64,000 bases of DNA. Origin: a virus. The position numbers were made by a program, and so were the translations under genes. The stretch spans positions 1-64,000 of the IMG/VR virus record IMGVR_UViG_3300020048_000040, one strand, 5' to 3'. The notes under the pieces are model-generated. The model had not been told where the DNA came from and did not search any database. It saw only the letters and a list, made by a program, of their open reading frames with translations. Below, in pieces: positions 1 to 64,000 of the stretch. Within the stretch, counting starts at the first letter, position 1, and every line of letters begins with the position of its first letter.

Positions 1-3000
1 CTAATACGTTTACCATAGTCAACCCCTATCGGGCGCAACTGGAAGCACAGATAGTTTTCGGTGATAATGTTCATGGAACAAGGGTTCCTACCAATGCCAA
101 AATCCGTTGCCCTAATATCATGGTTACTGATTATTCCCCTGCCAACGTTGCGGCGGCTTCTTTGACACTGACTGGTGCGATGACCCTGAACATTGGTACT
201 CTTACCATTGATACCGCTTTGTTTGATGAGATGCATCTTAACCTTACTCAGGCACAGACAGTAAGTATTTCCAATGCCGCTTTCTGTTTGCCTATGATTG
301 TATCAGAGTGCTACGCTTTCACAATGACAAATACGGTCTTAGGTCTTATTCCTGTTCGTAACTACTATTCAACATCTTGGCTTTCAAGGGAATCGACTTG
401 GGGTTCCCAAACCCAGACTTGGAGCTATATAAATGGAGCTTCAGTCACTGATACGGTATTTGCCGCAACATGTTTCAAGGCAAGGTCAGGAAATGATTCC
501 TCAGTAACCGCTCCTTCCGCTCTATTATCTTTATCCTACACCTCTGATGCAGTATTCAATAATCTGGTATTCTACCAGATTGCCTCGATGAGAAACTACA
601 CTACAGCAATCTATGGTTCTGCCAACGTCAACGAATGTACTTTTACAAACATTAAAGTTGTTGGAAGCCAAGGTGCCATAAACCTTACCACTTCCCTCGC
701 AAATACTGTTGACAACATAACTGTTCAGGAAAAGTTCTGGAATGAATGCACAGGCTTTGGAACCTCCGGTTGGCGTGTAGGAATGAATCCAGCTACAGGA
801 GCAAAACTGGTAGATGGAACAAAATATTATTTCAAGGTACGCTCCTATAGGGATTGGACAAACAAGGACTTGTATGTGGAAGGTCGTGTGGTTTCTGCTA
901 CACCCTATCTGAGTCCTGATAAATATCATCCACTACAATTTGGTGCTATCAATGCTGGTTCAGCTTCCAATATACTTACATGGATTAGGGCAGAACCACA
1001 GGCTGGATCAACTGCTTGGGAAATCTTCCGTTCTACTACCCAAGGCTTTACTGCAAGGGACGCAACTACGCGACAGGTAACGTCGGCTACCGAAGCGACA
1101 GTAACCTATACTGATAACGTTGCTGGATTGCTTGGCGCTCCTGTAAATGGAACTACATATTATTATGTATTACGGAAATGGAATTCCACAGGAACAGTAG
1201 CTTCCACAACCGGAACCAGTGGACAGTATACTTTAACCACTTCCAATAACTTCAATACAGCAAGGGGAACAGTAGTAAATTGTAATGCCCTTACTGGCTC
1301 CACAATAGTTACCGCCCTTACCTCCAACTTTGTAACAAGCGGTATAATTGCTGGAATGGCAGTATCAGGGGCAGGAATTCCTGCAAACACAAAAGTTGCT
1401 TCGGTCCAGAATTACCAACAGATAACTCTTGATACTGCTACCAATGCTGTTCTTGAAGGTGTAACCCTTACCTTTGGTCTGGCACCGGGAATGTTGATAG
1501 AAGGAACCAACGTAGCCCAGAATGCAAGGATAGTAACTATAGATTCCAATACACAGATTACCGTTGACAAGCCCCATACAGGCGCTGTTTCAACTACAAT
1601 CACTTTTGCTGATGTTACGGAATCCGCTGAACAGGAAGTCTATACTCACGGTGCCGCCACTACGGTTACGAATTATTGTTTCCAGTCAAATATCTTTACT
1701 AGTGGTACTTGGGTAAAGACAACGATGACCCCGACTGATGCCACTGGTAACAACGCTCCTATGGATACCATCTATGTAGCAGGAAACTTGCCAACAACGA
1801 CATCGGCAAGATTGGTATCCTCCGGTGCAAATGCCACTGCTGTTCAGACGGTAGGTGGACTGACTGCTGGACTGGACTACACTGCTTCCATCTATGTATA
1901 TGCCGCCGAGACTGCAACTGTTCCCGGTGTTGCTGGAGCATTGATTTTTGGAACAACCACAACCACGTTTACAGCTACCTCAAAATGGAAGAGGATTACT
2001 GCTACTTTTCAGGCAACAGGAACTTCCCATACTTTCACTATAAGGATTGATGTATCAGGCAGGACCATGTATGTTGCCCATGCCAATGTTCATCTGGGAA
2101 CCTCCGCTTTGATCCCGGTAACAACAACTACTGCCGCTGTTGCTTTGGGCGCACAGGAACTTTCCTCAATACTTCCTTTCACAAGGTTATACTCCGATGA
2201 GACAGCCAATCAGGGAATACAGATTGCCCTCAATGCCGCTCCTACTGGAACCCACTGGACAGATATTTTTATGGGGACTACTTCCAATTTCACTCCCAGC
2301 GATTTGAACAGGGTTGCCTCCACTTGGTCAGCAAGAAGTGTTCCTGTAATACTAAACAATGCAAACAATAATGAAATATCCGATGTAAGTGCTTTAGGTT
2401 ATTCAGGAAATGTAGTTTACTTGGCTTACTTGGTTGGTTCCTCAAACAACAGATTATTGAACTTCACTTGGGACTTTAATTACTCTACAGCGACTATGAT
2501 CAATGCTTCCAACCTTTCAAACAACAACCTGTTCCATAATTGGGTGGTAAAGCAACACAGGAATTATATAGCAACAAACTATCCTATTGTTTCTGTCAAT
2601 AACTGTTCAGGACTCACCTTTCAGAATCTGAAGTTGGACAAATATGATATTGCCTACAATAATCAATTCCTTGATTGTGTATTGAAAGGTGTAAGTGGAG
2701 GAAATGCCACTCCTGCGACAACGGCAACCACTTATGCCTTAGGTTCCACCACAGACTCAAATGCCATTGCCTATACTGGTGTCTATGATTATATCTTCAA
2801 TGAGTTCTATGATAGCATAAATACAGGAAGCCTTAAAATGGTATTCAATGCCTCCTCAAAGGCAATAAAGCCATATTCCATACTGGCAGGAAATCCTGTA
2901 TTCGGTAATTCAGGAAAGTTATATATCACCACTCCCAATGACAGTATTGAATATACGTGGCCTCATAAAATATATGGAGTTTCAGGATTCAGGAATATTT

Positions 3001-3791
3001 TACCCAAACTGAATGGTGTTGACCTTGGAAATGATGCTACCCTCCTGTTTGGACTGAAGGTTGAATATTCAATAAATACTGGATCAGGATACGGTGCATA
3101 TAAAAGGGCAACAGGAATAAACCTTGCTGGTGAGACTGTAAGTGCCTCTGCTGGATTTAACATAAAAATAAAGATAACTGCCAGAGAGTTCATGAAGGTA
3201 GGAAACCCTTCAACGCAGTTTGTGATTGGTGAAACCATCAATGGTGCCACTTCTGGAGCTACTGCCGTTGTTGATGAAGTTGAATGTTTTGGAACCACTG
3301 CCAACACCATAGCTATTTCTTCAAGGTCTGGAACATTCACCGCTACTGAAAATATCAGGGATTCAACCAATACAGTACGTGCCGCAAACGTGGCTACAAA
3401 CACCTTTGCCATTGGACCTTCCTTTACTTCCTACATAGATGCCTTGAGGATATTCACCACTGTTGACCAATCGGTAAACTATTCCTTGGCAACAAATGTA
3501 ACCTGTACTGTAACATGCAAGAATGCATCAACCGGAGCCTTGGTTCAGGATGCCCGAGTCTATATCCTCGCTGGTGCTGGTGGACTGGAAACGGAAGGAA
3601 CTATCATTTTCAATGGTCTTACTAATTCAAGTGGGATTATACAGTTCATCTATCCTTACATTTCCAGCCAGCCTATAACCGGAAAGGTACGAAGGGGAAG
3701 CTCATCACCCTTCTACAAGCCAAACCAGATTGTAGCAAGCATTGGAAGTTCAGGATTAGACCAGACTATATTCCTGATACCAGATGAATAG
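1..3791 (+). CDS. Large virion structural / tail fibre protein (5' truncated): beta-helix-like, FN3-like and carbohydrate-binding-like modules
   Basis: Frame is open from nt 3, upstream of the ATG at 120. T/S/N/G-rich. FN3-like ends (YYFKVRSY, YYYVLRKWN) and two GMxVxGxGIPxxT beta-barrel modules. Confidence 0.75.
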   Translation, partial: NTFTIVNPYRAQLEAQIVFGDNVHGTRVPTNAKIRCPNIMVTDYSPANVAAASLTLTGAMTLNIGTLTIDTALFDEMHLNLTQAQTVSISNAAFCLPMIVSECYAFTMTNTVLGLIPVRNYYSTSWLSRESTWGSQTQTWSYINGASVTDTVFAATCFKARSGNDSSVTAPSALLSLSYTSDAVFNNLVFYQIASMRNYTTAIYGSANVNECTFTNIKVVGSQGAINLTTSLANTVDNITVQEKFWNECTGFGTSGWRVGMNPATGAKLVDGTKYYFKVRSYRDWTNKDLYVEGRVVSATPYLSPDKYHPLQFGAINAGSASNILTWIRAEPQAGSTAWEIFRSTTQGFTARDATTRQVTSATEATVTYTDNVAGLLGAPVNGTTYYYVLRKWNSTGTVASTTGTSGQYTLTTSNNFNTARGTVVNCNALTGSTIVTALTSNFVTSGIIAGMAVSGAGIPANTKVASVQNYQQITLDTATNAVLEGVTLTFGLAPGMLIEGTNVAQNARIVTIDSNTQITVDKPHTGAVSTTITFADVTESAEQEVYTHGAATTVTNYCFQSNIFTSGTWVKTTMTPTDATGNNAPMDTIYVAGNLPTTTSARLVSSGANATAVQTVGGLTAGLDYTASIYVYAAETATVPGVAGALIFGTTTTTFTATSKWKRITATFQATGTSHTFTIRIDVSGRTMYVAHANVHLGTSALIPVTTTTAAVALGAQELSSILPFTRLYSDETANQGIQIALNAAPTGTHWTDIFMGTTSNFTPSDLNRVASTWSARSVPVILNNANNNEISDVSALGYSGNVVYLAYLVGSSNNRLLNFTWDFNYSTATMINASNLSNNNLFHNWVVKQHRNYIATNYPIVSVNNCSGLTFQNLKLDKYDIAYNNQFLDCVLKGVSGGNATPATTATTYALGSTTDSNAIAYTGVYDYIFNEFYDSINTGSLKMVFNASSKAIKPYSILAGNPVFGNSGKLYITTPNDSIEYTWPHKIYGVSGFRNILPKLNGVDLGNDATLLFGLKVEYSINTGSGYGAYKRATGINLAGETVSASAGFNIKIKITAREFMKVGNPSTQFVIGETINGATSGATAVVDEVECFGTTANTIAISSRSGTFTATENIRDSTNTVRAANVATNTFAIGPSFTSYIDALRIFTTVDQSVNYSLATNVTCTVTCKNASTGALVQDARVYILAGAGGLETEGTIIFNGLTNSSGIIQFIYPYISSQPITGKVRRGSSSPFYKPNQIVASIGSSGLDQTIFLIPDE

Positions 3792-3801
3792 GAGTTAGAC
3801 T

Positions 3802-3954
3802 ATGACTGAGAAAGAGATACATGATACTGAACACGACTCTATAAAAGACCCAAAACCGGATTGTGAATATTGTAAATATGAGTTGTACAGAAGGACTCAC
3901 AAATGTTTTGGTAATGGTAGTTCCACTGTGGCTATTCCCGTTAAGGAAGAATAA
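3802..3954 (+). CDS. Small 50-aa protein with possible metal-binding residues (HD..CEYC..HKC)
   Basis: AGGAG RBS at ~3790, ATG 3802, TAA abuts the next start. Absent from the ORF track. Confidence 0.6.
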   Translation: MTEKEIHDTEHDSIKDPKPDCEYCKYELYRRTHKCFGNGSSTVAIPVKEE

Positions 3955-4575
3955 TTGACTATATCTATAAATTGGCCTACCGGAGTTATAACAATACCTC
4001 AAAATCAACTCACCTTTATTTCAGGATCCAATTACACTTTGGATGTTGATGCTTTCAGATTGGCATTGAAAGATTTGGAAGATAGCGAGGAAGGAATGGT
4101 CTGGCCTATTACTCATAGGCACGCTACAGCTTCTACCCTTTCAGGCGTAACCTATGCAAGACAAGTAGAAATTCTTGCTCCATATACAATTACATTTCAG
4201 GATGTTGGAACACCTTATACTGTTAGTTGCTCTGGAGCGAATCATAATATTGCTGACGTTAAAAACGTAAATCAAGTATCCCTTATAGTAGGAAACTCTG
4301 CTGGTCTTATTTCTGTTACATCTGGTTCAGGAGTTACAGCACAGGATAAGATTGATATAGTAAATATGGTATGGAATGAATTGATAGCTAACCATACAGT
4401 TGACGGAAGTACTGGCGAGTCTTTATCTAATGCTGGAACTGGTGGTGTAAATTATACAGATATAGCTAATGCAGTTTGGGATAAACCAATATCTGGAAAT
4501 ACAACTGCTGGAACATTCGGAGAGTTCATTCAGAAGAAACTTTTAAGTGTAGCTAAATTTATTGGATTGAAATAA
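3955..4575 (+). CDS. Putative virion structural protein associated with the upstream fibre
   Basis: TTG start with AAGGAAG RBS. ISINW..VITIPQ..L N-terminus and IANAVWD motif resemble phage structural proteins. Confidence 0.6.
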   Translation: MTISINWPTGVITIPQNQLTFISGSNYTLDVDAFRLALKDLEDSEEGMVWPITHRHATASTLSGVTYARQVEILAPYTITFQDVGTPYTVSCSGANHNIADVKNVNQVSLIVGNSAGLISVTSGSGVTAQDKIDIVNMVWNELIANHTVDGSTGESLSNAGTGGVNYTDIANAVWDKPISGNTTAGTFGEFIQKKLLSVAKFIGLK

Positions 4576-4606
4576 AAAAAGCAGCTTTACGCTGCTTTGT
4601 TTTTTA
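4574..4606. terminator. Bidirectional intrinsic terminator
   Basis: AAAGCAGC-TTTAC-GCTGCTTT hairpin flanked by A and T runs, between convergent genes. Confidence 0.8.
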
Positions 4607-4882
4607 GGTATCTATTGCTGAATAATATTCAGGCAATTCTTTTAACAATTCATAGAAAGCTGATATTCCATAATTATTTTCATAACCATATCCCCATCTA
4701 TCATAACCCCACGTATAATTCTTTACTACAAGTGGAGCTTTATTTAATTGTCTGGCATCTTCAGATAGATAAGAAGCTACTGTAACCTCTGCGTTATTCT
4801 TTGGTATAAGAATTATTTTAGAAATTCTATGATATGTAGCTATTACATCGCTTTTCTGTCTTACTTCTTTATAAAGAGCCAT
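4604..4882 (-). CDS. Small phage protein, possibly tail-fibre associated
   Basis: 92 aa, MAL.K...ATYHRI...YELLKELPEY pattern recalls small proteins found next to fibre genes. Confidence 0.5.
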   Translation of the reverse strand: MALYKEVRQKSDVIATYHRISKIILIPKNNAEVTVASYLSEDARQLNKAPLVVKNYTWGYDRWGYGYENNYGISAFYELLKELPEYYSAIDT

Positions 4883-4883
4883 T

Positions 4884-5216
4884 TTATACCCCTAAAGATT
4901 TTATATCTTTATATAACTTAACTGTTCTTCTTATCAAACATTTAACCTTGAATGTATTGAGAAAATTTCCATCCCTCTTATAATGTTCGTGCATTAAGTA
5001 ATTCAAGGCATCTATAAGTTCTTCCTGCGCATGTAATAATGTATTTACTAACATAGCATTTTCTTGATTTGACTGGAAAGAAATATCTTTATACTTCTCC
5101 AACCCAAAAGCTCTTTTATCTTTTAGTTCACTGATAAGTTCTTTATCTTTTACTAGCTTCTCAGATAATTCTATAATATAATTTTCATAATGATAGTTGA
5201 AAAATTCATCAAACAT
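4884..5216 (-). CDS. Putative all-alpha NTP pyrophosphohydrolase (MazG-like) phage protein
   Basis: GLEKY...LLHAQEELIDALNYL carries an EExxD metal-binding signature. Confidence 0.45.
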   Translation of the reverse strand: MFDEFFNYHYENYIIELSEKLVKDKELISELKDKRAFGLEKYKDISFQSNQENAMLVNTLLHAQEELIDALNYLMHEHYKRDGNFLNTFKVKCLIRRTVKLYKDIKSLGV

Positions 5217-5358
5217 TTCTACCTCTTATCAATTCTTCTATATCCTGAAACAATCTATCATTTTCTGCTATTTCTTTCAATAGAAAATCCTCTAACCATT
5301 CCGCATAATCGTGTTGTCCCGATATTGTAAACAACTCTCTTAATTTTTCTCTATTCAT
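5209..5358 (-). CDS. Hypothetical 49-aa protein
   Basis: ATGA overlap with the clpP-like stop. Reads MNREKLRELF...RGRNV and overlaps the next start. Confidence 0.6.
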   Translation of the reverse strand: MNREKLRELFTISGQHDYAEWLEDFLLKEIAENDRLFQDIEELIRGRNV

Positions 5359-6008
5359 AATATTTCATCCACCAACCCATATTCAATTGATTTACTGGCA
5401 TCAAACCAAATATCTTTCTTGAGCATACTTTCAATTTGTTCATCTGTCAGTTTAGTATATTCTTTATACATATTCTTTATTACATTCATAAACATTTCAT
5501 TGTTTTCCATTTCATCTTTAAGCTCTTCATACTTACCCCACATACCTGTCTGTAATTGATGAATAAGCATAAATGAATGTTTTGTTATAAACCGTTTCTT
5601 ACCTACCATAGAAATAAATGTAGCAGCCGATGCAGCACTACCCTCTATAATTGTATAGACTGGACATTCACTATTTATAATAGTATCTACAGCAGAAAGA
5701 GCTGAAAATAATTCACCACCAAAAGAATTTATATGTAAATAGATTGGAATTTTTCTATAATCCATATCCTTATCATATTTAATAAATTCCTTTTTCAAGC
5801 TTGTGTTTAATTCCTTAATATTCTTATTAAGAGAAAGTATTGTTTCTGTTTCTACATCATCATAAAAATAAATATGATTATCAGTTGGCATAGAAGCAAA
5901 TGGATTCATAAATGAATTATCATTTCCTCCTGAACTTATCATAATAGGTATGGAAGTAAGTTGTTGCTCTTCATCGTCGCACATTCTATAACCTCTTCGT
6001 TTAGCCAT
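5355..6008 (-). CDS. clpP: ClpP-like serine protease (S14)
   Basis: IYLHINSFGG, GSAASAATFI (catalytic Ser), FMLIHQ (His), KDIWFDA (Asp), YGLVDEIL C-terminus. Confidence 0.9.
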   Translation of the reverse strand: MAKRRGYRMCDDEEQQLTSIPIMISSGGNDNSFMNPFASMPTDNHIYFYDDVETETILSLNKNIKELNTSLKKEFIKYDKDMDYRKIPIYLHINSFGGELFSALSAVDTIINSECPVYTIIEGSAASAATFISMVGKKRFITKHSFMLIHQLQTGMWGKYEELKDEMENNEMFMNVIKNMYKEYTKLTDEQIESMLKKDIWFDASKSIEYGLVDEIL

Positions 6009-6025
6009 GTATTCTCCTTTATTTT

Positions 6026-6054
6026 ATTATATGATTATATATGTTTTTTGTCAA
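6026..6054 (-). promoter_or_regulatory. Consensus sigma70 promoter for the clpP-like operon
   Basis: TTGACA-17 nt-TATAAT on the minus strand. Confidence 0.9.
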
Positions 6055-6056
6055 GT

Positions 6057-6725
6057 TTATCTTAAACCAAGTTTCTTTAAGATGAAAATAGTTTCATTAA
6101 ACATTTCATTTTTTTCAGTAAATAAAGGAATAAAAGCAGATAACGTATTTGAGGAAATAGTTCCAGAGATATTCAGATTTGAGAAAACTCTATCAAGGAA
6201 ACTTTTTCTTTTCTTGATATTAAGAGAATTAGCAACTCTTTTAAAATCAGAGGAATTTTTTCTATCCTCCACTTCAATTTCTTTTTCTTTTGCCCTATCC
6301 TCTACAGAGGAAATAGCTACATCGGAAATATTGCTATATTCTTCTGTTATCAAACTTTCTTTTGAATATATATAACTATAAACAATATAGATCAATCCAC
6401 CTACAGTAAGGTTTATTTTATGTTTGAATAATATACCTGTATTGTCTTTCAGGAAGTAAAGAAAATCTTTATATCTGTTTTTAGCTTTTGAAGCTTTCAT
6501 ACTTTTCATATCAGGTTTTATTCTATCTATATTATCCATTTCCATAGTTATTTTCTTTATTTTATTAAAGATGGTAGCTATGATATTTTTTTCTTCTGTA
6601 TCGATATTTTTATTTAAAATATTTTTTTCCAGTTTTGAAAGTAGATTCTGTAATCTATTTGTCTGGATTTTTTCTTCATTTAATTTAATATTTGAATTAA
6701 ACTGTATACTATTTATCATATTCAT
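6057..6725 (-). CDS. Putative internal head/ejection protein (paralog family B)
   Basis: KLNE near the N-terminus, helical charged domain, hydrophobic segment. Resembles 19941..20645 and 31284..31784. Confidence 0.45.
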   Translation of the reverse strand: MNMINSIQFNSNIKLNEEKIQTNRLQNLLSKLEKNILNKNIDTEEKNIIATIFNKIKKITMEMDNIDRIKPDMKSMKASKAKNRYKDFLYFLKDNTGILFKHKINLTVGGLIYIVYSYIYSKESLITEEYSNISDVAISSVEDRAKEKEIEVEDRKNSSDFKRVANSLNIKKRKSFLDRVFSNLNISGTISSNTLSAFIPLFTEKNEMFNETIFILKKLGLR

Positions 6726-6737
6726 TTATTCCTCTTT

Positions 6738-7688
6738 TTACCAAAATATACATGCATAACCAGGATTTCCAGCTGTTCCATTATTTTCTTTATAACCGCC
6801 AGCTCCTCCTACTCCAAAATTTGAACCATTTTGAAAATCTAAAGCAAAACAATATTCAGTAGTAGTATTAACTGTTATTTTAGGTATTTCTGTGTTATTT
6901 GTTATATATTTAGAACCACCAGTTGCTGCTGCACTGTACTGATTAGCTTCTGCCGAATAAGGATAGGCCCCGCCTGGAGTTCCTCCTGGTGCAACAATAT
7001 TAACATCATTATTAGCAGATATTATTGAAGAAGCGCCTCCATATCCACCTTGAGTAGCATTTATGATAAAATTATAAACAATGGATGATTTTATCCCTCC
7101 AGCTCCACCAGCTCCTATAGAAAGGATTGCTCCGTGTAAAGCTTCTTTTGGTACACCCAATTTTACTAATATAGTAGCACTTCCGCCTTTTTTCCCTATT
7201 CTGTCAGATTGAACAGAACTTTTCCATATAGCTGCTCCACCGCCGCCGCCACCACCGCCACCTATAAGTAAAACATTAAAATATTCTACTCCAACAGCTC
7301 CAACTTTATAAGAAGGAATTTTCATATCTATAGTTGTTCCAGAAGTATAAGTCACTACATTATTAAAAGAAGAACACTGTTTTTTTAAAATAAATTGTGA
7401 TCCTATATCTTCAATTTTTTCTCTTGACCAAATACCAAAATTAGAATTAAATAAAGGCAGATACTCTCTTGGTGTATAAACAACCATACCAGTATTATAG
7501 CCATTTCCACTCAATAATGTCATCTTATTCTTAGATATATATCTATTTTGTATAAGAGAGTCATTTATATAAAATAAATCATTTCCTATGGCAGCAGCAT
7601 CTATGAAATTCGGATTACTTGTTTGCATGAAAATATCATCAAAATCTTCATATGATCCGTTATAAAGACAACTTAAACCAGAAGCCAT
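6738..7688 (-). CDS. Glycine-rich-domain tail-associated protein
   Basis: VLLIGGGGGGGGG...IGAGGAGG...GNPGYACIFW glycine-rich domain, directly after the fibre gene. Confidence 0.7.
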   Translation of the reverse strand: MASGLSCLYNGSYEDFDDIFMQTSNPNFIDAAAIGNDLFYINDSLIQNRYISKNKMTLLSGNGYNTGMVVYTPREYLPLFNSNFGIWSREKIEDIGSQFILKKQCSSFNNVVTYTSGTTIDMKIPSYKVGAVGVEYFNVLLIGGGGGGGGGAAIWKSSVQSDRIGKKGGSATILVKLGVPKEALHGAILSIGAGGAGGIKSSIVYNFIINATQGGYGGASSIISANNDVNIVAPGGTPGGAYPYSAEANQYSAAATGGSKYITNNTEIPKITVNTTTEYCFALDFQNGSNFGVGGAGGYKENNGTAGNPGYACIFW

Positions 7689-9845
7689 TTATTTATTCTC
7701 CATTTTTTCAATTTTTTCGTTTAATTCCTGTACTGCCTTGACAAGAATAGCTGTAGTATTATTTATATCAAAACTGTTTTTTGCTTTTCCAGTAAAAATC
7801 TCAGGACTATCATCAGCTATAATACCAACTTTTCTTTCTTTATCTTTATCAGAAATATAATTAAAATTTACTATATTAAGACATTTCAAATTTTCCAAAG
7901 CGCTTATAGTATAAGGGCAAATATTTTCTTTCAGGCATCTTAAAGAGCATACCCTGAATGCTGCTGCTGTATGATTTCCAGAAGAATTAATAGCAGGAAT
8001 TGTAAGTAAATCTCTATTCATACTTGCTGTTCCAGCATTAACGGTTGTAGCATTTACTGTTAAAATAGTTCCTGTAGTAGCTCCAAAATTAGTTATATTA
8101 CCATTAACTCCGTATATTCTAGTACCAAAAATTATTCCTGTAGAGCAAATATTCCCTGATCCTGTATAAATACATCCAGCATTTAATTCATCTGTTATAT
8201 TTATACAAGTTCCTGTATAACAACATATATTTGCTAAAGTTCCTTTTATACAGGAACCATCAGACATAGTAATATTTTCTGTAGCTATACTTCCAGCAAA
8301 CTCAGAATTTGTTGCATCTATAACAAATGGACCGTTAATATATATTCCACATACTCCAACTATTAAACAACATGCATATAAAGCTGTAGTGGCACAAATT
8401 GTGGGGGCACAAATTTGTGTGCTTGCTTCTAAACAAGCAGAAGTAATTAAACATTGAGAAACAATATTATTACAGAAATTAGCTACACCACAATTTGTCA
8501 TACCAGTTTTATTTAAGAAATTACAAGAACAAAGATTAGTTGCGTTTAAACAATTACCAGTTGAGTTACAGAAATTAGTTAATGTAGTAACATTTAAATT
8601 AGCTAAAGTAGAAATACCTACAACATTTAAAGTTCCATTTATACAGCTATTTCCAGTAAAACATCCAATTGCTCCATAAACAACACCAGATGATCTTACA
8701 TCAGTAGAACAAATATTAGTTCCGCAAATAGTTGGGGAACACAATATAGTTGCATAGGCAAAATTAAAGCAAGAATCTGTAGCTATAACTTTGGCAGAAC
8801 ATATATCTGCTGAATTACAGATATATGTAGAACAAACTGTAGCAGTACAAACTCTTGTAGTGGCTCTTACGCATCCAGTTTCAACATTAATAGTTGAGAA
8901 TAAACAATTTGTACCTATGCATCCAGAGTTGTTTACATTAGCAAAACACCCTAAAGTAGCTTTTATGCAAACACCTGCATCTACACAACCTAAAGTAGCT
9001 AAACCAGAAGTATATGCTGTAGTTGCACAGACATTTCCATTTACACACATAGAATTATCAAACAAATATTTACAAGTTCCTGTTCCATTCAATGAGAAAC
9101 TAAGACAAGTTCCATTATAACCCATAGTAGCTTTATATGAACATGTTTTTCCTATTTCTATTTTTTCATTAAAAGCGGAAATTTTACTATCAGAACAAAT
9201 ATTTAATTCACAAGCACAAGCAGCCGAACCAGGAACTATATTTCCATCAATATCTATTTTTATAGACATACCTGAAGGAAATGTAGGTTCCAATAATATA
9301 GAACAAGCATTTATAGTGCACCCATAAGTAGTAGCTATTTGATTTGTTAATTTATATCCTGTATCTGCACAATAACACCAAGCAGCGCAACTACCCTTTT
9401 TTATACAAGCAGTATAACAACACCCATTATAAGTAATATTTACTTTATCATTTCCAAATTTAGTATCAAGACCAAGTTTAATTTCAATCTGTCTAGCAGC
9501 CAAGAAAGTATTTGGTTGATTTACTACAACATTCCCATTATGATAAGCTACGAAAGGCCTTACTATTTTACAGGAACCGCAAGTATCTACTAAAGTTTCA
9601 GAAGAATATTCAGCTATAATTCCATTACAACTATTAACATTATTTTTTATCAGTTTTTCAGTTGCTGTATAATTATCTCTAATTGCTTGATAATAATTCT
9701 CAGAAACCCTTTGAAAGGTTTTTAAATTAAAATCATCACATAAACTAAAACTTTCTATACTGTTTATAGTAGAACAAGAGAAAGAGGGTATAACCTCTCC
9801 AGTAGTTTGATCTAATATTTGTCCTTCGCCGTATATTTTTACCAT
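7689..9845 (-). CDS. Cysteine-rich tail fibre with C-terminal intramolecular chaperone (peptidase S74-like)
   Basis: Short beta-repeat shaft. C-terminal SLR.LKENI...FNY...VGIIADD...LVKAVQELNEKIE. About 60 Cys in 718 aa (hand count). Confidence 0.8.
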   Translation of the reverse strand: MVKIYGEGQILDQTTGEVIPSFSCSTINSIESFSLCDDFNLKTFQRVSENYYQAIRDNYTATEKLIKNNVNSCNGIIAEYSSETLVDTCGSCKIVRPFVAYHNGNVVVNQPNTFLAARQIEIKLGLDTKFGNDKVNITYNGCCYTACIKKGSCAAWCYCADTGYKLTNQIATTYGCTINACSILLEPTFPSGMSIKIDIDGNIVPGSAACACELNICSDSKISAFNEKIEIGKTCSYKATMGYNGTCLSFSLNGTGTCKYLFDNSMCVNGNVCATTAYTSGLATLGCVDAGVCIKATLGCFANVNNSGCIGTNCLFSTINVETGCVRATTRVCTATVCSTYICNSADICSAKVIATDSCFNFAYATILCSPTICGTNICSTDVRSSGVVYGAIGCFTGNSCINGTLNVVGISTLANLNVTTLTNFCNSTGNCLNATNLCSCNFLNKTGMTNCGVANFCNNIVSQCLITSACLEASTQICAPTICATTALYACCLIVGVCGIYINGPFVIDATNSEFAGSIATENITMSDGSCIKGTLANICCYTGTCINITDELNAGCIYTGSGNICSTGIIFGTRIYGVNGNITNFGATTGTILTVNATTVNAGTASMNRDLLTIPAINSSGNHTAAAFRVCSLRCLKENICPYTISALENLKCLNIVNFNYISDKDKERKVGIIADDSPEIFTGKAKNSFDINNTTAILVKAVQELNEKIEKMENK

Positions 9846-9857
9846 TTATAATTCTCC

Positions 9858-10319
9858 TTAGAAAGCTTCATCATCTTTATTTGTTAAATCTTTAAAGTCA
9901 ATATCTTTAGTTATAAAAGCTTTATTATATCTTCTTATAAACTCAGCTTGTTCTGGAAATAAAGATTTGATTCTTTCATATTTCTTCAATTTATCATTTC
10001 CTACCAATAACCTTGTAAAACTATCGATATCATCTATAGCTTTTTCAGCATATTCTTTATTAATGAAATAATTGGTATTCCATCCTAATATATCGCTTCG
10101 TTTACCATAACTTTTCTGGTGTATTTGGCCAGGATAATCAAAATCCAATACTTTTACTGTAGGTTCTGGATCATTTTTAAAGTTATTATACTTGAAGGAT
10201 ATATTCTGAAGGCTTTCATATAGTTTCCTTCTCTTTCTACGTATAATTTTCCTTAAAACCCTTACAGGTATTTGAGGATTACCTATTGCGGCTGTTGTCA
10301 TTAATTCATTTAGTTTCAT
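9858..10319 (-). CDS. Distant T4 gp2-like (DNA end protector-like) protein
   Basis: F.YNNFKNDPEP...GWNTNY...IRRY parallels 31938..32552. MKLNE N-terminus. Confidence 0.45.
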   Translation of the reverse strand: MKLNELMTTAAIGNPQIPVRVLRKIIRRKRRKLYESLQNISFKYNNFKNDPEPTVKVLDFDYPGQIHQKSYGKRSDILGWNTNYFINKEYAEKAIDDIDSFTRLLVGNDKLKKYERIKSLFPEQAEFIRRYNKAFITKDIDFKDLTNKDDEAF

Positions 10320-10333
10320 AGTATTATCTTTGC

Positions 10334-10828
10334 TTAAAAGAATATGAGTTTACCCGAAAGCAACATTATTATAATAAACTGGACAGCATTAGCTATTAGG
10401 GAGAATATTGTATTTCTTTGCGAGTTCTTCAAGGTAGTTACTAAATCCTTCGTTTGATTTGCTAAAGTTTCCAATTGATTCTGTAATTCCTGATAGGAGG
10501 TTGAGAGAGCTTCGTAATTCGGCATTAATTTCTCTTGTTCTTTTTTCAAGTCCTGAAATGTTTGTTCCAAGGCTTCGTAATTCTTGACCAACGTTTGATA
10601 CCTGTTCTTCCATTCCTCCAATTCGTTCGCTGATAACTGCGATTGTTTTTCCAAATTCTCCAATTTGTTCTGCAATTCGTTTATTTGTTTCTCTAACACT
10701 ATTTTCTGTTGCTTGAATTCTATCGAGTAATTGTTTAGAGTTATCCATTCCTCTTGAGTTAAAGTATATATTGGTTGCGGTAAAAACAAGACCAATAACA
10801 ATAACGATAATAACAATTTTTTTATCAT
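10334..10828 (-). CDS. Coiled-coil protein with N-terminal signal/TM and C-terminal TM (spanin-like)
   Basis: MIKKLLLSLLLLVLFLP signal, long heptad region, hydrophobic C-terminus, no Cys. Confidence 0.6.
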   Translation of the reverse strand: MIKKLLLSLLLLVLFLPQPIYTLTQEEWITLNNYSIEFKQQKIVLEKQINELQNKLENLEKQSQLSANELEEWKNRYQTLVKNYEALEQTFQDLKKEQEKLMPNYEALSTSYQELQNQLETLANQTKDLVTTLKNSQRNTIFSLIANAVQFIIIMLLSGKLIFF

Positions 10829-10832
10829 TCAT
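10389..10832 (-). CDS. i-spanin-like membrane-anchored coiled-coil protein
   Basis: N-terminal TM (IVIIVIVIGLVF) then coiled coil. Overlaps the previous gene in another frame. Confidence 0.6.
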   Translation of the reverse strand: MNDKKIVIIVIVIGLVFTATNIYFNSRGMDNSKQLLDRIQATENSVRETNKRIAEQIGEFGKTIAVISERIGGMEEQVSNVGQELRSLGTNISGLEKRTREINAELRSSLNLLSGITESIGNFSKSNEGFSNYLEELAKKYNILPNS

Positions 10833-10857
10833 TTTTCTTCCTTTTCTATATATATGT

Positions 10858-10879
10858 AAAGTTAATTTATATTAACTTT
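10858..10879. promoter_or_regulatory. Back-to-back copies of a putative late promoter motif serving divergent genes
   Basis: AAAGTTAAT-TTAT-ATTAACTTT inverted repeat between the 10832 (-) and 10893 (+) starts. Confidence 0.6.
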
Positions 10880-10892
10880 TCAGGAGAAAAAA

Positions 10893-11468
10893 ATGTTCAA
10901 ACAAATAGTAAAAATGTACATAAAGGAAGAAAGTGAAAGGGTAGCTAAGGTTAAGGAAGTAATTACTCCTGCCCAAATATTTAATTTAAAAGGTAAATTA
11001 CGACACGATAATAATGCAGTCAGTTTTTTAAATAAATTAGATAGTATTTATAAAAAATATGCTGCTGGAACAGAAACGGAATCAAGAAATAAAGAGCTTA
11101 CAAACGCTCTTTCTTCTTTGGAAAATAGTAATCAGAAAACTTTTGATAAAATAACTGCTAATCTACATGGCGGTCTTAAAGTTACTTTAAAAAGTTATAA
11201 ACCTTTATCAGATGAAGAAAAAAAGAAAGTAGATAAAAAAGCCAGAAATAGAGAACCAGAAAAAGGTGCCTTAAAAGTAGACTTAAAAGATAGAGAAAAA
11301 GAAAAAAAAGCAGAAAGCAAGTTTAAAGAAATGGTAGGCAAAGAAATTCCTAACGATGGTGATGACGAGAATTTAACTTTTGATAAATACAAAGCAAAAG
11401 CCCCCACTAAAACAAGAGAAATTTTTCAAAAAATAGCTTTAGAAAGAGCAAGAAAAAATAAAGAATGA
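10893..11468 (+). CDS. Lys/Glu-rich protein, putative internal head protein
   Basis: MFKQIVKMYIKEE N-terminus resembles that of the 11768 gene. AGGAG RBS. Confidence 0.5.
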   Translation: MFKQIVKMYIKEESERVAKVKEVITPAQIFNLKGKLRHDNNAVSFLNKLDSIYKKYAAGTETESRNKELTNALSSLENSNQKTFDKITANLHGGLKVTLKSYKPLSDEEKKKVDKKARNREPEKGALKVDLKDREKEKKAESKFKEMVGKEIPNDGDDENLTFDKYKAKAPTKTREIFQKIALERARKNKE

Positions 11469-11469
11469 A

Positions 11470-11502
11470 TAAAAGGAAGGGTCTTCACCCTTCCTTATTT
11501 AT
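11470..11502. terminator. Intrinsic terminator between convergent genes
   Basis: AAGGAAGGGT-CTTC-ACCCTTCCTT 10-bp stem. Confidence 0.75.
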
Positions 11503-11715
11503 TTTAGGACCGTGATAACTTGTAGTTTGTTTTATCGGTGTTTCACCATTATTTACTTTACTCCATCCATATCCCTTGAAATGAGTTGCTGCTCCACCAA
11601 AAACTGGTCTATACATCTTTTCGCCACATTCACAAATGACTTCTGGATCTTCTCTCATAGGGTGGTCCATTTCTTTTTCTTTATTACATTTCTTACATAC
11701 ATATGTGTATAACAT
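11485..11715 (-). CDS. FmdB-family zinc-ribbon protein
   Basis: MLYTYVCKKC...HPM...CECG..M.R......FKGYGW. Likely start is ATG 11715 with AAGGAG RBS, not 11961. Confidence 0.85.
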   Translation of the reverse strand: MLYTYVCKKCNKEKEMDHPMREDPEVICECGEKMYRPVFGGAATHFKGYGWSKVNNGETPIKQTTSYHGPKINKEG

Positions 11716-11767
11716 AAAATTCTCCTTAGTAAAGTTAATATTATATAAGGAAAGAGGGAGCAAACTG

Positions 11768-12910
11768 ATGAATTTCAAACAAAATGTAAAATTATATTTA
11801 AATGAAACAAAAGAAAAAGTAGAAATAACAGATATTAATGGAAATGTTTTAACAAGAGGAGCTGGACAATCAGAAACCAATAGAGCTGAAAATGTTATAG
11901 GTAAATTAAAAAAAAGTATTAGAGGTAATACAGATAAGAATGCAGAAGAAAAAGAAGGCATTGAAAATAATTTTAGATCTATACCTACTAACCCAGCATC
12001 TATAGTAAATACTTGGTCTGAAGACGTAAAGTTAAAACATTTTACTACTCATCCAAAAACAATATTTTCTGAAACTTCTCAAGTTTTTGAGACCATTCTT
12101 TCTCGACTTACTAGAAATAGCGAGAAAAAAGAAGTAACAGATTTATTCAACAAAGCAAAAGACAATAAAGATGAAAATGCTTTAAAAACTTTGATAATAA
12201 TAGCTAAAAAAATTGTTGAAGCTGATAAAAAAGATACTCTTATATTACAAAAACAATTTGGTGGTACTAAAGAAGAACAAGAAGAAGCAAATAATTTAGC
12301 AAGTAAAATAGCAAAACAAGGTGAAGAAAATTTTGAAACCATGATAAATGGAGTAATAGCAAGAAGTAAAATAAATGATAAAATAGACAATCCAGATGCC
12401 CGTAGCGTTAGAGAGATTTTGAAAGATAAGGAATTGAATGCAGATATTTCTCTTGGAGATATTATACATAAAGTTAACGGAAAATATGTAGTAAAAAATG
12501 AAAAAATTGTTGAAGCGTTATTAAAAGAACTTAGCAAATCACGTGGCCACACAATATCACGTAAAGAATTTAACGCTGACTTAGAGGAATATAACAAAGT
12601 AGCCGATAAAAATTGGGTAAAACAGAAAAAAGTTATGTCTGCTGATGGAGAAGAAAATACTGTAGAATTAAGAGCAGAGGATTTAGCCAAGGATATGGAA
12701 GGAAAGTATATAGAAAAATATAAAGATATTCAATCCAAACGAGGTAGAAAAATAGGTAAAGATTTGGAAGTTTTTAAAAAAGCTTTAAACAAAGGGAATC
12801 AAAGTAGCATAGCAGCTAAATTAGAAGCAATTGGCAAAAGAGCTGAAGATAAAGATGAAAATGATATTAAACGCACTAAATTACGAAAAGCTTTAAAGGG
12901 TGAACTATGA
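11768..12910 (+). CDS. Highly charged helical protein, putative internal head protein
   Basis: Likely start is ATG 11768 (GGGAG RBS, late motif at 11731). N-terminus MNFKQNVKLYLNE. Confidence 0.55.
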   Translation: MNFKQNVKLYLNETKEKVEITDINGNVLTRGAGQSETNRAENVIGKLKKSIRGNTDKNAEEKEGIENNFRSIPTNPASIVNTWSEDVKLKHFTTHPKTIFSETSQVFETILSRLTRNSEKKEVTDLFNKAKDNKDENALKTLIIIAKKIVEADKKDTLILQKQFGGTKEEQEEANNLASKIAKQGEENFETMINGVIARSKINDKIDNPDARSVREILKDKELNADISLGDIIHKVNGKYVVKNEKIVEALLKELSKSRGHTISRKEFNADLEEYNKVADKNWVKQKKVMSADGEENTVELRAEDLAKDMEGKYIEKYKDIQSKRGRKIGKDLEVFKKALNKGNQSSIAAKLEAIGKRAEDKDENDIKRTKLRKALKGEL

Positions 12911-13401
12911 ACATAAAAAATGAAATACTAATCGACGCACACAAACTCTCCTATAAAGAAGGCCAATTACTAGAAAACCCTGTTTTCCTATCATTTAAAA
13001 ATGATATGAAGTCATATAATAAAAGCGATCTAGTAGAGGTTTATCAAGCTGTTCTTGGGGAAGAATTCAATGTTATAAAACCACTCATAGATAAAATCTA
13101 TTTGAAAGAAAATATTGATTTTAATGCTGAACAAATGCTAAAAACAAAGAAACCGGGATTTCTTAAAGGAATATTGGCTGGCTTAGGTGGAATATTCAAA
13201 GGCTTTAATCTAGGTAGTTTAATGAGTTATGGCTATCCTATTATGATGCTGGTTAATATGGCATCTGGTCTATTCAAAAAGAAACAAGCTGCTAGTCCAG
13301 AACTTTCTAAAGAAGAAATCGAGGCGCAAGTTAGAAAGGAAATGGAAGAGAAACTAAAGAGAGAACAGGCGGCAAAAGGAGCACAGCAAACTGCTTCATA
13401 A
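12907..13401 (+). CDS. Putative internal head/ejection protein (paralog family A)
   Basis: FKNDMKSY...VYQAVLGEE matches 19125 and 20695 genes. Amphipathic/hydrophobic C-terminal helices. Confidence 0.5.
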   Translation: MNIKNEILIDAHKLSYKEGQLLENPVFLSFKNDMKSYNKSDLVEVYQAVLGEEFNVIKPLIDKIYLKENIDFNAEQMLKTKKPGFLKGILAGLGGIFKGFNLGSLMSYGYPIMMLVNMASGLFKKKQAASPELSKEEIEAQVRKEMEEKLKREQAAKGAQQTAS

Positions 13402-14338
13402 AGAGTTATTAACTAATTGGTTATATTCAGGTTCTTTAGGCACTGTCTTTAGGGAATTTGATGATAACTTCGTTCGTTTTAATAATTATTTTATTTCCAA
13501 TCTAATCAAATATGAAGAGGAATTCGTTTATTCTGTTCTTATGTCTCCTGAAGGCGATAAAGAAAAACGTATATTTCTTCTTGCCAAATTTTCAACAATA
13601 GAGAATAAGAAAAGGTTCAAAGAAGCTTTTAAAAAAAACATAATAGATATAACTGATCTATATTGTTTTCTTTTTTATGTAAAGAAGATAAGAGGATTTG
13701 GTAGAACTATAAGAGATGTAGTTAAAGATTGGTTTCATTATACATTAACAAATAAAATAGAGGAATATGTTTCCAATAATAGTAATGGATACAAATGGAG
13801 TTTCAAGGATATACTGAAGGAATTTCATATAAAACCAAAGAATAAAAAAGAGGAAGAACTTTTTAATAAATATATGTATGAAGTATTTTTGGAAAGAGAG
13901 GAAACTTTATTTGAGTTATTAGAATATTATGAGAACCTAAAAGGAATTTACTTTCCTAACTCAAGAATTTTATTACATTATGAAAATTTAATCACTAAAA
14001 AGGTTAGAATATTGAAAACAAATAAGAAGATTTTAAATATAGTAAACTTTGATTTGGTTGGTAATGTGCAGAATAGTAAAATAAAGGCTTCTGAGTTTGT
14101 AAAACATATGGTTGCTGGTTTTGATAGATACTGTCCAAAGAAAGATGATTATGATGTTATTATTTTATGGAGTGATAAAAGAAACATGCATATCAATACA
14201 GACAAGAAAGTGATAAAAATAAACTTGAATGTTTCTAAGATGACAAATAAAAAAGAAGAAGATAATACATATAAGATACTAGGTTTTAATAATAAAACAT
14301 TGGAATTATTGGCAAATATATTGGGAGATAAAATATGA
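13391..14338 (+). CDS. Miniaturised Ro60/TROVE-like RNA-binding protein with degenerate vWA domain
   Basis: RGFGRTIRDVVKDWF and GYKWSFKDILKEFHIKP resemble Ro60 GRALRKA..DWY and GWSHKDLLRLSHLKP. YDVIILWSD and ILGFNNKTLELLANI resemble the vWA end. Frame is open back to CTG 13391 with AGGAG RBS. Confidence 0.75.
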   Translation: MLHKELLTNWLYSGSLGTVFREFDDNFVRFNNYFISNLIKYEEEFVYSVLMSPEGDKEKRIFLLAKFSTIENKKRFKEAFKKNIIDITDLYCFLFYVKKIRGFGRTIRDVVKDWFHYTLTNKIEEYVSNNSNGYKWSFKDILKEFHIKPKNKKEEELFNKYMYEVFLEREETLFELLEYYENLKGIYFPNSRILLHYENLITKKVRILKTNKKILNIVNFDLVGNVQNSKIKASEFVKHMVAGFDRYCPKKDDYDVIILWSDKRNMHINTDKKVIKINLNVSKMTNKKEEDNTYKILGFNNKTLELLANILGDKI

Positions 14339-14967
14339 AAATAATACAGGATCTATTGACTATAAATGAATTTTCCAGACCAAATAAAAAAATAAAGGAA
14401 GTTCGCTATATCGTATTACATTGGGTTGCTAATCCAAAATCTACTGTTGTAAACAATAGGGATTGGTTTGAAAAAAGGAAAGACGGTAAAGCTGGATATG
14501 GATCTGCTCATTATATCATTGATGGAGATATGGTATTACAATGTATACCTGATGAGGAACTTGCTTATCATGTGGGTTCTTCAAATGGATATAGTGATGC
14601 AACAAAAAAAGAATTTGGAGATGAAAGTCCAAATTATTATATGATAGGTATAGAACTTTGTCATCCTGATTGGACTGGAGAGTTTACAAAGGAAACTTTG
14701 GAAAGCGCAAAGAAATTATGTTATCTATTAATGATGGAATATGGTTTATCAGTAGAAAAGATTACTACACATTTCAATGTAGTTGGTTGGAAAAACTGTC
14801 CTAAATACTTTGTAGATAAACCAGAAGAATTCAAGAAGTTTAAAGAAAGTATAATGGAAATACCTTTCTTACAAAAAGACGATGATATATTGGTTGGTGT
14901 AAAAAATGGTAAATACAAAATATTGAAAGATGGTAAAACATTTTATAAGGAGCTTGATGATGTTTAA
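14335..14967 (+). CDS. N-acetylmuramoyl-L-alanine amidase (Amidase_2), endolysin
   Basis: IVLHW, SAHYII, E.AYHVG, IGIELC, H...WKNCP zinc-binding motifs. Confidence 0.92.
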   Translation: MKIIQDLLTINEFSRPNKKIKEVRYIVLHWVANPKSTVVNNRDWFEKRKDGKAGYGSAHYIIDGDMVLQCIPDEELAYHVGSSNGYSDATKKEFGDESPNYYMIGIELCHPDWTGEFTKETLESAKKLCYLLMMEYGLSVEKITTHFNVVGWKNCPKYFVDKPEEFKKFKESIMEIPFLQKDDDILVGVKNGKYKILKDGKTFYKELDDV

Positions 14968-15361
14968 AAAAATACTGACATTTATATGGATGCTTCCTCA
15001 GAATATTCTGGGAATACTCATATTGTTTCTTTTAAAAGGTGGAAAAGTAGATAGTTATAAAGATTGTGATATATATCGAGTGAATGTATCTGGTTTTTCT
15101 GGTGGTAGCTTTGGGAGATTTATAATTCTTGAGGATGCTTATTTTAAAAGAGAATATATGTTTGTTTTAGAATTAACAAAAAGACACGAATTTGGTCATT
15201 ACCTACAAGGTAAAATACTTGGTCCTTTATATTTAATCATAATTGGAATACCTTCAATGATAAACAATCTAAGAGCAAGAATAGATATAAAAGTAAGGGA
15301 TACCTATTATACTAGGTATCCAGAAAATTGGGCTGATAAACTTGGAGAAGTGAAGAGATAA
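14957..15361 (+). CDS. Membrane protein with HExGH zincin-like motif
   Basis: W.LPQNILG, HEFGHYLQ..ILGPLYL..IGIPS, YPENWADKLG. Start at ATG 14957/14960 after AAGGAG. Confidence 0.7.
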   Translation: MMFKKILTFIWMLPQNILGILILFLLKGGKVDSYKDCDIYRVNVSGFSGGSFGRFIILEDAYFKREYMFVLELTKRHEFGHYLQGKILGPLYLIIIGIPSMINNLRARIDIKVRDTYYTRYPENWADKLGEVKR

Positions 15362-15369
15362 AAATATTT

Positions 15370-15609
15370 TTATCTAACGCCAAATAACTCACTAACAAAT
15401 AGTTCCTGTATTCTTTTTTTAAGAGATGGTGGACTAAAAAAAGAAGTTAAATCATTCATAATTTCTTTATTAATAATAAATTTTTTTTGTTTATTACTTA
15501 TTTTATCAATAGCTATAATAGTATCATTTTCCAATTTAACTGCTTCATATTCAAAAAATTCATTTATATTAAAAACTATTTTTAATAATTCCTCATTAGC
15601 TGAAACCAT
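15370..15609 (-). CDS. Hypothetical protein
   Basis: 79-aa ORF with AAGGA RBS. Confidence 0.6.
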   Translation of the reverse strand: MVSANEELLKIVFNINEFFEYEAVKLENDTIIAIDKISNKQKKFIINKEIMNDLTSFFSPPSLKKRIQELFVSELFGVR

Positions 15610-15621
15610 ATTTTTATCCTT

Positions 15622-15645
15622 TAAAGAGGACCGAAGCCCTCTTTA
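15622..15645 (-). terminator. UUCG-tetraloop hairpin after nrdJ
   Basis: AAAGAGGGC-TTCG-GTCCTCTTT on the minus strand, immediately after the stop. Confidence 0.75.
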
Positions 15646-18264
15646 TTATGAGCATTTTGAAAAACCACAAACACAAGAGATACAACCATCAATATATTTT
15701 AAATCAGCATTTCCACATTCAGGACATTTATGGGAAGTTTTTACTGCTTCTCCATCCTTTAAATATTTCTTCAAAACCCTTGCCACAACCTTACCGAATG
15801 AAACGAAAGAAGTGCTCTTTGTCAGTTGTTCTATAATAAATTCCAAAGGAACTCCGTGTCTTAAAGACATAGAAATCAATCTTGATAATGAGGCATATTC
15901 ATCTCCACAAGTTTTAGAAATATCTTCTATAGCTACTTTCTCTTCACCATTGGAAATTATCAAATCATAAAGACCTTTACCTCTTTTCCTGATTATTCCT
16001 TCCCTGTGTTTTTCAATGTCTATGACTTTCTGTAAATCATTAACAACAAACATTTCATAAATAGTATCTTCATATTTACCAACAGAAATTATATACTTGC
16101 TTCCATTGATAGATATCTCATGAATATCACAAACTAAATCATTTGGTCTCTTTGGCGCATTATGTCTATCAACCGGTCTATCCTTTTCTGATTTACTTAT
16201 TTCGAGAACGCCTTTCATACTCCCATTTGGATTATAAGAGGTAAACCCTTTTAGTCCTTTATCATAGGCATACATAAACAGATTTTTATATTGCTCTATT
16301 GTATAACCACTTGGAAGATTAGCTGTCTTCGAAATACTATGGTCAATATATTTCTGGAAAATTGCCTGAACATCAACAGATTTATATGGATCAATATCAA
16401 ATGTAGTTTTAAAGTAAGAAGGAAGAATTATTGTTTCCTCACTTGGAAACATTTTTTTATAAAGCAAAGTCCCATAATCATAAACTTTTTCTTTTGTAGT
16501 TTCATCACCTCTGCCAGTTCTAATATTTCTATCATATTCATAAGAGAATACTGGTTCTATTCCTGAGCTGCAATTGTTTCCAACTGTTAAAGATATAGTT
16601 CCTGTTGGAGCTATTGTATTCATAGCTATATTTCTAAGTCCATGTTTTTTAATCTCAGAACGAATATACTCGGGTAATTGTTTAATAAAATTAGCATCCA
16701 ATATTTTTTGTTTATTAAACTTCCTGAAACTTCCTTTTTCCTTTGCCAATTGAGTTGAACAGAAATAAGAACTATCTCTTAATGTTTGTGCTATTATTTC
16801 ACACTCTTCATTTCCATCTTCTTCTCCATATGTATAACCAAGCATAGTTAAAGCTGTAGCTAATCCAGTAAAGCCAAGGCCTATTCTTCTCCAGTCATAT
16901 GACATAGCTTTTATTTTTTCTAGTGGATATTCTGTAGCATCCAATACGTCATCTAAAAATCTAATTCCTAAATGTATATAACTATCAAATTCATCATAAT
17001 CAAAATAAGCATTTACGGTAAAAGCATTTTTCACAAACCTAGGAAGAAACAAAGCTCCAAGATCACACATACTATATGGGGCCATAACAATTTCACCGCA
17101 CCCTCTATTTATTATTTCATTTGCAATCCAACTATCAGTTGACTCCTCAAAAAAATCATATACTGTATGTAATCCATTCACATTTTCAATATTAATAATA
17201 TCAACTAAACCAGAAATACTATCTATTTTATCGCCTATTGTCAAAGTTGCTGCTTTCTTTTCTTTTCCATTACTATAAAATATATGAGAATCTGTTGCTT
17301 TTAAAGATTTGCCATTGCTAAAATGATACTCTTTTACTTTCATATTAAAATTTACTTCTTTTGTTTTAATTATTGAAGTGGTATTCTTTTTTGTTATAAT
17401 CTCATCGCCTTCATTTAATGTATCAGCCCTAACATAACCATTAGGAGTTAAAACTAGCGCATCACCAGTTAAGCAAGGATTACAAACATTAATTTCAAAA
17501 GCATAGTAGCCATTATTATATTTCTGTGCTTCATCAATATTTAGAATTCCAGGTTCGTTGTGAGTGAAAGCATTTTTTGTCATCAAGTCATAAAGATAAG
17601 TAGCTTTTAATGTTTTATAAATCTTTCCATTAAATACCAAATCCCATTCTTTGTCATTTTTAACTGCTTCCATAAATTTATTGGTAATGCCAACAGAAAT
17701 ATTAAATTGGGTTAATTGTTTATTCTCATCACCATTCTTTATGGTTATAAATTTTTCAATATCAGGATGATCTACATTTAATATACAGATATGGGCGGAT
17801 CTTCTTGATCCTCCTGTATGAATAACCTTTGCTGATTCATTAAATACTTTTAAAAACGAAAGTGGTCCAGAACTATCCCCACCGTGAGAGATAACAGAAC
17901 CTTCTGGCCTTAGTTTGGATATATTGAATCCAACTCCACCGCCTCCAGCAGAAATCAAGGCATCTTCTTTTATGGAATTGAAAATACCTTCCATACTGTC
18001 TTCTATATCAATGGTGAAACAATTATTATATTGTTTCAGCTTAGTATTTGGTCTAGCGTTGGCTAGTATTCTTCCGCCAGGAATAAAATAACCATTCTTC
18101 ATCATATTATAAAATAAATTTTCGTATTTCTCTCTATTCTTTTTCTTTTCAGCAGAAGCTATCTCTTTAGCTACTCCACTAAAAACTTCATCCGCATTCT
18201 TTTCTCCATTAAGCATGTACTTCTTTATAAAAATCTCTTCGCTTATTTTTTGTTCAAATTTCAT
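15646..18264 (-). CDS. nrdJ: Class II (adenosylcobalamin-dependent) ribonucleotide reductase, intein-containing
   Basis: PGGRILANA, NCF, GGGVG, NP[intein]CGE, RRIGLGFTGLA, TIAPTGTIS, SSGIEP, C-terminal TSCPD-like region and Zn ribbon. No ATP cone, no NrdB nearby. Confidence 0.93.
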   Translation of the reverse strand: MKFEQKISEEIFIKKYMLNGEKNADEVFSGVAKEIASAEKKKNREKYENLFYNMMKNGYFIPGGRILANARPNTKLKQYNNCFTIDIEDSMEGIFNSIKEDALISAGGGGVGFNISKLRPEGSVISHGGDSSGPLSFLKVFNESAKVIHTGGSRRSAHICILNVDHPDIEKFITIKNGDENKQLTQFNISVGITNKFMEAVKNDKEWDLVFNGKIYKTLKATYLYDLMTKNAFTHNEPGILNIDEAQKYNNGYYAFEINVCNPCLTGDALVLTPNGYVRADTLNEGDEIITKKNTTSIIKTKEVNFNMKVKEYHFSNGKSLKATDSHIFYSNGKEKKAATLTIGDKIDSISGLVDIINIENVNGLHTVYDFFEESTDSWIANEIINRGCGEIVMAPYSMCDLGALFLPRFVKNAFTVNAYFDYDEFDSYIHLGIRFLDDVLDATEYPLEKIKAMSYDWRRIGLGFTGLATALTMLGYTYGEEDGNEECEIIAQTLRDSSYFCSTQLAKEKGSFRKFNKQKILDANFIKQLPEYIRSEIKKHGLRNIAMNTIAPTGTISLTVGNNCSSGIEPVFSYEYDRNIRTGRGDETTKEKVYDYGTLLYKKMFPSEETIILPSYFKTTFDIDPYKSVDVQAIFQKYIDHSISKTANLPSGYTIEQYKNLFMYAYDKGLKGFTSYNPNGSMKGVLEISKSEKDRPVDRHNAPKRPNDLVCDIHEISINGSKYIISVGKYEDTIYEMFVVNDLQKVIDIEKHREGIIRKRGKGLYDLIISNGEEKVAIEDISKTCGDEYASLSRLISMSLRHGVPLEFIIEQLTKSTSFVSFGKVVARVLKKYLKDGEAVKTSHKCPECGNADLKYIDGCISCVCGFSKCS
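17101..17475 (-). mobile_element. 125-aa mini-intein (Hint domain) in NrdJ with atypical C-terminus (NRG/C)
   Basis: Block A CLTGDALVLTPNG, block B ATDSHIF, block F TVYDF. Interrupts NP|CGE. No endonuclease domain. Confidence 0.88.
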
Positions 18265-18305
18265 TCTTTCTCCTATTTTATACGCTATATATATGTCTTT
18301 AATTT

Positions 18306-18334
18306 ATTATAACACTAAATATAGCTTCTGTCAA
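18306..18334 (-). promoter_or_regulatory. Consensus sigma70 promoter (extended -10) for nrdJ
   Basis: TTGACA-17 nt-TATAAT, with TG one base before the -10. Confidence 0.9.
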
Positions 18335-18356
18335 GTAAATGTCTTATAATAATTAT

Positions 18357-18560
18357 TTATTCAAATCCTTCTATTAAAGCTCTTTTAATTCCACATCCGC
18401 TATTATATATAATTTTTAATCTTTCTTCACCTATACTTTTTAAATCATCTTCGCTCCACCCATCCAAACTATTGGTATATTCTGTTAATATTTTATACCA
18501 TTCCTCATAAGAGGAATTTTTATTTGTTGGATTTATTTTATCCAGATCTTTTGCTTTCAC
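18357..18560 (-). CDS. Hypothetical protein
   Basis: 67 aa, GTGA overlap with the dut stop. Confidence 0.6.
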   Translation of the reverse strand: MKAKDLDKINPTNKNSSYEEWYKILTEYTNSLDGWSEDDLKSIGEERLKIIYNSGCGIKRALIEGFE

Positions 18561-19045
18561 TTCTTATCACCGATACTTCCAGAACTTCCAAAACCTTTAC
18601 TCCCTCTTTCTGTATCAGAAACTTCTCCTAGTACTATACGATCAACAAACGGAACTTTATGTAAAATCATTTGAGCAATCTTATCATGTTTATTTATTAT
18701 GATAGGAACATTAGAAGTGTTATAAATAATAACACCTATATCTCCCCGATAGGTTTCGTCTATAATTCCAGCCATAGTTCTGGTTCCTTTTTTATAAGCA
18801 TTACCAGAGGTATCCTCAACTTTAAAATAATATTTATACTTTATATCGAATAACCAATAAAAGAATTTTTGAAATGGGTTTAGTTCTTCATCTACCTGAA
18901 CAGCTATATTTGTTTTTACAAGATATCTTTCTTTGACTGGTATGATTGCTTCTTCTGCTGAATATAAATCCATACCGGCGTCTGAGGTATGATTGAACTT
19001 TGGAATGGTTGCATGTTCGCTTAACATCTTTACTATTATTTTCAT
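18557..19045 (-). CDS. dut: Trimeric dUTPase
   Basis: AGMDL, GIIDETYRG, IAQMI, RGSKGFGSSG motifs. Confidence 0.92.
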   Translation of the reverse strand: MKIIVKMLSEHATIPKFNHTSDAGMDLYSAEEAIIPVKERYLVKTNIAVQVDEELNPFQKFFYWLFDIKYKYYFKVEDTSGNAYKKGTRTMAGIIDETYRGDIGVIIYNTSNVPIIINKHDKIAQMILHKVPFVDRIVLGEVSDTERGSKGFGSSGSIGDKK

Positions 19046-19057
19046 TTATTCTCCTTA

Positions 19058-19091
19058 AAATAAAAAATCCTATCTGTTTATAGATAGGATT
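19058..19091 (-). terminator. Intrinsic terminator overlapping the dut promoter -10
   Basis: AATCCTATCT/AGATAGGATT stem followed by a U-tract on the minus strand. Confidence 0.75.
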
Positions 19092-19117
19092 ATATACGAT
19101 TTAAAATCTTTTGTCAA
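19089..19117 (-). promoter_or_regulatory. Consensus sigma70 promoter for dut
   Basis: TTGACA-17 nt-TATAAT. Confidence 0.9.
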
Positions 19118-19124
19118 GAAAGTG

Positions 19125-19937
19125 TTAAGCTACTTTTTTCTTCTTACTATTTGCTTCTAGTTTTAATTTGGCTTGTGCCAATTGTTTTTCTGTTGCTTTT
19201 CTTTTTACTATACTCATTATTTTCTTAAATGCAGCATAGGTTAAACCAGCAGCTACAGCACCAGCAAGAACAGCAGACCAAGGATTAGCTTTAAAGAAAT
19301 CTACACCCTTATCTAAAAATCCTTTTAACGAAGCTGATATATTTCCACCCATTTCTTTTAGTTTTGTTAATATACTTGTTTTAGATATTTCTTTCTTGCC
19401 CATATCATTCATAGCAGCATCTGAAGCATTTTGTCTATCTGCTTTCATTTCTTTTTCTACTTCTTTCTTGCCCATATCATTCATAGTAGAATCTGAAGCA
19501 CTTTGTTTTTCTTTTTCTATTTCTTTCTTGCCCATATCGTTCATAGCTGAATCTGAAGCATCCTGTCTATTTTTTGCTTTATCCCTTGCTCTCTGTTCTT
19601 TAAACATTTTCATTCTTTCATTTTGCGACTCAGGGCTTAAGGGATCATATTTCATTTTATAGTCTTTTAATCCCTTACCCCATTGGTCCTTACTTTTTAT
19701 TATTTTTTCTTTATCATCTATATTTTTTTTCATTCCAAAGAACTGATCGGAAATATTATTCTTTTCTAAAAGTAACTGATTATCGCCAAATACAACTGAA
19801 TAAATTTCATTTACTTCTGGTCCATATTTTTCCAGATCTTTTAAATATACTTTATATATTTTTTCTGCCTCATTTTCTATCAAATATTCATTACTGGATA
19901 ATTGATTTGTATTATATCTCATTTCATTTAATAACAT
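19125..19937 (-). CDS. Putative internal head/ejection protein (family A) with internal repeats and a TM-like helix
   Basis: MLLNE, LIE, LLE sites. Three ASDxxMNDMGKKE repeats. NPWSAVLAGAVAAGLTYAAFKK helix. Confidence 0.55.
   Translation of the reverse strand: MLLNEMRYNTNQLSSNEYLIENEAEKIYKVYLKDLEKYGPEVNEIYSVVFGDNQLLLEKNNISDQFFGMKKNIDDKEKIIKSKDQWGKGLKDYKMKYDPLSPESQNERMKMFKEQRARDKAKNRQDASDSAMNDMGKKEIEKEKQSASDSTMNDMGKKEVEKEMKADRQNASDAAMNDMGKKEISKTSILTKLKEMGGNISASLKGFLDKGVDFFKANPWSAVLAGAVAAGLTYAAFKKIMSIVKRKATEKQLAQAKLKLEANSKKKKVA
19387..19570 (-). repeat. Three imperfect coding tandem repeats (60-72 nt)
   Basis: TTTCTTCTTG/TTCTTTCTTGCCCATATC...GAATCTGAAGCA-like unit recurs three times. Confidence 0.85.
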
Positions 19938-19940
19938 TTT

Positions 19941-20645
19941 TTACCTCTTTATTTTATTTAAAGCTACAAGCGTTTCTTGTCTTAATTCTTCTTCTGATCC
20001 ACTATATCTCTTCTTATTTAAATGAACAATTATTTTTGATAATATACTGGCAATGATTCCGCCACCAGCCAATTTCATTTTGGTAGAATTTTTTTCTATT
20101 GATTTATCCAAAACAGCACCCAATACTTTTTTTCTAGCTTCTATTGTTTCTGGCATCTCTCTTACTTGTTTTGTAGCTGCCGCTATATCTTCTTTAGAAG
20201 CTCCAAACAATTCACCTACAGCTTGATTTGATTTCACTAAAACATTATCAAACGTAACCATCCCTTCAACGCCATCTTTAACTATAAATCCAAAAATAGT
20301 AGCTAAAGCTAATATAGATATAGCTATAGCAGCTTTGGGAAGTCCTTCTAAAAACTCTCTCTTGGATATAATCTTTAATACTTTCCTATATCCTTCTATA
20401 GCTTCATTATATTTTTTTCTATCTTTAGTTCTTTCTGCTTCCTTGAACTTATTACTTATCAAGGTAAGATTTTTTATCAATTGCTCTTTCTTTCTATCCA
20501 TTAACTCATTAGTAGTATTAATAGATTTTAATCTATTAATATATTTATCTAACTTTTTAGATGTCTTGAAAAACACTAAACCTTCGCTTAGATATTCATC
20601 TTTATCAATTAAATTTGTAATATATTTTAAATCACTAGCAATCAT
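19941..20645 (-). CDS. Putative internal head/ejection protein (family B) with two hydrophobic helices
   Basis: YLSE site, AAIAISILALATIFGFIV and LAGGGIIASIL segments. Confidence 0.5.
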   Translation of the reverse strand: MIASDLKYITNLIDKDEYLSEGLVFFKTSKKLDKYINRLKSINTTNELMDRKKEQLIKNLTLISNKFKEAERTKDRKKYNEAIEGYRKVLKIISKREFLEGLPKAAIAISILALATIFGFIVKDGVEGMVTFDNVLVKSNQAVGELFGASKEDIAAATKQVREMPETIEARKKVLGAVLDKSIEKNSTKMKLAGGGIIASILSKIIVHLNKKRYSGSEEELRQETLVALNKIKR

Positions 20646-20694
20646 TTTTTATACCTTCTTCTTTATATTAGATCGATTTATAAATTTCACTCTA

Positions 20695-21762
20695 TTAAAT
20701 ATTTTTAATGGCTTTTATCCTTTCCTTATCCAGTTCTTCTTGATACATGCGCCTAAGCATTTCTTTTTTTGATACTCGTTCTTTAATTTGTTGTTTATTT
20801 GGTTTTCTATTTGAGGATAAAATAGGCGTTTCCGTAGATGATGTATAGGTTTCTTTCATATTTTCTTTATTCGTACGTTCTTGATACATTTTTCTAAGCA
20901 TTTCTTTTTTTGGCTCTCTCTTTGATTCTCCTTCTGATGTAATATTCAGAAAGCTAACTCCATCTTTTCCATAAATCCTGCTCACACGAAAGAACTTTCC
21001 TGCTATTTCTATAGCAATATCTTTATTAAAGACTCCAGTTATTAAACCTGTCTTTCCTTTTAATTGCGTATCTAATGCCTCTACTTTTAACCCAGCTTGT
21101 ATTTTATCATACTGACTTATTATTCTAAATTTAGGTGTTTCAGTAGATGATGTATGTTTTTCTTCAGTGGTTTTTACTGTTTCAAGTTTCTTCTTTAATT
21201 CTTCTTCCTGTTCAGAGGTAAGTTTTCTTTTTGCCTTTCCAAAAATTTTCTTGGCAACTGCAAAGGTTATACCAGCAGCAGCTACAGCAGCCAAAGCTCC
21301 AGCCCAAGGACTTGTCTTGAAGAAATCCATACCTTGTTTGACAAAACCTTTCAAAGCTTTTGGAATATCTGCACCAAACTTCTTTATTTTATTCCATAGG
21401 GTATTGTCCATTTTTCTCTTTACTTCGCCCATCATATTGAATTGAGTTTTATATTTATCTTTGGTTTTACCAATACCAAAAATTCCTTTACTTCCGGGAA
21501 TTTTCTTGCTATACAAATCAGGATTAGGAGTTTTCCAATCATCAGCAGACCAAGCAGCTTCACTTAACATTTCATTATATTCATAGAAACTTTCTACCAG
21601 TTCTTCACCCAATAAAACTGAATAAAAATCAATAGCTTCTTCGCCATACTTTTTTATATCATTCACATAATTTTCATATATTTTATTATAAGAATCTACG
21701 TTTTTATCTTCCATCTCTATATCAGATAAAGAATATTCTTCCAGTAAATTTTTTAAACTCAT
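20695..21762 (-). CDS. Putative internal head/ejection protein (family A) with KOW-like insert
   Basis: LLEE and LSE sites, SPWAGALAAVAAAGITFAVAKK helix, duplicated TSSTETP and KKEMLR.MYQE. Confidence 0.55.
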   Translation of the reverse strand: MSLKNLLEEYSLSDIEMEDKNVDSYNKIYENYVNDIKKYGEEAIDFYSVLLGEELVESFYEYNEMLSEAAWSADDWKTPNPDLYSKKIPGSKGIFGIGKTKDKYKTQFNMMGEVKRKMDNTLWNKIKKFGADIPKALKGFVKQGMDFFKTSPWAGALAAVAAAGITFAVAKKIFGKAKRKLTSEQEEELKKKLETVKTTEEKHTSSTETPKFRIISQYDKIQAGLKVEALDTQLKGKTGLITGVFNKDIAIEIAGKFFRVSRIYGKDGVSFLNITSEGESKREPKKEMLRKMYQERTNKENMKETYTSSTETPILSSNRKPNKQQIKERVSKKEMLRRMYQEELDKERIKAIKNI

Positions 21763-21779
21763 ATTATTGCTCCTAACCT

Positions 21780-23444
21780 TTATTGGTTTATATTATCTTT
21801 ACCTATTGTAAAAACCTTCATTCCGCAATCGTATATCCTATTAAATCCATTATTTATCATATTTTCTTTTTCTGTTAAGTTTCCATCAAAATTTTCCAAT
21901 AAATCTTTAAGTTTATGTTTTTGATATTTCATTCTATTATATCGTTCTTCATTTTTAACATAATAGTAATTAGGTTTAGATGTCTCTATTTTATTAAATC
22001 CGAGTGTTCTATATATTTCTCCAGTAAAATATCTTATATCACAATAACTAATTATATTAGTTAAATTTATATTCTTGAATAATTTAGAAGCTCCGCCTAT
22101 TATTTTTGTATTCAATTTATTAGCAAACCTAAGTAATTCCCATTCATAGTTTTTATTAAATCTTGATTTACCAAAACTCATTAAACTTACTAATTCATTG
22201 TTATAATAAAGTCCTAGACAAATTGATGAAGGAGTATAACCTTGTATATGGTTATTGTTTAGAAATTCTCGTTCCTCTACTGAAGAGACTTCTTTTATTT
22301 CTGTTTTTCTAGCATAAATAATTTGATCAAATAAATGTAAGCGAGATTTAACAATAGATTTTACTATTTCTTGTTTGAAATTCCATTCATCTTCAAATAT
22401 ATGTATAATATCTATACCTAATTTTTTGAAATAATTTGTTTTATCTAGATGATAGTTATTATCTTTATATAAATCACTATGCCAGTAAATACCATCAAAT
22501 TCTATACCTAAACTATGTGAAGGGATATAAATATCAATTTCGAATATATCTCTATAATTTTCTACTACTTCAATACCAAGAGATTTAACAAACTCTACAA
22601 CTTCTTTTTCTTTATTGGAAAAACCAAACATTAACGGGAAACAGTTTTTACATCTTGGAATATGTCCATTATTTATACCATCTTCAAAAACTAAACCGCA
22701 TTCATTACACTTCCATTTATATTTTTCTTCGTCGCCTTTATATTCCTCTAAATTAAATAAAGGGACAACTAAATTATTGTTTCTGTTTAATAAATTACCA
22801 AACGACCTTTTGCGCCTAGACATTGTTATTTTATTTTTAATATCATCACTTTCAGAAGCGTTTAAATATCCATATTTTTTTAAATTTGTTTGTCTTGCCT
22901 TATGCAGAATTTCTTTATTTTGCAATACGTGCTCTACCCCAAAATTTAAAAGATTACTTATTTTTGATTTACCTCTTATCTCCTCATTACACATAGGGCT
23001 TGGTCCACCATATTTATCTATATTGGTTTGTCTCGCTTTAATTTTTATTTCATTATTTTGTAACGGAGTATTTGTCCCATACCTTCTTAAATTTGTTTGT
23101 CTCATTTTTTCAGAAATATCTTTATTACCAGAAGGGGTTATTGAACCATATTTTTTTAAATTTGTTTGCTTAGTTTTTTCTTTTGTTTCTTTTGCTTGAG
23201 AAGAGTTTTCAACACCATATTTTTTTAAATTTGTTTGTTTCCTTTGACAACTACCACAAAATATCTCGCCTGTCAGTGGTAAAATTATATCGCTTGATTT
23301 TTTTCTACTTTCTTTGTTACACCTATCACATATAAAAATTATAGAATCATGCTTTTTTATATCTTTTATAAAAACACCATCTTTAACATAGATATCAAAA
23401 TTTTTCTCTTCTTTATTTTCTTTTATTATTTTAATTATATTCAT
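21780..23444 (-). CDS. Free-standing Hef-like homing endonuclease (KQTNLKKYG repeats, Zn fingers, PD-(D/E)xK nuclease, GNAT-like C-terminus)
   Basis: About 6 xQTNLxxYG repeats, CxxC pairs, EIDIYIP..LGIEFDGIYWH, HIFEDEW, IYARK, GGASKLF. Confidence 0.85.
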   Translation of the reverse strand: MNIIKIIKENKEEKNFDIYVKDGVFIKDIKKHDSIIFICDRCNKESRKKSSDIILPLTGEIFCGSCQRKQTNLKKYGVENSSQAKETKEKTKQTNLKKYGSITPSGNKDISEKMRQTNLRRYGTNTPLQNNEIKIKARQTNIDKYGGPSPMCNEEIRGKSKISNLLNFGVEHVLQNKEILHKARQTNLKKYGYLNASESDDIKNKITMSRRKRSFGNLLNRNNNLVVPLFNLEEYKGDEEKYKWKCNECGLVFEDGINNGHIPRCKNCFPLMFGFSNKEKEVVEFVKSLGIEVVENYRDIFEIDIYIPSHSLGIEFDGIYWHSDLYKDNNYHLDKTNYFKKLGIDIIHIFEDEWNFKQEIVKSIVKSRLHLFDQIIYARKTEIKEVSSVEEREFLNNNHIQGYTPSSICLGLYYNNELVSLMSFGKSRFNKNYEWELLRFANKLNTKIIGGASKLFKNINLTNIISYCDIRYFTGEIYRTLGFNKIETSKPNYYYVKNEERYNRMKYQKHKLKDLLENFDGNLTEKENMINNGFNRIYDCGMKVFTIGKDNINQ

Positions 23445-23499
23445 AAAAAACACTCTTCCTTTTAAAGAAGAGTGTACCTTTTTTATTTACTTTTGTCAA
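23445..23499 (-). promoter_or_regulatory. Sigma70 promoter with overlapping RBS-sequestering terminator hairpin
   Basis: TTGACA-17-TACACT. ACACTCTTC/GAAGAGTGT stem, then TTTTT and ATG. Confidence 0.8.
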
Positions 23500-23504
23500 G
23501 TTTC

Positions 23505-24722
23505 TTATTCAACGTATAATGTCCATTGGAATGTATACGAATTATCAAAACTTTTGAAGATCGTTGCTATTCTTCTCTTGGCAAGCATAGTACCAAAAAG
23601 CATTTTATTATAATCTTCTACTTGGTTATTTGTATCTACACCAAAAACAGGAACTTTATTAGAAGTAGTTGTTGTATCTACATAATGTCTTGCATCAGAA
23701 AACAATCCAGCTTCTCTTAGATAAAATCCATTATAGGGATAATAATAATTTCCAGAAGATTGATTTGGCATTGTTACTTGGAATGTTATTCTATTTGAAA
23801 CTTCATTAGTAGATAATTCTCTATTTATATAAATATTTGAAGCTGATCCAGAATCAAGTGAACTTCTATCTATATAAACAAATGCTGGATTTCCAACTCC
23901 CTTGTAAGCAGGGTTAAATATATAAACCTGATTCGTTGGATTTGTAGAGAATGGTGTATAAGTTAAACCGACAGTATAATCATTATTTTTTATCGCCCCA
24001 GCTATACCAGTGCTTGTTGGTAAAAAAGTATTTTTTACTTGTGCTACTATTGTAGAGTCTAAAGTGTTTAATGTTCTTGATTTTGCTGATGGTCTTCCGA
24101 TATTTGCATCAGCTGCTGTGCTATAAACATCTGAATATAAATTATTTGTAGCTCCATTTGCTCCATAGGTAGTTGATTTGATATTTGTTTCAGTTCCATC
24201 TCCTTCATAACTTATAAATTTATCCCACCAAGCATTATTCCAAGCTACAGGAATAGAATCTGAGAAATGAAGATTATAACTTGAACCAGTATAATTTAAT
24301 TCTACTCCAGTTCCAAATAACATTTTTGTTGGAAAGTTAGGGATAAAAGCATCATCCCAAGCAGATCCTTTATTTCCTTTCAAATTTTCTATTGATACAT
24401 CTGAAAAATAACCCTTACTTGAAACGACGGTTCCATCAAGATTTGTAGCTGGGGAGTCATTATGTGTAGCGCTTGCAAACGTTGTAGCATTTTTATAATT
24501 TACATTAGTAGCATCTGTAGTATTTATAGCTAAATAAGGTATCCCACCAAAATTTTTCATAAATGCTTGTTTAGCCCAACTAGTAATTACATTGCTTCCA
24601 TTATCTATATGAATAAGTCTTTTATCCTTATCAAAACCAAAGACTTTTAAATTTCCTTTCATATTAAAAAAAAGTTTTTCTTCCTTCTTTTTAATTATAT
24701 TAAATATTTTATCTTTAAGCAT
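23505..24722 (-). CDS. Baseplate / tail-collar fibre attachment protein
   Basis: NGFYLREAGLF...MLAKR...K.....FQWTL C-terminus. Lies downstream of the gpI-like gene. Confidence 0.65.
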   Translation of the reverse strand: MLKDKIFNIIKKKEEKLFFNMKGNLKVFGFDKDKRLIHIDNGSNVITSWAKQAFMKNFGGIPYLAINTTDATNVNYKNATTFASATHNDSPATNLDGTVVSSKGYFSDVSIENLKGNKGSAWDDAFIPNFPTKMLFGTGVELNYTGSSYNLHFSDSIPVAWNNAWWDKFISYEGDGTETNIKSTTYGANGATNNLYSDVYSTAADANIGRPSAKSRTLNTLDSTIVAQVKNTFLPTSTGIAGAIKNNDYTVGLTYTPFSTNPTNQVYIFNPAYKGVGNPAFVYIDRSSLDSGSASNIYINRELSTNEVSNRITFQVTMPNQSSGNYYYPYNGFYLREAGLFSDARHYVDTTTTSNKVPVFGVDTNNQVEDYNKMLFGTMLAKRRIATIFKSFDNSYTFQWTLYVE

Positions 24723-24732
24723 TTATTTCTCC

Positions 24733-26367
24733 TTATACTACTTTATATATAATTATATTATCACTAATGATATAATTATCACTACTTGCATTTATTTCAT
24801 AATAATTTTTATCAAAACTACTATAAAAATTCATTCCAAAATTATCAAGATGTCTAAATTCTAACACTCTTTCTCTATCACTAAACATTGATACAACATC
24901 TGTATCACTCGTATCATATTGTTTTACATAACCATAACCATAATAGTCTATGGTTTTATTGATCATATCGTACCAATATTCACCAAGCCCTGTTTTAGCT
25001 TTGTCTGTCCAACTATCTGGGTCTGTTCCTGTATCATTATAATCTATAAGTTCCATTCCTTTATAATATGTAAGGGTACTTGTTAAACTATCTGTAGCAT
25101 TATTTGATATTCTAAAATTAGTAGTATCCATTACTTCTATCACATAAGTATTATCTGGAATACCTGTTCCTGTAATATAATCTCCAACTTCAACTAAATT
25201 TGATAATGATGTTGTTATTAAATCTGTAAGGTTTTTTGTCGCATTATTTAATGTTAAACCTATATTTTTTAGAAACTTTTCTCCATCTAGCTGATCTGAT
25301 AAAGTTTCGTATTTTTTAATAATAAATATTGGAGCTACGAAACTAAAGAATCCGTCTATTATTTTTTTATCAGTAGGACTCATAGTAAGCTCCCCACTAG
25401 GTAAGGAACTTTTAAATGCTTTTAGTTTTATATTTACAAAATTAGTTTTAAAATAAGAATATTCATTCAATAACGTTTCTAAAGAAATTTTAGTTACATT
25501 TGTATGAGTTTTATCATTCCCTGTGCATTTATAATTAAATAAATATAGATTTGGACAATGTGTTGTAAAATTTTTTTCTGGCAATTTAGGAAAATATATA
25601 TCACCTATATTATATCCATCTCTGGGATCACTCTTAGTTAAATAGAATAAATACTCTTTATTATCTGAACTTCCAGTATTTGAGTTTTTTAAAACATTTA
25701 AATCATAAAATCTTCTATCAAACCAAAATTCTTCTATAGTAGCTTCATATCCTATAAAATTAAAGAATAATTCAACTACGAAGTTTGTTCCTTTTCTATT
25801 ATATATATCAATTAGATTTTTTAAAAAAATTCTAAAAAACTCATCTGTTAAAAATATTTTTTCATTTGCAGTTCTCTCGTATCCTAACAATTGTCCAACA
25901 TAATCGAGATACTTGGCAGGAATTCTATCTATATCATTTATCAAATGCATTTCAGTTATAACTTGTGAGAAATAATCAAATTCACTCATAAAAGCGTTTT
26001 GTAAAAGTTTTACTTGTTCATTATAATCTATTAATTGTTTATCAAATTCTGGAATAAATCGAAACCAATTATCCCTGAAAAAATTCTTTACTGTTCCATA
26101 TTTAAATGTATATAAAATTTGTTCTATTATATCATTTAAATAATTTAAATCTAAAAAATCGAATATTCTTGTTTTGCATTCATATATTAAATAATCAATA
26201 TTAATTTCCTCTACATTTATTATACTGATTAACTGATCATATCTAACTCTTCTTACTTCTTCAATATATAAATAAGAACCCGATTCTTTTAATAAATTAT
26301 TCAACTCTTCATCGTTATTAAGGATTTGATAATAATAATCTGGATCATTTACAGTTCTTTTAAACAT
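24733..26367 (-). CDS. Baseplate wedge protein (P2 gpI / T4 gp7-like)
   Basis: DIDRIPAKYLDYVGQLLG...LKNLIDIYNRKGT motif. Confidence 0.8.
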   Translation of the reverse strand: MFKRTVNDPDYYYQILNNDEELNNLLKESGSYLYIEEVRRVRYDQLISIINVEEINIDYLIYECKTRIFDFLDLNYLNDIIEQILYTFKYGTVKNFFRDNWFRFIPEFDKQLIDYNEQVKLLQNAFMSEFDYFSQVITEMHLINDIDRIPAKYLDYVGQLLGYERTANEKIFLTDEFFRIFLKNLIDIYNRKGTNFVVELFFNFIGYEATIEEFWFDRRFYDLNVLKNSNTGSSDNKEYLFYLTKSDPRDGYNIGDIYFPKLPEKNFTTHCPNLYLFNYKCTGNDKTHTNVTKISLETLLNEYSYFKTNFVNIKLKAFKSSLPSGELTMSPTDKKIIDGFFSFVAPIFIIKKYETLSDQLDGEKFLKNIGLTLNNATKNLTDLITTSLSNLVEVGDYITGTGIPDNTYVIEVMDTTNFRISNNATDSLTSTLTYYKGMELIDYNDTGTDPDSWTDKAKTGLGEYWYDMINKTIDYYGYGYVKQYDTSDTDVVSMFSDRERVLEFRHLDNFGMNFYSSFDKNYYEINASSDNYIISDNIIIYKVV

Positions 26368-29300
26368 TAGTATATCCTAACATTATTCCTCTTGTTCTTA
26401 TACTATTTACTGATATATCATCTCCTAAAACTAAGGCCTCGTTAAAATCAGCCGAAACTCCACCAATAGAAGAGGTTATTTGATTTGTTCCTGATATTGT
26501 TGCGTTTTCTCCTATATATGTTAGATTAACATATTTTACACCTTCAATAGAATAAATTATACTCTCAACATAAGAGCGCAGCATAGGTTCTCCAAAATTC
26601 AATTTGCCTAATTTTAATTCTTCCCTCAATTTATTTTCTATAAGCGATGTGGCTACATTTTTAGTTATAGACTTTTTCAATGTAACCTCTCCAACTATAT
26701 CAATTGGTATTACTTTTGGTTTCATAAAAATATTCTGCATTCCGACTATTTTATATTTATTTAAATAATCTCTAAAATATTCTTCATCAGTATATTCTTC
26801 CGCCCCTGTTTTGTCATTAACAAAATGTAAATAAATATTTCCATCTGGCGCTCTTGATATATCCGTAGCGCCACTATGGTTTTTTATTACTTTAATAGTT
26901 CTATTTTCGTTTCCATCCATTATACCATTTTCAATATAATAATCTCCAGTGTTATATAAAGAAAGACAATGTTCTTCTTCAACAATAGTAGATGTAAATT
27001 GCCCAGCATCAATCAATTCTAATAATAAATTATTTTCTGATAAATTATTTTGTTTAGGCACTCCGAACTCATCAAAACCAAAGAAATTTATAAAAGAACC
27101 AGAAGAACAATCAAAATTTCTTACACCTAATTTTGCATTACTACCATTTACATATAAATAAAATGGTAAATAATCTTGAAATAATATATAGTTTTCATCA
27201 TTACTATATGTAGCTATTTCTGTAGCCACTGTATCATTTAATATTTCAACTAACTCACTTATTAATAAACTATCAATAAATTCGGCATTACTTGTGGAAT
27301 TTATTGTGATATCTATAAATGCAGTTCCAAGTATAGAAATGGTCATTTGTATATATTTTGAAGTTACTGATACTGTATCATCATTAGCAAATTCTATTCC
27401 TAATACAGATCCTTTTTGAGTATAATCAAAAGGAAGACTAACTATATTTTCAAATAATTCATCATCAACTAAACTATCTGTTATTTTAATATTTAAAGAT
27501 GAAAGTTCATGTGAATATTTTTTCTCATCATTAACAATATCTCCTATAAAATAGCTTCCTTCCATTTTATATAAATCAGGAATCTCTACTTCCCAACTAT
27601 CATCTAATACATAATTAAACCTTAATTGTTTTTTTCTAGCATATGGTGTTCCATTTTCAATAATAATGTTTCCAAAATTTGATAACGCTTGATTCATTAT
27701 TATAGTAGCACTAATCAAACCAACAGAAGTCCACTCACTTTTTTCTCCAAATGTATATCCAAATATATTAGCAAAACAATCATTTGCACTTGATTCTTTA
27801 AAACTAATACTAGAATCAATTCCGCTTTTTGGAGATGTTATGGTTAGAAAGTTATTAACTAATTCTATTGATAATTTATTTGCTAAATTTCCATCCCATT
27901 TATAACTTATTGTTGAATCGTCGGATGATATAACATCTGGAGCATTTTGAGTAAACATCGTAAAAAGAGAATTGGTAGCTGTAAGATATTCTTCGGTTAT
28001 TTCTAAAAGATCACCATCAATAGTCATAAACCTCAATCTATTACCATCTACTATAAAAGCTCTTAATCCAGCATTTTTAAACGGAGAGTCATACCCTGAA
28101 GAAACAATATCATTTACATATCTATCTTCATTATTTATTAATCTTAAAAAATTACCTATAGTTACTTTTCCATCATCATTCTCATCATCATTTGCAAACT
28201 TAAAAGATATTGTGGCATCTACGCCACCCTTTTTATAGGTAAAGAAATGATCTTCCGTACTATCTATGACGTTACCATTATTACTTCCAGTCCAAAGCGT
28301 TTCAGTATCGGCATCTATTGGATTTTCAAAAATCAAATCACAATAACTTATTGGAACATCATCTAACCCTGTGTATCCAACTGATGGATAATTGTAGTAA
28401 GTATATCCTGTTCTGTAAGATGCTTGTGATAATTCCTCAATATATAGACTTGGAAGCATAGGTTCATTTATAGAAGCTTTTATAGCAGTCACTATTGCTG
28501 CTGGAGTTTTTGCTGGATTAAGAACTAAATCTATTTCTTTGTATCCTCTTCCATCGATAGATAATTTTATATTATATTTAGTAGATAAGTCAAAACTTGC
28601 TGAATTATATCTACTCTTAAACTCAGCTTTTACATCTCTTGTTTTTCTGAATTCAGTACCATCTGCAAAATCTTCCAATGAAGTGTTATTATTTAAAAAA
28701 TCAAAATTAAAATCAAAATTTAAAGCATAATCAGTAACACCAGTATCTGTATATTCTGTTATTAAAGATACCCTTGTTTCAGCAACATCAGCTTCTCTTA
28801 TTTTTAATTTAAAAGATCCGTTTACAACGATATCTGTTCCACTAGTATCTAATACTTTATTTACAAAACTTGATCCAATATTTATTATAGAATAATTTGT
28901 AAAAGTTGCTATATTTGTCTGTGGTAAAGGGTCCAAATCAACTTGTGGAAAAAATTCTACATCTATTAACGGATTTTCCAATGGTTCACCAATATATCTA
29001 AGATCATTCAATTTACCGTTTCGATATACTGCTGGATAATTTATATATTCTTCTTTATCTTTTACAAAGAATTCAAAACCTTGGTAATCATATGTTTTTT
29101 GATTTATAATTGTATCTCTATTGGCTATTATATAATGCCAAACCTCAAATGGTTTTATTAATGTTTTATATTTTGTTAATAATAAATCCGAATCTAACCC
29201 AGAATCTGCTCCATATGATTTTGAGATAAGCGTTGTATTATTTTTACTTAATACAATATCGTAATCTTCTGTTGTAACAGTTCTGTCAGCTGTTTTTATT

Positions 29301-30355
29301 GTTTTAGGAGCAAACTTTATAGCATCCAATGTCTGTTCTTCATTGATACCGCCATAACCAGCTTCATTGTTTATAAATTGGAAAATGACATCATCGGATT
29401 CCTTTTGTAAATTTATAGCGCCTTTTACAATATTACCACCAGTTCCTCCACCAATTCTATAATAAATAACTATCGTACTTCCAGAAGGTGGCCTTTTTGA
29501 AGAACTTGATAAAACAAAATCTGTACCAAATTCTATTTCAACTCCATTATTAGATAGTGTGTTTAAAGAATATGGAATTCCATAATCAGAACTTTGAGCT
29601 TCTGGTTGTGTAAACGATTTTACTTGATATAAAGGTATCTCTTTATATTGATAAGGATCTTGATTTGTTGTTCTGTTTAATAAATATACTTCTACAGAAT
29701 TTTCTATTATCGCAGTAGAATTTATAACTACTCTCGCTCCAGAATTTCCTGTTACTGTTTGTGTTTCCTTTATGGTTGTTCCTTCATAAAAATAAAGATT
29801 TTCGGCAGTAGTAAAACTTGCTGGTGTAATTTCAACAGCAGTACCATACCTATATCTATATCTACTTGCATAATTATCATAAGAATAAGGAATTAATTCG
29901 AAATTTTTAGATACACCATTGTTTCCGGTAGTGGTTATTAAAAATGGAGGAGTATATATTTCTTCTGAGGATATGTAATCAATAGCATTAAAACTTTTTG
30001 TTAGAGCTATGTTAGAAACAAAAGAACTTTTTGCCAAAACACTAACAGAAACTAAAGCCGCATAAGGTTTTTGTAAATCATAACCTATAAGTTTTAGTAG
30101 ATTTATTATAGATTGTTTTTGTTGTGCTGTTGTTAAAAAGTTTTCGTTTATAGCAAAATCTATTCTTGTGGCTAGATTATCAGCAACCCAAGCAAATAAT
30201 TCTATTAGTAATTTTGTATAATCATTAGAGGTATAATCCTCCCAATATATGTTATATTTTGGATTGTTTTTTATCAATCCAACTAAATCTTCAACTATAT
30301 TATCAAAAGCTATTCCTGAGAATGAAGTTTTTTCCAGTTTTTTTAATTCATCCAT
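26360..30355 (-). CDS. Baseplate wedge protein (T4 gp6 / P2 gpJ-like) with large insertion
   Basis: LIELFAWVAD...ENFLTTAQ, YRIGGGTGGN, RTVTTEDY, and C-terminal FGE...S.....IEGVKYV. Confidence 0.88.
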   Translation of the reverse strand: MDELKKLEKTSFSGIAFDNIVEDLVGLIKNNPKYNIYWEDYTSNDYTKLLIELFAWVADNLATRIDFAINENFLTTAQQKQSIINLLKLIGYDLQKPYAALVSVSVLAKSSFVSNIALTKSFNAIDYISSEEIYTPPFLITTTGNNGVSKNFELIPYSYDNYASRYRYRYGTAVEITPASFTTAENLYFYEGTTIKETQTVTGNSGARVVINSTAIIENSVEVYLLNRTTNQDPYQYKEIPLYQVKSFTQPEAQSSDYGIPYSLNTLSNNGVEIEFGTDFVLSSSSKRPPSGSTIVIYYRIGGGTGGNIVKGAINLQKESDDVIFQFINNEAGYGGINEEQTLDAIKFAPKTIKTADRTVTTEDYDIVLSKNNTTLISKSYGADSGLDSDLLLTKYKTLIKPFEVWHYIIANRDTIINQKTYDYQGFEFFVKDKEEYINYPAVYRNGKLNDLRYIGEPLENPLIDVEFFPQVDLDPLPQTNIATFTNYSIINIGSSFVNKVLDTSGTDIVVNGSFKLKIREADVAETRVSLITEYTDTGVTDYALNFDFNFDFLNNNTSLEDFADGTEFRKTRDVKAEFKSRYNSASFDLSTKYNIKLSIDGRGYKEIDLVLNPAKTPAAIVTAIKASINEPMLPSLYIEELSQASYRTGYTYYNYPSVGYTGLDDVPISYCDLIFENPIDADTETLWTGSNNGNVIDSTEDHFFTYKKGGVDATISFKFANDDENDDGKVTIGNFLRLINNEDRYVNDIVSSGYDSPFKNAGLRAFIVDGNRLRFMTIDGDLLEITEEYLTATNSLFTMFTQNAPDVISSDDSTISYKWDGNLANKLSIELVNNFLTITSPKSGIDSSISFKESSANDCFANIFGYTFGEKSEWTSVGLISATIIMNQALSNFGNIIIENGTPYARKKQLRFNYVLDDSWEVEIPDLYKMEGSYFIGDIVNDEKKYSHELSSLNIKITDSLVDDELFENIVSLPFDYTQKGSVLGIEFANDDTVSVTSKYIQMTISILGTAFIDITINSTSNAEFIDSLLISELVEILNDTVATEIATYSNDENYILFQDYLPFYLYVNGSNAKLGVRNFDCSSGSFINFFGFDEFGVPKQNNLSENNLLLELIDAGQFTSTIVEEEHCLSLYNTGDYYIENGIMDGNENRTIKVIKNHSGATDISRAPDGNIYLHFVNDKTGAEEYTDEEYFRDYLNKYKIVGMQNIFMKPKVIPIDIVGEVTLKKSITKNVATSLIENKLREELKLGKLNFGEPMLRSYVESIIYSIEGVKYVNLTYIGENATISGTNQITSSIGGVSADFNEALVLGDDISVNSIRTRGIMLGYTNV

Positions 30356-30367
30356 TTTCTACCCTTT

Positions 30368-30754
30368 TTATGTCAATACATTTTGTTCAATAGAAATTGA
30401 ACTTCCATTTATTTTATTCTTAAATATTAAAGAAACTTTGTACTCTGTAAAATCAACCTTCTCCAAATCTAAACTATATAAGTAAACACGACTTTCGTAT
30501 CTTGAAACAGATTTTTCTATTTCACGTTTTACTTCATCAAGAAATATAAATTCCGGCTCAAAAAGCAATGCTCTTAAGTTACAACCAAATTCAGGATTTC
30601 CAACCCTCTCTCCAGGAGTGGTAAATAATATTCTAACCAAACTTTCAACAATATCAGTTTTTCCGCTTTTGTATTGTATGCCATTATCCACAACATCTCC
30701 AGTCCCTGGATCGTATAACATACCTGTTTTTACATTATATATTCCAAGTCCCAT
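30368..30754 (-). CDS. gp25-like baseplate protein
   Basis: ILFTTPGERVGNPEFGCNL..LLFEP...I...YESRV. Confidence 0.92.
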   Translation of the reverse strand: MGLGIYNVKTGMLYDPGTGDVVDNGIQYKSGKTDIVESLVRILFTTPGERVGNPEFGCNLRALLFEPEFIFLDEVKREIEKSVSRYESRVYLYSLDLEKVDFTEYKVSLIFKNKINGSSISIEQNVLT

Positions 30755-30755
30755 T

Positions 30756-31280
30756 TTAAACCTTCTCTATTATAAATCTTGCTTCATCATTAGTTGTATA
30801 AACGGTAGACATTCTAGATACTATATTTATTTTCCAACAAGATTCATATTTTTGATTTACTGTTCCATCATCCAATTGTTCTATTGTTGTTGCTAAAATA
30901 ACACTTTCTACACTTACTATTTTTGAAGCTAAAACATTTTGTGTATTTGATACTATATAGCAATCTTTATCATTAATTAAATAAGTGGAATCATTGTCAT
31001 CGTCTACGTTTTTTGCTATATATAGATATCTCTCATTATCTCCATCATATAAAATTTCTCTTACATATAATTGATTTTTATATATATCAACATTCTCATT
31101 ATTAGCAGCCATCATTTTTTGTGATAATTCCTTAGATACTAAATCGGAATGTAACATAACTAAAGTTCCAGTAGATCTATTTAATCGAGCTTGTAATAAT
31201 TTATACCTATCATGATAAAGACGATAGCCATTATAATCTATTTTAAAACTATCGGGAATTTCTGCTCCTGCTAATGTCAT
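30756..31280 (-). CDS. Hypothetical protein in the baseplate operon
   Basis: 174-aa ORF tightly coupled to its neighbours. Confidence 0.6.
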   Translation of the reverse strand: MTLAGAEIPDSFKIDYNGYRLYHDRYKLLQARLNRSTGTLVMLHSDLVSKELSQKMMAANNENVDIYKNQLYVREILYDGDNERYLYIAKNVDDDNDSTYLINDKDCYIVSNTQNVLASKIVSVESVILATTIEQLDDGTVNQKYESCWKINIVSRMSTVYTTNDEARFIIEKV

Positions 31281-31283
31281 TTA

Positions 31284-31784
31284 TTACTCCGCAAGAATCT
31301 CTTGAATAATCTTAAATTCCTCATTAAGACTTCTTTCAATAGCTACTGGAAAACTTTCAAGTATTACTTCTTTCTCTGATTTTTCAGAAAGAACTTTCAA
31401 TCCGGCTTTTACTGATCCCATAATTCTTCCAAGAATATCAACATCTATCTCTCTGGAAATCTTTTTATTTTCTGTAAGGAGTTTAACAAAATCATTGTAA
31501 TTCTCAGAAATGCTATCCATCTTCATTCTGGAATAAATAGAGGAAGTAAAAGTTCCATCAAGAATCTTCTTCTCAATTTCCTCAAATTTTCCCTTCATTT
31601 TATTGACATAATTCTTTACTTGAGTGTTTTCTCCAAGTAAAGGAAATAGCTCGTTTATCCTTGAGGAAACCATATAAAGATTATAATCTTCATCAATATG
31701 CTTTGAATTAGAAGATGATGCCTTCATATTGGCATACTGATCTTTCCCATATTTTACTGTGTTGAACAAGTCTTGTAAATTCAT
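31284..31784 (-). CDS. Putative head-associated protein (distant family B member)
   Basis: IDE, ISE, LTE, LSE, ILE and LNE sites. Helical similarity to the 6057 and 19941 genes. Confidence 0.45.
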   Translation of the reverse strand: MNLQDLFNTVKYGKDQYANMKASSSNSKHIDEDYNLYMVSSRINELFPLLGENTQVKNYVNKMKGKFEEIEKKILDGTFTSSIYSRMKMDSISENYNDFVKLLTENKKISREIDVDILGRIMGSVKAGLKVLSEKSEKEVILESFPVAIERSLNEEFKIIQEILAE

Positions 31785-31848
31785 ATTTGTCTACCTTCTT
31801 TTATATTAAGAGTTTAAATTAACTTTACAATAACAATTTTACATCTCC

Positions 31849-31885
31849 AGTTTGTCGTTTTCCGACAAACTAGTTTGTCGTTTTC
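31849..31885. repeat. Triple 9-mer direct/inverted repeat containing a perfect 18-bp palindrome
   Basis: AGTTTGTCG-TTTTC-CGACAAACT-AGTTTGTCG-TTTTC. Confidence 0.9.
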
Positions 31886-31937
31886 ATACAATAAATAACA
31901 ATAAGAATAACAGAGAGTATTTTGAAAAGATATTAAT

Positions 31938-32552
31938 ATGGGATTATACAATTTTTTAATATCAAAGCTACAACAAATAAGATATACAGCATTTCCTCCA
32001 AAAATATTGGCTTTTTCTTGTTTCTATAAAATGTCTTACAATAACTACAAACACGATCCTTCTCCATTAATATGGGTACAGTATAGCGGTCCTAAGTACA
32101 CGCATGGTTTGAATTTAAATTATTGCGATTCTTATGATAAGCAATGGTTTGCAAGAATTCTTACAGTATTAAAAAGAGGAAATCAGGCCATGGACGGAAT
32201 AACTTTTTATCGGTTCCTTAAGTTGAATCGTATCAATATAATCAAGAAGTGTTACAGGGTTTATTTAACTGCTCAAATAAGGAATCCAGTTCTTGTTTCT
32301 GCTGGATTGACAGAAATGTGGGATTTAGTTAAACCTTTTCAGGATGGTTATATAACAGCGTTAAATGAGCAGCTTCAGGAAAATAATTTATTAAGTGTAC
32401 AAAAGGTTACTCCAGCTTTTTCTCAAGCAGAATTATATAATAGGGTTAATGAGGTTTTTAGTTCTGTTCCACTGGATTCACAGAGATCAGTTACTGGTGT
32501 TCAAACAAAAGGATTGGCACCTTGGTTTACCAATCCTATGTATAGGAAGTAG
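31938..32552 (+). CDS. T4 gp2-like DNA end protector protein
   Basis: Y.NYKHDPSPLI...HGLNLNY...KKCYRVYL resembles the gp2 D..PLI / GLNLHY / C.K.YL pattern. Confidence 0.6.
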   Translation: MGLYNFLISKLQQIRYTAFPPKILAFSCFYKMSYNNYKHDPSPLIWVQYSGPKYTHGLNLNYCDSYDKQWFARILTVLKRGNQAMDGITFYRFLKLNRINIIKKCYRVYLTAQIRNPVLVSAGLTEMWDLVKPFQDGYITALNEQLQENNLLSVQKVTPAFSQAELYNRVNEVFSSVPLDSQRSVTGVQTKGLAPWFTNPMYRK

Positions 32553-32553
32553 A

Positions 32554-32712
32554 TTATTTATTACAGTTTTCCAAATCCTGAAGATCTATCAGTTTTGTAA
32601 ATAAACTGTCTTTTTCATTCCAAGTAACAATAAATACAGTATTTGATTTATACCTTTTTATTTTAGCATTGATTAACCTTCCGTTATGACCTATGATTTG
32701 ATAAGTTTCCAT
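32554..32712 (-). CDS. Small hypothetical protein (52 aa)
   Basis: METYQIIGHNG start with AAGGAG RBS, convergent with the gp2-like gene. Confidence 0.55.
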   Translation of the reverse strand: METYQIIGHNGRLINAKIKRYKSNTVFIVTWNEKDSLFTKLIDLQDLENCNK

Positions 32713-32763
32713 TTCTTTCTCCTTTTTTGAAAAGATATACTTATATATAAGAAAGGAATAACT

Positions 32764-35727
32764 ATGGCAATATCGAATTATATAGAAGCTAAAAAAGCTT
32801 TTAATGAAAACACTATATGGATTAACCAAGCAGAAAGAGATGCTGTAACTAACTTAGAGAAAGACAATACCACGTTTGATAATACGATTAAGACAAATCT
32901 CGCAGCTATGACTAAAAAAGCAAGAAGTGGAATTGTTATGAGTGGAGCACAATTTAATTCTGCTATCGATAGTTATAATAATAAAACAAAAGATGAAACT
33001 AAAAAATTAAAGTATGTTGAAAAAATTGATGATGGTATTAGAATAGAATATTTTAAAAACGAAGCGTCTGTTATAAGTTTAAATGGATCTAATTATATAT
33101 GTAATTATGTCATAAATACCTATGATTTATATTTTAAAAAATATTGTATAACCACCGATGAAACGGGGTTGTTTAGAAAAGAAGATAAAAATATATTTGA
33201 CGTTTGTATTGGAGCAGAAGCTACAAGAATAGCCAATGAATGGTTGGGTAATGGTGCGGAAGCAGAAAAAAATAAAATATCAAGTGCAATTAATAAAAAA
33301 ATAAGTAATCAGCAAACCATAAAAGAAATTATGGCTGCTGCTGAAACAAGAAATAGAGAGGTAAAAGATTGGAAAGAAAAGTTAGAAAAATTCTCTACTG
33401 AAGTTAAGAATGTAAATATTTATGCGGATGATACAAAGCTTCCTGACGGTATGACTCCTTTATATAAAGATGCTTTTTTTAAAATACCTAACCCAACTGC
33501 TCCGTATATTGATGTGCAATTCAGAACAAATTATAAAACAGGCCAACTAGATTCACTCACCAATCCTTTAAATTGGACTTCTGTTTGTGATAGGGAAAAT
33601 GGTAGAACTTTCTTTGAATCTATGTCACTAGAAGATACTGGTCTTGTTACTCTTAATTTAACCCTAACTGATATAAACTTTACTGAATTAGAAAATATTT
33701 TAAATAAAACAATAGTGTTATCAAACGCAACAAAGGATGTTATAAATAGAGATTCATCAACTAGTAAAAATTCAAAAATAGATGTAAGTTATAATCCAGA
33801 TTATGCTGTAAATATACGAGTTAGGTTTGGCTATGGATTTTCTAATCCTGATTATTTTGAGACATCAGATATTGGAATTGAATTTGCCAATAGAGTTTTA
33901 AAAAGTGAAACTAAAAAAACAGTCGTAAGATCTCCTTGGTTATATTTTCAAATAACTGGACTAAAATACACTGTCGGAGAAGGCGGATTAACCGCAAATA
34001 TTCAGGGTTATGAATCTAGAAATACGCCATTAAGAAAACTGCAATTCGTAAGAAAAAACTCAGTTTATATAAGTGAAACTGGTGATGCTGGTGATGTTAT
34101 AAAAATGATAGAAAAATTTATTAAAGAGTTGATACCTAAAACAAAAATAACGCTCGGAACAGAAAGTGATAAAAAAATAACTAATGCAGATGGAACTGTT
34201 AGCTCTAAAGCTTTGGAATGGAAAAATATAAAAACATTTAAGATAACAGAAGAAATAGTAAACAGTTCCGGAGTAACTGAAGGAAAAGAAAAGTTTGCAC
34301 CACTAAGAATACAGCTTGGGGATAGAGGAAGTGATTTTAGATTCAATGCTGGAGTAAAAAACTTTGGAACAATAGAAGACTTATTAAACGATTTTTGCAG
34401 CCAAATAGAACCTTTATATTTTAATGAGACAGGAGTAAGAACAACAAAATCAGCTCTTGCTAAGTATATAGCCCCATTTGGTTTTGAATATATTAAAGCT
34501 GGAATGGACGGTGGTGTACCTTCTTTGGAAATACAATTTTCTTATAAAGATAAAATAGAAAGTTTAAATGATAAGAAGGACCTAAGAATATATGAATGGA
34601 GAGAGACGAAGGATTCTATCATAAGTAGTTTTTCTGCTGAATCAATGCTTGATTTTGCCCAATTAAATGCTCCTATTACTTTTATTGATGATAAAGATAA
34701 TAATAAAAAAGAAATAAATTATATATCAGCTTTTGTATCCCCAACAAGCACAAGTACTCCAGTCTCGTCACCACCTAGTCCTTCTGGTGATTTTACTTTA
34801 ACTATGGCTGTTAACCACGTAGGATATGGAGATAATAGAGATAAAATTATAAATGAATTTAAAAAAATAATAAACAGGGGGATATTCAGAGCAGATATTA
34901 CTATACAAGGAGATCCATTCTATTTGTTTGATAAAGGGATGGAGCCTTATAAATATGGAATTTATATTTATGTTAATAGAAATGGATATATAACAAAAGA
35001 AGGAACCTATGTAAAACAAGAAAGAAGTTATTTATCTGGTTATTATTTAGTTACTAATATAGTTCACGAAATTAGTAGTTCTGGATATTTTACTAAATTA
35101 AAATTAGAAAAATTCCCATTACTTAAAATGGATTTAGTTAAAGAAAAAAGAGCAGAGTTACAGAGATTGGAAGATGAGAAAGCTGCTATACAAAAAAAGA
35201 TAGCTGAACTTGATAGAACTGTTTATTTGGGGAAAGCTAGCGAATTAATTACAACAACAGCTGCAGAAAATAAAGCAGCAGCTGATGCTCTTAGGGCACA
35301 AGAAGCTGCAGCTTCAGATACTGCTTTGAAGCCAGTATTAAAATCCATAAACGATTATTTTACTAAAATTAATTTAGGGTTTACTGTTTACACAACGCTT
35401 CCTAGTGCGGTACTTGAGGCTCAGAAAACTTTGACTGGAACAACAATATCCGCTTTATTAGAAAAATTAAGAACCTTAACCGAAACAAACAAAAAAATAT
35501 CTATTAGTTTTAACGATGCTCTTGGATCAGTAGTTCCTTGTGTATCAAAATTGCAAACTGAAAAACCAAAAATGGATAAAGATGTTTTATCTCGAATAAA
35601 CGTTCCTGCAAATGTAAAAGCTGAAATGGCAAATCTAAGCGATCAGTTAACCAAGCTTAACGTACAAACAAGTTTATTATGGAAAAAAAATATTCTTGCT
35701 GCTAGCAATAGCAATTGGGCGCTCTAG
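32764..35727 (+). CDS. Baseplate hub protein (gp27/gpD-like) with helical extensions
   Basis: IRVRFGY, ADITIQGDP, LSGYYLVTNIVHEISSSGYFTKLKL motifs. Confidence 0.75.
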   Translation: MAISNYIEAKKAFNENTIWINQAERDAVTNLEKDNTTFDNTIKTNLAAMTKKARSGIVMSGAQFNSAIDSYNNKTKDETKKLKYVEKIDDGIRIEYFKNEASVISLNGSNYICNYVINTYDLYFKKYCITTDETGLFRKEDKNIFDVCIGAEATRIANEWLGNGAEAEKNKISSAINKKISNQQTIKEIMAAAETRNREVKDWKEKLEKFSTEVKNVNIYADDTKLPDGMTPLYKDAFFKIPNPTAPYIDVQFRTNYKTGQLDSLTNPLNWTSVCDRENGRTFFESMSLEDTGLVTLNLTLTDINFTELENILNKTIVLSNATKDVINRDSSTSKNSKIDVSYNPDYAVNIRVRFGYGFSNPDYFETSDIGIEFANRVLKSETKKTVVRSPWLYFQITGLKYTVGEGGLTANIQGYESRNTPLRKLQFVRKNSVYISETGDAGDVIKMIEKFIKELIPKTKITLGTESDKKITNADGTVSSKALEWKNIKTFKITEEIVNSSGVTEGKEKFAPLRIQLGDRGSDFRFNAGVKNFGTIEDLLNDFCSQIEPLYFNETGVRTTKSALAKYIAPFGFEYIKAGMDGGVPSLEIQFSYKDKIESLNDKKDLRIYEWRETKDSIISSFSAESMLDFAQLNAPITFIDDKDNNKKEINYISAFVSPTSTSTPVSSPPSPSGDFTLTMAVNHVGYGDNRDKIINEFKKIINRGIFRADITIQGDPFYLFDKGMEPYKYGIYIYVNRNGYITKEGTYVKQERSYLSGYYLVTNIVHEISSSGYFTKLKLEKFPLLKMDLVKEKRAELQRLEDEKAAIQKKIAELDRTVYLGKASELITTTAAENKAAADALRAQEAAASDTALKPVLKSINDYFTKINLGFTVYTTLPSAVLEAQKTLTGTTISALLEKLRTLTETNKKISISFNDALGSVVPCVSKLQTEKPKMDKDVLSRINVPANVKAEMANLSDQLTKLNVQTSLLWKKNILAASNSNWAL

Positions 35728-35770
35728 CTTATCATTAATGTTTAGCAAAGATAATAGAAAGGAATTATAA

Positions 35771-38700
35771 ATGGCCGACTCCTTAGAACTACATCTTAAT
35801 ATCCAAAAAGCTTTGGAAAAAGATCTCGAAAAGAGTAATGAACATCTCAACAAAATAAATAAATCAACAGATAGATTAGCTGATAGTTTTAATAATATCC
35901 CTAAACAAGTTGAAAAAACAAATGGTCTATTATCTAAAATGGGAAGCACCTTGCTTGGAATTTTTGCTAAAGGTGCTGGTATGTTATCCCTTGCAGGTAT
36001 AGTAGAGGATACATTAAATATAGATAAAAATCTATCAAGATTGGCAGCAAGAACAAGTAAAGCAGGAGAGAATGTTGGTATAATAAAAGATGCAACTTTC
36101 TCTATAGCTAGAAACACTGGTTTGTCGGCAGAGAATGCTGCTGAACTGGTTTCCCAATTAAAAGGGTTTAAAATAGCTGATAATGATTTAAAATCCCTTG
36201 GAACTTCTGTTACCAATTTCTCAAAAGCTACAGGCGTAAGTAGCGAAACGGTGGCCCAATTGAGTGGCAATATGGTAAGATGGGGAAAGATGTCAGTTCA
36301 ACAAACGGAGACCGTCCTTGCCTCTATGGGACAGGCACAGAAGGTATTTAATTTGACTGAGGGTGAGCTTGCAGCTATGGGTGATAGCATTCAATTGAAT
36401 ACCAAGCGATTGAGATTGATGGGTAAATCTGGATTGGAAATTCAAGCTATGCAGAAGGGTGTAGTAAAACTAGCTGGAGCTTTCGCTGCTATAGGAATAG
36501 AAGCTGGAAAATCAAATCAAATGATAACTGACTTATTAGATCCTTCAAAAATAGAAGACAATGCCTTGATGTATGCAAAGTTGGGTGTTTCTATATCTGA
36601 TGTTATGCAAGGAACCGTAGATGTTGCAGGTTTGGCACCTAAGTTTAAACAACTTGGACAAGAAATAAAAGGTGGAGGAATGGCAGGAGTAGCTCTTGCT
36701 AAACAACTTAATTTATCTGTTGAAGAAGCTAAACAACTTGCTGATATCGATACCTCTAAATTTGAAGAGGCAATGCGTAAGACAGGCAATGATGCTGGAA
36801 AAGCTTTGAAACTTCTTAATGAAAATGGAAAAGGAGCAGGGGAAATAATAGGTGATACTTGGGAAAATATAAGAACTACTTTGATAGAAACATTATCAAC
36901 TGCTATGCCGTTAATAAAAGTATTGGCTGTCAAGTTCAAGGAGATTGTTGATTGGTTAAGTAAGGGAGCTTCTGATTTATTAAAGAATTTTAAAGTGGAA
37001 GAAATGTTTACCGGTTTTTCAAAATTAGTAAAAGGGATACCAGCCAAGTTGATATTGGCCATAGGTGCTGGATTACTGGCTTTGAAGTTTTTGTTACCAA
37101 AGATATTCGCACAAAAAGCTAACTATACAGCTATAACTGATGGAATACGTGATGCTTATTCTATAGGAGCAAGAGAAGGTTTACAGATGGGAGTTGAAAA
37201 GGCTTCTATGAGTAAAGATTTATCCACTTCTAGAAGTGGAGCTTCTGATGATAAGACAAGAAGAATACAGATGAGTAAGGGATATAGTAGAAGGCAAGGT
37301 GCTGCTGACTCATTAGATTCTACAGCCCAGACAAATATGTTTGGTTTTATGAAGAATATGGTTAAGGCAACTGCAGAGTGGAATAGAGAACTGGCGGCTG
37401 CTTCCACTCCAGTTTCAAAACTAGTTACTTGGACTGAAAGACTAGAAAAAGGAACCAGAGATAATGCAATGAAATCATTGGAATCAGCAAAAATTCAACA
37501 ACAAAACGCTACAAAAGAAGTTGAAGACGCTAAAACTAGAATCGAATATTTAAAAAGAATACAAAAGCAAGAATTTGATAAAGGAATGGAAGTTGACAGG
37601 CAATCAGGAACCTACAAGAAAATTACAAGAGAACTAGAAAAACAAGAAAAAATAAGAGATGACCAAATTGCGTTAACTAAAATAAACGAAGCCATAGAAG
37701 CTAGATCTATTAAATACTATGAAGGTTTATCTCAAGTGGAAAGAGGTATAGCACAGGAAAAACTTACCTCTATTAAAGAAGTTGAACAAGCAAATATTGT
37801 TGAATTAAAAAACAGAATGGAAGCTGCAAGAATATCAACAGAATTATTAAGTGTAGAAAAAAATGCTTTAGATGTTGAGGCGAAGAAAATACTTAATGGT
37901 AGGGAAGTTGAAAAACTTGATATAAAAGAACTTGATGCATACAGAGAGATAGAGAGAAGGTTAAAAGATAATCTTGCTGTTACTAACAGTAATATTGAAT
38001 CACAGAGATTAACAAATGATGAACTAACAAAAACAGAAACAAATCTTATCGATATAGTTAATGAGCTTGAAAAAGTATCAAACTCTGGAAAAACTGCTAT
38101 TGATATAGCTCCAGATTTAACATCATTCCCCAGAAAATTAGAAAATGGAGCAAAAGGTTTTGCAAAAAATATAAGAGGAGCAGTTCAAGTATTTGGAGAT
38201 AAAGTTGCTGATTCGGCTAGAGGATTTAAAGAAGTGATGAAGAATGTCTTCAATGTAAAAAATTTAGTTACTGCTGCTAAAGACGGTGCTGGTGGAATAG
38301 GAAAACTTATGGCTGGTGGTCTTGGTATAGGAGCATTGGTTAGTATTTTAACAAGATCAAAGCCAGTACAAGAAATGATAGCAAAAATATCCGCAAAGTT
38401 AGCTCCTATTATGGTTAAGTTAAGCAGTGCTTTAGAGCCTCTAATAGATCCGATAATAATGATGGTTGAAATTTTATTACCTCCTGTTATTAAAGTGCTT
38501 GGTGGATTATTAAAAGCTATTACTTGGTTATTAAAACCTATAAGTTGGTTAGCTGAAAAACTAACTGGAAATAAAGACAACGCTTTATCTGGATTGATCA
38601 ATGGCTTGGATGATGTAGCAGATACTTTATTGAAATTTGATATGACTCCATTAGCAGAAGCTACTAAAGATGGGACCGAGGCTACAGAAGCTTTGGCAGA

Positions 38701-38980
38701 AGAAATGAAAAACTCAAATGAAGTAGACCCTACATTAACTACATATAATGTTGGAGCTGGTGGTAATGTTAGACTTGCTCCTCCTCCAAATGTAAATGCA
38801 AAACCAACGGTAGTTCAAACAGATAAAGAATCTAAAGAGATAGCTAAAAGAACAGCTGATGCAACTGAAGCTTCCGCACAAGCTCTTGTTAACCTTGTTG
38901 CAAAAGATGCAAAAAACCAAAGAGCACCTACAGTTCAGTTTAGTTCTGATTTTAATGTTGCAAGGGCTGGAGGACGATAA
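35771..38980 (+). CDS. Tail tape measure protein
   Basis: 1069 aa, alpha-helical A/K/E/L-rich, hydrophobic Gly-rich stretches, Pro-spaced amphipathic repeats. Sits between hub and tube-initiator-like genes. Confidence 0.85.
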   Translation: MADSLELHLNIQKALEKDLEKSNEHLNKINKSTDRLADSFNNIPKQVEKTNGLLSKMGSTLLGIFAKGAGMLSLAGIVEDTLNIDKNLSRLAARTSKAGENVGIIKDATFSIARNTGLSAENAAELVSQLKGFKIADNDLKSLGTSVTNFSKATGVSSETVAQLSGNMVRWGKMSVQQTETVLASMGQAQKVFNLTEGELAAMGDSIQLNTKRLRLMGKSGLEIQAMQKGVVKLAGAFAAIGIEAGKSNQMITDLLDPSKIEDNALMYAKLGVSISDVMQGTVDVAGLAPKFKQLGQEIKGGGMAGVALAKQLNLSVEEAKQLADIDTSKFEEAMRKTGNDAGKALKLLNENGKGAGEIIGDTWENIRTTLIETLSTAMPLIKVLAVKFKEIVDWLSKGASDLLKNFKVEEMFTGFSKLVKGIPAKLILAIGAGLLALKFLLPKIFAQKANYTAITDGIRDAYSIGAREGLQMGVEKASMSKDLSTSRSGASDDKTRRIQMSKGYSRRQGAADSLDSTAQTNMFGFMKNMVKATAEWNRELAAASTPVSKLVTWTERLEKGTRDNAMKSLESAKIQQQNATKEVEDAKTRIEYLKRIQKQEFDKGMEVDRQSGTYKKITRELEKQEKIRDDQIALTKINEAIEARSIKYYEGLSQVERGIAQEKLTSIKEVEQANIVELKNRMEAARISTELLSVEKNALDVEAKKILNGREVEKLDIKELDAYREIERRLKDNLAVTNSNIESQRLTNDELTKTETNLIDIVNELEKVSNSGKTAIDIAPDLTSFPRKLENGAKGFAKNIRGAVQVFGDKVADSARGFKEVMKNVFNVKNLVTAAKDGAGGIGKLMAGGLGIGALVSILTRSKPVQEMIAKISAKLAPIMVKLSSALEPLIDPIIMMVEILLPPVIKVLGGLLKAITWLLKPISWLAEKLTGNKDNALSGLINGLDDVADTLLKFDMTPLAEATKDGTEATEALAEEMKNSNEVDPTLTTYNVGAGGNVRLAPPPNVNAKPTVVQTDKESKEIAKRTADATEASAQALVNLVAKDAKNQRAPTVQFSSDFNVARAGGR

Positions 38981-41065
38981 ATGACTTTAGACGAACAAAT
39001 TCAATTTTATAATGAAAGATTACGTTCTTGTTATCTAAAAGAAAGCTATCCAATAACCTGTATTGATCAGGGTTATTATAATAATCTTTCTAATAAAGAA
39101 GCAGTACTTATGAATAGACAAGTGGGTGAGGCTAATTCCTGTAGTATTATTATACTGAAAAATGAAGAAAAAACTATTCCTGCTTATGATGGTCAAGGTT
39201 ATTATAATGAAATATCAGATAAAGAACGAATAAAACTAGAATTAAATAAAGGTTGCTCTTGTAATATAATTAACGCTTTATCAACTGATTATTATAAGAA
39301 TATTAAATCGTTAACTTTACCTGCTGATACAGGATATTTTTCTCCTGATATAAAAACTATTGCTATTGGAGAAGAACGAGAAGACGGAATAACTGTTATG
39401 GATGCAAGGGATAATTTAGGTTTAAGTGTTTCTGCTTTTGAGAGAGATATTAATGCTGTAATTTCATTCTTCCCTGAACCTGAATTTCCAAAAAATCAAA
39501 AGAGAAATCCATCTCTTCCTGGAAGAGACGATGCAACAGAAAATGATGATGAAGATTTAAGAACTATTGGAAAAATAGAAAGTAATAGAGGTGTTCCTGT
39601 ACCAAATGATGATGTTGAAAGAACCGTTCCTTTTATTGGATATGATTTAAATAATTCTGATAGTTTGAAAATGTGTCGTTTGGATGTAAAGAAAAAAATA
39701 TCTATAATATCGGATTTAGATAGTTATTGTTCTGTAAGTTCTTTCCAAGAAAATAAAGTATTAAGTAATGCATTAGTCGATAATAAATGTATTTATGAAG
39801 CTTGTAGTGATATGGCTATAGTAGATAGTAGTTGTACCTTAAGCTTTAAAGGAAGATTGCAATCTGTTGGTGATGGAATTGCTCCTATCGTAGTAAGAAA
39901 TGGTTTTGTATTTAATAATTATGATGAAAATAAAGAAAGATCAAATAGTGATGCATCTAGCGAGTTTAACAATAACGATTTCAAAAATGGATTTAAAAGT
40001 ATTGCTGAATGGAAAATATCTTTAGAAGATTTTAAAAATATTTCCAGCGAATATTGGCAGGGAACAGATAATTATAAAAGATCCTTGGTGTATAGTAAAT
40101 ATGACGGCCAAGCAAACAAAAATGTATGTAATAGAGGCTTTGTATTTGTCAATGGGAAAAATTCAAAAGCACAATCGATAATAAATAATGAAAGCTGTTA
40201 CGGATATAAAAACATAGATGGTTGGAAAACAGATATAAATGAATACGATCAAAATACCAAATATCCAAATATTTACCAGATAGGTTTTATTTATGTAATA
40301 CCTTATGATAGTTTCTCAGCACAAAGTAATTCAAAGAGATTTAGAATACCATTTCAATATAACCCAGAAATAAATGAGGGTGGTTATCAAGCTAATTATC
40401 AAGCTATTTCTATTTTATCAAGAATGGGTGATTTACAGACATATACAGGAACAAAATTATCTACAGTAGAAATAACTTCTAATTATGAAATACTTACAAA
40501 AAAAGAATTTAACGATTCTAGTATATATAGTAAAGATTCCAATTGGAATGCCTATGCAACAGATCAAAATATTAGAAGGATAGAGAATTTATATAGAAGT
40601 TTGGTTATGCCTTATACAAACGAATTTAACGTTTCTCAGGATACTAATAATAATGCTAATACTTGTTATACAAAATATTATGTAAGACCACCTATGATAA
40701 AAATAGTTCTAGGAGATATATTTACTCATCCTACCAGTAGTGATTTTACTAATTTTGAAAGCGGAAATTCTTGGGCTGGTATGGATAGGAATTCAATTTC
40801 AACTATCTCAATACTAAATAAAAACTTTAAAACTTATGTAGCTTCTTCTGTAAGTATAAAGAAAAGTTTACAAGATAATAAAATAACTTTTGACAACAAT
40901 AAAAATTTATTAAATACAGCTTCGTTTCAAGTTTCCCTTTCTTTGTTGGAAGTATCACAGGAATATAATGATGCGCCTCTTTCAGATTTTAATGCTTATT
41001 ATAATATGGCTGTAAGTAATCAGCATGAAGCTTTTAAAGATTTTGTAGATTTTGTAGAAACATAA
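38981..41065 (+). CDS. Tail tube initiator-like (gp48/gp54-like) protein with long N-terminal extension
   Basis: IPFQYNPEI.E....ANY..ISILSR...TYTGT, RSLVMP...RPPMIKIVLGD. Follows the tape measure gene. Confidence 0.65.
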   Translation: MTLDEQIQFYNERLRSCYLKESYPITCIDQGYYNNLSNKEAVLMNRQVGEANSCSIIILKNEEKTIPAYDGQGYYNEISDKERIKLELNKGCSCNIINALSTDYYKNIKSLTLPADTGYFSPDIKTIAIGEEREDGITVMDARDNLGLSVSAFERDINAVISFFPEPEFPKNQKRNPSLPGRDDATENDDEDLRTIGKIESNRGVPVPNDDVERTVPFIGYDLNNSDSLKMCRLDVKKKISIISDLDSYCSVSSFQENKVLSNALVDNKCIYEACSDMAIVDSSCTLSFKGRLQSVGDGIAPIVVRNGFVFNNYDENKERSNSDASSEFNNNDFKNGFKSIAEWKISLEDFKNISSEYWQGTDNYKRSLVYSKYDGQANKNVCNRGFVFVNGKNSKAQSIINNESCYGYKNIDGWKTDINEYDQNTKYPNIYQIGFIYVIPYDSFSAQSNSKRFRIPFQYNPEINEGGYQANYQAISILSRMGDLQTYTGTKLSTVEITSNYEILTKKEFNDSSIYSKDSNWNAYATDQNIRRIENLYRSLVMPYTNEFNVSQDTNNNANTCYTKYYVRPPMIKIVLGDIFTHPTSSDFTNFESGNSWAGMDRNSISTISILNKNFKTYVASSVSIKKSLQDNKITFDNNKNLLNTASFQVSLSLLEVSQEYNDAPLSDFNAYYNMAVSNQHEAFKDFVDFVET

Positions 41066-41074
41066 GGAAAAAAA

Positions 41075-41374
41075 ATGGCAAATAGATATACTTTTTATAA
41101 TGATGTAATGGATGAAAAAACAAAAACAAATATGAAGGGTCTTTTAAAAGATCCAAAATTTTATGAAGTATTTTATTCTTCCAACATGTCTTATTTCACA
41201 ATCCCAATACAATTACAATATAGACCGGATTTAATTGCATACAGATTTTATAGGGATAGTAGTTATGATTGGATACTTACATTTGTTAATGGGATAACAG
41301 ATTCTCCAGAAGGGTATTATGTTGGTAAAATTTTATTAATACCAGAACTTTCTAAAATAAAACAAGTAGTATAG
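41075..41374 (+). CDS. gp53-like / LysM-like baseplate wedge protein
   Basis: YRPDLIAYRFY.DSSYDWIL..VNGI.D......G..L.IP. Confidence 0.88.
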   Translation: MANRYTFYNDVMDEKTKTNMKGLLKDPKFYEVFYSSNMSYFTIPIQLQYRPDLIAYRFYRDSSYDWILTFVNGITDSPEGYYVGKILLIPELSKIKQVV

Positions 41375-41382
41375 GAGTATAA

Positions 41383-42528
41383 ATGTCTGATATATTTGAG
41401 GCAATAGTAATTGATACAGATCAGTTTTATAAAACTGGCACTATAAAAGTAAAAGTATTTTCCCTTAACGTAGATAAACCAAATGATCTGACAGAACCAT
41501 ATGTATCTGATATGTATGGTAAATTCGATGAGTATGGTTGTTTGGATGCTAGAGTTTTCTCTCCAATGGCAGGGGGGGAAAATTATGGAATATTTTATTT
41601 ACCTCAAGTAAATTCAAAAGGGTTGGTAGCTACAGTAAATGATGATAGATATAATCTTATTTGGATGGGAAGTTTTTTTGATGTAATAGAAAAGCAGCAG
41701 GGAAGTGATGGACAAGAAACAGTAACTATAAATGCTCCACAAGATAATGCTGCTGATGATGTTTCTAATTTGGTTGATAAAGGGAAAGACAAGAGAATAA
41801 AAAAGACAAATGAACAAATAATAATAAGAACCAAAAGCACAAATAATTATACGCAAGATGAAACTGGAACAAAAACATATGCAAAAGAAAATATGGATTG
41901 GGATACAGTGCATACTGATAATCTTATAGTTATAGATAATAAAAAAATAGAGATAACAAGAACTGCTGGTGGATATAATAATGAAGGTGAACTTAGAAAA
42001 TATCAAAAATTTGTTATTGGAACTGAAGGTGATAAAGATGTAACTAAAATAGAATTCGTTGATAAACTAAGAGAAATAGATTCTCATTTTAAGTTAGAGA
42101 ATGGAAATATAAAGGCTACATTAAAAAAAGAAGTTGATGGGAAAAAGTTAGCTGAAGATTTTTTACTTGGAATAAACGATAAAGGAAATCCGTCTTTTTC
42201 AATAAGTATAAATGATGAAATAAATAAGAATACTGCTTCAATAAGGGCTGATTCTACAAACTTATTACTTAGTTATAAACGTGATAAAGTAGCCACATAT
42301 ATTACACAGGATGAGGAAGCTATTGTATTAATGACTGGTAATTCGCAGATAGCCGTGAATGATAAAGAGGTTACAATTTCAAGTGAAAAAATACGATTAT
42401 CTGCAACAAATAGTATTGTTCTTGGTGGAAATAACAGAAGGATTGTTACTACAAGCAGCGATGGTCCTGCTTCTATAATAACACAAGATGGAGCAATACT
42501 TTATTTTGAGAAAAATCTGAGAGCATAA
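41383..42528 (+). CDS. Baseplate central spike (gp5/gpV-like OB fold plus beta-helix), no lysozyme domain evident
   Basis: AIVID.D...G.IKVKV, SPMAGG..YG..YLPQVNS..LV...IWMGS. Confidence 0.75.
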   Translation: MSDIFEAIVIDTDQFYKTGTIKVKVFSLNVDKPNDLTEPYVSDMYGKFDEYGCLDARVFSPMAGGENYGIFYLPQVNSKGLVATVNDDRYNLIWMGSFFDVIEKQQGSDGQETVTINAPQDNAADDVSNLVDKGKDKRIKKTNEQIIIRTKSTNNYTQDETGTKTYAKENMDWDTVHTDNLIVIDNKKIEITRTAGGYNNEGELRKYQKFVIGTEGDKDVTKIEFVDKLREIDSHFKLENGNIKATLKKEVDGKKLAEDFLLGINDKGNPSFSISINDEINKNTASIRADSTNLLLSYKRDKVATYITQDEEAIVLMTGNSQIAVNDKEVTISSEKIRLSATNSIVLGGNNRRIVTTSSDGPASIITQDGAILYFEKNLRA

Positions 42529-43859
42529 TGAAAATAGAAACAAAAATAAATCCAAGAGATTTAAAAAAATGGAAAATAAAACTAACCACCAATATACAGG
42601 AATGGTTACAAGGTAGAGGAACTCCCAGTCAAATAAAAGAAAAAACAAAAGGCGATAAAGAAAAAAAAGAAGGAACTGAAACTACTTCTGAACCTACAGG
42701 AAAAACTAGTTATGCTGGAGTATTAAATGCCGGTACAATAGATGAAACAGCTGCTGCATTGGAAGCTATATCGGCTATACCAGAATTAAACAAAGGCCCT
42801 ACTAAAGGCGTTATTAAGTCTGTAAAAGGTATTTTAAAAGTATATAAAGCTACAAAGAAAGTAATAAGCATTTATCAAAAAGTAGCTCCAAAAGTTACTA
42901 AAGTAGTTAAAATAGTTGGTATGTGGGCAAATCCAGCTAATGGTGCTGATTTAGCTAAAGATGCTATAGGTTTTGGAATAAAATTAATAATTGATTTGAT
43001 TCGTGGTTCTTATGAAAAACTAAAGAATATGCTATTGACATATCCTATCGTATTGGAATTTGATAGTGAGAAAGGTTTTGATATTGATATTTTCAAAAGT
43101 TTAATAACATTATTTGAAAATATGATAGAAGAAGTATGTAATCTATTTGCTTATTATAAAGAAGAACTAAGAAAATTTTGTAAAGATGTAGGAGAAGCTT
43201 TTGAAGGTGGTTTTACAAGTGATGAATTATATAATTTTATAATGAATTACAAACCTCTTTCAGAAAAGAGGAGAGAATTACTTATACTTACAAAAAATTA
43301 TACAATACCTGAAATAGAAAAAATGCTTGGAGTATTGGATAATTTAGCTATAGATGAATTATTAAAAGAGCTTACTTCTGAACAAGTAGTTAAACTATTT
43401 GAAATGTTAGCTGAAATGACTAATGATGAAATAATAGAATTTTTAAATAATATAAAAAAACTGGAATTAGAAGACCTATTAAAAATATTTAATGAACTTG
43501 AAACTACAGATGTCAATTATATCGAAAATATAAAAAGTAGAATGGAAGGACTGTTAAGACAAAAAGAAGAAGATATTAAAAAAAGTAGAGATGATTTTAT
43601 GGCTGGACCATTTGGTTCTGCTTTAAATGTTATTCCTTTAGAATACCTAGAAAACTTTTCTGATATAATTTGTGGTTATGATTATAAGCAAAGATGGTCT
43701 TTAATAGCTTATTTACAAAGTAAAGAAATACCAGGAATAACAACTTATATAAAACATCAATATATTACTCTAATAATTGATTCAGTAGAGACTGATTTTC
43801 AAACGTTAAAGATAATGCTACTGAGTATAATTATGGAGAAAATAAATGGCATTAACTAA
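42528..43859 (+). CDS. Hypothetical helical protein after the spike gene
   Basis: 443 aa, TAATG coupling, acidic L/I/E helical repeats. Confidence 0.65.
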   Translation: MKIETKINPRDLKKWKIKLTTNIQEWLQGRGTPSQIKEKTKGDKEKKEGTETTSEPTGKTSYAGVLNAGTIDETAAALEAISAIPELNKGPTKGVIKSVKGILKVYKATKKVISIYQKVAPKVTKVVKIVGMWANPANGADLAKDAIGFGIKLIIDLIRGSYEKLKNMLLTYPIVLEFDSEKGFDIDIFKSLITLFENMIEEVCNLFAYYKEELRKFCKDVGEAFEGGFTSDELYNFIMNYKPLSEKRRELLILTKNYTIPEIEKMLGVLDNLAIDELLKELTSEQVVKLFEMLAEMTNDEIIEFLNNIKKLELEDLLKIFNELETTDVNYIENIKSRMEGLLRQKEEDIKKSRDDFMAGPFGSALNVIPLEYLENFSDIICGYDYKQRWSLIAYLQSKEIPGITTYIKHQYITLIIDSVETDFQTLKIMLLSIIMEKINGIN

Positions 43860-46800
43860 TCAAGAATTAAAAGATTTTTCCAAGAAAATATATGATAGTT
43901 TTTCAGATATAAAAGACAGTGCCAGCGCTCAAGATAATCTAGAAATAAAAGAAAAATTTGATGATGATAAAGTAAATAGAAATATATTTCATAAAACAAA
44001 TGAAGAAATTTTATCTATACATCAAGAATTATATTCTACTTGGGGTGAATTACGTTCCAATATATCAGATACCCTCCCTTATAAATATTTCGGTTTATCT
44101 ATTCCAGATGTAAATGGATATCATAAACTTCCTCTTAATATTGCTTATACCATAGCTATTAATAATGATAAATATAGTGTAATTTTAGGAGAAGGCCAGG
44201 ATCAATGGGCCGAATTAATTACTGCCTTGAATGAACTTACTACTACATTTAGCGAAAATAAAACTATAACAACTGTTGATGGTGGTGCTAATAGCATAAC
44301 AATTTCTGGTGCATCTTTTAATAATAGTTATATAAATAAATTTGTAATAAAAGATAGCACAACAGCAATCAATAAATATGTTCATAGAATAATATCAGCA
44401 AGCTCAGATACGTTAGTATTAGAGAGTGCCGCTAATTTATCTCCTGGCGATTCTATCACTATTTTTATGGATAAAAAATATGAATTTTCATATGATGCAG
44501 CTACTGAAGATATTAAAGTTGTTATGGGTTTATCTGAAACATATTCGGATTATCAAGTTCCTACAGTTATGCTTAAACAGGAAGGATCTGAATATGATTT
44601 ATTTACTGTTTTAAAAAGTGATTTAACAAAAGATATTTATAATTGGGATGATACTTCTGATCTTTGGATTTATGGTGCAAAATTAACTCCTCAAGATCCT
44701 GATCTAAATACACCATTTAATATATTTCATAAAGAATTAAACAAAACATCTACAGCTGCTGTTAAAACTCCTAAAGAAATGTTGGTTAGTAATGGACAAT
44801 TCTATGGAGAAAGCGATGTTGGGACTTATTTATATCCAAGAATAGGTGAAAGGGAAAGAGTAGTTCTTCTTGATATATATATTGATCATTTAACTACAGC
44901 TACAAGCATATCAGCTACAACACCAATTAATTTAACAAAAACTACTTATGGTACTCTTGCTGAAGTTGTTTATCAAATAACAAATGCCGGTTTTACTGGA
45001 GATATAACTAATAATTCCTATTGTTTTGCTACAAATGGAGGATCTAGTACTGAATTTGTAAAAATACTTGAAGTTCTTGTTAAAGATAATAATCCGTTAC
45101 CAGATGATTATTATATTAAATTTGATATTCTTCCAGAAGGATTTGAACCAACTTCTTTAACAGGAAACAGAGCAGCTTTCCTTGAAGCAGATGCTAAAAA
45201 TATATCAAATACAGACCAACAATTACAATGTCTTAAAGGTCTTATAATAAATTCTATTACTGATTTAAAGAATGATTATTTATATATTAAAAATGCTATA
45301 TTAAGATCTTTAAAAGCTTTTGATAGTGATAATGCTAATTATCTAGTTTCTATTTATCAAGCTTATTTAACCCTTTTAAAATGGTGTGAAAAGCCTAATA
45401 CAATAACTGATGAGAGATTTGAATATGATTATTTTACCAATTTATTAGCTTTAGTTACTACAAGAAATGCTCTATTAGATAACAGAAGAACTTATTTATC
45501 AGCTGGAAACGAAGGATTTGGTATTTTGGGTTTAGCTAGAATTTCTGGAGATACTGGAAAAACTTCTAATGAATCTAAATTCATAGCATCTCAAATAGAT
45601 GCAGGGACTTTAACAGAAGAACAACCAGGTGGTGATATAGGCACAGGTGAATCTTCTTATTTAACAGTTGAACTTTTAAGAAAAGAATTATTAGCTGCTC
45701 AAAATGAAACTAATTTTTTAAAAAGTGATGCAGAACTAAACAATGTAAATACAGCCACAATAGATGATTATGAGGCCTCTTATGGAAGTTTTACATTTTA
45801 TTTAACAGAAGTGTTATCAGATCCATTTTCTTTCGCACAAGAAGATAGTCCAGAATTTCAGGATATTTTTACAGATTATTTAGAAAAGCGAAGAACATTG
45901 ATTTCTGAAACTGCTTTCAAGTCAAAAACTATTGAAGAATCAACAAAACTTGAAACTCTTGAAGTAGAGCAAGAACGTGCTTTAAATTCTTATTTAGAAA
46001 GTGTAAATAGTCAATTTTTATCTGATGAAATAAAAGTTGTTTTACAAGAAGAATACTTGGCATATAATTCAAAACTTAATGAATTGACTATTACTGGTAT
46101 AAACGGGAATATAGTAACTTTTGCTGGGGAGACTTTTGATAATTCATTTGTAAATAAATTAATATTAAAACCAAGTGTATCTATAAAAAGTGTTACTGTA
46201 GCTTCTGGAACAGATTTAACTTTAAATGATGTAATAGGTTTATCTATAAATGATGTTGTGGAATTACATGCAGCTACTTTAGGAACTTCAAATGCGTTAA
46301 AAGAAAAACTTGAAACGGTTATGGCTTCTGGTGTTTTAACTTCTGAAGTTCGAGCAGAAATAGCTGGCCTATCTGTAGCTAATAGTTCGCAAACAACAAC
46401 ACTTACTTCGGCAAATCAAAGCGCAGTAAATGATATATTCAGAAATTTACAGGTAGCCGATGAAGTATTGGAGCCAAATTCTCAAGTAAATTATCCTGGT
46501 GGTGATATTCCTGGTGAAGATGTAATTATTACACAATTAGATAGTTCTATAAATGTTTCCATTAAATTAATTGGAAGAGACGTTCAAATATTCTTTAATT
46601 ATGCTAATAAAGTATATCCAGCTCAACCAACTTATTATGTTTATGGATATCAAATTCAAGGTAGAACAAAAGTATGGACTGATGAAGAAACTACTTATGA
46701 TGAACCAAATGCTTGGTATCCATTAAAAAATAATGATTATAACAGCTATGAATCTAATACTGGTGGATTGGATATTACTGTAGAAACTGGTGGATTAAAT

Positions 46801-49800
46801 ATGGCTACTACATCTTTAACACCATTTCTTATGCATAGGCATTTACCTATTTCTGGTTCATTATTATTTCCAAAAAATAGAACAGTATATTATCGATTCA
46901 GAAAAATAATAAAGAATACTACAAATGAAACTATTGTAGGTTATTCAAGTTGGAGTAATTCTAATTATGAGGCAGTTATTTATCCAGATCAAACAGGAAT
47001 AACCGGAGATACCTGGATAAAATTAAATGATCATGATGCTCCTGTAATTACTGGTATGAATTTGAGTTTATCTCCAAATGTTTTAGAAACTTTTACTACT
47101 CATTATGTTGATGTCGATTTTACTAAATGTCCTGAAAATGCAAACAATCAAGTCGGTACAAAAGGTTATAATATTTATAGAGCAGAAACAAGAAGTGGTG
47201 CTCCAGGTAGTTATACTTATCCAGATAAAGTTTTGGTTGATATATTGCTGGAAGATAAACCTTATGAAACTGATTATTCTACATGGCCTTCTGCTGAAGC
47301 TGAATATACATATATTGATACTTCTACTAGTAATGATAAAACTTATTATTATGGAATAGCTGCTTATGATTATAATGAAAATTATTCAGAAATAGTATGG
47401 AGCACAACACCTACCGTTACAAATAATACAGTAAAAGCTGATATACCAGAAATAACAGAAGTTATAATGTATTTAGCTGATATAAAAACTATAGGATACT
47501 TTCAAATATATTTTACAATTCCTGTAATAAAAAAAGTAGGAATAAAAAGTTTTAATATAAAAAGCAAGTTTGGGTCAACTACTTTTGCTACAAATACTAT
47601 TAATTTTGAACAATGTATTTTCGTTTCTTCTGATGGTACTGATGCGGTTTATTATTATAATAGTTCAAGTTATTATACTACATATCCAAATGATTGGTGG
47701 AAAGAATATGATTATTTTAAAACAGGCTCTAATTCTACTTGTTTAAATTTCAGCCTTCAACCTATTTCAATATTTGATACAACTGGAGATTATAGTACCG
47801 CGTCTACAAATGCTATGTTAACAGAAGGAATTGCTGGATTCACTTATGAAATAAGTTTTGATGAAATAACCCCTACAGTAATAGCTACCAGAGGAAAATT
47901 CGTTATTTCTTGGAATGAAGCTATAACTCGTGGTTTTGATAAATATGTTGTCTATAGAAAAAAATTCGATGAGCTTGAATTTTATGCGTTATCTTATACT
48001 GATAGTTTGATTTATAATGATAGTCTTTTATATTTAGTAGATGCAGAAGATCCAGAGATAACTGATATAAAATATAAAATAATAGCTTATAATCTTTATG
48101 GTAAATCAAAAACTTCTGGTACAAATTACAATGTTGGTACAACCGGATTTGTTGATTTTAGACCTCAAGCAATTACAAACATCACGTTTGCTCAAACAGG
48201 ACATCAACCTGTTGAATATATTGATGATAGAATTGAATTAAGATTTGATAACAGTACTGCTACTGATATAGCTACATTGGAAGTTGAAAAATATAAAATA
48301 TATTTTTCCCAATATAGTAACGGAACTAAATATTTTATTTCTCAAGCATTTTTTATAGATAATATATCTGGTACTGGTGATGTAGCTAAATTTCCTTCTC
48401 TAAATGATACCTCAATTGCAGATAACTTGGTCGTTCTTTATCAAAATTGGAATAAAATGCTTGGAATATCTGAAGACTCAGGAATTCCAGGTGACGAATT
48501 TGATATAGCAGATATTTATTTTTGGATAAAATCAGTAACTTCCAATGGAGCTGAAAGTAATTTCCAAGTACTGACTCCTAAACAAGCCGATGCTAATTAT
48601 ACTAACGATATAATAGATGCAATACCTACAGCTACAACTCTTGTTTCTGCTACTAGGGATTTTATAACAGTAAGTTGGAATATACCAAATATGTTTACTC
48701 ATACAGACAATATACAATTTATTATAGAGCATTGTCCAGATACTACTGTTGGATCTCCAGTATGGACACAATTGTTTACTACAGCAAGTAAAGAAATTAC
48801 ATATTCTTATAAAACTCCAGAAAGATATAAAACACCAGAAGATTTTGATGAAGAAGGTTGGAGAGTAAAAACTTTATTAAGAGGAAAAACTTCTGATTAT
48901 TTAACCTCCAGTGGAAGTAACACTAATTTTACTGGATTCTTATCTTATTATTTAGATAGCGTTGAAATAACAAATATTTCATATGAACGGGAAAAAGTAA
49001 TATTTACTTTTGAACAGATAACTGGAGCTAATCTAGATGATATAAAAGAATTGGTTATTTATAGAAGACCAGATCCAGGAAATGACTATATTGAGTTTTA
49101 TAGAGGGTTAGTTGATTTAATTAAAAATGCTGCTAATTTAAATATTTATGAAATTGCCTGCCCAGAATTCCGTGGTTTGGAAGTTCTTTCAATACCTGAT
49201 TATGCTTATAAGATCTCAATAATAAGTAAATACAGTTCTATATTTGATGGTAATAATGGAACTGACTATAATGTAATAACTACAACAGATTATGTTAAAT
49301 ATGCTTTAACTGAAAATATAACAGGTTTAACTGGATATTTAAGTAGATCAGGAATTATAATAAATTTTAATAAATATGAGGATAATGCTGGAGCTGTAAT
49401 TGCAAATCATAATGAAAGTGATGTTAAAGGATATATTTTAAAAAGAAAAATACTATCGGATTCTTATAAAGAAATAGCTAATATTAAAGAAACAGGATCC
49501 TCTTCATATGAAGAATTAACTAACATACCTATAGGAAAACAAGCTTCTTATTTTCAAACATCTCCAGGATATAGTTTTAAAATACAAGCATATTCAGATT
49601 TTTCTATTTCTCCTGAAGTTGAAATGTTATATAGTTCGACTAACTTTACTGTTGATCCTGATTATTCATTTACTCCAGATACAAATAATTTAAGTGCTCC
49701 TTATGTTTATGGGGAAAATAGTTCTATTTATATAGAAATGGCATTAAATTATGATTTCTACGATGAATATGATTTCTTAGTATATCAATCAAAAACTTAT

Positions 49801-51111
49801 AATAGTGGAAGTCCTAATGGAACAGTTGGTACAATTACAGATACTTCTGTAGTTGTTTCAAATGCTACAGGAATATCTAATGGAAAAAGATTATTAATAA
49901 ATAATAACACCTATAAAGTTATGAATGTTTCAGGAACTACTATAACTTTAGAGGATACTATAGAAATAACTAATGGTGCAAGTTTTTGGATATTTGATCT
50001 TATAGGCTCTACAAGGGAAGAACTTTATAAAATTCCTATATTGGAAAGTGGTGATAGTAATTACTTTAAAAATTGGTCTCATCTTTATGAAGTTAAAACA
50101 ATTTATGGATTTAGAAAAGCTTCAGGTGTTACTACTGGAGTAGTTATTACAAATTGGTCTAGTAATATAAATTATACATTACCATCTGATAATAATTTAT
50201 TGGCATATTGGAATATGGATAATGTTTCCAATAATATTTTAATAGATAATTCAGGAAACAATTGGAACGGAACTGTTTCAGGTACAGGAACTATTTCAAC
50301 TGCTGGAAAAATAAATAATGGATTAAGTTTTAATGGAAGTGGTTACGTATCAATTGGAGATCTTGAAAGTGTAGGCCCTTTCAGTTATTGCGTTTGGATT
50401 AAATATACTGCCTCTGGATCTATCCAATCTATTATATCAAAAGATAATAATACAAATAGAGGAATTTGGATGTATGCCGCAGCTACTACTGGAAATTTGT
50501 ATTTCTATACTTCTGGAGATGGAACAAATCAAATAGGTGTTACTATTTCTGGATATTCTGATAATAATTGGCATTTTATTGTAGCAACTTATACTCCATC
50601 CACTTCAATAAAAATATATGCAGATGGTATATTGAAATCAACAAACACCACATCAATTCCTGCATCTCAATTCTTGAATTCTACAACTTTAGAAATCGCA
50701 AGAAGACCTAATGCCACTGCATATTATACCGGATTAATAGATGAAATAAGAATTTATAATATAGCTTTAACCGATAGTGAAGTTATGGGTTTATATAAAT
50801 ATGTTGAAAGTTCAAATAAATTAGTATCTAATTTAAATAAATATGTTTCTATAAGCATAGTCGGTGGTAGTTTATTTAAATATAGAGAAAGTGGAAATAA
50901 AACATTAATAGCTAATGTATATGAAGAAGGTATAAATATAACTTCATCTATAGATGCAACTAAATTCAGATGGAAAAGAGTTTCAAGTAGTTCAACTGCT
51001 GATACAACTTGGAATACTGCCGCTAATTTAGTAGGAAGCAAAACAGCAACAATAAATTCTTTGGATTATTATAGTAGGGGTGCAATTTATTCAGTTGAAA
51101 TTATGGATTAG
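43846..51111 (+). CDS. Giant virion protein (2421 aa) with tandem FN3-like domains and C-terminal LamG
   Basis: GYNIYR...YYYGIAAYD...S-type FN3 signatures and LLAYWNMD...WHFIVATY...GLIDEIRIYN LamG. Confidence 0.8.
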   Translation: MALTNQELKDFSKKIYDSFSDIKDSASAQDNLEIKEKFDDDKVNRNIFHKTNEEILSIHQELYSTWGELRSNISDTLPYKYFGLSIPDVNGYHKLPLNIAYTIAINNDKYSVILGEGQDQWAELITALNELTTTFSENKTITTVDGGANSITISGASFNNSYINKFVIKDSTTAINKYVHRIISASSDTLVLESAANLSPGDSITIFMDKKYEFSYDAATEDIKVVMGLSETYSDYQVPTVMLKQEGSEYDLFTVLKSDLTKDIYNWDDTSDLWIYGAKLTPQDPDLNTPFNIFHKELNKTSTAAVKTPKEMLVSNGQFYGESDVGTYLYPRIGERERVVLLDIYIDHLTTATSISATTPINLTKTTYGTLAEVVYQITNAGFTGDITNNSYCFATNGGSSTEFVKILEVLVKDNNPLPDDYYIKFDILPEGFEPTSLTGNRAAFLEADAKNISNTDQQLQCLKGLIINSITDLKNDYLYIKNAILRSLKAFDSDNANYLVSIYQAYLTLLKWCEKPNTITDERFEYDYFTNLLALVTTRNALLDNRRTYLSAGNEGFGILGLARISGDTGKTSNESKFIASQIDAGTLTEEQPGGDIGTGESSYLTVELLRKELLAAQNETNFLKSDAELNNVNTATIDDYEASYGSFTFYLTEVLSDPFSFAQEDSPEFQDIFTDYLEKRRTLISETAFKSKTIEESTKLETLEVEQERALNSYLESVNSQFLSDEIKVVLQEEYLAYNSKLNELTITGINGNIVTFAGETFDNSFVNKLILKPSVSIKSVTVASGTDLTLNDVIGLSINDVVELHAATLGTSNALKEKLETVMASGVLTSEVRAEIAGLSVANSSQTTTLTSANQSAVNDIFRNLQVADEVLEPNSQVNYPGGDIPGEDVIITQLDSSINVSIKLIGRDVQIFFNYANKVYPAQPTYYVYGYQIQGRTKVWTDEETTYDEPNAWYPLKNNDYNSYESNTGGLDITVETGGLNMATTSLTPFLMHRHLPISGSLLFPKNRTVYYRFRKIIKNTTNETIVGYSSWSNSNYEAVIYPDQTGITGDTWIKLNDHDAPVITGMNLSLSPNVLETFTTHYVDVDFTKCPENANNQVGTKGYNIYRAETRSGAPGSYTYPDKVLVDILLEDKPYETDYSTWPSAEAEYTYIDTSTSNDKTYYYGIAAYDYNENYSEIVWSTTPTVTNNTVKADIPEITEVIMYLADIKTIGYFQIYFTIPVIKKVGIKSFNIKSKFGSTTFATNTINFEQCIFVSSDGTDAVYYYNSSSYYTTYPNDWWKEYDYFKTGSNSTCLNFSLQPISIFDTTGDYSTASTNAMLTEGIAGFTYEISFDEITPTVIATRGKFVISWNEAITRGFDKYVVYRKKFDELEFYALSYTDSLIYNDSLLYLVDAEDPEITDIKYKIIAYNLYGKSKTSGTNYNVGTTGFVDFRPQAITNITFAQTGHQPVEYIDDRIELRFDNSTATDIATLEVEKYKIYFSQYSNGTKYFISQAFFIDNISGTGDVAKFPSLNDTSIADNLVVLYQNWNKMLGISEDSGIPGDEFDIADIYFWIKSVTSNGAESNFQVLTPKQADANYTNDIIDAIPTATTLVSATRDFITVSWNIPNMFTHTDNIQFIIEHCPDTTVGSPVWTQLFTTASKEITYSYKTPERYKTPEDFDEEGWRVKTLLRGKTSDYLTSSGSNTNFTGFLSYYLDSVEITNISYEREKVIFTFEQITGANLDDIKELVIYRRPDPGNDYIEFYRGLVDLIKNAANLNIYEIACPEFRGLEVLSIPDYAYKISIISKYSSIFDGNNGTDYNVITTTDYVKYALTENITGLTGYLSRSGIIINFNKYEDNAGAVIANHNESDVKGYILKRKILSDSYKEIANIKETGSSSYEELTNIPIGKQASYFQTSPGYSFKIQAYSDFSISPEVEMLYSSTNFTVDPDYSFTPDTNNLSAPYVYGENSSIYIEMALNYDFYDEYDFLVYQSKTYNSGSPNGTVGTITDTSVVVSNATGISNGKRLLINNNTYKVMNVSGTTITLEDTIEITNGASFWIFDLIGSTREELYKIPILESGDSNYFKNWSHLYEVKTIYGFRKASGVTTGVVITNWSSNINYTLPSDNNLLAYWNMDNVSNNILIDNSGNNWNGTVSGTGTISTAGKINNGLSFNGSGYVSIGDLESVGPFSYCVWIKYTASGSIQSIISKDNNTNRGIWMYAAATTGNLYFYTSGDGTNQIGVTISGYSDNNWHFIVATYTPSTSIKIYADGILKSTNTTSIPASQFLNSTTLEIARRPNATAYYTGLIDEIRIYNIALTDSEVMGLYKYVESSNKLVSNLNKYVSISIVGGSLFKYRESGNKTLIANVYEEGINITSSIDATKFRWKRVSSSSTADTTWNTAANLVGSKTATINSLDYYSRGAIYSVEIMD

Positions 51112-51164
51112 TTAAAACGTTGAATAAAAGTAAAGATAACCGTATATAGAATAAAGGAATAACA

Positions 51165-54100
51165 ATGGCAGTTTTAGCTTCTACCCAATTAGAATTTCAA
51201 AAAGAAGAACCTATATTTCCATATGAAAGTATAATCTCCTATTATCCAATGGAAGATGATCTTAATATGATCTCAAATAACGGATTATTAGCTTATTATC
51301 CTTTTGATATTGATGCCTCTGATATATCCGGTAATGGAATAAATGGAACAAACTCTGGTGCTGTATTTGGTGCAGCTACAGGATTTGTCGGCGGTGGTTA
51401 TACTTTTGATACAACTGATAGAATTTCTTTAGGTGCAAGTTCTGCTACTTCTTTAAGATTATCTTCTGGTGGAACTATTACTGGATGGTTTAAACCTGGA
51501 GTTCAAACAACTAATGGTATGATTATAAGTAGAGATTCTACTACTAGTATTGAAGATTATGGAATTTATTTCGGCACGACAGGTTTATTAAGTGCTACTA
51601 CTAATACCACAACAAACGCTATTTCTTATCAATTGCCGGTAGGTTCTGCTTCTTCTCCTTGGTATTTCTTTGCTTATGTAATTGCTTCAACTGGAAAATA
51701 TTTATACGTAAATGGTATATTACGTGCATCTTCTGTTTATACTGGGCTTCCTTCTGCGGTTTCTACAAACCAAGTATCAATAGGAAATAGAACTGGCGCA
51801 ACCGATAGAACATTTATAGGTAATATAGATGAGATACGGTTTTATGATAGAATTTTAACAGCATCAGAAATAAAATCCCTTTTTCAGAATGCTTCAAATA
51901 AAGTACCATTACAAAAAATAACAGATTATAAAAGAAATATAAATACAGCTACAATAACTGGCAATCTATTCTCCACCACAGGTAAAATTGGCGATGGAGT
52001 TTATTTTAATGGAGCTTCTGGTATATCTACTGGAATTATTTCTGATATGAATTTTGGTACTGGAAATTTTGCTATTTCTTTATGGTTTAAAAGAAAAACA
52101 ATTGGAACTATCCAGAGTTTACTAACAACAAATTTTACAAATTCTCCAAATATACATTTTAAGGTTGATAACTATCTATATTTTTCAGGAGTAAATTCTA
52201 CATTAAAAACAACTTCTACAATAGTAGATACAGATTGGCATAATGCTATTTTAGTAAGAAATGGAACAACTTTTTATGCTTATCTCGATGGTATATATCA
52301 AGGTGAAGTTACTGGAGAAAACGGAAATTATACTGGGCATACTACTACATATTTAGGATATAATGCTATTCCAAATTATTTCAATGGAAGTATTGACGAA
52401 GTATTTGTTTTCAATACTGTCAACACATCTCTATCCTATTCGGAAATAAGAGGTTTATCAGAACTTACACCAATAAAAACATTAGCTGGTGATTTTAACT
52501 ATCTGGATTTAATTAGTCAGGCAAAGATGGGGACTACTACCATAGATGGTGGTTATATAAAATCAAATCTTATAGGAGTGGATGATGCTATAATAGGCGC
52601 GGTAGATATTGATAAGGATTTATTTGCATACTATAATTTTGATAGCGAAAAACTTCCGCCTTCTGATAATCTTATTGTTTACGCTCCTTTAAACGAAAGT
52701 GGTGGAACTTTTTCTTATAATGGTTTATCTTTAATTGAAACAGGTACAGTTACTTCAGATAATACAAAACAAGTTTCAAATATTTATTCAGCTGACTTTC
52801 CTGGAGCTAGTTATTTAAAAACAAATTCTGATTTGTCTTTTGAAAACATACTATCTGTTTCTTTATGGGCTTATGCTGATGATTTCTCTTCTACTAGAGG
52901 TTTATGGGGATTAAATACAGCACCAACTAATACAGGTATTTATATAAAAAGTACCGGAATATATTATAATGCTGATATAAATATTTTTAAAAATGATAAT
53001 GGAGTAAATACTCCTATTCCTTCTGCTGCTGCTTGGCATAATTATGTTTTCACTTATACAGGATCACAAATAAATCTTTTCATAGATGGAGAATATAAAG
53101 GAAAAGTAACTGCACAAACATTATATCTAGAAACCGCAAAGACATTCTATATTGGAGCTACTGATTCAACTCCAACCTATACTTGGTTAGGCAATATACA
53201 AGAATTTAAAGCTTATGAAAAACTTTTATCTGTATTAGAAATTCAAGCATTAGCTTCTGAATTCAATACTAGGCCAGTAATAGATAATTCAGGGAACTCT
53301 AATACAGCTATAATAAATGGAGCTAAACCTTCATTTGGAACTTCCAATACAGGAATTTTATTAGATGGCTATGATGACTTTATAGAGACCACTTCTTTAA
53401 ATCTTCCAAATTCTTATACTTTTTTAGTATGGATTAAATCAAATGATTTAACTATTAAACAAACCTTATTTCATAAACAAGACTCCTATTCTTATTATCT
53501 AGATAGTGGTAAATTGACATTTGTTTATGGATTGAATTCTCCTATTACTTCTATTAAAAATTTAGTGGATAACGAATGGCATTTTATTAGCTTAGTAAAA
53601 GATGGAATAAATAATTATTTTTATGTAGATGGAGTATTGGAAAATGAATTTATAACATCTATAGATACAATTCAAAATACAAATACTTTATTAATTGGAG
53701 CTAGTGATATTTCTGGAAATAATCCATATGGGGGTTATTTAGATGAAGTAAAAATTTATAAAAGAGCTTTAACAGAAAGAGAAAATAAATATCTTTATAA
53801 ATTCAAGAATGCTCACGGCGGAACAATTATTTCTGGAGATAGAATACAAACTGGTTCTATTCGTTCTAACGCTAGAGTTGGTAATTATGGAGATCCTGTT
53901 TCAGAATTCAAGCTGGATAACGGAACTTTTGTTTTAAGAAATAGTTCAACAGGTTCCTGTGCTTTAAGTTTTGATGGTTCAACATTAGCAGTTAATGGTT
54001 GTATAACCGCAAACTCAGGGTATATAGGTGGATGGAAAGTTGATGCAAATGCGATATGTACTCCCAACAATAATATTGCACTACAATGTTGTGGGACAAT

Positions 54101-57100
54101 TGAGGCTGGTTATTTACCATCTCCAGTAAATAATTGCACTAAGATGGCATTTACTTGTGGAGGTATTTGTTTTTATGTAGGTAATGGTTCTTCTTGGATT
54201 AATTACGGGACAATAGGAATAGATTCTGATGGTTTTAATATTAGCGGAGCAAAAAATAGCAATCTTTTTATAGGAGATAATGCTGGAGATGGAAGTTCTG
54301 GTGGTTGCCAAATATTTATAGGAAAAGAAGCTGGTTGTAGCGCACTATCTACATCTTGTTCTATATTTTTAGGTTTAAAGTCTGGGTATAACTCTAGGTC
54401 AGCTAATTCTATTTTTATAGGCACATGCTCTGGCCTTAACTCTTCTGGGGTGTCATCGATATTTATGGGCGATGAATCTGGAGAATACTCCACAAGTGCA
54501 AATGAATCTATTTATATAGGTTTTGGTGCTGGGAAAAGTGCCGCAAGTTCAGCATCTTCAATATTTATGGGATCTGGGGCTGGTTGTTCTGCAATGTCAG
54601 CTGGCTTTTCTACTTTTATAGGAGCAGGATCTGGATTTAGTGCAGCAAGTTCTATAGGATCTAACTTTATAGGATTTTCTGCTGGTTATAATAGTCCTAA
54701 TGCTAATGCTTCAAATTTTATAGGGCAAAACGCAGGAGATAATGCACCTTATTCACCATATTCTAATTTTATAGGAAATTATGCTGGTTCATTTGCTTGT
54801 TGTTCTTCTTATTCAAACTTTATTGGATTTCTATCTGGTCATTGTGCTATTAGTTCCTGTTCTTCAAATTTTATTGGATACGGGGCAGGAGATTATGCTT
54901 GCTATTCATGTTCTTCCAATTTCATGGGAACTAATGCTGGATCTTGTGCTGCAAATTCTTTAAACTCTAATTTTATGGGAGTAAGTTCTGGATATTGTGC
55001 TTGTGATAGTAATGATTCAGTTTTCATAGGAAGTGCTGCTGGATGTAGAGCAAATGGAGCAGATTATTCAATATTTATGGGATATTATCCTGGAATAAAA
55101 TCTTGTGGTTCTCAAAACTCAATATTTATAGGAAGTTGTGCTGGAGCTTTTTCTCCTATGAGTTCTACTATATTTATTGGAGAAAAATCAGGTTTTTGTT
55201 CTAGTGCAAGTAGTAACTCAATATTTATAGGAAGTTGTGCAGGATTTTGTAATGTTAGTAACAATGGTTCTAATTTTATAGGAAAATCTGCTGGTTATCA
55301 AGCTTGTGGTAATTGTTATTCTAATTTTATGGGTAATCAATCTGGATATCAAGCTTGTAGTAATAATTATTCTAATTTTATAGGGAATGTTGCCGGATTT
55401 CAAGCTTGTATTAATGATTATTCTAATTTTATAGGAAATTCTACTGGTTATTCAGCTTGTAATAATAGTTGTTCTAATTTCTTTGGTTATCAAGCTGGAT
55501 ATCAAGCTTGTGGTAATAATTCTTCTAATTTTATAGGAAATTCTACTGGTTATTCAGCTTGTAATAATAGTTGTTCTAATTTCTTTGGTTATCAAGCTGG
55601 ATATCTATCTTGTGGTAATAATGCTTCCAATTTTATTGGTTATCTAGCTGGTTATCTAGCTTGGGGTAATTGTTATTCTAATTTTATGGGTTATCGAGCT
55701 GGTTCTCAAGCTTGTGGTAATACTTATTCCAATTTTATTGGTTTTGAAGCTGGAACTCTCGCTTGTAATAATTGTTATTCTAATTTTATAGGAACTAATG
55801 CTGGATATTGTTCTTGCTGTAACAATTTTTCTAGTTTTATGGGAAATTATGCTGGACAATATGCTTATAATAATAATTATTCTAATTTTATAGGAAGAGA
55901 AGCTGGATATAGAGCTTGTAATAATTATTCTTCTAATTTCATAGGCGCTCAAGCTGGATATCAAACTTGTGATAATTTTTCTTCTAATTTCATAGGAACT
56001 TATGCTGGATATTGTTCTTATACTAATTGCTTTTCTAATTTTTTTGGTTATTATGCTGGATATTGTTCTTGCTGTAACAATTTTTCTACTTTTATTGGAA
56101 GTGCTGCTGGTTATCAAGGTTTTTGTAACAATTTTTCTAGTTTTGTGAGTTTTTGCGCTGGTTATCAAGGTTTTTGTAACGGTTATTCTAATTTTATAGG
56201 AACTAATGCTGGTTATCTAGCTTGTGATAATAATTGGTCTAATTTTATGGGAAACCAAGCTGGTTATCTAGCTTATACTAATAATTCTTCTAATTTTATA
56301 GGAAATGCTGCTGGTTCATATGCTCGCTACAACAGTTCTTCTAATTTTATTGGTATTTCTGCTGGGCAATATGCTTGTTGTAACGGTGGTTCTAATTTTA
56401 TTGGTAGTTCTGCTGGGTCGTGTGCTTATATTAACAGTAATTCTAATTTTATAGGCAATCAAGCTGGTCGTGAAGCTTGTAATAATAGTTGTTCTAATTT
56501 CTTTGGTTATCAAGCTGGTTATCTAGCTTGTAATAACAGTAATTCTAATTTTATAGGCAATCAAGCTGGTTATCAAGCTTGTAATAATGATAATTCTAAT
56601 TTCTTTGGTTATCAAGCTGGTTATCGAGCTTGTAATAACATTGGTTCTAATTTTATGGGTAATCTTGCTGGATATAGAGCTTGGACTAATGATTATTCTA
56701 ATTTTATTGGTTATCAAGCTGGGCAATATGCTTGTGTTAACACTTATTCCAATTTTATGGGTAATCTTGCTGGATATATAGCTTATAATAATTGTTATTC
56801 TAATTTTATAGGATATTGGGCTGGGCAATATGCTTGTGTTAACAATAATTCTAATTTTATAGGAAATGCTGCTGGATATATAGCTTATAATAATTGTTAT
56901 TCTAATTTTATAGGGCCTTATGCTGGTCGTGAAGCTTGTAATAATAACTATTCTAATTTCTTTGGTTATCAAGCTGGTTATAAAGCTTGTAGTAATTGTT
57001 ATTCTAACTTTTTAGGATATTGGGCTGGGCAATATGCTTGTGTTAACTCTTATTCTAATTTTATTGGTTATCAAGCTGGTTATCAAGCTTGTAATAATAG

Positions 57101-58256
57101 TTGTTCTAATTTTATTGGTTATCAAGCTGGTTATCAAGCTTGTGGTAATAGTGCTTCCAATTTTATAGGTTCTTATGCTGGATATCAAGCTTGTATTAAT
57201 GATTTTTCTAATTTTATAGGCTATCAAGCTGGTCGTGAAGCTTGTAATAATAGTTGTTCTAATTTCTTTGGTTATCAAGCTGGTTATCGAGCTTGTGATA
57301 ATGGTTATTCTAATTTTATAGGATATCAAGCTGGATATTGCGCTTGTTATAATAGCTATTCTAATTTTATAGGAAAGTGTGCTGGTTATCAAGCTTGTTA
57401 TAATGGTTATTCCAATTTTATTGGCGAAAACACTGGATATCTATCTTGTTATAATGGTTATTCTAATTTTATGGGATATAATGCTGGAGTTTGTGCTATA
57501 TGCAATAGTTCTTCTAGTTTTATAGGTTATAAAGCTGGACATCGCGCTACTTGTAACTATTATTCTAATTTTATAGGAAAGTGTGCTGGTTATTGTTCTT
57601 TCTATAATATTTCTTCTATTTTTATTGGCGAAAACACTGGATACTATGCTTGCTATAATGGTTGTTCTAATTTTATAGGTTATTGTTCTGGATATCAAGC
57701 TTGTAGTAATAGTGCTTCCAATTTTATAGGGGCTTATGCTGGTTATCAAGCTTGTATTAATGATTATTCTACTTTTATGGGATATTATGCTGGTTATCAA
57801 GCTTGTAATAATGATAGATCTAGTTTTATAGGATATAATACTGGTTCTCTATCTTATAATAATGGTTATTCCAATTTTATAGGACATCAAGCTGGATATC
57901 TATCTTGTTATAATGGTTATTCTAATTTTATAGGTAATAGAGCTGGTTCTCAATCTTGTAATAATGGTTGTTCTAATTTCTTAGGTTATTTTGCTGGATA
58001 TCAAGCTTGTAATAATGATTGTTCAATTTTTATAGGAACTAATTCCGGTTATTGTGTAGTAAATAATCCAAATCTGCTTCTTATAGGAAATTGTTATTCA
58101 ACAACAATGTCTTGCGCCAATTCCTTGGCTGGAGCTTTGATTTGTGGTAACATTTCTACTGGAAAAGTTAATTTTAGATGTAGTATTATAGTAGGTAGTA
58201 AAGTTGAAATGGTTTATAATTCTACTACCTGTGCTTTGAACTTTAATTTCTTATAG
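51165..58256 (+). CDS. Giant fibre protein: four LamG domains plus ~75 Cys-rich 17-aa beta-roll repeats
   Basis: Four IDE/LDE/IQE-type LamG ends, then SNFIGxxAGxxACxNxx repeats. Confidence 0.85.
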   Translation: MAVLASTQLEFQKEEPIFPYESIISYYPMEDDLNMISNNGLLAYYPFDIDASDISGNGINGTNSGAVFGAATGFVGGGYTFDTTDRISLGASSATSLRLSSGGTITGWFKPGVQTTNGMIISRDSTTSIEDYGIYFGTTGLLSATTNTTTNAISYQLPVGSASSPWYFFAYVIASTGKYLYVNGILRASSVYTGLPSAVSTNQVSIGNRTGATDRTFIGNIDEIRFYDRILTASEIKSLFQNASNKVPLQKITDYKRNINTATITGNLFSTTGKIGDGVYFNGASGISTGIISDMNFGTGNFAISLWFKRKTIGTIQSLLTTNFTNSPNIHFKVDNYLYFSGVNSTLKTTSTIVDTDWHNAILVRNGTTFYAYLDGIYQGEVTGENGNYTGHTTTYLGYNAIPNYFNGSIDEVFVFNTVNTSLSYSEIRGLSELTPIKTLAGDFNYLDLISQAKMGTTTIDGGYIKSNLIGVDDAIIGAVDIDKDLFAYYNFDSEKLPPSDNLIVYAPLNESGGTFSYNGLSLIETGTVTSDNTKQVSNIYSADFPGASYLKTNSDLSFENILSVSLWAYADDFSSTRGLWGLNTAPTNTGIYIKSTGIYYNADINIFKNDNGVNTPIPSAAAWHNYVFTYTGSQINLFIDGEYKGKVTAQTLYLETAKTFYIGATDSTPTYTWLGNIQEFKAYEKLLSVLEIQALASEFNTRPVIDNSGNSNTAIINGAKPSFGTSNTGILLDGYDDFIETTSLNLPNSYTFLVWIKSNDLTIKQTLFHKQDSYSYYLDSGKLTFVYGLNSPITSIKNLVDNEWHFISLVKDGINNYFYVDGVLENEFITSIDTIQNTNTLLIGASDISGNNPYGGYLDEVKIYKRALTERENKYLYKFKNAHGGTIISGDRIQTGSIRSNARVGNYGDPVSEFKLDNGTFVLRNSSTGSCALSFDGSTLAVNGCITANSGYIGGWKVDANAICTPNNNIALQCCGTIEAGYLPSPVNNCTKMAFTCGGICFYVGNGSSWINYGTIGIDSDGFNISGAKNSNLFIGDNAGDGSSGGCQIFIGKEAGCSALSTSCSIFLGLKSGYNSRSANSIFIGTCSGLNSSGVSSIFMGDESGEYSTSANESIYIGFGAGKSAASSASSIFMGSGAGCSAMSAGFSTFIGAGSGFSAASSIGSNFIGFSAGYNSPNANASNFIGQNAGDNAPYSPYSNFIGNYAGSFACCSSYSNFIGFLSGHCAISSCSSNFIGYGAGDYACYSCSSNFMGTNAGSCAANSLNSNFMGVSSGYCACDSNDSVFIGSAAGCRANGADYSIFMGYYPGIKSCGSQNSIFIGSCAGAFSPMSSTIFIGEKSGFCSSASSNSIFIGSCAGFCNVSNNGSNFIGKSAGYQACGNCYSNFMGNQSGYQACSNNYSNFIGNVAGFQACINDYSNFIGNSTGYSACNNSCSNFFGYQAGYQACGNNSSNFIGNSTGYSACNNSCSNFFGYQAGYLSCGNNASNFIGYLAGYLAWGNCYSNFMGYRAGSQACGNTYSNFIGFEAGTLACNNCYSNFIGTNAGYCSCCNNFSSFMGNYAGQYAYNNNYSNFIGREAGYRACNNYSSNFIGAQAGYQTCDNFSSNFIGTYAGYCSYTNCFSNFFGYYAGYCSCCNNFSTFIGSAAGYQGFCNNFSSFVSFCAGYQGFCNGYSNFIGTNAGYLACDNNWSNFMGNQAGYLAYTNNSSNFIGNAAGSYARYNSSSNFIGISAGQYACCNGGSNFIGSSAGSCAYINSNSNFIGNQAGREACNNSCSNFFGYQAGYLACNNSNSNFIGNQAGYQACNNDNSNFFGYQAGYRACNNIGSNFMGNLAGYRAWTNDYSNFIGYQAGQYACVNTYSNFMGNLAGYIAYNNCYSNFIGYWAGQYACVNNNSNFIGNAAGYIAYNNCYSNFIGPYAGREACNNNYSNFFGYQAGYKACSNCYSNFLGYWAGQYACVNSYSNFIGYQAGYQACNNSCSNFIGYQAGYQACGNSASNFIGSYAGYQACINDFSNFIGYQAGREACNNSCSNFFGYQAGYRACDNGYSNFIGYQAGYCACYNSYSNFIGKCAGYQACYNGYSNFIGENTGYLSCYNGYSNFMGYNAGVCAICNSSSSFIGYKAGHRATCNYYSNFIGKCAGYCSFYNISSIFIGENTGYYACYNGCSNFIGYCSGYQACSNSASNFIGAYAGYQACINDYSTFMGYYAGYQACNNDRSSFIGYNTGSLSYNNGYSNFIGHQAGYLSCYNGYSNFIGNRAGSQSCNNGCSNFLGYFAGYQACNNDCSIFIGTNSGYCVVNNPNLLLIGNCYSTTMSCANSLAGALICGNISTGKVNFRCSIIVGSKVEMVYNSTTCALNFNFL
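54260..58090 (+). repeat. Coding tandem repeat array, 51-nt period, ~75 copies
   Basis: TCTAATTTTATAGG...GCTGG.TAT.AAGCTTGT.ATAAT unit. Copy number estimated from span/51. Confidence 0.9.
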
Positions 58257-58265
58257 GAGTATTTT

Positions 58266-61200
58266 TTGGCTTTAATTTCACACTATAAACTCGATGGTAA
58301 CGCAAATGATTCTATTGGTGGTAATAATGGAACAAATAGCGGAGCTACTTGGGTAACCGGTAAAATAGGGCAAGCGGCAAGTTTTTCTATTTCGACAAAT
58401 TGTGTATATGTAAGAAACTTTACTATGGGAGAAACGACTTCTGTTTCTGTTTGGGCTTACAATACGACGACATCTGGGAATAAAATGTTGTTCTCATTTA
58501 ACAGCTCTAATGGTCCAGACCTATACTTCACAGAGTCAACCATATGTTGGAACACAGGAGATGGAACTACTAATACTTTCATGAATGGATCCCAAGTAGC
58601 ACAACCCTCTATTAATGTGTGGCATCATTATGCTGTGGTAAATAGTCCTACATTAGGCGCTATTCTCTATGTGGACGGAGCTTACTACGGCACAGCATTG
58701 TATAGAAACTGTACGCAATCAAGTCAGTATTTTACAATAGGTAATTATTGTTCGCCTCCAAATTGGGCGTACTATTGGACTGGATATATCGATGACGTTA
58801 AAATATATAACCACGCTCTTTCTCCAAAGGAAATAAAGGAACTTTCCAAAGCCAAGATACTTCATTATAAATTTGACCAGTTGGAAGAATATACAACGAA
58901 TTTATGGACCAATCATACAACTCCTATATGGGTTAGTGCCTATAATGGAAATTACGGATTTGGGGTTGGAACAGATTTACAACAAGTAGCATATAATTCA
59001 GATACTATAGAAAAAGGTTCTGCCATAACAAAAGTCTCAAGAATAACTGGTGGAACCAATCAGGTAGATTATGTTGCTTGGGATATACCCTGTGCGGCAA
59101 ATACTACAAGAACTATAAGTTTTTGGTATTTTGGCTCATATGGGACTCAGATAACTCCCTATAATAATGATGGGCACGAAGCTATTTATTATCTGGATTC
59201 CAACGGAAATTGGCAAGGTGGGTCTACATCACAACCAGTCCCTGTAGTTGAAAAAAAGTGGCAGAGAATAGTTCTGAAAATTGTTGCTGATGCTACTGGT
59301 GGAACTATGACTTGGAATATTCTTCATAGTAACGCTTCACCTGCTGTTTTAGCAAATACAGAATATTGGTTATTTACAGGGTTACAGGTTGAGCTTAAAG
59401 ACCACGCGACTCCTTTTACAATAGGAACCCGTGCTGATGTAATAACAGATAGTAGTGGATATGGAAATAGTGGTGTAATAAATATAAATGGTCCTGCTTG
59501 GAAAACAGACGGTAAATTAGGTAAAGGTTATGTTAATTTTTCTATACAGAATGCCTATCAACCATATTGTGATTCAACAAGTTTTAGAAAGTTTCCGCTT
59601 TCAATAAGTGCTTGGGTTAAGACATCAGCATCTGGAACTTATTCTGGAATAGTTTGTATTACTTATGCTGTTTTATTTGTGATAGGAACAAATGGATTGA
59701 TTTCTTTTTCTTCATATGGAGGTGGATGGCAAACAGTTTATTCTTCTGGTCATACAAGTTTATATGATAATGTATGGCATCATGTAGCTATAACCTATAC
59801 GGGAACAGCAGTGGTTATTTATGTTGATGGTGTAAATCGAGGATCAGGAACAATAAATAACACTACTTGGAACTGGACTAATGGAGTTTATGTTGGGGTT
59901 GATCCTAATAATAGCGGAACTTCATTGATTGGTTCTATGGATGATGTTCGTATCTATATGAGTACTTTGAGTGCTTCTGATATTCTTGAACTCTATCAAA
60001 CCAGAGCTTCAATAGATAATCAGGGGGCATTGACTACTCAAAGTATTACAGAAATGGGATTATCGTATAAACCTTCGTTAGTTGATTATTCAACTTGGGT
60101 ACTGAATAAAAATAATTCTAGTCAATTAGGTTTTAATCTAATAACAGGTGAAGGGTCTGATTATATTACCAATAAAAAAAATCCCGTAGGAACTGATGAT
60201 ATCATTTGGGCTGTTATGAATAATGATGTCACCTCTGATGGAGATGGAGGGTGGAATGGAGGTACTTTTCCTGTTGACCCATCAAAGAAATATAGATTTT
60301 CTATATGGATAAGAAAAGAGAATATCGCAAATGGAAATTTATATTTTGGTTGCCTAGGAGATACAGTTGATATGCTTGGTACAACTACTGCTCAAGGAAA
60401 CCCTTATTTTGCTTATGGGGGATTGCCAGCTCTTGGTGAGTGGTATCTATTAGTAGCTTATGTTTGGCCTTCTTCCTATGCTTTAACTGTATCAGATACT
60501 ACAACTGGAATATATGCTACTTCTGGTTCTATTGCTTCTCCTATGGGTGGAAATAGTGGTTATGGTGGAGATTTTAAATGGCGATCAGGAATAACAGCTT
60601 CTTATTTAAGAGCTTATTTTTATTATTCCACTGACCCTAATGCTTATCAATATTTCTATAGACCAAGGGTTGACCTATGTGATGGTACAGAACCTACAAT
60701 AGGTGATTTATTGGCTTGTAGAGAAAATCCTGTATTGTTGACTAATACAGAAGCTCAGGGTTTGGTTTCAGAATACACAATGAATAGTGCATCTGGTTCA
60801 TCCTTGATTGATAGAATGAATAGATATAACGCTACATTATATAATACACCCTCTTTTGTTCCCGGCATATCTGGTAATGCTCTTCAGTTGAATGGTTCAA
60901 CACAATATGCTTTAGCTAATATAGCTACACCAATACGAGCAATTTCTGTATGGTTTAAACATGTCGTTGACACTAATGGTTTTGTTGGACTAATTACTGG
61001 TCAAGGTGGATGGTATTTGGGATTGGCAAATGGAACTGGTGGTCTTTCTGATGAAAGTATTCAATGGTCCAATGCCTCAACATTATTGATGTATGTCAGA
61101 AATGGTGAAACAGCATATCTGGACGATAAATGGCATCACGCTGTAGTTTCATTTGGAGGTAATAATAATTTCTGGATGGATGGTGTACTTCAATCAGTTA

Positions 61201-63458
61201 CCTATTCAACAGGAAGTTCCTCAACTGATGGAACTATAACCCTTAATAGTACAGAGATAGGAAAATACTATGGTTATACAAGTTATTTTACAGGTCTTAT
61301 TGGTGATGTTCGATTTTATAATAGGAATCTTACTCAAACAGATGTGAATCAACTTTTTGATAGTAAAGCCAAGCTTGAATCATCCGGTAATTATATAGCT
61401 TCTGAATTTTCTGAAACTGGCCCAAGTCAGGGACTGGTTGTTAACTATCAATGTGATATAGAGAAACCAAGGATTACTTTTAATTATACTGGAACAATAA
61501 CAAGGGATTCACAGAATAGGTTCTGGAAATCTTCTGGAGCCGATGCTTGGGATGCACATATTTATTCTTCAGAAGGTTATACAAATGGTTGTTATCTTTC
61601 TTTTAGAGTAAATGTTCCTACTAATGCAAGCTATATGATAGGTATAAATACTGATCCTCCTCTTAATGCTTCATATGCATCATTGGATTTTTGCTGGTAT
61701 ATGACAAAAACAACTAACAATTATTATGTTTATGAGAATGGTGTAAATCCTTACATTTCTGGTGTAGCGATGGCAACTGGAGATTTATTGGCTATAAGTT
61801 ATTGGGATGGCATAGTCACTTATTGGCTTAATGGTGTAGCTAAGAGAAGTGTAAATGCTGGATTTGGAAAAACTTTTTACTTGGATAGTTCTTTTGCTAC
61901 TCCTTTAACTTCTGGCCCTTATCAAGTTTATGACATTTATTTTGGTCAATATGCCCCTGATTTTCATGTACAGACCTTCTATGGAAATGGAACTTTCTAT
62001 CCTCCAAATGGAGTAACCTCTGTTGAAGCTTTGATTGTAGCTGGTGGAGGTGGTGGTGGAATGGATATGGGTGGTGGCGGTGGCGGTGGTGGAGTTATAT
62101 ATAACGCAAACGTAGCTGTACCATCTGCTTCAACATACCCTGTTGTAATAGGAGTTGGTGGAACTGGAGCGCCAGCGGCAGGTACATTTGGACAACCAGC
62201 AGGGCACCAATATACTGTTTCAGCTACCGCTGGAGCAAACTCTATTTTTGCAGGCTTGACAGCTACTGGCGGTGGATATGGTGGTTCTTCTGTTCATACT
62301 TATTTACCAAATTATGGTAACGGTGGTTCAGGTGGTTCAGGTGGTGGAGCTTCAGGTTATGCCAACGATAGTTCTTGGGACGGTTCAGGAGCCGCTTCTC
62401 CAGCAGGACAGGGAAACCGTGGAGGGAACTCTGGTGGGGCTTATTATTCTGGAGGTGGAGGTGGAGCTGGAGCCGCTGGTGCTGATGGACAAAACCGTCC
62501 CAATGGTGGGGATGGATTGGTATATAATTCAATATCTGCCTTCTATTGGGGTGGAGGTGGTGGTGGCTCTGCTTATTCTGGTAGTCTAAGTGGTGGTAAT
62601 GGAGGACTTGGCGGGGGTGGTGGTGGAGCTGTAGGAACAGGGGGTTCTGGGGGTATTGGTGGTATAAATAATGGTAGTGCTGGTACAGCAGGTCCAAACG
62701 AAGCTTGGGCAAATGTTCCCGGTGGTAATGCAGGTGCTAATACAGGTGGTGGAGGCGGTGGAGGCTCCCATTACAATGCCAATAATAAGGGTGGAGATGG
62801 TGGCTCTGGTATAGTAATGATAAAATACAAAAAACCAATCATAGATACTGTTGGTATAAATCACGGCATTCCTTATGGTGGGATAAGTATGGTTGATGGT
62901 CCTTCCAATAAGAAAGCTTTTATGTTTAATGGGGTGGATCAGTATATTCTTTTCCCAAAAATTAATCTTGGAACCAGTAATTTCACTTACTCATTTTGGG
63001 CAAAACATACAAGTATTACAACTAACAATACTTACTTTGAGAATGGGTTATATACTGATGGAATGCTATTCAGACAGAGTAGTTCTACTCTTTTGGATGT
63101 TTACGCTGATTATGCCGCTTCTAGTTGGACAACTACTTTTGGTTTTACTCCGACTATTGGAGTGTGGTATCACTTAATTGCGATGAGAGAAAATGGATTC
63201 TTTAAACTAATAATAAACGGTTCTCAAGTGGGTAGTTCTGTAGCGATGTCTACTCCTAATATAAGGCCAAGTGGCTCTCATTCTATAGGAATGTCAAATC
63301 ACTCAACTCCACAAAAATTAATCGGGTCAATAGCTGACTTCCGTATATATAATAGGGCACTTGATACAAAGGAAATTTCTACCCTCTATAATCTGAAACC
63401 AAGCAATATGTATATAGAGAGTGAAGGGATAGTTAATACAAGCTTACTAATTGAATAG
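58266..63458 (+). CDS. Multi-LamG virion protein with carbohydrate-binding-like and glycine-rich domains
   Basis: TTG start with AGGAG. Four LamG domains and VEALIVAGGGGGG...GGDGGSGIVMIKY domain. Confidence 0.85.
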   Translation: MALISHYKLDGNANDSIGGNNGTNSGATWVTGKIGQAASFSISTNCVYVRNFTMGETTSVSVWAYNTTTSGNKMLFSFNSSNGPDLYFTESTICWNTGDGTTNTFMNGSQVAQPSINVWHHYAVVNSPTLGAILYVDGAYYGTALYRNCTQSSQYFTIGNYCSPPNWAYYWTGYIDDVKIYNHALSPKEIKELSKAKILHYKFDQLEEYTTNLWTNHTTPIWVSAYNGNYGFGVGTDLQQVAYNSDTIEKGSAITKVSRITGGTNQVDYVAWDIPCAANTTRTISFWYFGSYGTQITPYNNDGHEAIYYLDSNGNWQGGSTSQPVPVVEKKWQRIVLKIVADATGGTMTWNILHSNASPAVLANTEYWLFTGLQVELKDHATPFTIGTRADVITDSSGYGNSGVININGPAWKTDGKLGKGYVNFSIQNAYQPYCDSTSFRKFPLSISAWVKTSASGTYSGIVCITYAVLFVIGTNGLISFSSYGGGWQTVYSSGHTSLYDNVWHHVAITYTGTAVVIYVDGVNRGSGTINNTTWNWTNGVYVGVDPNNSGTSLIGSMDDVRIYMSTLSASDILELYQTRASIDNQGALTTQSITEMGLSYKPSLVDYSTWVLNKNNSSQLGFNLITGEGSDYITNKKNPVGTDDIIWAVMNNDVTSDGDGGWNGGTFPVDPSKKYRFSIWIRKENIANGNLYFGCLGDTVDMLGTTTAQGNPYFAYGGLPALGEWYLLVAYVWPSSYALTVSDTTTGIYATSGSIASPMGGNSGYGGDFKWRSGITASYLRAYFYYSTDPNAYQYFYRPRVDLCDGTEPTIGDLLACRENPVLLTNTEAQGLVSEYTMNSASGSSLIDRMNRYNATLYNTPSFVPGISGNALQLNGSTQYALANIATPIRAISVWFKHVVDTNGFVGLITGQGGWYLGLANGTGGLSDESIQWSNASTLLMYVRNGETAYLDDKWHHAVVSFGGNNNFWMDGVLQSVTYSTGSSSTDGTITLNSTEIGKYYGYTSYFTGLIGDVRFYNRNLTQTDVNQLFDSKAKLESSGNYIASEFSETGPSQGLVVNYQCDIEKPRITFNYTGTITRDSQNRFWKSSGADAWDAHIYSSEGYTNGCYLSFRVNVPTNASYMIGINTDPPLNASYASLDFCWYMTKTTNNYYVYENGVNPYISGVAMATGDLLAISYWDGIVTYWLNGVAKRSVNAGFGKTFYLDSSFATPLTSGPYQVYDIYFGQYAPDFHVQTFYGNGTFYPPNGVTSVEALIVAGGGGGGMDMGGGGGGGGVIYNANVAVPSASTYPVVIGVGGTGAPAAGTFGQPAGHQYTVSATAGANSIFAGLTATGGGYGGSSVHTYLPNYGNGGSGGSGGGASGYANDSSWDGSGAASPAGQGNRGGNSGGAYYSGGGGGAGAAGADGQNRPNGGDGLVYNSISAFYWGGGGGGSAYSGSLSGGNGGLGGGGGGAVGTGGSGGIGGINNGSAGTAGPNEAWANVPGGNAGANTGGGGGGGSHYNANNKGGDGGSGIVMIKYKKPIIDTVGINHGIPYGGISMVDGPSNKKAFMFNGVDQYILFPKINLGTSNFTYSFWAKHTSITTNNTYFENGLYTDGMLFRQSSSTLLDVYADYAASSWTTTFGFTPTIGVWYHLIAMRENGFFKLIINGSQVGSSVAMSTPNIRPSGSHSIGMSNHSTPQKLIGSIADFRIYNRALDTKEISTLYNLKPSNMYIESEGIVNTSLLIE

Positions 63459-63469
63459 AGGAGAATAAA

Positions 63470-63859
63470 ATGACGAAAGAGAATCTTGAGAAAGCTAATG
63501 CGTTGAAGGAAAGGATAGCTGTTTATACCAGTTTCCTTGATTACTTCAAGCCTGTAGATATGACTATTTCTGCGGCAATTCCCGGTATGGACCCAACAAT
63601 GTATCCACCACCAGCAATGCCAACAACGTTTCCAAGCAAGATTTCATTGACTGCCAGTTATATACCCAGTGTCATAACACCTGAAGGAACAACTGAAGGA
63701 AAATGGGAAGTAGTATCAGCAAGTGGAATTACTGATAAGGAAATATTGGATTTGATAAATGAGTTGGCATCTTTGGAATTGAGTAGTATAGGTGGGTCTA
63801 TTGTAGATTCCGTATTGGAAAAGATAAGTAATATGCAAACAGAATTTGAAGCATTGTAA
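63470..63859 (+). CDS. Small acidic protein, possibly a fibre assembly chaperone
   Basis: 129 aa, GAGGAG RBS, sits between fibre genes. Confidence 0.6.
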   Translation: MTKENLEKANALKERIAVYTSFLDYFKPVDMTISAAIPGMDPTMYPPPAMPTTFPSKISLTASYIPSVITPEGTTEGKWEVVSASGITDKEILDLINELASLELSSIGGSIVDSVLEKISNMQTEFEAL

Positions 63860-63871
63860 AAAGAGGAAAAA

Positions 63872-64000
63872 ATGGCTGTATTAGGTTCTACTACTGTCTC
63901 GGGAAATCTATCTGTAAGTGGTATCGTTTCGAGTAATTCAACTACTGTGGCTGGAAATCTTACAGTAGGAGAAACAACAACCCTATCTGGTGCTAGTAGT
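63872..64000 (+). CDS. Start of next fibre-like protein (3' truncated)
   Basis: GAGG RBS, MAVLGSTTVSGNLSVSG...GNLTVG beta-repeat, open to the window edge. Confidence 0.7.
   Translation, partial: MAVLGSTTVSGNLSVSGIVSSNSTTVAGNLTVGETTTLSGASS

What the first reader, a model, noticed from the sequence alone, without database searches (positions are those of the whole stretch)
10334..10845. Fully overlapped, lipobox-free spanin-like pair started from one RBS
Seen: AAGGAAGAAAA-ATGA-ATG gives two starts 4 nt apart in different frames. Over ~440 shared nt both frames encode an N-terminal hydrophobic segment plus a long coiled coil, and one adds a C-terminal TM. Neither has any Cys. Established: embedded Rz/Rz1 spanins use a lipoprotein o-spanin with a lipobox Cys. 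Inference: a different two-component membrane-fusion or lysis device, possibly for an unusual diderm envelope.
Basis: partly seen in the sequence, partly recalled or inferred. Interest (0 to 1): 0.7.

Follow-up and report, generated by a model that had tools for sequence, protein, structure and literature searches.

The report
Two-frame membrane coiled-coil phage gene pair
One 440-base stretch of a large uncultured water phage is open in two reading frames that start four bases apart, and its codon choices look tuned to keep both, so it probably makes two different membrane-anchored rod proteins, though the second protein and any role in bursting the host remain unproven.

Summary
On the minus strand, ATG 10832 (A, 147 aa, 10389-10832) and ATG 10828 (B, 164 aa, 10334-10828, +1 frame) follow one AAGGAAG. 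They share 440 nt, and neither protein has Cys.

A is a real gene. It has five relatives at 31-48% identity, an N-terminal membrane helix and a helical rod.

B's open frame is far beyond chance. The exact probability is 3.8e-11 given A's protein and the phage's codon usage. With A's own codon counts kept, 9 of 30,000 permutations stay open. A is the extreme outlier of 127 genes, and only in the +1 frame.

Missing evidence:
- There is no expression evidence.

The spanin reading is weak. There is no lipobox, the pair heads a tail-fibre operon 3.5 kb from the endolysin, and the endolysin's relatives are mostly from phages of Gram-positive hosts.

Earlier notes of this scan describe similar pairs on other phage DNA. 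I did not check them.

Verdict: probable true dual coding (about 0.55), with an envelope-related role inferred.

The parts
10837..10843 (-). Single Shine-Dalgarno-like AAGGAAG. It lies 4 nt before A's ATG and 8 nt before B's ATG.
   Evidence: sequence. In the upstream sequences printed, my reading of the spacing between the GGAG-like core and the start in other genes of the window is about 3-9 nt, so both starts would fit.
10389..10832 (-). Gene A, 147 aa: short basic N-terminus, membrane helix at residues 6-24, then a helical rod (helices 28-87, 93-125, 127-140). This is the conserved, probably older frame.
   Evidence: its base composition by codon position matches the phage's genes; relatives at 31-48% identity, E down to 5.8e-36. 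AF2; hydropathy.
10334..10828 (-). ORF B, 164 aa, in the +1 frame of A: signal-peptide-like N-terminus (residues 4-17, then Pro-Gln-Pro), three predicted helices (25-61, 67-100, 105-157) and a C-terminal hydrophobic segment (about 141-159). This is the candidate overprinted gene.
   Evidence: open frame beyond chance. AF2 on the single sequence, pLDDT 76.8; hydropathy. No relatives found.
10389..10828 (-). The 440-nt stretch open in both frames.
10334..10388 (-). B-only tail beyond A's stop, encoding most of B's C-terminal hydrophobic segment. It ends 14 nt before the next gene's ATG (10319), which has no SD-like 4-mer.
   Evidence: No terminator-like site and no Rfam match over the pair.
10817..10823 (-). 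A run of seven A (codons 4-5 of A). It is a possible slippage site that could also move ribosomes or RNA polymerase from A's frame into B's.
   Evidence: sequence only. The slippage is inference and was not tested.

Best explanation
This is a true dual-coding locus in a large tailed phage with about 30% GC.

Gene A encodes a type II (N-in) membrane-anchored helical rod protein. It belongs to a very small family known only from uncultured samples.

Its +1 frame carries ORF B, of nearly the same extent, which has been overprinted on A. A's synonymous positions have been pushed away from the phage's normal codon usage. This keeps B free of stops and makes it a soluble-looking helical protein with a hydrophobic segment at each end.

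Both are translated from one Shine-Dalgarno sequence by alternative initiation at ATGs 4 nt apart. Slippage on the seven-A run is a possible second route into B's frame.

Both products would insert into the cytoplasmic membrane with their rods outside. A would be held by its N-terminus and B by its C-terminus.

Shown: both frames are open, the statistics, the codon distortion, and A's relatives.

Inferred: that B is translated, the topology, and a late role at the cell envelope (lysis, membrane disruption, or protection of the envelope or receptor).
For: - Both frames are open across 440 nt.
- The exact probability of no +1 stop, given A's protein and the phage's codon usage, is 3.8e-11. None of 20,000 resamples is stop-free.
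- With A's own codon counts kept, 9 of 30,000 permutations are stop-free.
- Among the 127 genes of the 125.8-kb record that were tested, A is the extreme outlier for missing +1 stops: z -6.45, observed/expected 0.06. The next gene has z -4.14 and ratio 0.76. A's +2 frame is not depleted (z -1.23), so general TA avoidance does not explain it.
- A avoids NTA codons. ATA is 1 of 17 Ile codons against 0.60 in the phage. TTA is 3 of 13 Leu against 0.53. CTC is 5 of 13 against 0.01.
- A's synonymous usage is the second most deviant of the 127 genes.
- Given an open frame, B is still more coiled-coil-like than null translations under the phage's usage: a/d heptad score P 0.0034, LIVMF fraction lower than all 5,000 nulls, Gly+Pro P 0.04.
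- A's start is fixed by its relatives. M-N-D-K is invariant in 6 of 6 sequences that are otherwise 31-48% identical. Conserved N-D would keep the second ATG if Asn is AAT, which is inference.
- P0022 equals P0006 for 109 residues and then continues with a 22-residue tail containing a hydrophobic run and a QRN motif like B's C-terminus (Smith-Waterman P 0.02-0.05). This is consistent with a one-base difference that reads into the +1 frame of a relative. It is a weak hint.
- B's stop lies 14 nt before the next ATG, which lacks an SD.
Against: - There is no DNA from any relative, so conservation of B's frame is untested.
- B has no detectable relatives as a protein. B's Atlas recognition value is 1853, below the 2300 that 91 in 100 known-family proteins reach.
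- Under the most conservative null (A's own codon counts, frame open), B's coiled-coil features are only marginal: P 0.07 for both the heptad score and the 3.5-residue periodicity, 0.10 for Gly+Pro, 0.03 for hydrophobic fraction, from 459 samples.
- The finding was picked from a scan of very many genes, so a P of 3e-4 would not be enough on its own.
- There is weak internal repetition at 42, 63 and 189 nt, so the codons are not fully independent.
- B's N-terminal hydrophobic run is a by-product of A's helix.
- A 69-nt gap after A alone would not be unusual: 18.5% of the 108 same-strand gaps are that long or longer.
- There is no evidence that either protein is made.
Confidence: 0.55

Rival explanations
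1. Only A is a gene. B's open frame is a selected extreme. A coiled-coil gene with odd codon usage, possibly acquired from elsewhere, happens to lack +1 stops. It was noticed because the scan looked at millions of genes.
For: - With A's own codon counts kept, the chance is 3e-4, which is not rare across a very large scan.
- The conservative conditional tests are marginal.
- B has no relatives and a low Atlas recognition value.
- The gene set behind the protein collection holds A but not B.
- B's N-terminal hydrophobic run comes for free.
Against: - The codon-usage shift is itself unexplained under this view, and it points exactly in the direction that removes +1 stops: NTA avoidance, CTC at 5 of 13 against 0.01.
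- It is frame-specific: +1 z -6.45 against +2 z -1.23.
- P is 3.8e-11 under the phage's usage.
- An ATG sits at the first possible codon of the open frame, within reach of the SD.
Confidence: 0.3
2. The pair is a working equivalent of spanins, the proteins that break the outer membrane at lysis. A would act as the inner-membrane rod (i-spanin-like). B would replace the lipoprotein partner, or act like a one-piece spanin that has a signal sequence and a C-terminal anchor.
For: - A has i-spanin layout: N-terminal membrane helix plus a helical outer domain of about 120 aa.
- A gives a weak PHROG hit to an Rz-like spanin family (phrog_739, E 0.0024, no stretch passing on its own).
- The partner lies in the +1 frame, as Rz1 does in Rz (passage read in PMC6139136).
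- That paper reports 91 phage genomes in which no spanin gene could be identified, of which 34 had no CDS that could encode a lipoprotein (passage).
- Only one lipobox-like ORF was found in this 125-kb record.
- Unchecked notes of this scan describe similar pairs beside lysis genes in other phages.
Against: - There is no Cys, so no lipobox in either frame.
- The pair is not in a lysis cassette. It heads the tail-fibre operon, and the endolysin is 3.5 kb away on the other strand.
- The endolysin's relatives are mostly from phages of Bacillus and Listeria (98 of 118 records). A host without an outer membrane would need no spanin.
- The spanin PHROG hit is no better than the hits to holin, tape-measure and other coiled-coil families.
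- The record is only about 54% complete, so ordinary spanins could lie in the missing part.
Confidence: 0.2
3. B is not started on its own. It is reached from A's start by slippage on the seven-A run at codons 4-5. This would give a second isoform with A's first five residues joined to B's sequence.
For: A7 at 10817-10823 lies just after both starts. The whole +1 frame downstream is open. P0006 and P0022 differ in a way that fits a one-base difference in an A run (inference).
Against: B has its own ATG at a usable distance from the SD. A-runs are common in DNA of 30% GC. Nothing was tested.
Confidence: 0.08
4. The pair, or A alone, is an envelope protein tied to the tail-fibre genes that follow it. 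One example would be a membrane protein that masks the receptor or blocks superinfection, rather than a lysis protein.
For: It is the first gene of the operon that continues with a 153-aa protein, the S74-type tail fibre (7689-9845), a Gly-rich protein and the head protease. From recall, phage T5 places its receptor-blocking lipoprotein next to its receptor-binding protein. This was not checked here.
Against: It rests on gene position only. No family match supports it.
Confidence: 0.1

Closest known systems
Embedded and overlapped two-component spanin genes (lambda Rz/Rz1; survey Kongari et al. 2018, PMC6139136, passages read)
   Same: Two envelope proteins are encoded on shared DNA, with the second in the +1 frame of a type II membrane protein that has a helical outer domain.
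   Different: - Rz1 is a short Pro-rich lipoprotein embedded well inside Rz. B is as long as A, helical, Cys-free, starts 4 nt after A and ends beyond it.
- This pair is not in a lysis cassette.
- The host's envelope type is unknown.
Unimolecular spanin (phage T1 gp11; as described in PMC6139136)
   Same: B has the same outline: an N-terminal signal-like segment, an outer domain and a C-terminal membrane segment.
   Different: gp11 has a lipoprotein signal and a mainly beta-sheet outer domain. B has no lipobox and is predicted to be all-helical.
Overprinted same-strand overlapping genes of viruses, and the single-genome permutation tests used to find them (PMC8227390 and PMC6188560; search listing and start of abstracts only)
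   Same: A long ORF lies in another frame of a conserved gene. It was detected by codon-permutation and synonymous-resampling tests. The older frame keeps the more normal codon usage.
   Different: The overlap covers 99% of A (440 of its 444 nt, stop included). Both products are membrane-anchored rods. The two starts share one ribosome-binding site.
DUF948 (PF06103) membrane-anchored coiled-coil proteins
   Same: A, and its relative P0006, have an N-terminal helix plus a coiled coil and give weak matches (25.9 and 21.3 bits).
   Different: Both scores are below the curated cut-off of 37.2 bits, so A is not a member by Pfam's rule.

Membership tests
Two-component spanin (Rz/Rz1 type) | i-spanin: N-terminal membrane helix (N-in, C-out) with a helical periplasmic domain | tested here: met
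   A has a hydrophobic segment at residues 6-24 and helices at 28-87, 93-125 and 127-140. The topology itself is inferred.
Two-component spanin (Rz/Rz1 type) | o-spanin: outer-membrane lipoprotein with a lipobox Cys | tested here: not met
   Neither A nor B has any Cys. The third frame is full of stops.
Two-component spanin (Rz/Rz1 type) | Genes lie in or next to the lysis cassette (holin, endolysin) | tested here: not met
   The Amidase_2 endolysin is at 14335-14967 on the plus strand. The pair heads a minus-strand tail-fibre operon.
Two-component spanin (Rz/Rz1 type) | Host has an outer membrane | tested here: inconclusive
   Host unknown. Endolysin relatives: 91 Bacillus and 7 Listeria phage records of 118. 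The DNA polymerase gives only 25-28% matches across many hosts. No tRNA genes in the window.
Two-component spanin (Rz/Rz1 type) | Required for outer-membrane disruption at lysis (complements Rz/Rz1 mutants) | not testable with these tools
   This needs an experiment.
Unimolecular spanin (T1 gp11 type) | Lipoprotein signal at the N-terminus and a membrane helix at the C-terminus | tested here: not met
   B's C-terminal hydrophobic segment is present (141-159), but there is no lipobox.
Overprinted overlapping gene | Alternative-frame ORF longer than chance allows, given the known gene | tested here: met
Overprinted overlapping gene | The frame is kept open, and under purifying selection, in diverged relatives | not testable with these tools
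Scans of the viral, metagenome and genome collections and of GenBank phages found none.
Overprinted overlapping gene | Evidence that the second frame is translated | not testable with these tools
   No RNA run is listed, and there are no proteomic data.
DUF948 (PF06103) | Score at or above Pfam's gathering cut-off (37.2 bits) | tested here: not met
   A scores 25.9 bits. P0006 scores 21.3 bits.
Dual-start holin/antiholin motif (lambda S105/S107 type; recalled) | Two starts a few bases apart in the same frame, giving two forms of one protein | tested here: not met
   The two ATGs are in different frames.

The most novel reading that the evidence does not exclude
This locus belongs to an undescribed and recurrent class of phage genes in which one stretch of DNA encodes two full-length membrane-anchored coiled-coil proteins. 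The two are read in different frames from a single ribosome-binding site. Together they do envelope work at the end of infection, breaking or fusing membranes, without the lipoprotein that all known spanins use. Here the class would appear in a large aquatic phage, outside a lysis cassette.
Probability: 0.25. Interest if true: 0.8.

Novelty: new variant of a known kind. Interest (0 to 1): 0.55.

Why it matters
If B is real, almost all of a 147-codon gene is read in two frames to give two structured membrane proteins. That is far more overlap than the textbook phage cases, and annotation pipelines drop it: only A is in the protein collections.

If pairs like this also do the last step of lysis, they would help answer an open question raised in the spanin survey (PMC6139136, passage). 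That question is how phages with no lipoprotein gene get through the outer layers of the host.

The locus also makes a clean test case for overprinting. The older frame is identifiable, and the cost to its codon usage can be measured.

Tried and rejected
**Relatives' DNA**
- The search for related loci found no relative of A with A alone or the A-family alignment.
- It found none with the 153-aa neighbour, the tail fibre, the RNR or the endolysin.
- The head protease brought four loci at 46% identity. One contig is named as a giant-virus MAG. The locus whose ORFs I listed (L003) shows no synteny, and none of the four holds an A- or B-like sequence.
- The small zinc-ribbon neighbour brought three loci at 37-47%, also with no A- or B-like sequence.
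- blastn and tblastn against GenBank phages gave no match for the region, A or B.

**Sequencing runs**
- Four DNA holders were listed and no RNA holder.
- Laid contigs: X1-X3 show no differences from the window where they cover it. X4 holds 151-base pieces of 83-96% likeness in the flanking genes. Nothing credible was laid over 10334-10832, only short partial matches with loose ends. No variation data were obtained for the pair.

**Binding of A and B**
- Complex prediction gave no answer: score 0.01, and the controls were not run. I take no conclusion from it.

**Fold searches**
- Both models against BFVD gave no match with E <= 0.001.
- The protein Atlas gave no hit at 0.9 or above for A or B.

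**Upstream motif**
- A 36-nt look-alike of the upstream region lies at 117336-117373 of the record.
- The 13-nt core is not enriched in the window: 10 matches against 9.9 expected. I dropped it.

**Other checks**
- No terminator-like site and no Rfam match above threshold.
- A canonical spanin was rejected for lack of a lipobox.
- The same-frame dual-start motif was rejected because the frames differ.

**Literature**
- Four searches found no paper describing a near-full-length two-frame pair of coiled-coil membrane proteins, or a spanin without a lipobox.
- Supplementary tables of PMC6139136 were not seen and might list odd cases.

Full report
**What is there**

The window is the first 64 kb of a 125,824-base IMG/VR virus record, rated about 54% complete. 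It is about 30% GC over most of its length. It carries genes of a large tailed phage:
- baseplate wedge proteins and a tape-measure-like protein;
- a tail fibre with an S74 chaperone domain and a ClpP-type head protease;
- ribonucleotide reductase, dUTPase and an Amidase_2 endolysin;
- DNA polymerase and helicases in the second half of the record.

On the minus strand, searches show AAAAGGAAGAAAA-ATG-A-ATG.
- The first ATG (10832) opens A, 147 codons ending at 10389.
- The second ATG (10828) opens B, 164 codons in the +1 frame ending at 10334.
- The shared stretch is 440 nt.
- Neither protein has Cys.

**Is A a gene?**

Yes.
- Its base composition by codon position matches the phage's other genes: G is 0.30 at position 1 and 0.03 at position 3. 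B's composition looks like a +1 frame.
- A HMMER search of 1.84 billion representative proteins found P0002 (149 aa, 50% by that search, E 5.8e-36), P0003 (163 aa, 44%, 1.2e-23) and P0006 (110 aa, 38%, 9.5e-06). The remaining 17 hits are generic coiled-coil matches to longer or unrelated proteins.
- A profile search added P0023 (163 aa).
- The six-sequence alignment shows 31-48% identity to A, with M-N-D-K invariant at the start.
- A has a hydrophobic helix at residues 6-24 and predicted helices at 28-87, 93-125 and 127-140 (AF2 with a four-row alignment, mean pLDDT 62).
- Family matches are weak and generic: DUF948 at 25.9 bits against a cut-off of 37.2, and PHROG hits to holin, Rz-like spanin, tape measure and others at E 1e-5 to 1e-2.

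**Is B's open frame chance?**

No, by every model tried.
- Redrawing A's synonymous codons from the phage's usage gives a mean of 17.6 stops in the +1 frame, and 0 of 20,000 draws is stop-free.
- The exact probability from a chain calculation is 3.8e-11.
- Shuffling whole codons of A gives P 1e-4.
- Permuting synonymous codons within A, which keeps A's own unusual usage, gives 9 stop-free of 30,000. Doing the same for B against A's frame gives 1 of 30,000.
- I made a crude gene call of 129 genes across the record and tested 127 of them, dropping two that contained N. A is the extreme outlier for missing +1 stops: z -6.45, observed/expected 0.06. The next is a 44%-GC gene at z -4.14 and ratio 0.76. 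A's +2 frame is normal, at z -1.23. General avoidance of TA is therefore not the cause.
- The mechanism is visible in the codon table. ATA is 1 of 17 Ile codons against 0.60 in the phage. TTA is 3 of 13 Leu against 0.53. GTA is 1 of 8 Val against 0.43. The very rare CTC is 5 of 13 against 0.01. AGC, AAC, TAC and CGA are also over-used.
- B in turn over-uses G-ending codons (TTG, TCG, CAG), as expected if A's first positions constrain it.

**Does B look like a protein beyond being open?**

Partly.
- I drew 5,000 recodings of A that keep the +1 frame open, under the phage's usage. The real B has a better a/d heptad pattern (P 0.0034), stronger 3.5-residue periodicity (P 0.011) and fewer Gly+Pro (P 0.04). 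Its hydrophobic content is far lower and more protein-like: 0.23 against a null mean of 0.42, lower than all 5,000.
- When A's own codon counts are kept, these signals fade: P 0.07 for both the heptad score and the 3.5-residue periodicity, 0.10 for Gly+Pro and 0.03 for hydrophobic fraction, from 459 samples. Most of the evidence therefore lies in the codon-usage shift, not in the order of the codons.
- B's N-terminal hydrophobic run is a by-product of A's membrane helix (null translations).
- AF2 on B alone gives three helices, mean pLDDT 76.8 and pTM 0.58. I could not fold null sequences for comparison.
- B's Atlas recognition value is 1853, below the 2300 that most known-family proteins reach.
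- B has no protein relatives in the word-indexed search or in GenBank phages.

**Conservation**

This is the decisive test, and I could not run it.
- All relatives of A are from Logan assemblies only.
- Scans of IMG/VR, JGI metagenomes, GTDB genomes and GenBank phages found no relative.
- Contigs of four public runs gave no variant over the pair.

Two indirect hints remain.
- The invariant M-N-D-K (6 of 6) would preserve the A-ATG-A second start if Asn is AAT.
- P0022 is identical to P0006 for 109 residues and then carries a 22-residue tail with a hydrophobic run and a QRN motif like B's C-terminus (similarity P 0.02-0.05). This fits a one-base difference that reads into the +1 frame beyond the A-type stop in a distant relative.

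Both hints are weak.

**Context and function**

The pair is the first gene of a minus-strand operon. The operon continues with a 153-aa protein of no known family, the tail fibre, a Gly-rich protein and the head protease. A 60-nt divergent region with a 12-nt inverted repeat lies upstream.

The endolysin is 3.5 kb away on the other strand. It is followed by a 143-aa membrane protein with an HExxH motif.

A scan of all frames of the 125-kb record found one lipobox-like ORF (113619-114281, 220 aa), which does not look like an o-spanin.

The host is unknown. Of the 118 phage records that match the endolysin, 91 are from Bacillus phages and 7 from Listeria phages. The polymerase is uninformative.

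The spanin idea therefore rests on layout alone: A resembles an i-spanin in outline, and B lies in the +1 frame as Rz1 does (PMC6139136, passages read). The defining lipoprotein is absent and the cassette position is wrong.

I keep an envelope role as the most likely, because both products would be membrane-anchored rods made late in infection. I rate the spanin-equivalent reading at about 0.2.

**Earlier notes of this scan**

Word searches returned eleven follow-up notes on other phage genomes. They describe two membrane-anchored coiled-coil proteins in two frames, from starts 2-5 bases apart behind one ribosome-binding site. All eleven report that relatives or related loci keep the layout. 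About seven place the pair in or beside lysis genes.

I did not check them. None shares sequence with this locus. They raise my prior that this is a recurrent kind, but they are not evidence for this locus.

Four literature searches found no description of such pairs.

**Verdict**

A is a real, conserved gene. B is a strong single-genome candidate for an overprinted gene (about 0.55). The function is inferred, not shown. The spanin label is not earned.

Noticed in passing
window 14930-15361 (+): A 143-aa ORF overlaps the end of the Amidase_2 endolysin by 38 nt. It has two hydrophobic segments and an HExxH motif (HEFGH). It could be a holin-like or membrane metalloprotease partner of the endolysin. 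It has no Pfam match.
   Followed up: partly
window 1-4000 and 62000-64000: GC is 41-45% against about 30% elsewhere. The gene at 120-3791 has the most deviant codon usage of the 127 genes tested and long open alternative frames. It may be foreign or recently acquired DNA.
   Followed up: no
window 10830-10865 and record 117336-117373: A 36-nt upstream element (TTTACATATATA..AAGGAA..ATG) recurs at 87% identity in front of another gene. Its 13-nt core is not enriched in the window.
   Followed up: partly
window 10855-10882: A 12-nt inverted repeat with a 4-nt loop lies in the 60-nt divergent intergenic region between the pair and the gene at 10893. It could be an operator.
   Followed up: no
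window 5355-6008 (-); loci L003-L006: The only IMG/VR contigs found with the ClpP-type head protease (46% identity) include one named as a giant-virus MAG, and the one I examined (L003) has eukaryote-virus-like gene content.
   Followed up: partly
proteins P0006 / P0022 (relatives of A): The two cluster members are identical for 109 residues. One then stops, and the other continues for 22 residues with a hydrophobic tail, as if they differ by one base in an A run.
   Followed up: partly
window 12079-12690 (-) inside 11636-12910 (+), and others: Long antisense ORFs of 100-200 aa lie inside several genes. My recollection is that this is common opposite purine-rich coding strands in AT-rich DNA. 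I did not test them.
   Followed up: no
window 21780-23453 (-) and record 84382-85893 (+): Two large paralogous HNH homing-endonuclease genes (phrog_3339, E about 1e-122 each).
   Followed up: no
window 9392-10022 and 11548-11695: A lake-water run from a second study (X4) holds 151-base contigs that are 83-96% like the flanking genes. A related phage therefore exists elsewhere. Nothing credible was laid over the pair itself.
   Followed up: partly

What the first reader, a model, noticed from the sequence alone, without database searches (positions are those of the whole stretch)
17101..17475. Mini-intein in NrdJ ending in Arg-Gly instead of His-Asn
Seen: a 125-aa Hint domain splits the catalytic NP|CGE motif. 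Cys1, block B TxxH and block F VYD are intact, but the end reads ...TDSWIANEIINRG|CGEI (AAT AGA GGG TGC). Established: splicing finishes by cyclisation of a terminal Asn (rarely Gln/Asp), which Gly cannot do, and the +1 Cys is the essential thiyl-radical residue. The rest of nrdJ is intact with a perfect promoter. Inference: either a novel branch-resolution chemistry or trans-acting factor, or a conditional switch on RNR. This is the strongest candidate for new biochemistry in the window.
Basis: partly seen in the sequence, partly recalled or inferred. Interest (0 to 1): 0.85.

Follow-up and report, generated by a model that had tools for sequence, protein, structure and literature searches.

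The report
Glycine-ended intein in phage NrdJ
The insert at the catalytic cysteine of this phage's B12-dependent ribonucleotide reductase is a real intein ending in glycine, one of a large conserved group that probably splices without the terminal asparagine that reviews treat as required.

Summary
A 125-aa Hint domain (17101..17475, minus strand) sits between NP and CGE of an otherwise intact NrdJ and ends Arg-Gly|Cys.

It is not a sequencing error or a lone broken allele. All 5 close relatives end in Gly. Among 199 junctions parsed at this RNR site, 129 end in Gly.

The Gly-enders:
- fall on one side of a single tree branch;
- occur in at least 7 bacterial phyla and in phage-like contigs;
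- often carry a LAGLIDADG endonuclease (7 of 7 tested);
- use all four Gly codons.

In 5 of 5 Chloroflexota genomes checked, the Gly-ended-intein RNR is the only RNR detected. So these inteins very probably come out.

All three step-3 residues are replaced together. The block-F His becomes Asp in 129 of 129, the penultimate His becomes Arg or Gln, and Asn becomes Gly. Asp-ended relatives carry Leu/Tyr/Phe at that block-F position instead.

Reviews from 2009 to 2023 list only Asn, Gln, Asp or Glu as terminal residues. Splicing itself is untested.

This scan has reported the same clade before on other DNA.

The parts
15646..18264 (-). nrdJ precursor ORF, 872 aa (class II, adenosylcobalamin-dependent ribonucleotide reductase with a C-terminal TSCPD/zinc-finger tail), interrupted by the intein
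   Evidence: TIGR02504 493.5 bits above cut-off 399.95; PF02867, PF00317, PF12637; phrog_84
17101..17475 (-). 125-aa Gly-ended mini-intein (HINT fold), precursor residues 264-388
   Evidence: profile breaks at 264 and 388/389
17473..17475 (-). Cys1, the intein's N-terminal nucleophile, directly after Asn-Pro of the host motif
   Evidence: first residue is Cys in 197 of 198 inteins parsed at this site
17284..17295 (-). Block B Thr-x-x-His (TDSH; intein T61 and H64)
   Evidence: Thr and His invariant in 18 of 18 aligned Gly-enders
17128..17163 (-). Block F: VYD (F:4 Asp, intein D107), then Asp (D114) at the position of the canonical block-F His, then Trp (W116)
   Evidence: Asp at this position in 129 of 129 and Trp in 128 of 129 Gly-enders
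17101..17106 (-). Arg124-Gly125, the intein's last two residues (AGA GGG), in place of His-Asn
   Evidence: penultimate residue Arg 107, Gln 15, Val 4, Leu 2, Lys 1 of 129; all Gly and Arg codons in use
17092..17100 (-). Cys+1-Gly-Glu. Cys+1 is the C-extein nucleophile and, by homology to the NPCGE motif, the thiyl-radical cysteine of the RNR
   Evidence: The role of this Cys is established knowledge of RNRs and was not tested here
18306..18334 (-). sigma-70-type promoter-like site upstream of nrdJ (TTGACA, 17 nt, TATAAT with TG)
   Evidence: 12 of 12. This is a consensus match only; the region as a whole has no more such sites than shuffles give

Best explanation
This is a functional self-splicing mini-intein of a large Gly-ended clade that targets the NP|CGE site of ribonucleotide reductases. 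Steps 1 and 2 probably run as in class 1 inteins. Cys1, helped by block B Thr/His and the block-F Asp (F:4), makes the thioester, which then passes to Cys+1. Step 3 cannot be cyclisation of the last residue, because Gly has no side chain. The clade has replaced all three step-3 residues together: block-F His (F:13) by Asp, penultimate His by Arg/Gln, and Asn by Gly. My preferred mechanism is that the F:13 Asp carboxylate cuts the Gly-Cys+1 bond. It would act either as a general base for water or by forming a transient anhydride. Arg would stabilise the oxyanion, and Gly would leave room for the attack. Shown here: the anatomy, the clade, its conservation, its mobility domains, and that it interrupts the only RNR in several genomes. 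Inferred: that it splices. Speculative: the particular chemistry.
For: 1) Intein hallmarks are intact: Cys1, TxxH, VYD, Cys+1 and the HINT fold.
2) The ending is conserved. All 5 close relatives (P0003-P0007) end in Gly. Of 199 parsed junctions, 129 end in Gly. Of 196 distinct splicing domains, 126 are Gly-enders.
3) The Gly-enders lie on one side of one branch: SH-like support 99, and 94 with the last 12 residues removed.
4) Selection acts on the residues themselves. Four Gly codons, six Arg codons and both Asp codons are used across 39 loci.
5) All 7 large Gly-enders tested carry a LAGLIDADG_3 domain inside the intein. 79 of 127 are at least 300 aa long.
6) In 5 of 5 Chloroflexota genomes (4.3-10.4 Mb), the Gly-ended-intein RNR is the only PF02867 match and there is no PF13597 (NrdD) match. 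In five further MAGs, no NrdD was found (0 of 5). Four have matches consistent with one RNR gene, and one (G007) has fragments of at least two.
7) Covariation at the block-F His position: Asp in 129 of 129 Gly-enders, Leu/Tyr/Phe in 16 of 16 Asp-enders, His/Asn/Ser in the 38 Asn-enders. A carboxylate is therefore present either on the last residue or at F:13.
8) The review PMC4031507 (section 6 read) names His F:13, His G:6 and Asn G:7 as the step-3 catalysts. Those are exactly the three replaced positions.
Against: No experiment or proteomic datum here shows splicing. The sample is biased: the profile was built from Gly-enders and included extein flanks, and only the best 150 of 2628 hits and 80 of 397 loci were returned. 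So the shares are not frequencies. The ten genomes are MAGs and the tool gave no completeness for them. FastTree on 103-116 columns leaves many forks unresolved, and the root is unknown. I could not read model coordinates, so the closeness of Asp114 to the scissile bond rests on the published role of F:13. As I recall it, the Asp-ended Chy RIR1 intein still showed C-terminal cleavage with Ala at the end. That would argue that a terminal carboxylate is not strictly needed in this lineage (recalled; the paper was not held).
Confidence: 0.62

Rival explanations
1. It is a self-splicing intein, but the last cut is made by a thiol. One route: Cys1, freed after step 2, attacks the Gly carbonyl and gives a thiolactone that rearranges to a head-to-tail circular intein. 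Another route: the Gly-Cys+1 bond itself undergoes an N-to-S acyl shift.
For: Cys1 and Cys+1 are present in every Gly-ender parsed: 129 of 129 are followed by Cys, and the first residue is Cys in 197 of 198. The two ends of a HINT domain lie side by side in the model and in solved inteins. Gly before Cys is the arrangement at which Hedgehog and many N-terminal intein junctions make their thioester (established knowledge, recalled).
Against: Cys1 and Cys+1 are just as invariant in the Asn-ended inteins at this site, so they do not discriminate. This route does not explain the perfect Asp/Gly against Leu/Asp covariation. After step 2 the Cys+1 thiol is occupied.
Confidence: 0.12
2. The Hint domain does not splice by itself. 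It stops at the thioester or branched stage, or only cuts its N-terminal junction, and acts as a switch that keeps the RNR off until a condition or a trans-acting protease completes the cut.
For: All residues known to catalyse step 3 are absent. The insert sits on the radical cysteine, so the precursor must be inactive (inference from RNR structure).
Against: The same ending occurs in phage-like contigs and in at least 7 named bacterial phyla. A helper would therefore have to be near-universal. It interrupts the only RNR found in 5 of 5 genomes. LAGLIDADG endonucleases are kept, as expected for homing inteins whose host gene stays functional. I did not compare gene neighbourhoods for a conserved helper.
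Confidence: 0.13
3. The intein in this phage is decayed and dead, and its nrdJ is an inactive remnant.
For: It is a mini-intein without an endonuclease. Only 54% of the virus genome is estimated to be in the record, so another RNR could lie outside it. It is the only Gly-ender with Glu at position -6, where 122 of 128 have Gly.
Against: The ORF is open and scores as NrdJ over its full length. The six members of its subfamily are 57-82% identical in this region for the four aligned, yet keep Cys1, TxxH, VYD, Asp, Trp, Gly and Cys+1 invariant. Two relatives (P0003, P0005) also carry complete, ordinary His-Asn inteins elsewhere in the same gene, and the fragment P0004 holds the ends of two more. 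That fits a gene under selection.
Confidence: 0.08
4. Sequencing or assembly error, or a recoded codon, hides a normal His-Asn end.
For: None found.
Against: A Logan contig spans the junction without a difference. Five independent relatives and 129 junctions share the Gly. All four Gly codons are used.
Confidence: 0.01

Closest known systems
Asp-ended RNR inteins, of which the Carboxydothermus hydrogenoformans Chy RIR1 intein is the studied case (Amitai, Dassa and Pietrokovski 2004. I saw only its entry in the reference list of PMC4031507. Its content is recalled, because the paper was not held)
   Same: The 16 Asp-enders in my sample sit at the same NP|CGE site. They share the Trp two residues after the block-F His position (16 of 16), Ser at G:5 (16 of 16) and the F:4 Asp. 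As recalled, the Chy intein splices, and mutants with a non-cyclising end still cut their C-terminal junction.
   Different: They end in Asp, which can cyclise. They have Leu/Tyr/Phe, not Asp, at the block-F His position, and a hydrophobic penultimate residue rather than Arg. In the tree, the Gly-enders sit on their own side of a branch.
Canonical class 1 inteins at the same RNR site (His-Asn-ended, for example P0085 and L016 here)
   Same: Same insertion point, Cys1, TxxH, VYD and Cys+1. The block F to G register has the same length. Same HINT fold.
   Different: They keep block-F His/Asn/Ser, mostly a penultimate His (25 of 38) and a terminal Asn. NCBIfam's intein C-terminal model TIGR01443 hit the one Asn-ender tested and none of the 3 Gly-enders tested.
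Gln-ended RNR inteins. The reviews cite the Chilo iridescent virus RNR intein (passage in PMC4031507)
   Same: An atypical last residue in an RNR intein. 15 Gln-enders occur at this site in my sample.
   Different: Gln can cyclise. The Gln-enders here carry Cys at F:4 (15 of 15) and Thr at G:5 (15 of 15), which is a different signature.
gp41-1 mini-intein (PDB 6qaz), the nearest solved structure
   Same: Fold: target-normalised TM 0.90, rmsd 1.7 over 131 columns.
   Different: 18% identity. No solved chain matches the Gly-ender profile better than E 7e-6, and the alignments printed for the four best cover only its first two thirds.
Hedgehog and bacterial intein-like (BIL) Hint domains
   Same: HINT fold (1at0, 2lwy and 6y75 are among the hits). 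Autoprocessing at a Gly|Cys bond (recalled). They do not need a terminal Asn (recalled).
   Different: Those domains are not precise insertions into a conserved catalytic motif of an essential enzyme with a Cys+1 that restores it. Here, removal rebuilds NP-CGE exactly.

Membership tests
Intein (class 1 type) | HINT fold | tested here: met
   AlphaFold2 pLDDT 86.6, and 93-97 per 10-residue block over the domain. Foldseek top hits are all inteins, with target-normalised TM up to 0.90.
Intein (class 1 type) | In-frame insert in a conserved host site; removing it restores the host motif | tested here: met
   NrdJ profiles break at residue 264 and resume at 388/389. NP + CGE.
Intein (class 1 type) | N-terminal Cys/Ser nucleophile, block B TxxH, block F Asp (F:4) | tested here: met
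   Invariant in 18 of 18 aligned Gly-enders.
Intein (class 1 type) | Cys/Ser/Thr at +1 | tested here: met
   Cys+1.
Intein (class 1 type) | Terminal Asn (or Gln/Asp/Glu) able to cyclise | tested here: not met
   Gly125. The reviews list only Asn, Gln, Asp, Glu.
Intein (class 1 type) | Penultimate His (G:6) and block-F His (F:13); both are helpers and are dispensable in some inteins | tested here: not met
   Arg124 and Asp114.
Intein (class 1 type) | Excision with ligation of the exteins | not testable with these tools
   Inferred only, from sole-RNR genomes and from conservation.
Gly-ended RNR intein clade (operational, defined here) | [ST]-Asp-x-Trp in block F, then x-[Arg/Gln]-Gly directly before Cys-[Gly/Ser/Ala]-Glu | tested here: met
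   The window reads T-D-S-W ... N-R-G|C-G-E. Per-position counts over 128 members are.
Gly-ended RNR intein clade (operational, defined here) | Placement among Gly-enders in a tree built without the ending | tested here: met
   Gly-enders are one side of a branch (support 94). The window sits in a set of 5, then 11, Gly-enders with supports of 96 and 95.
Class 3 inteins | Cys at block F position 4 and Thr at G:5 (the WCT triplet, passage in PMC2807308) | tested here: not met
   F:4 is Asp and G:5 is Asn.
Bacterial intein-like / pretoxin Hint domains | Hint domain outside conserved sites of housekeeping enzymes, without a +1 nucleophile that restores a host motif (recalled definition) | tested here: not met
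   PF07591 scores 29.4 against a cut-off of 27.7 on the isolated domain, but 21.6 in the whole protein. The context is a classic intein site.
NrdJ, class II ribonucleotide reductase (host protein) | Match to the equivalog model above its cut-off, with the NP-C-G-E motif restored | tested here: met
   TIGR02504 scores 493.5 against 399.95.

The most novel reading that the evidence does not exclude
Gly-ended inteins are a fourth mechanistic class of protein splicing. They excise autocatalytically, but they resolve the branched intermediate without cyclising their last residue. They would use a relocated carboxylate (block-F Asp with Arg). In the boldest version they would use the freed Cys1 thiol, which would release a head-to-tail circular intein.
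Probability: 0.55. Interest if true: 0.9.

Novelty: new variant of a known kind. Interest (0 to 1): 0.8.

Why it matters
Reviews from 2009 to 2023 describe the last cut of protein splicing as cyclisation of a terminal Asn, or of Gln or Asp. A large, mobile, conserved clade that ends in Gly and interrupts the only RNR of its hosts would mean that nature has another way to make this cut.

That would add a mechanistic class to intein biology. It could also give protein engineers an intein whose C-terminal cleavage does not leave a succinimide and does not depend on Asn.

Standard models miss these inteins. TIGR01443 hit 0 of 3 tested. Every Pfam Hint or intein family scored below its cut-off on the whole window protein, and none was reported for P0009. 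This may explain why surveys have not described them.

For this phage, dNTP supply depends on an untested maturation step at the radical cysteine.

Tried and rejected
Searches that found nothing:
- No relatives turned up in viral contigs.
- No match in the phage collection by blastn or tblastn.
- No RNA holder was listed.
- In one search, X1's contigs do not cover 17063..17120. Only X2's contig spans the junction. All runs belong to one study and may be the source sample.

Steps I could not complete:
I therefore had DNA for only one close relative (L002) and did not attempt dN/dS, which would in any case be saturated at about 60% identity.
- Amitai et al. 2004 was not held.
- Model coordinates are not returned, so I measured no distances.
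- Supplements were closed and I did not ask for them. The InBase motif tables and the supplemental tables of PMC2807308 could list endings that I did not see.

Readings I rejected:
- Asn at -3 as the cyclising residue. It is not conserved, and the next residue is Arg.
- A shifted junction that keeps Cys1 and removes Cys+1. It gives the same mature sequence and cannot be excluded from sequence alone. No chemistry supports it, and the Asn-ended relatives fix the register.
- Recoding of GGG.
- A second RNR in the virus record. None was found, but the record is only about 54% complete.

Literature:
- Searches found no paper describing an intein that ends in Gly.
- These searches cover open-access full text and bioRxiv only.

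Sample limits:
- All Gly-enders in the sample are followed by Cys of the RNR motif. The profile included extein flanks, so this does not show that they are confined to this site.
- The Gly count is 129 and 128. One record was parsed differently.
Full report
**What is there.**
- The minus-strand ORF 15646..18264 encodes an 872-aa protein.
- It matches the RNR barrel domain over profile positions 2-523 of 523 (PF02867).
- It scores 493.5 bits on NCBIfam's NrdJ equivalog TIGR02504, whose cut-off is 399.95.
- The NrdJ and RNR profiles stop at residue 264 and resume at 388/389.
- The 125 residues between them (window 17101..17475, minus strand) begin with Cys and end Asn-Arg-Gly. Cys-Gly-Glu follows.
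- Block B reads TDSH and block F reads VYDFFEESTDSW.
- A dUTPase gene lies upstream. A 12-of-12 sigma-70-like site with a TG extension precedes nrdJ.

**It is a HINT domain of the intein kind.**
- On the isolated domain, Pfam gives weak Hint-family hits. PT-HINT scores 29.4 bits, and the others fall below their cut-offs.
- By sequence, the nearest solved chains are a bacterial intein-like domain and the Spl DnaX mini-intein. The DnaX alignment covers intein residues 2-122 and chain residues 3-134 of 137, so it reaches the C-terminal block.
- The AlphaFold2 model was built on an alignment of 18 Gly-ended relatives. It has mean pLDDT 86.6, and 93-97 per 10-residue block over the domain.
- Foldseek places the model on gp41-1, Ssp DnaB, MchDnaB-1 and other mini-inteins. 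The gp41-1 hit (6qaz) has a target-normalised TM of 0.90.

**The Gly end is conserved, not an accident.**
- A word-indexed search with the intein region found four relatives, 56-81% identical. All end x-[Arg/Leu]-Gly before Cys-Gly-Glu.
- A profile of these five sequences was run against 1.84 billion representatives. It gave 2628 hits at E up to 0.001, 224 at 1e-10 and 4 at 1e-30. The best 150 were returned, including one more close relative, P0007.
- A genome-contig scan found 397 tblastn-positive stretches among 600 pattern matches, and the best 80 were kept. A metagenome scan gave one locus, L002, which lies on a contig of the same length as the one recorded for P0004.
- I located the C-terminal junction with a small HMM of block F, block G and the first four extein residues. 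I kept the junctions that are followed by Cys-[Gly/Ser/Ala]-Glu.
- That yielded 199 junctions: 131 from the protein set and 68 from 81 loci. I dropped 7 proteins whose best hit lay at another site, the isolated domain P0002, and 13 loci without a junction in the fetched DNA.
- The last residue is Gly in 129, Asn in 38, Asp in 16, Gln in 15 and Arg in 1.
- These shares are not natural frequencies. The profile came from Gly-enders and included extein flanks.

**The Gly-enders are one coherent, diverse and mobile group.**
- After removing duplicates there are 196 distinct splicing domains, of which 126 are Gly-ended.
- In a FastTree of these, the Gly label needs one change (SH-like support 99). 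With the last 12 residues left out of the data it still needs one change (support 94). The window sits inside starred sets of 5 and then 11 Gly-enders. Many forks are unresolved and the root is unknown.
- The window's intein is 34-43% identical to the bacterial members.
- Gly-ended loci come from Chloroflexota (19), Rokuibacteriota (5), three candidate-phyla-radiation phyla (5), Pseudomonadota (2), and Nitrospinota, Acidobacteriota and Methylomirabilota (1 each).
- Of 127 Gly-enders, 45 are mini-inteins under 200 aa and 79 are at least 300 aa.
- All 7 large ones that I scanned carry a LAGLIDADG_3 domain inside the intein.
- Across 39 loci, the terminal Gly uses GGG, GGA, GGC and GGT. The penultimate Arg uses all six Arg codons, and the block-F Asp uses both of its codons. 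This indicates selection on the residues and rules out recoding or error.

**They very probably come out of the protein.**
- I took five Chloroflexota genomes (4.3-10.4 Mb) whose RNR carries a roughly 362-aa Gly-ended intein.
- In each, the only PF02867 match is that gene. Two matches in G002 and in G003 lie in one ORF. None has a PF13597 (NrdD) match. The controls rang as expected.
- In five further, more fragmented MAGs from other phyla, none had NrdD. G006, G009 and G010 have their matches on one contig. G008's matches lie on two contigs and fit one gene. G007 has fragments of at least two genes.
- A cell needs an RNR. The insert sits at the tip of the loop that carries the radical cysteine (established RNR knowledge), so an unexcised 14-40 kDa domain there should kill the enzyme.
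- This is inference. Completeness of these MAGs was not given.
- The virus record itself holds only this RNR and no NrdD, but it is only about 54% complete.

**What changed, and what that suggests.**
- The review PMC4031507 (section 6 read in full) names three step-3 catalysts: His F:13, His G:6 and Asn G:7.
- A passage of PMC2807308 says that block F positions 8 and 9 are gaps in inteins with a short loop. The residue seven places after the F:4 Asp is therefore F:13.
- In Gly-enders, that position is Asp in 129 of 129. Two residues later, Trp occurs in 128 of 129.
- G:6 is Arg 107, Gln 15, Val 4, Leu 2, Lys 1. G:5 is Ser 80, Gln 33, Asn 14, His 2.
- In the 16 Asp-enders, F:13 is Leu 12, Tyr 3, Phe 1 and never Asp, and G:6 is mostly hydrophobic.
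- In the 38 Asn-enders, F:13 is His 21, Asn 10, Ser 7.
- So a carboxylate is present either on the last residue or at F:13 with Gly at the end, and the whole step-3 apparatus was exchanged together.
- I read this as a relocated carboxylate that cuts the Gly-Cys bond, by activating water or through an anhydride. Arg would be the oxyanion partner, and Gly would make room for the attack.
- Thiol-based routes remain possible. One is Cys1 attack giving a circular intein. Another is an N-to-S shift at Gly-Cys.
- None of this chemistry is shown.

**Comparison with what is known.**
- Passages from four papers list the possible last residues:
  - PMC4031507 (2014): Asn, Gln, Asp, Glu.
  - PMC10663303 (2023): Asn, or Gln or Asp.
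- Nine full-text searches found no description of a Gly-ended intein.
- PMC4760082 contains none of my search terms. PMC3653736 and the 2025 actinobacteriophage preprint discuss RNR inteins or non-canonical endonucleases, not endings.
- Subscription papers, InBase tables and supplements were not visible to me.
- The closest studied case is the Asp-ended Chy RIR1 intein. I cite it from memory and from a reference entry only.
- Standard models partly miss the clade. TIGR01443 hit the Asn-ender P0085 but none of P0001, P0009 and P0012. TIGR01445 scored below its cut-off for two of the three Gly-enders. No solved structure matches the clade's profile better than E 7e-6.

**Earlier notes of this scan.**
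- After my own analysis, a word look-up showed that follow-up agents had reached the same reading on four other genomes (e1-3731592, e1-3819419, e1-5771992, e1-1294355).
- These are AI notes, not independent evidence. They agree with my reading and did not change it.

**Verdict.**
- The element is a new member of a large Gly-ended intein clade that I could not find described in print.
- The clade is a new variant of a known kind, and it makes an open mechanistic question directly testable.
- This window adds a short, endonuclease-free, 125-aa phage member that would be a convenient subject for experiments.

Noticed in passing
P0003 (relative of the window protein), residues about 259-620: The Gly-ended intein is followed, after only four extein residues (CGEI), by a second intein. 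That one is canonical, His-Asn-ended and carries an HNH-type domain (PF13392). The Gly-ender therefore seems to work with a very short native C-extein stretch.
   Followed up: partly
Proteins such as P0086, P0100, P0113, P0128 and P0152: The 15 Gln-ended inteins at the same NP|CGE site all have Cys at block F position 4 and Thr at G:5, which resembles the class 3 signature. Yet they start with Cys1.
   Followed up: no
P0129: A single intein at this site ends Arg-Arg before CGE, with Cys at F:4. It is another ending that cannot cyclise, seen only once.
   Followed up: no
window 17116..17118 (-), intein residue 120: The window's intein is the only one of 128 Gly-enders with Glu at position -6, where 122 have Gly.
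   Followed up: no
window 18357..18560 (-) and 15370..15609 (-): Two small ORFs (67 and 79 aa) flank nrdJ and have no PHROG match. The 67-aa ORF lies between dut and nrdJ.
   Followed up: no
window 18557..19045 (-) and 14335..14967 (+): A dUTPase (phrog_135) lies directly upstream of nrdJ, and an amidase-type endolysin (phrog_9611) lies nearby.
   Followed up: partly
P0005 and P0004 (relatives): The same nrdJ gene family carries up to two further inteins at other sites. P0005 has a LAGLIDADG intein inserted before the residues SAH. The fragment P0004 holds the end of an intein before the same SAH residues and the start of another near its own C-terminal end.
   Followed up: no
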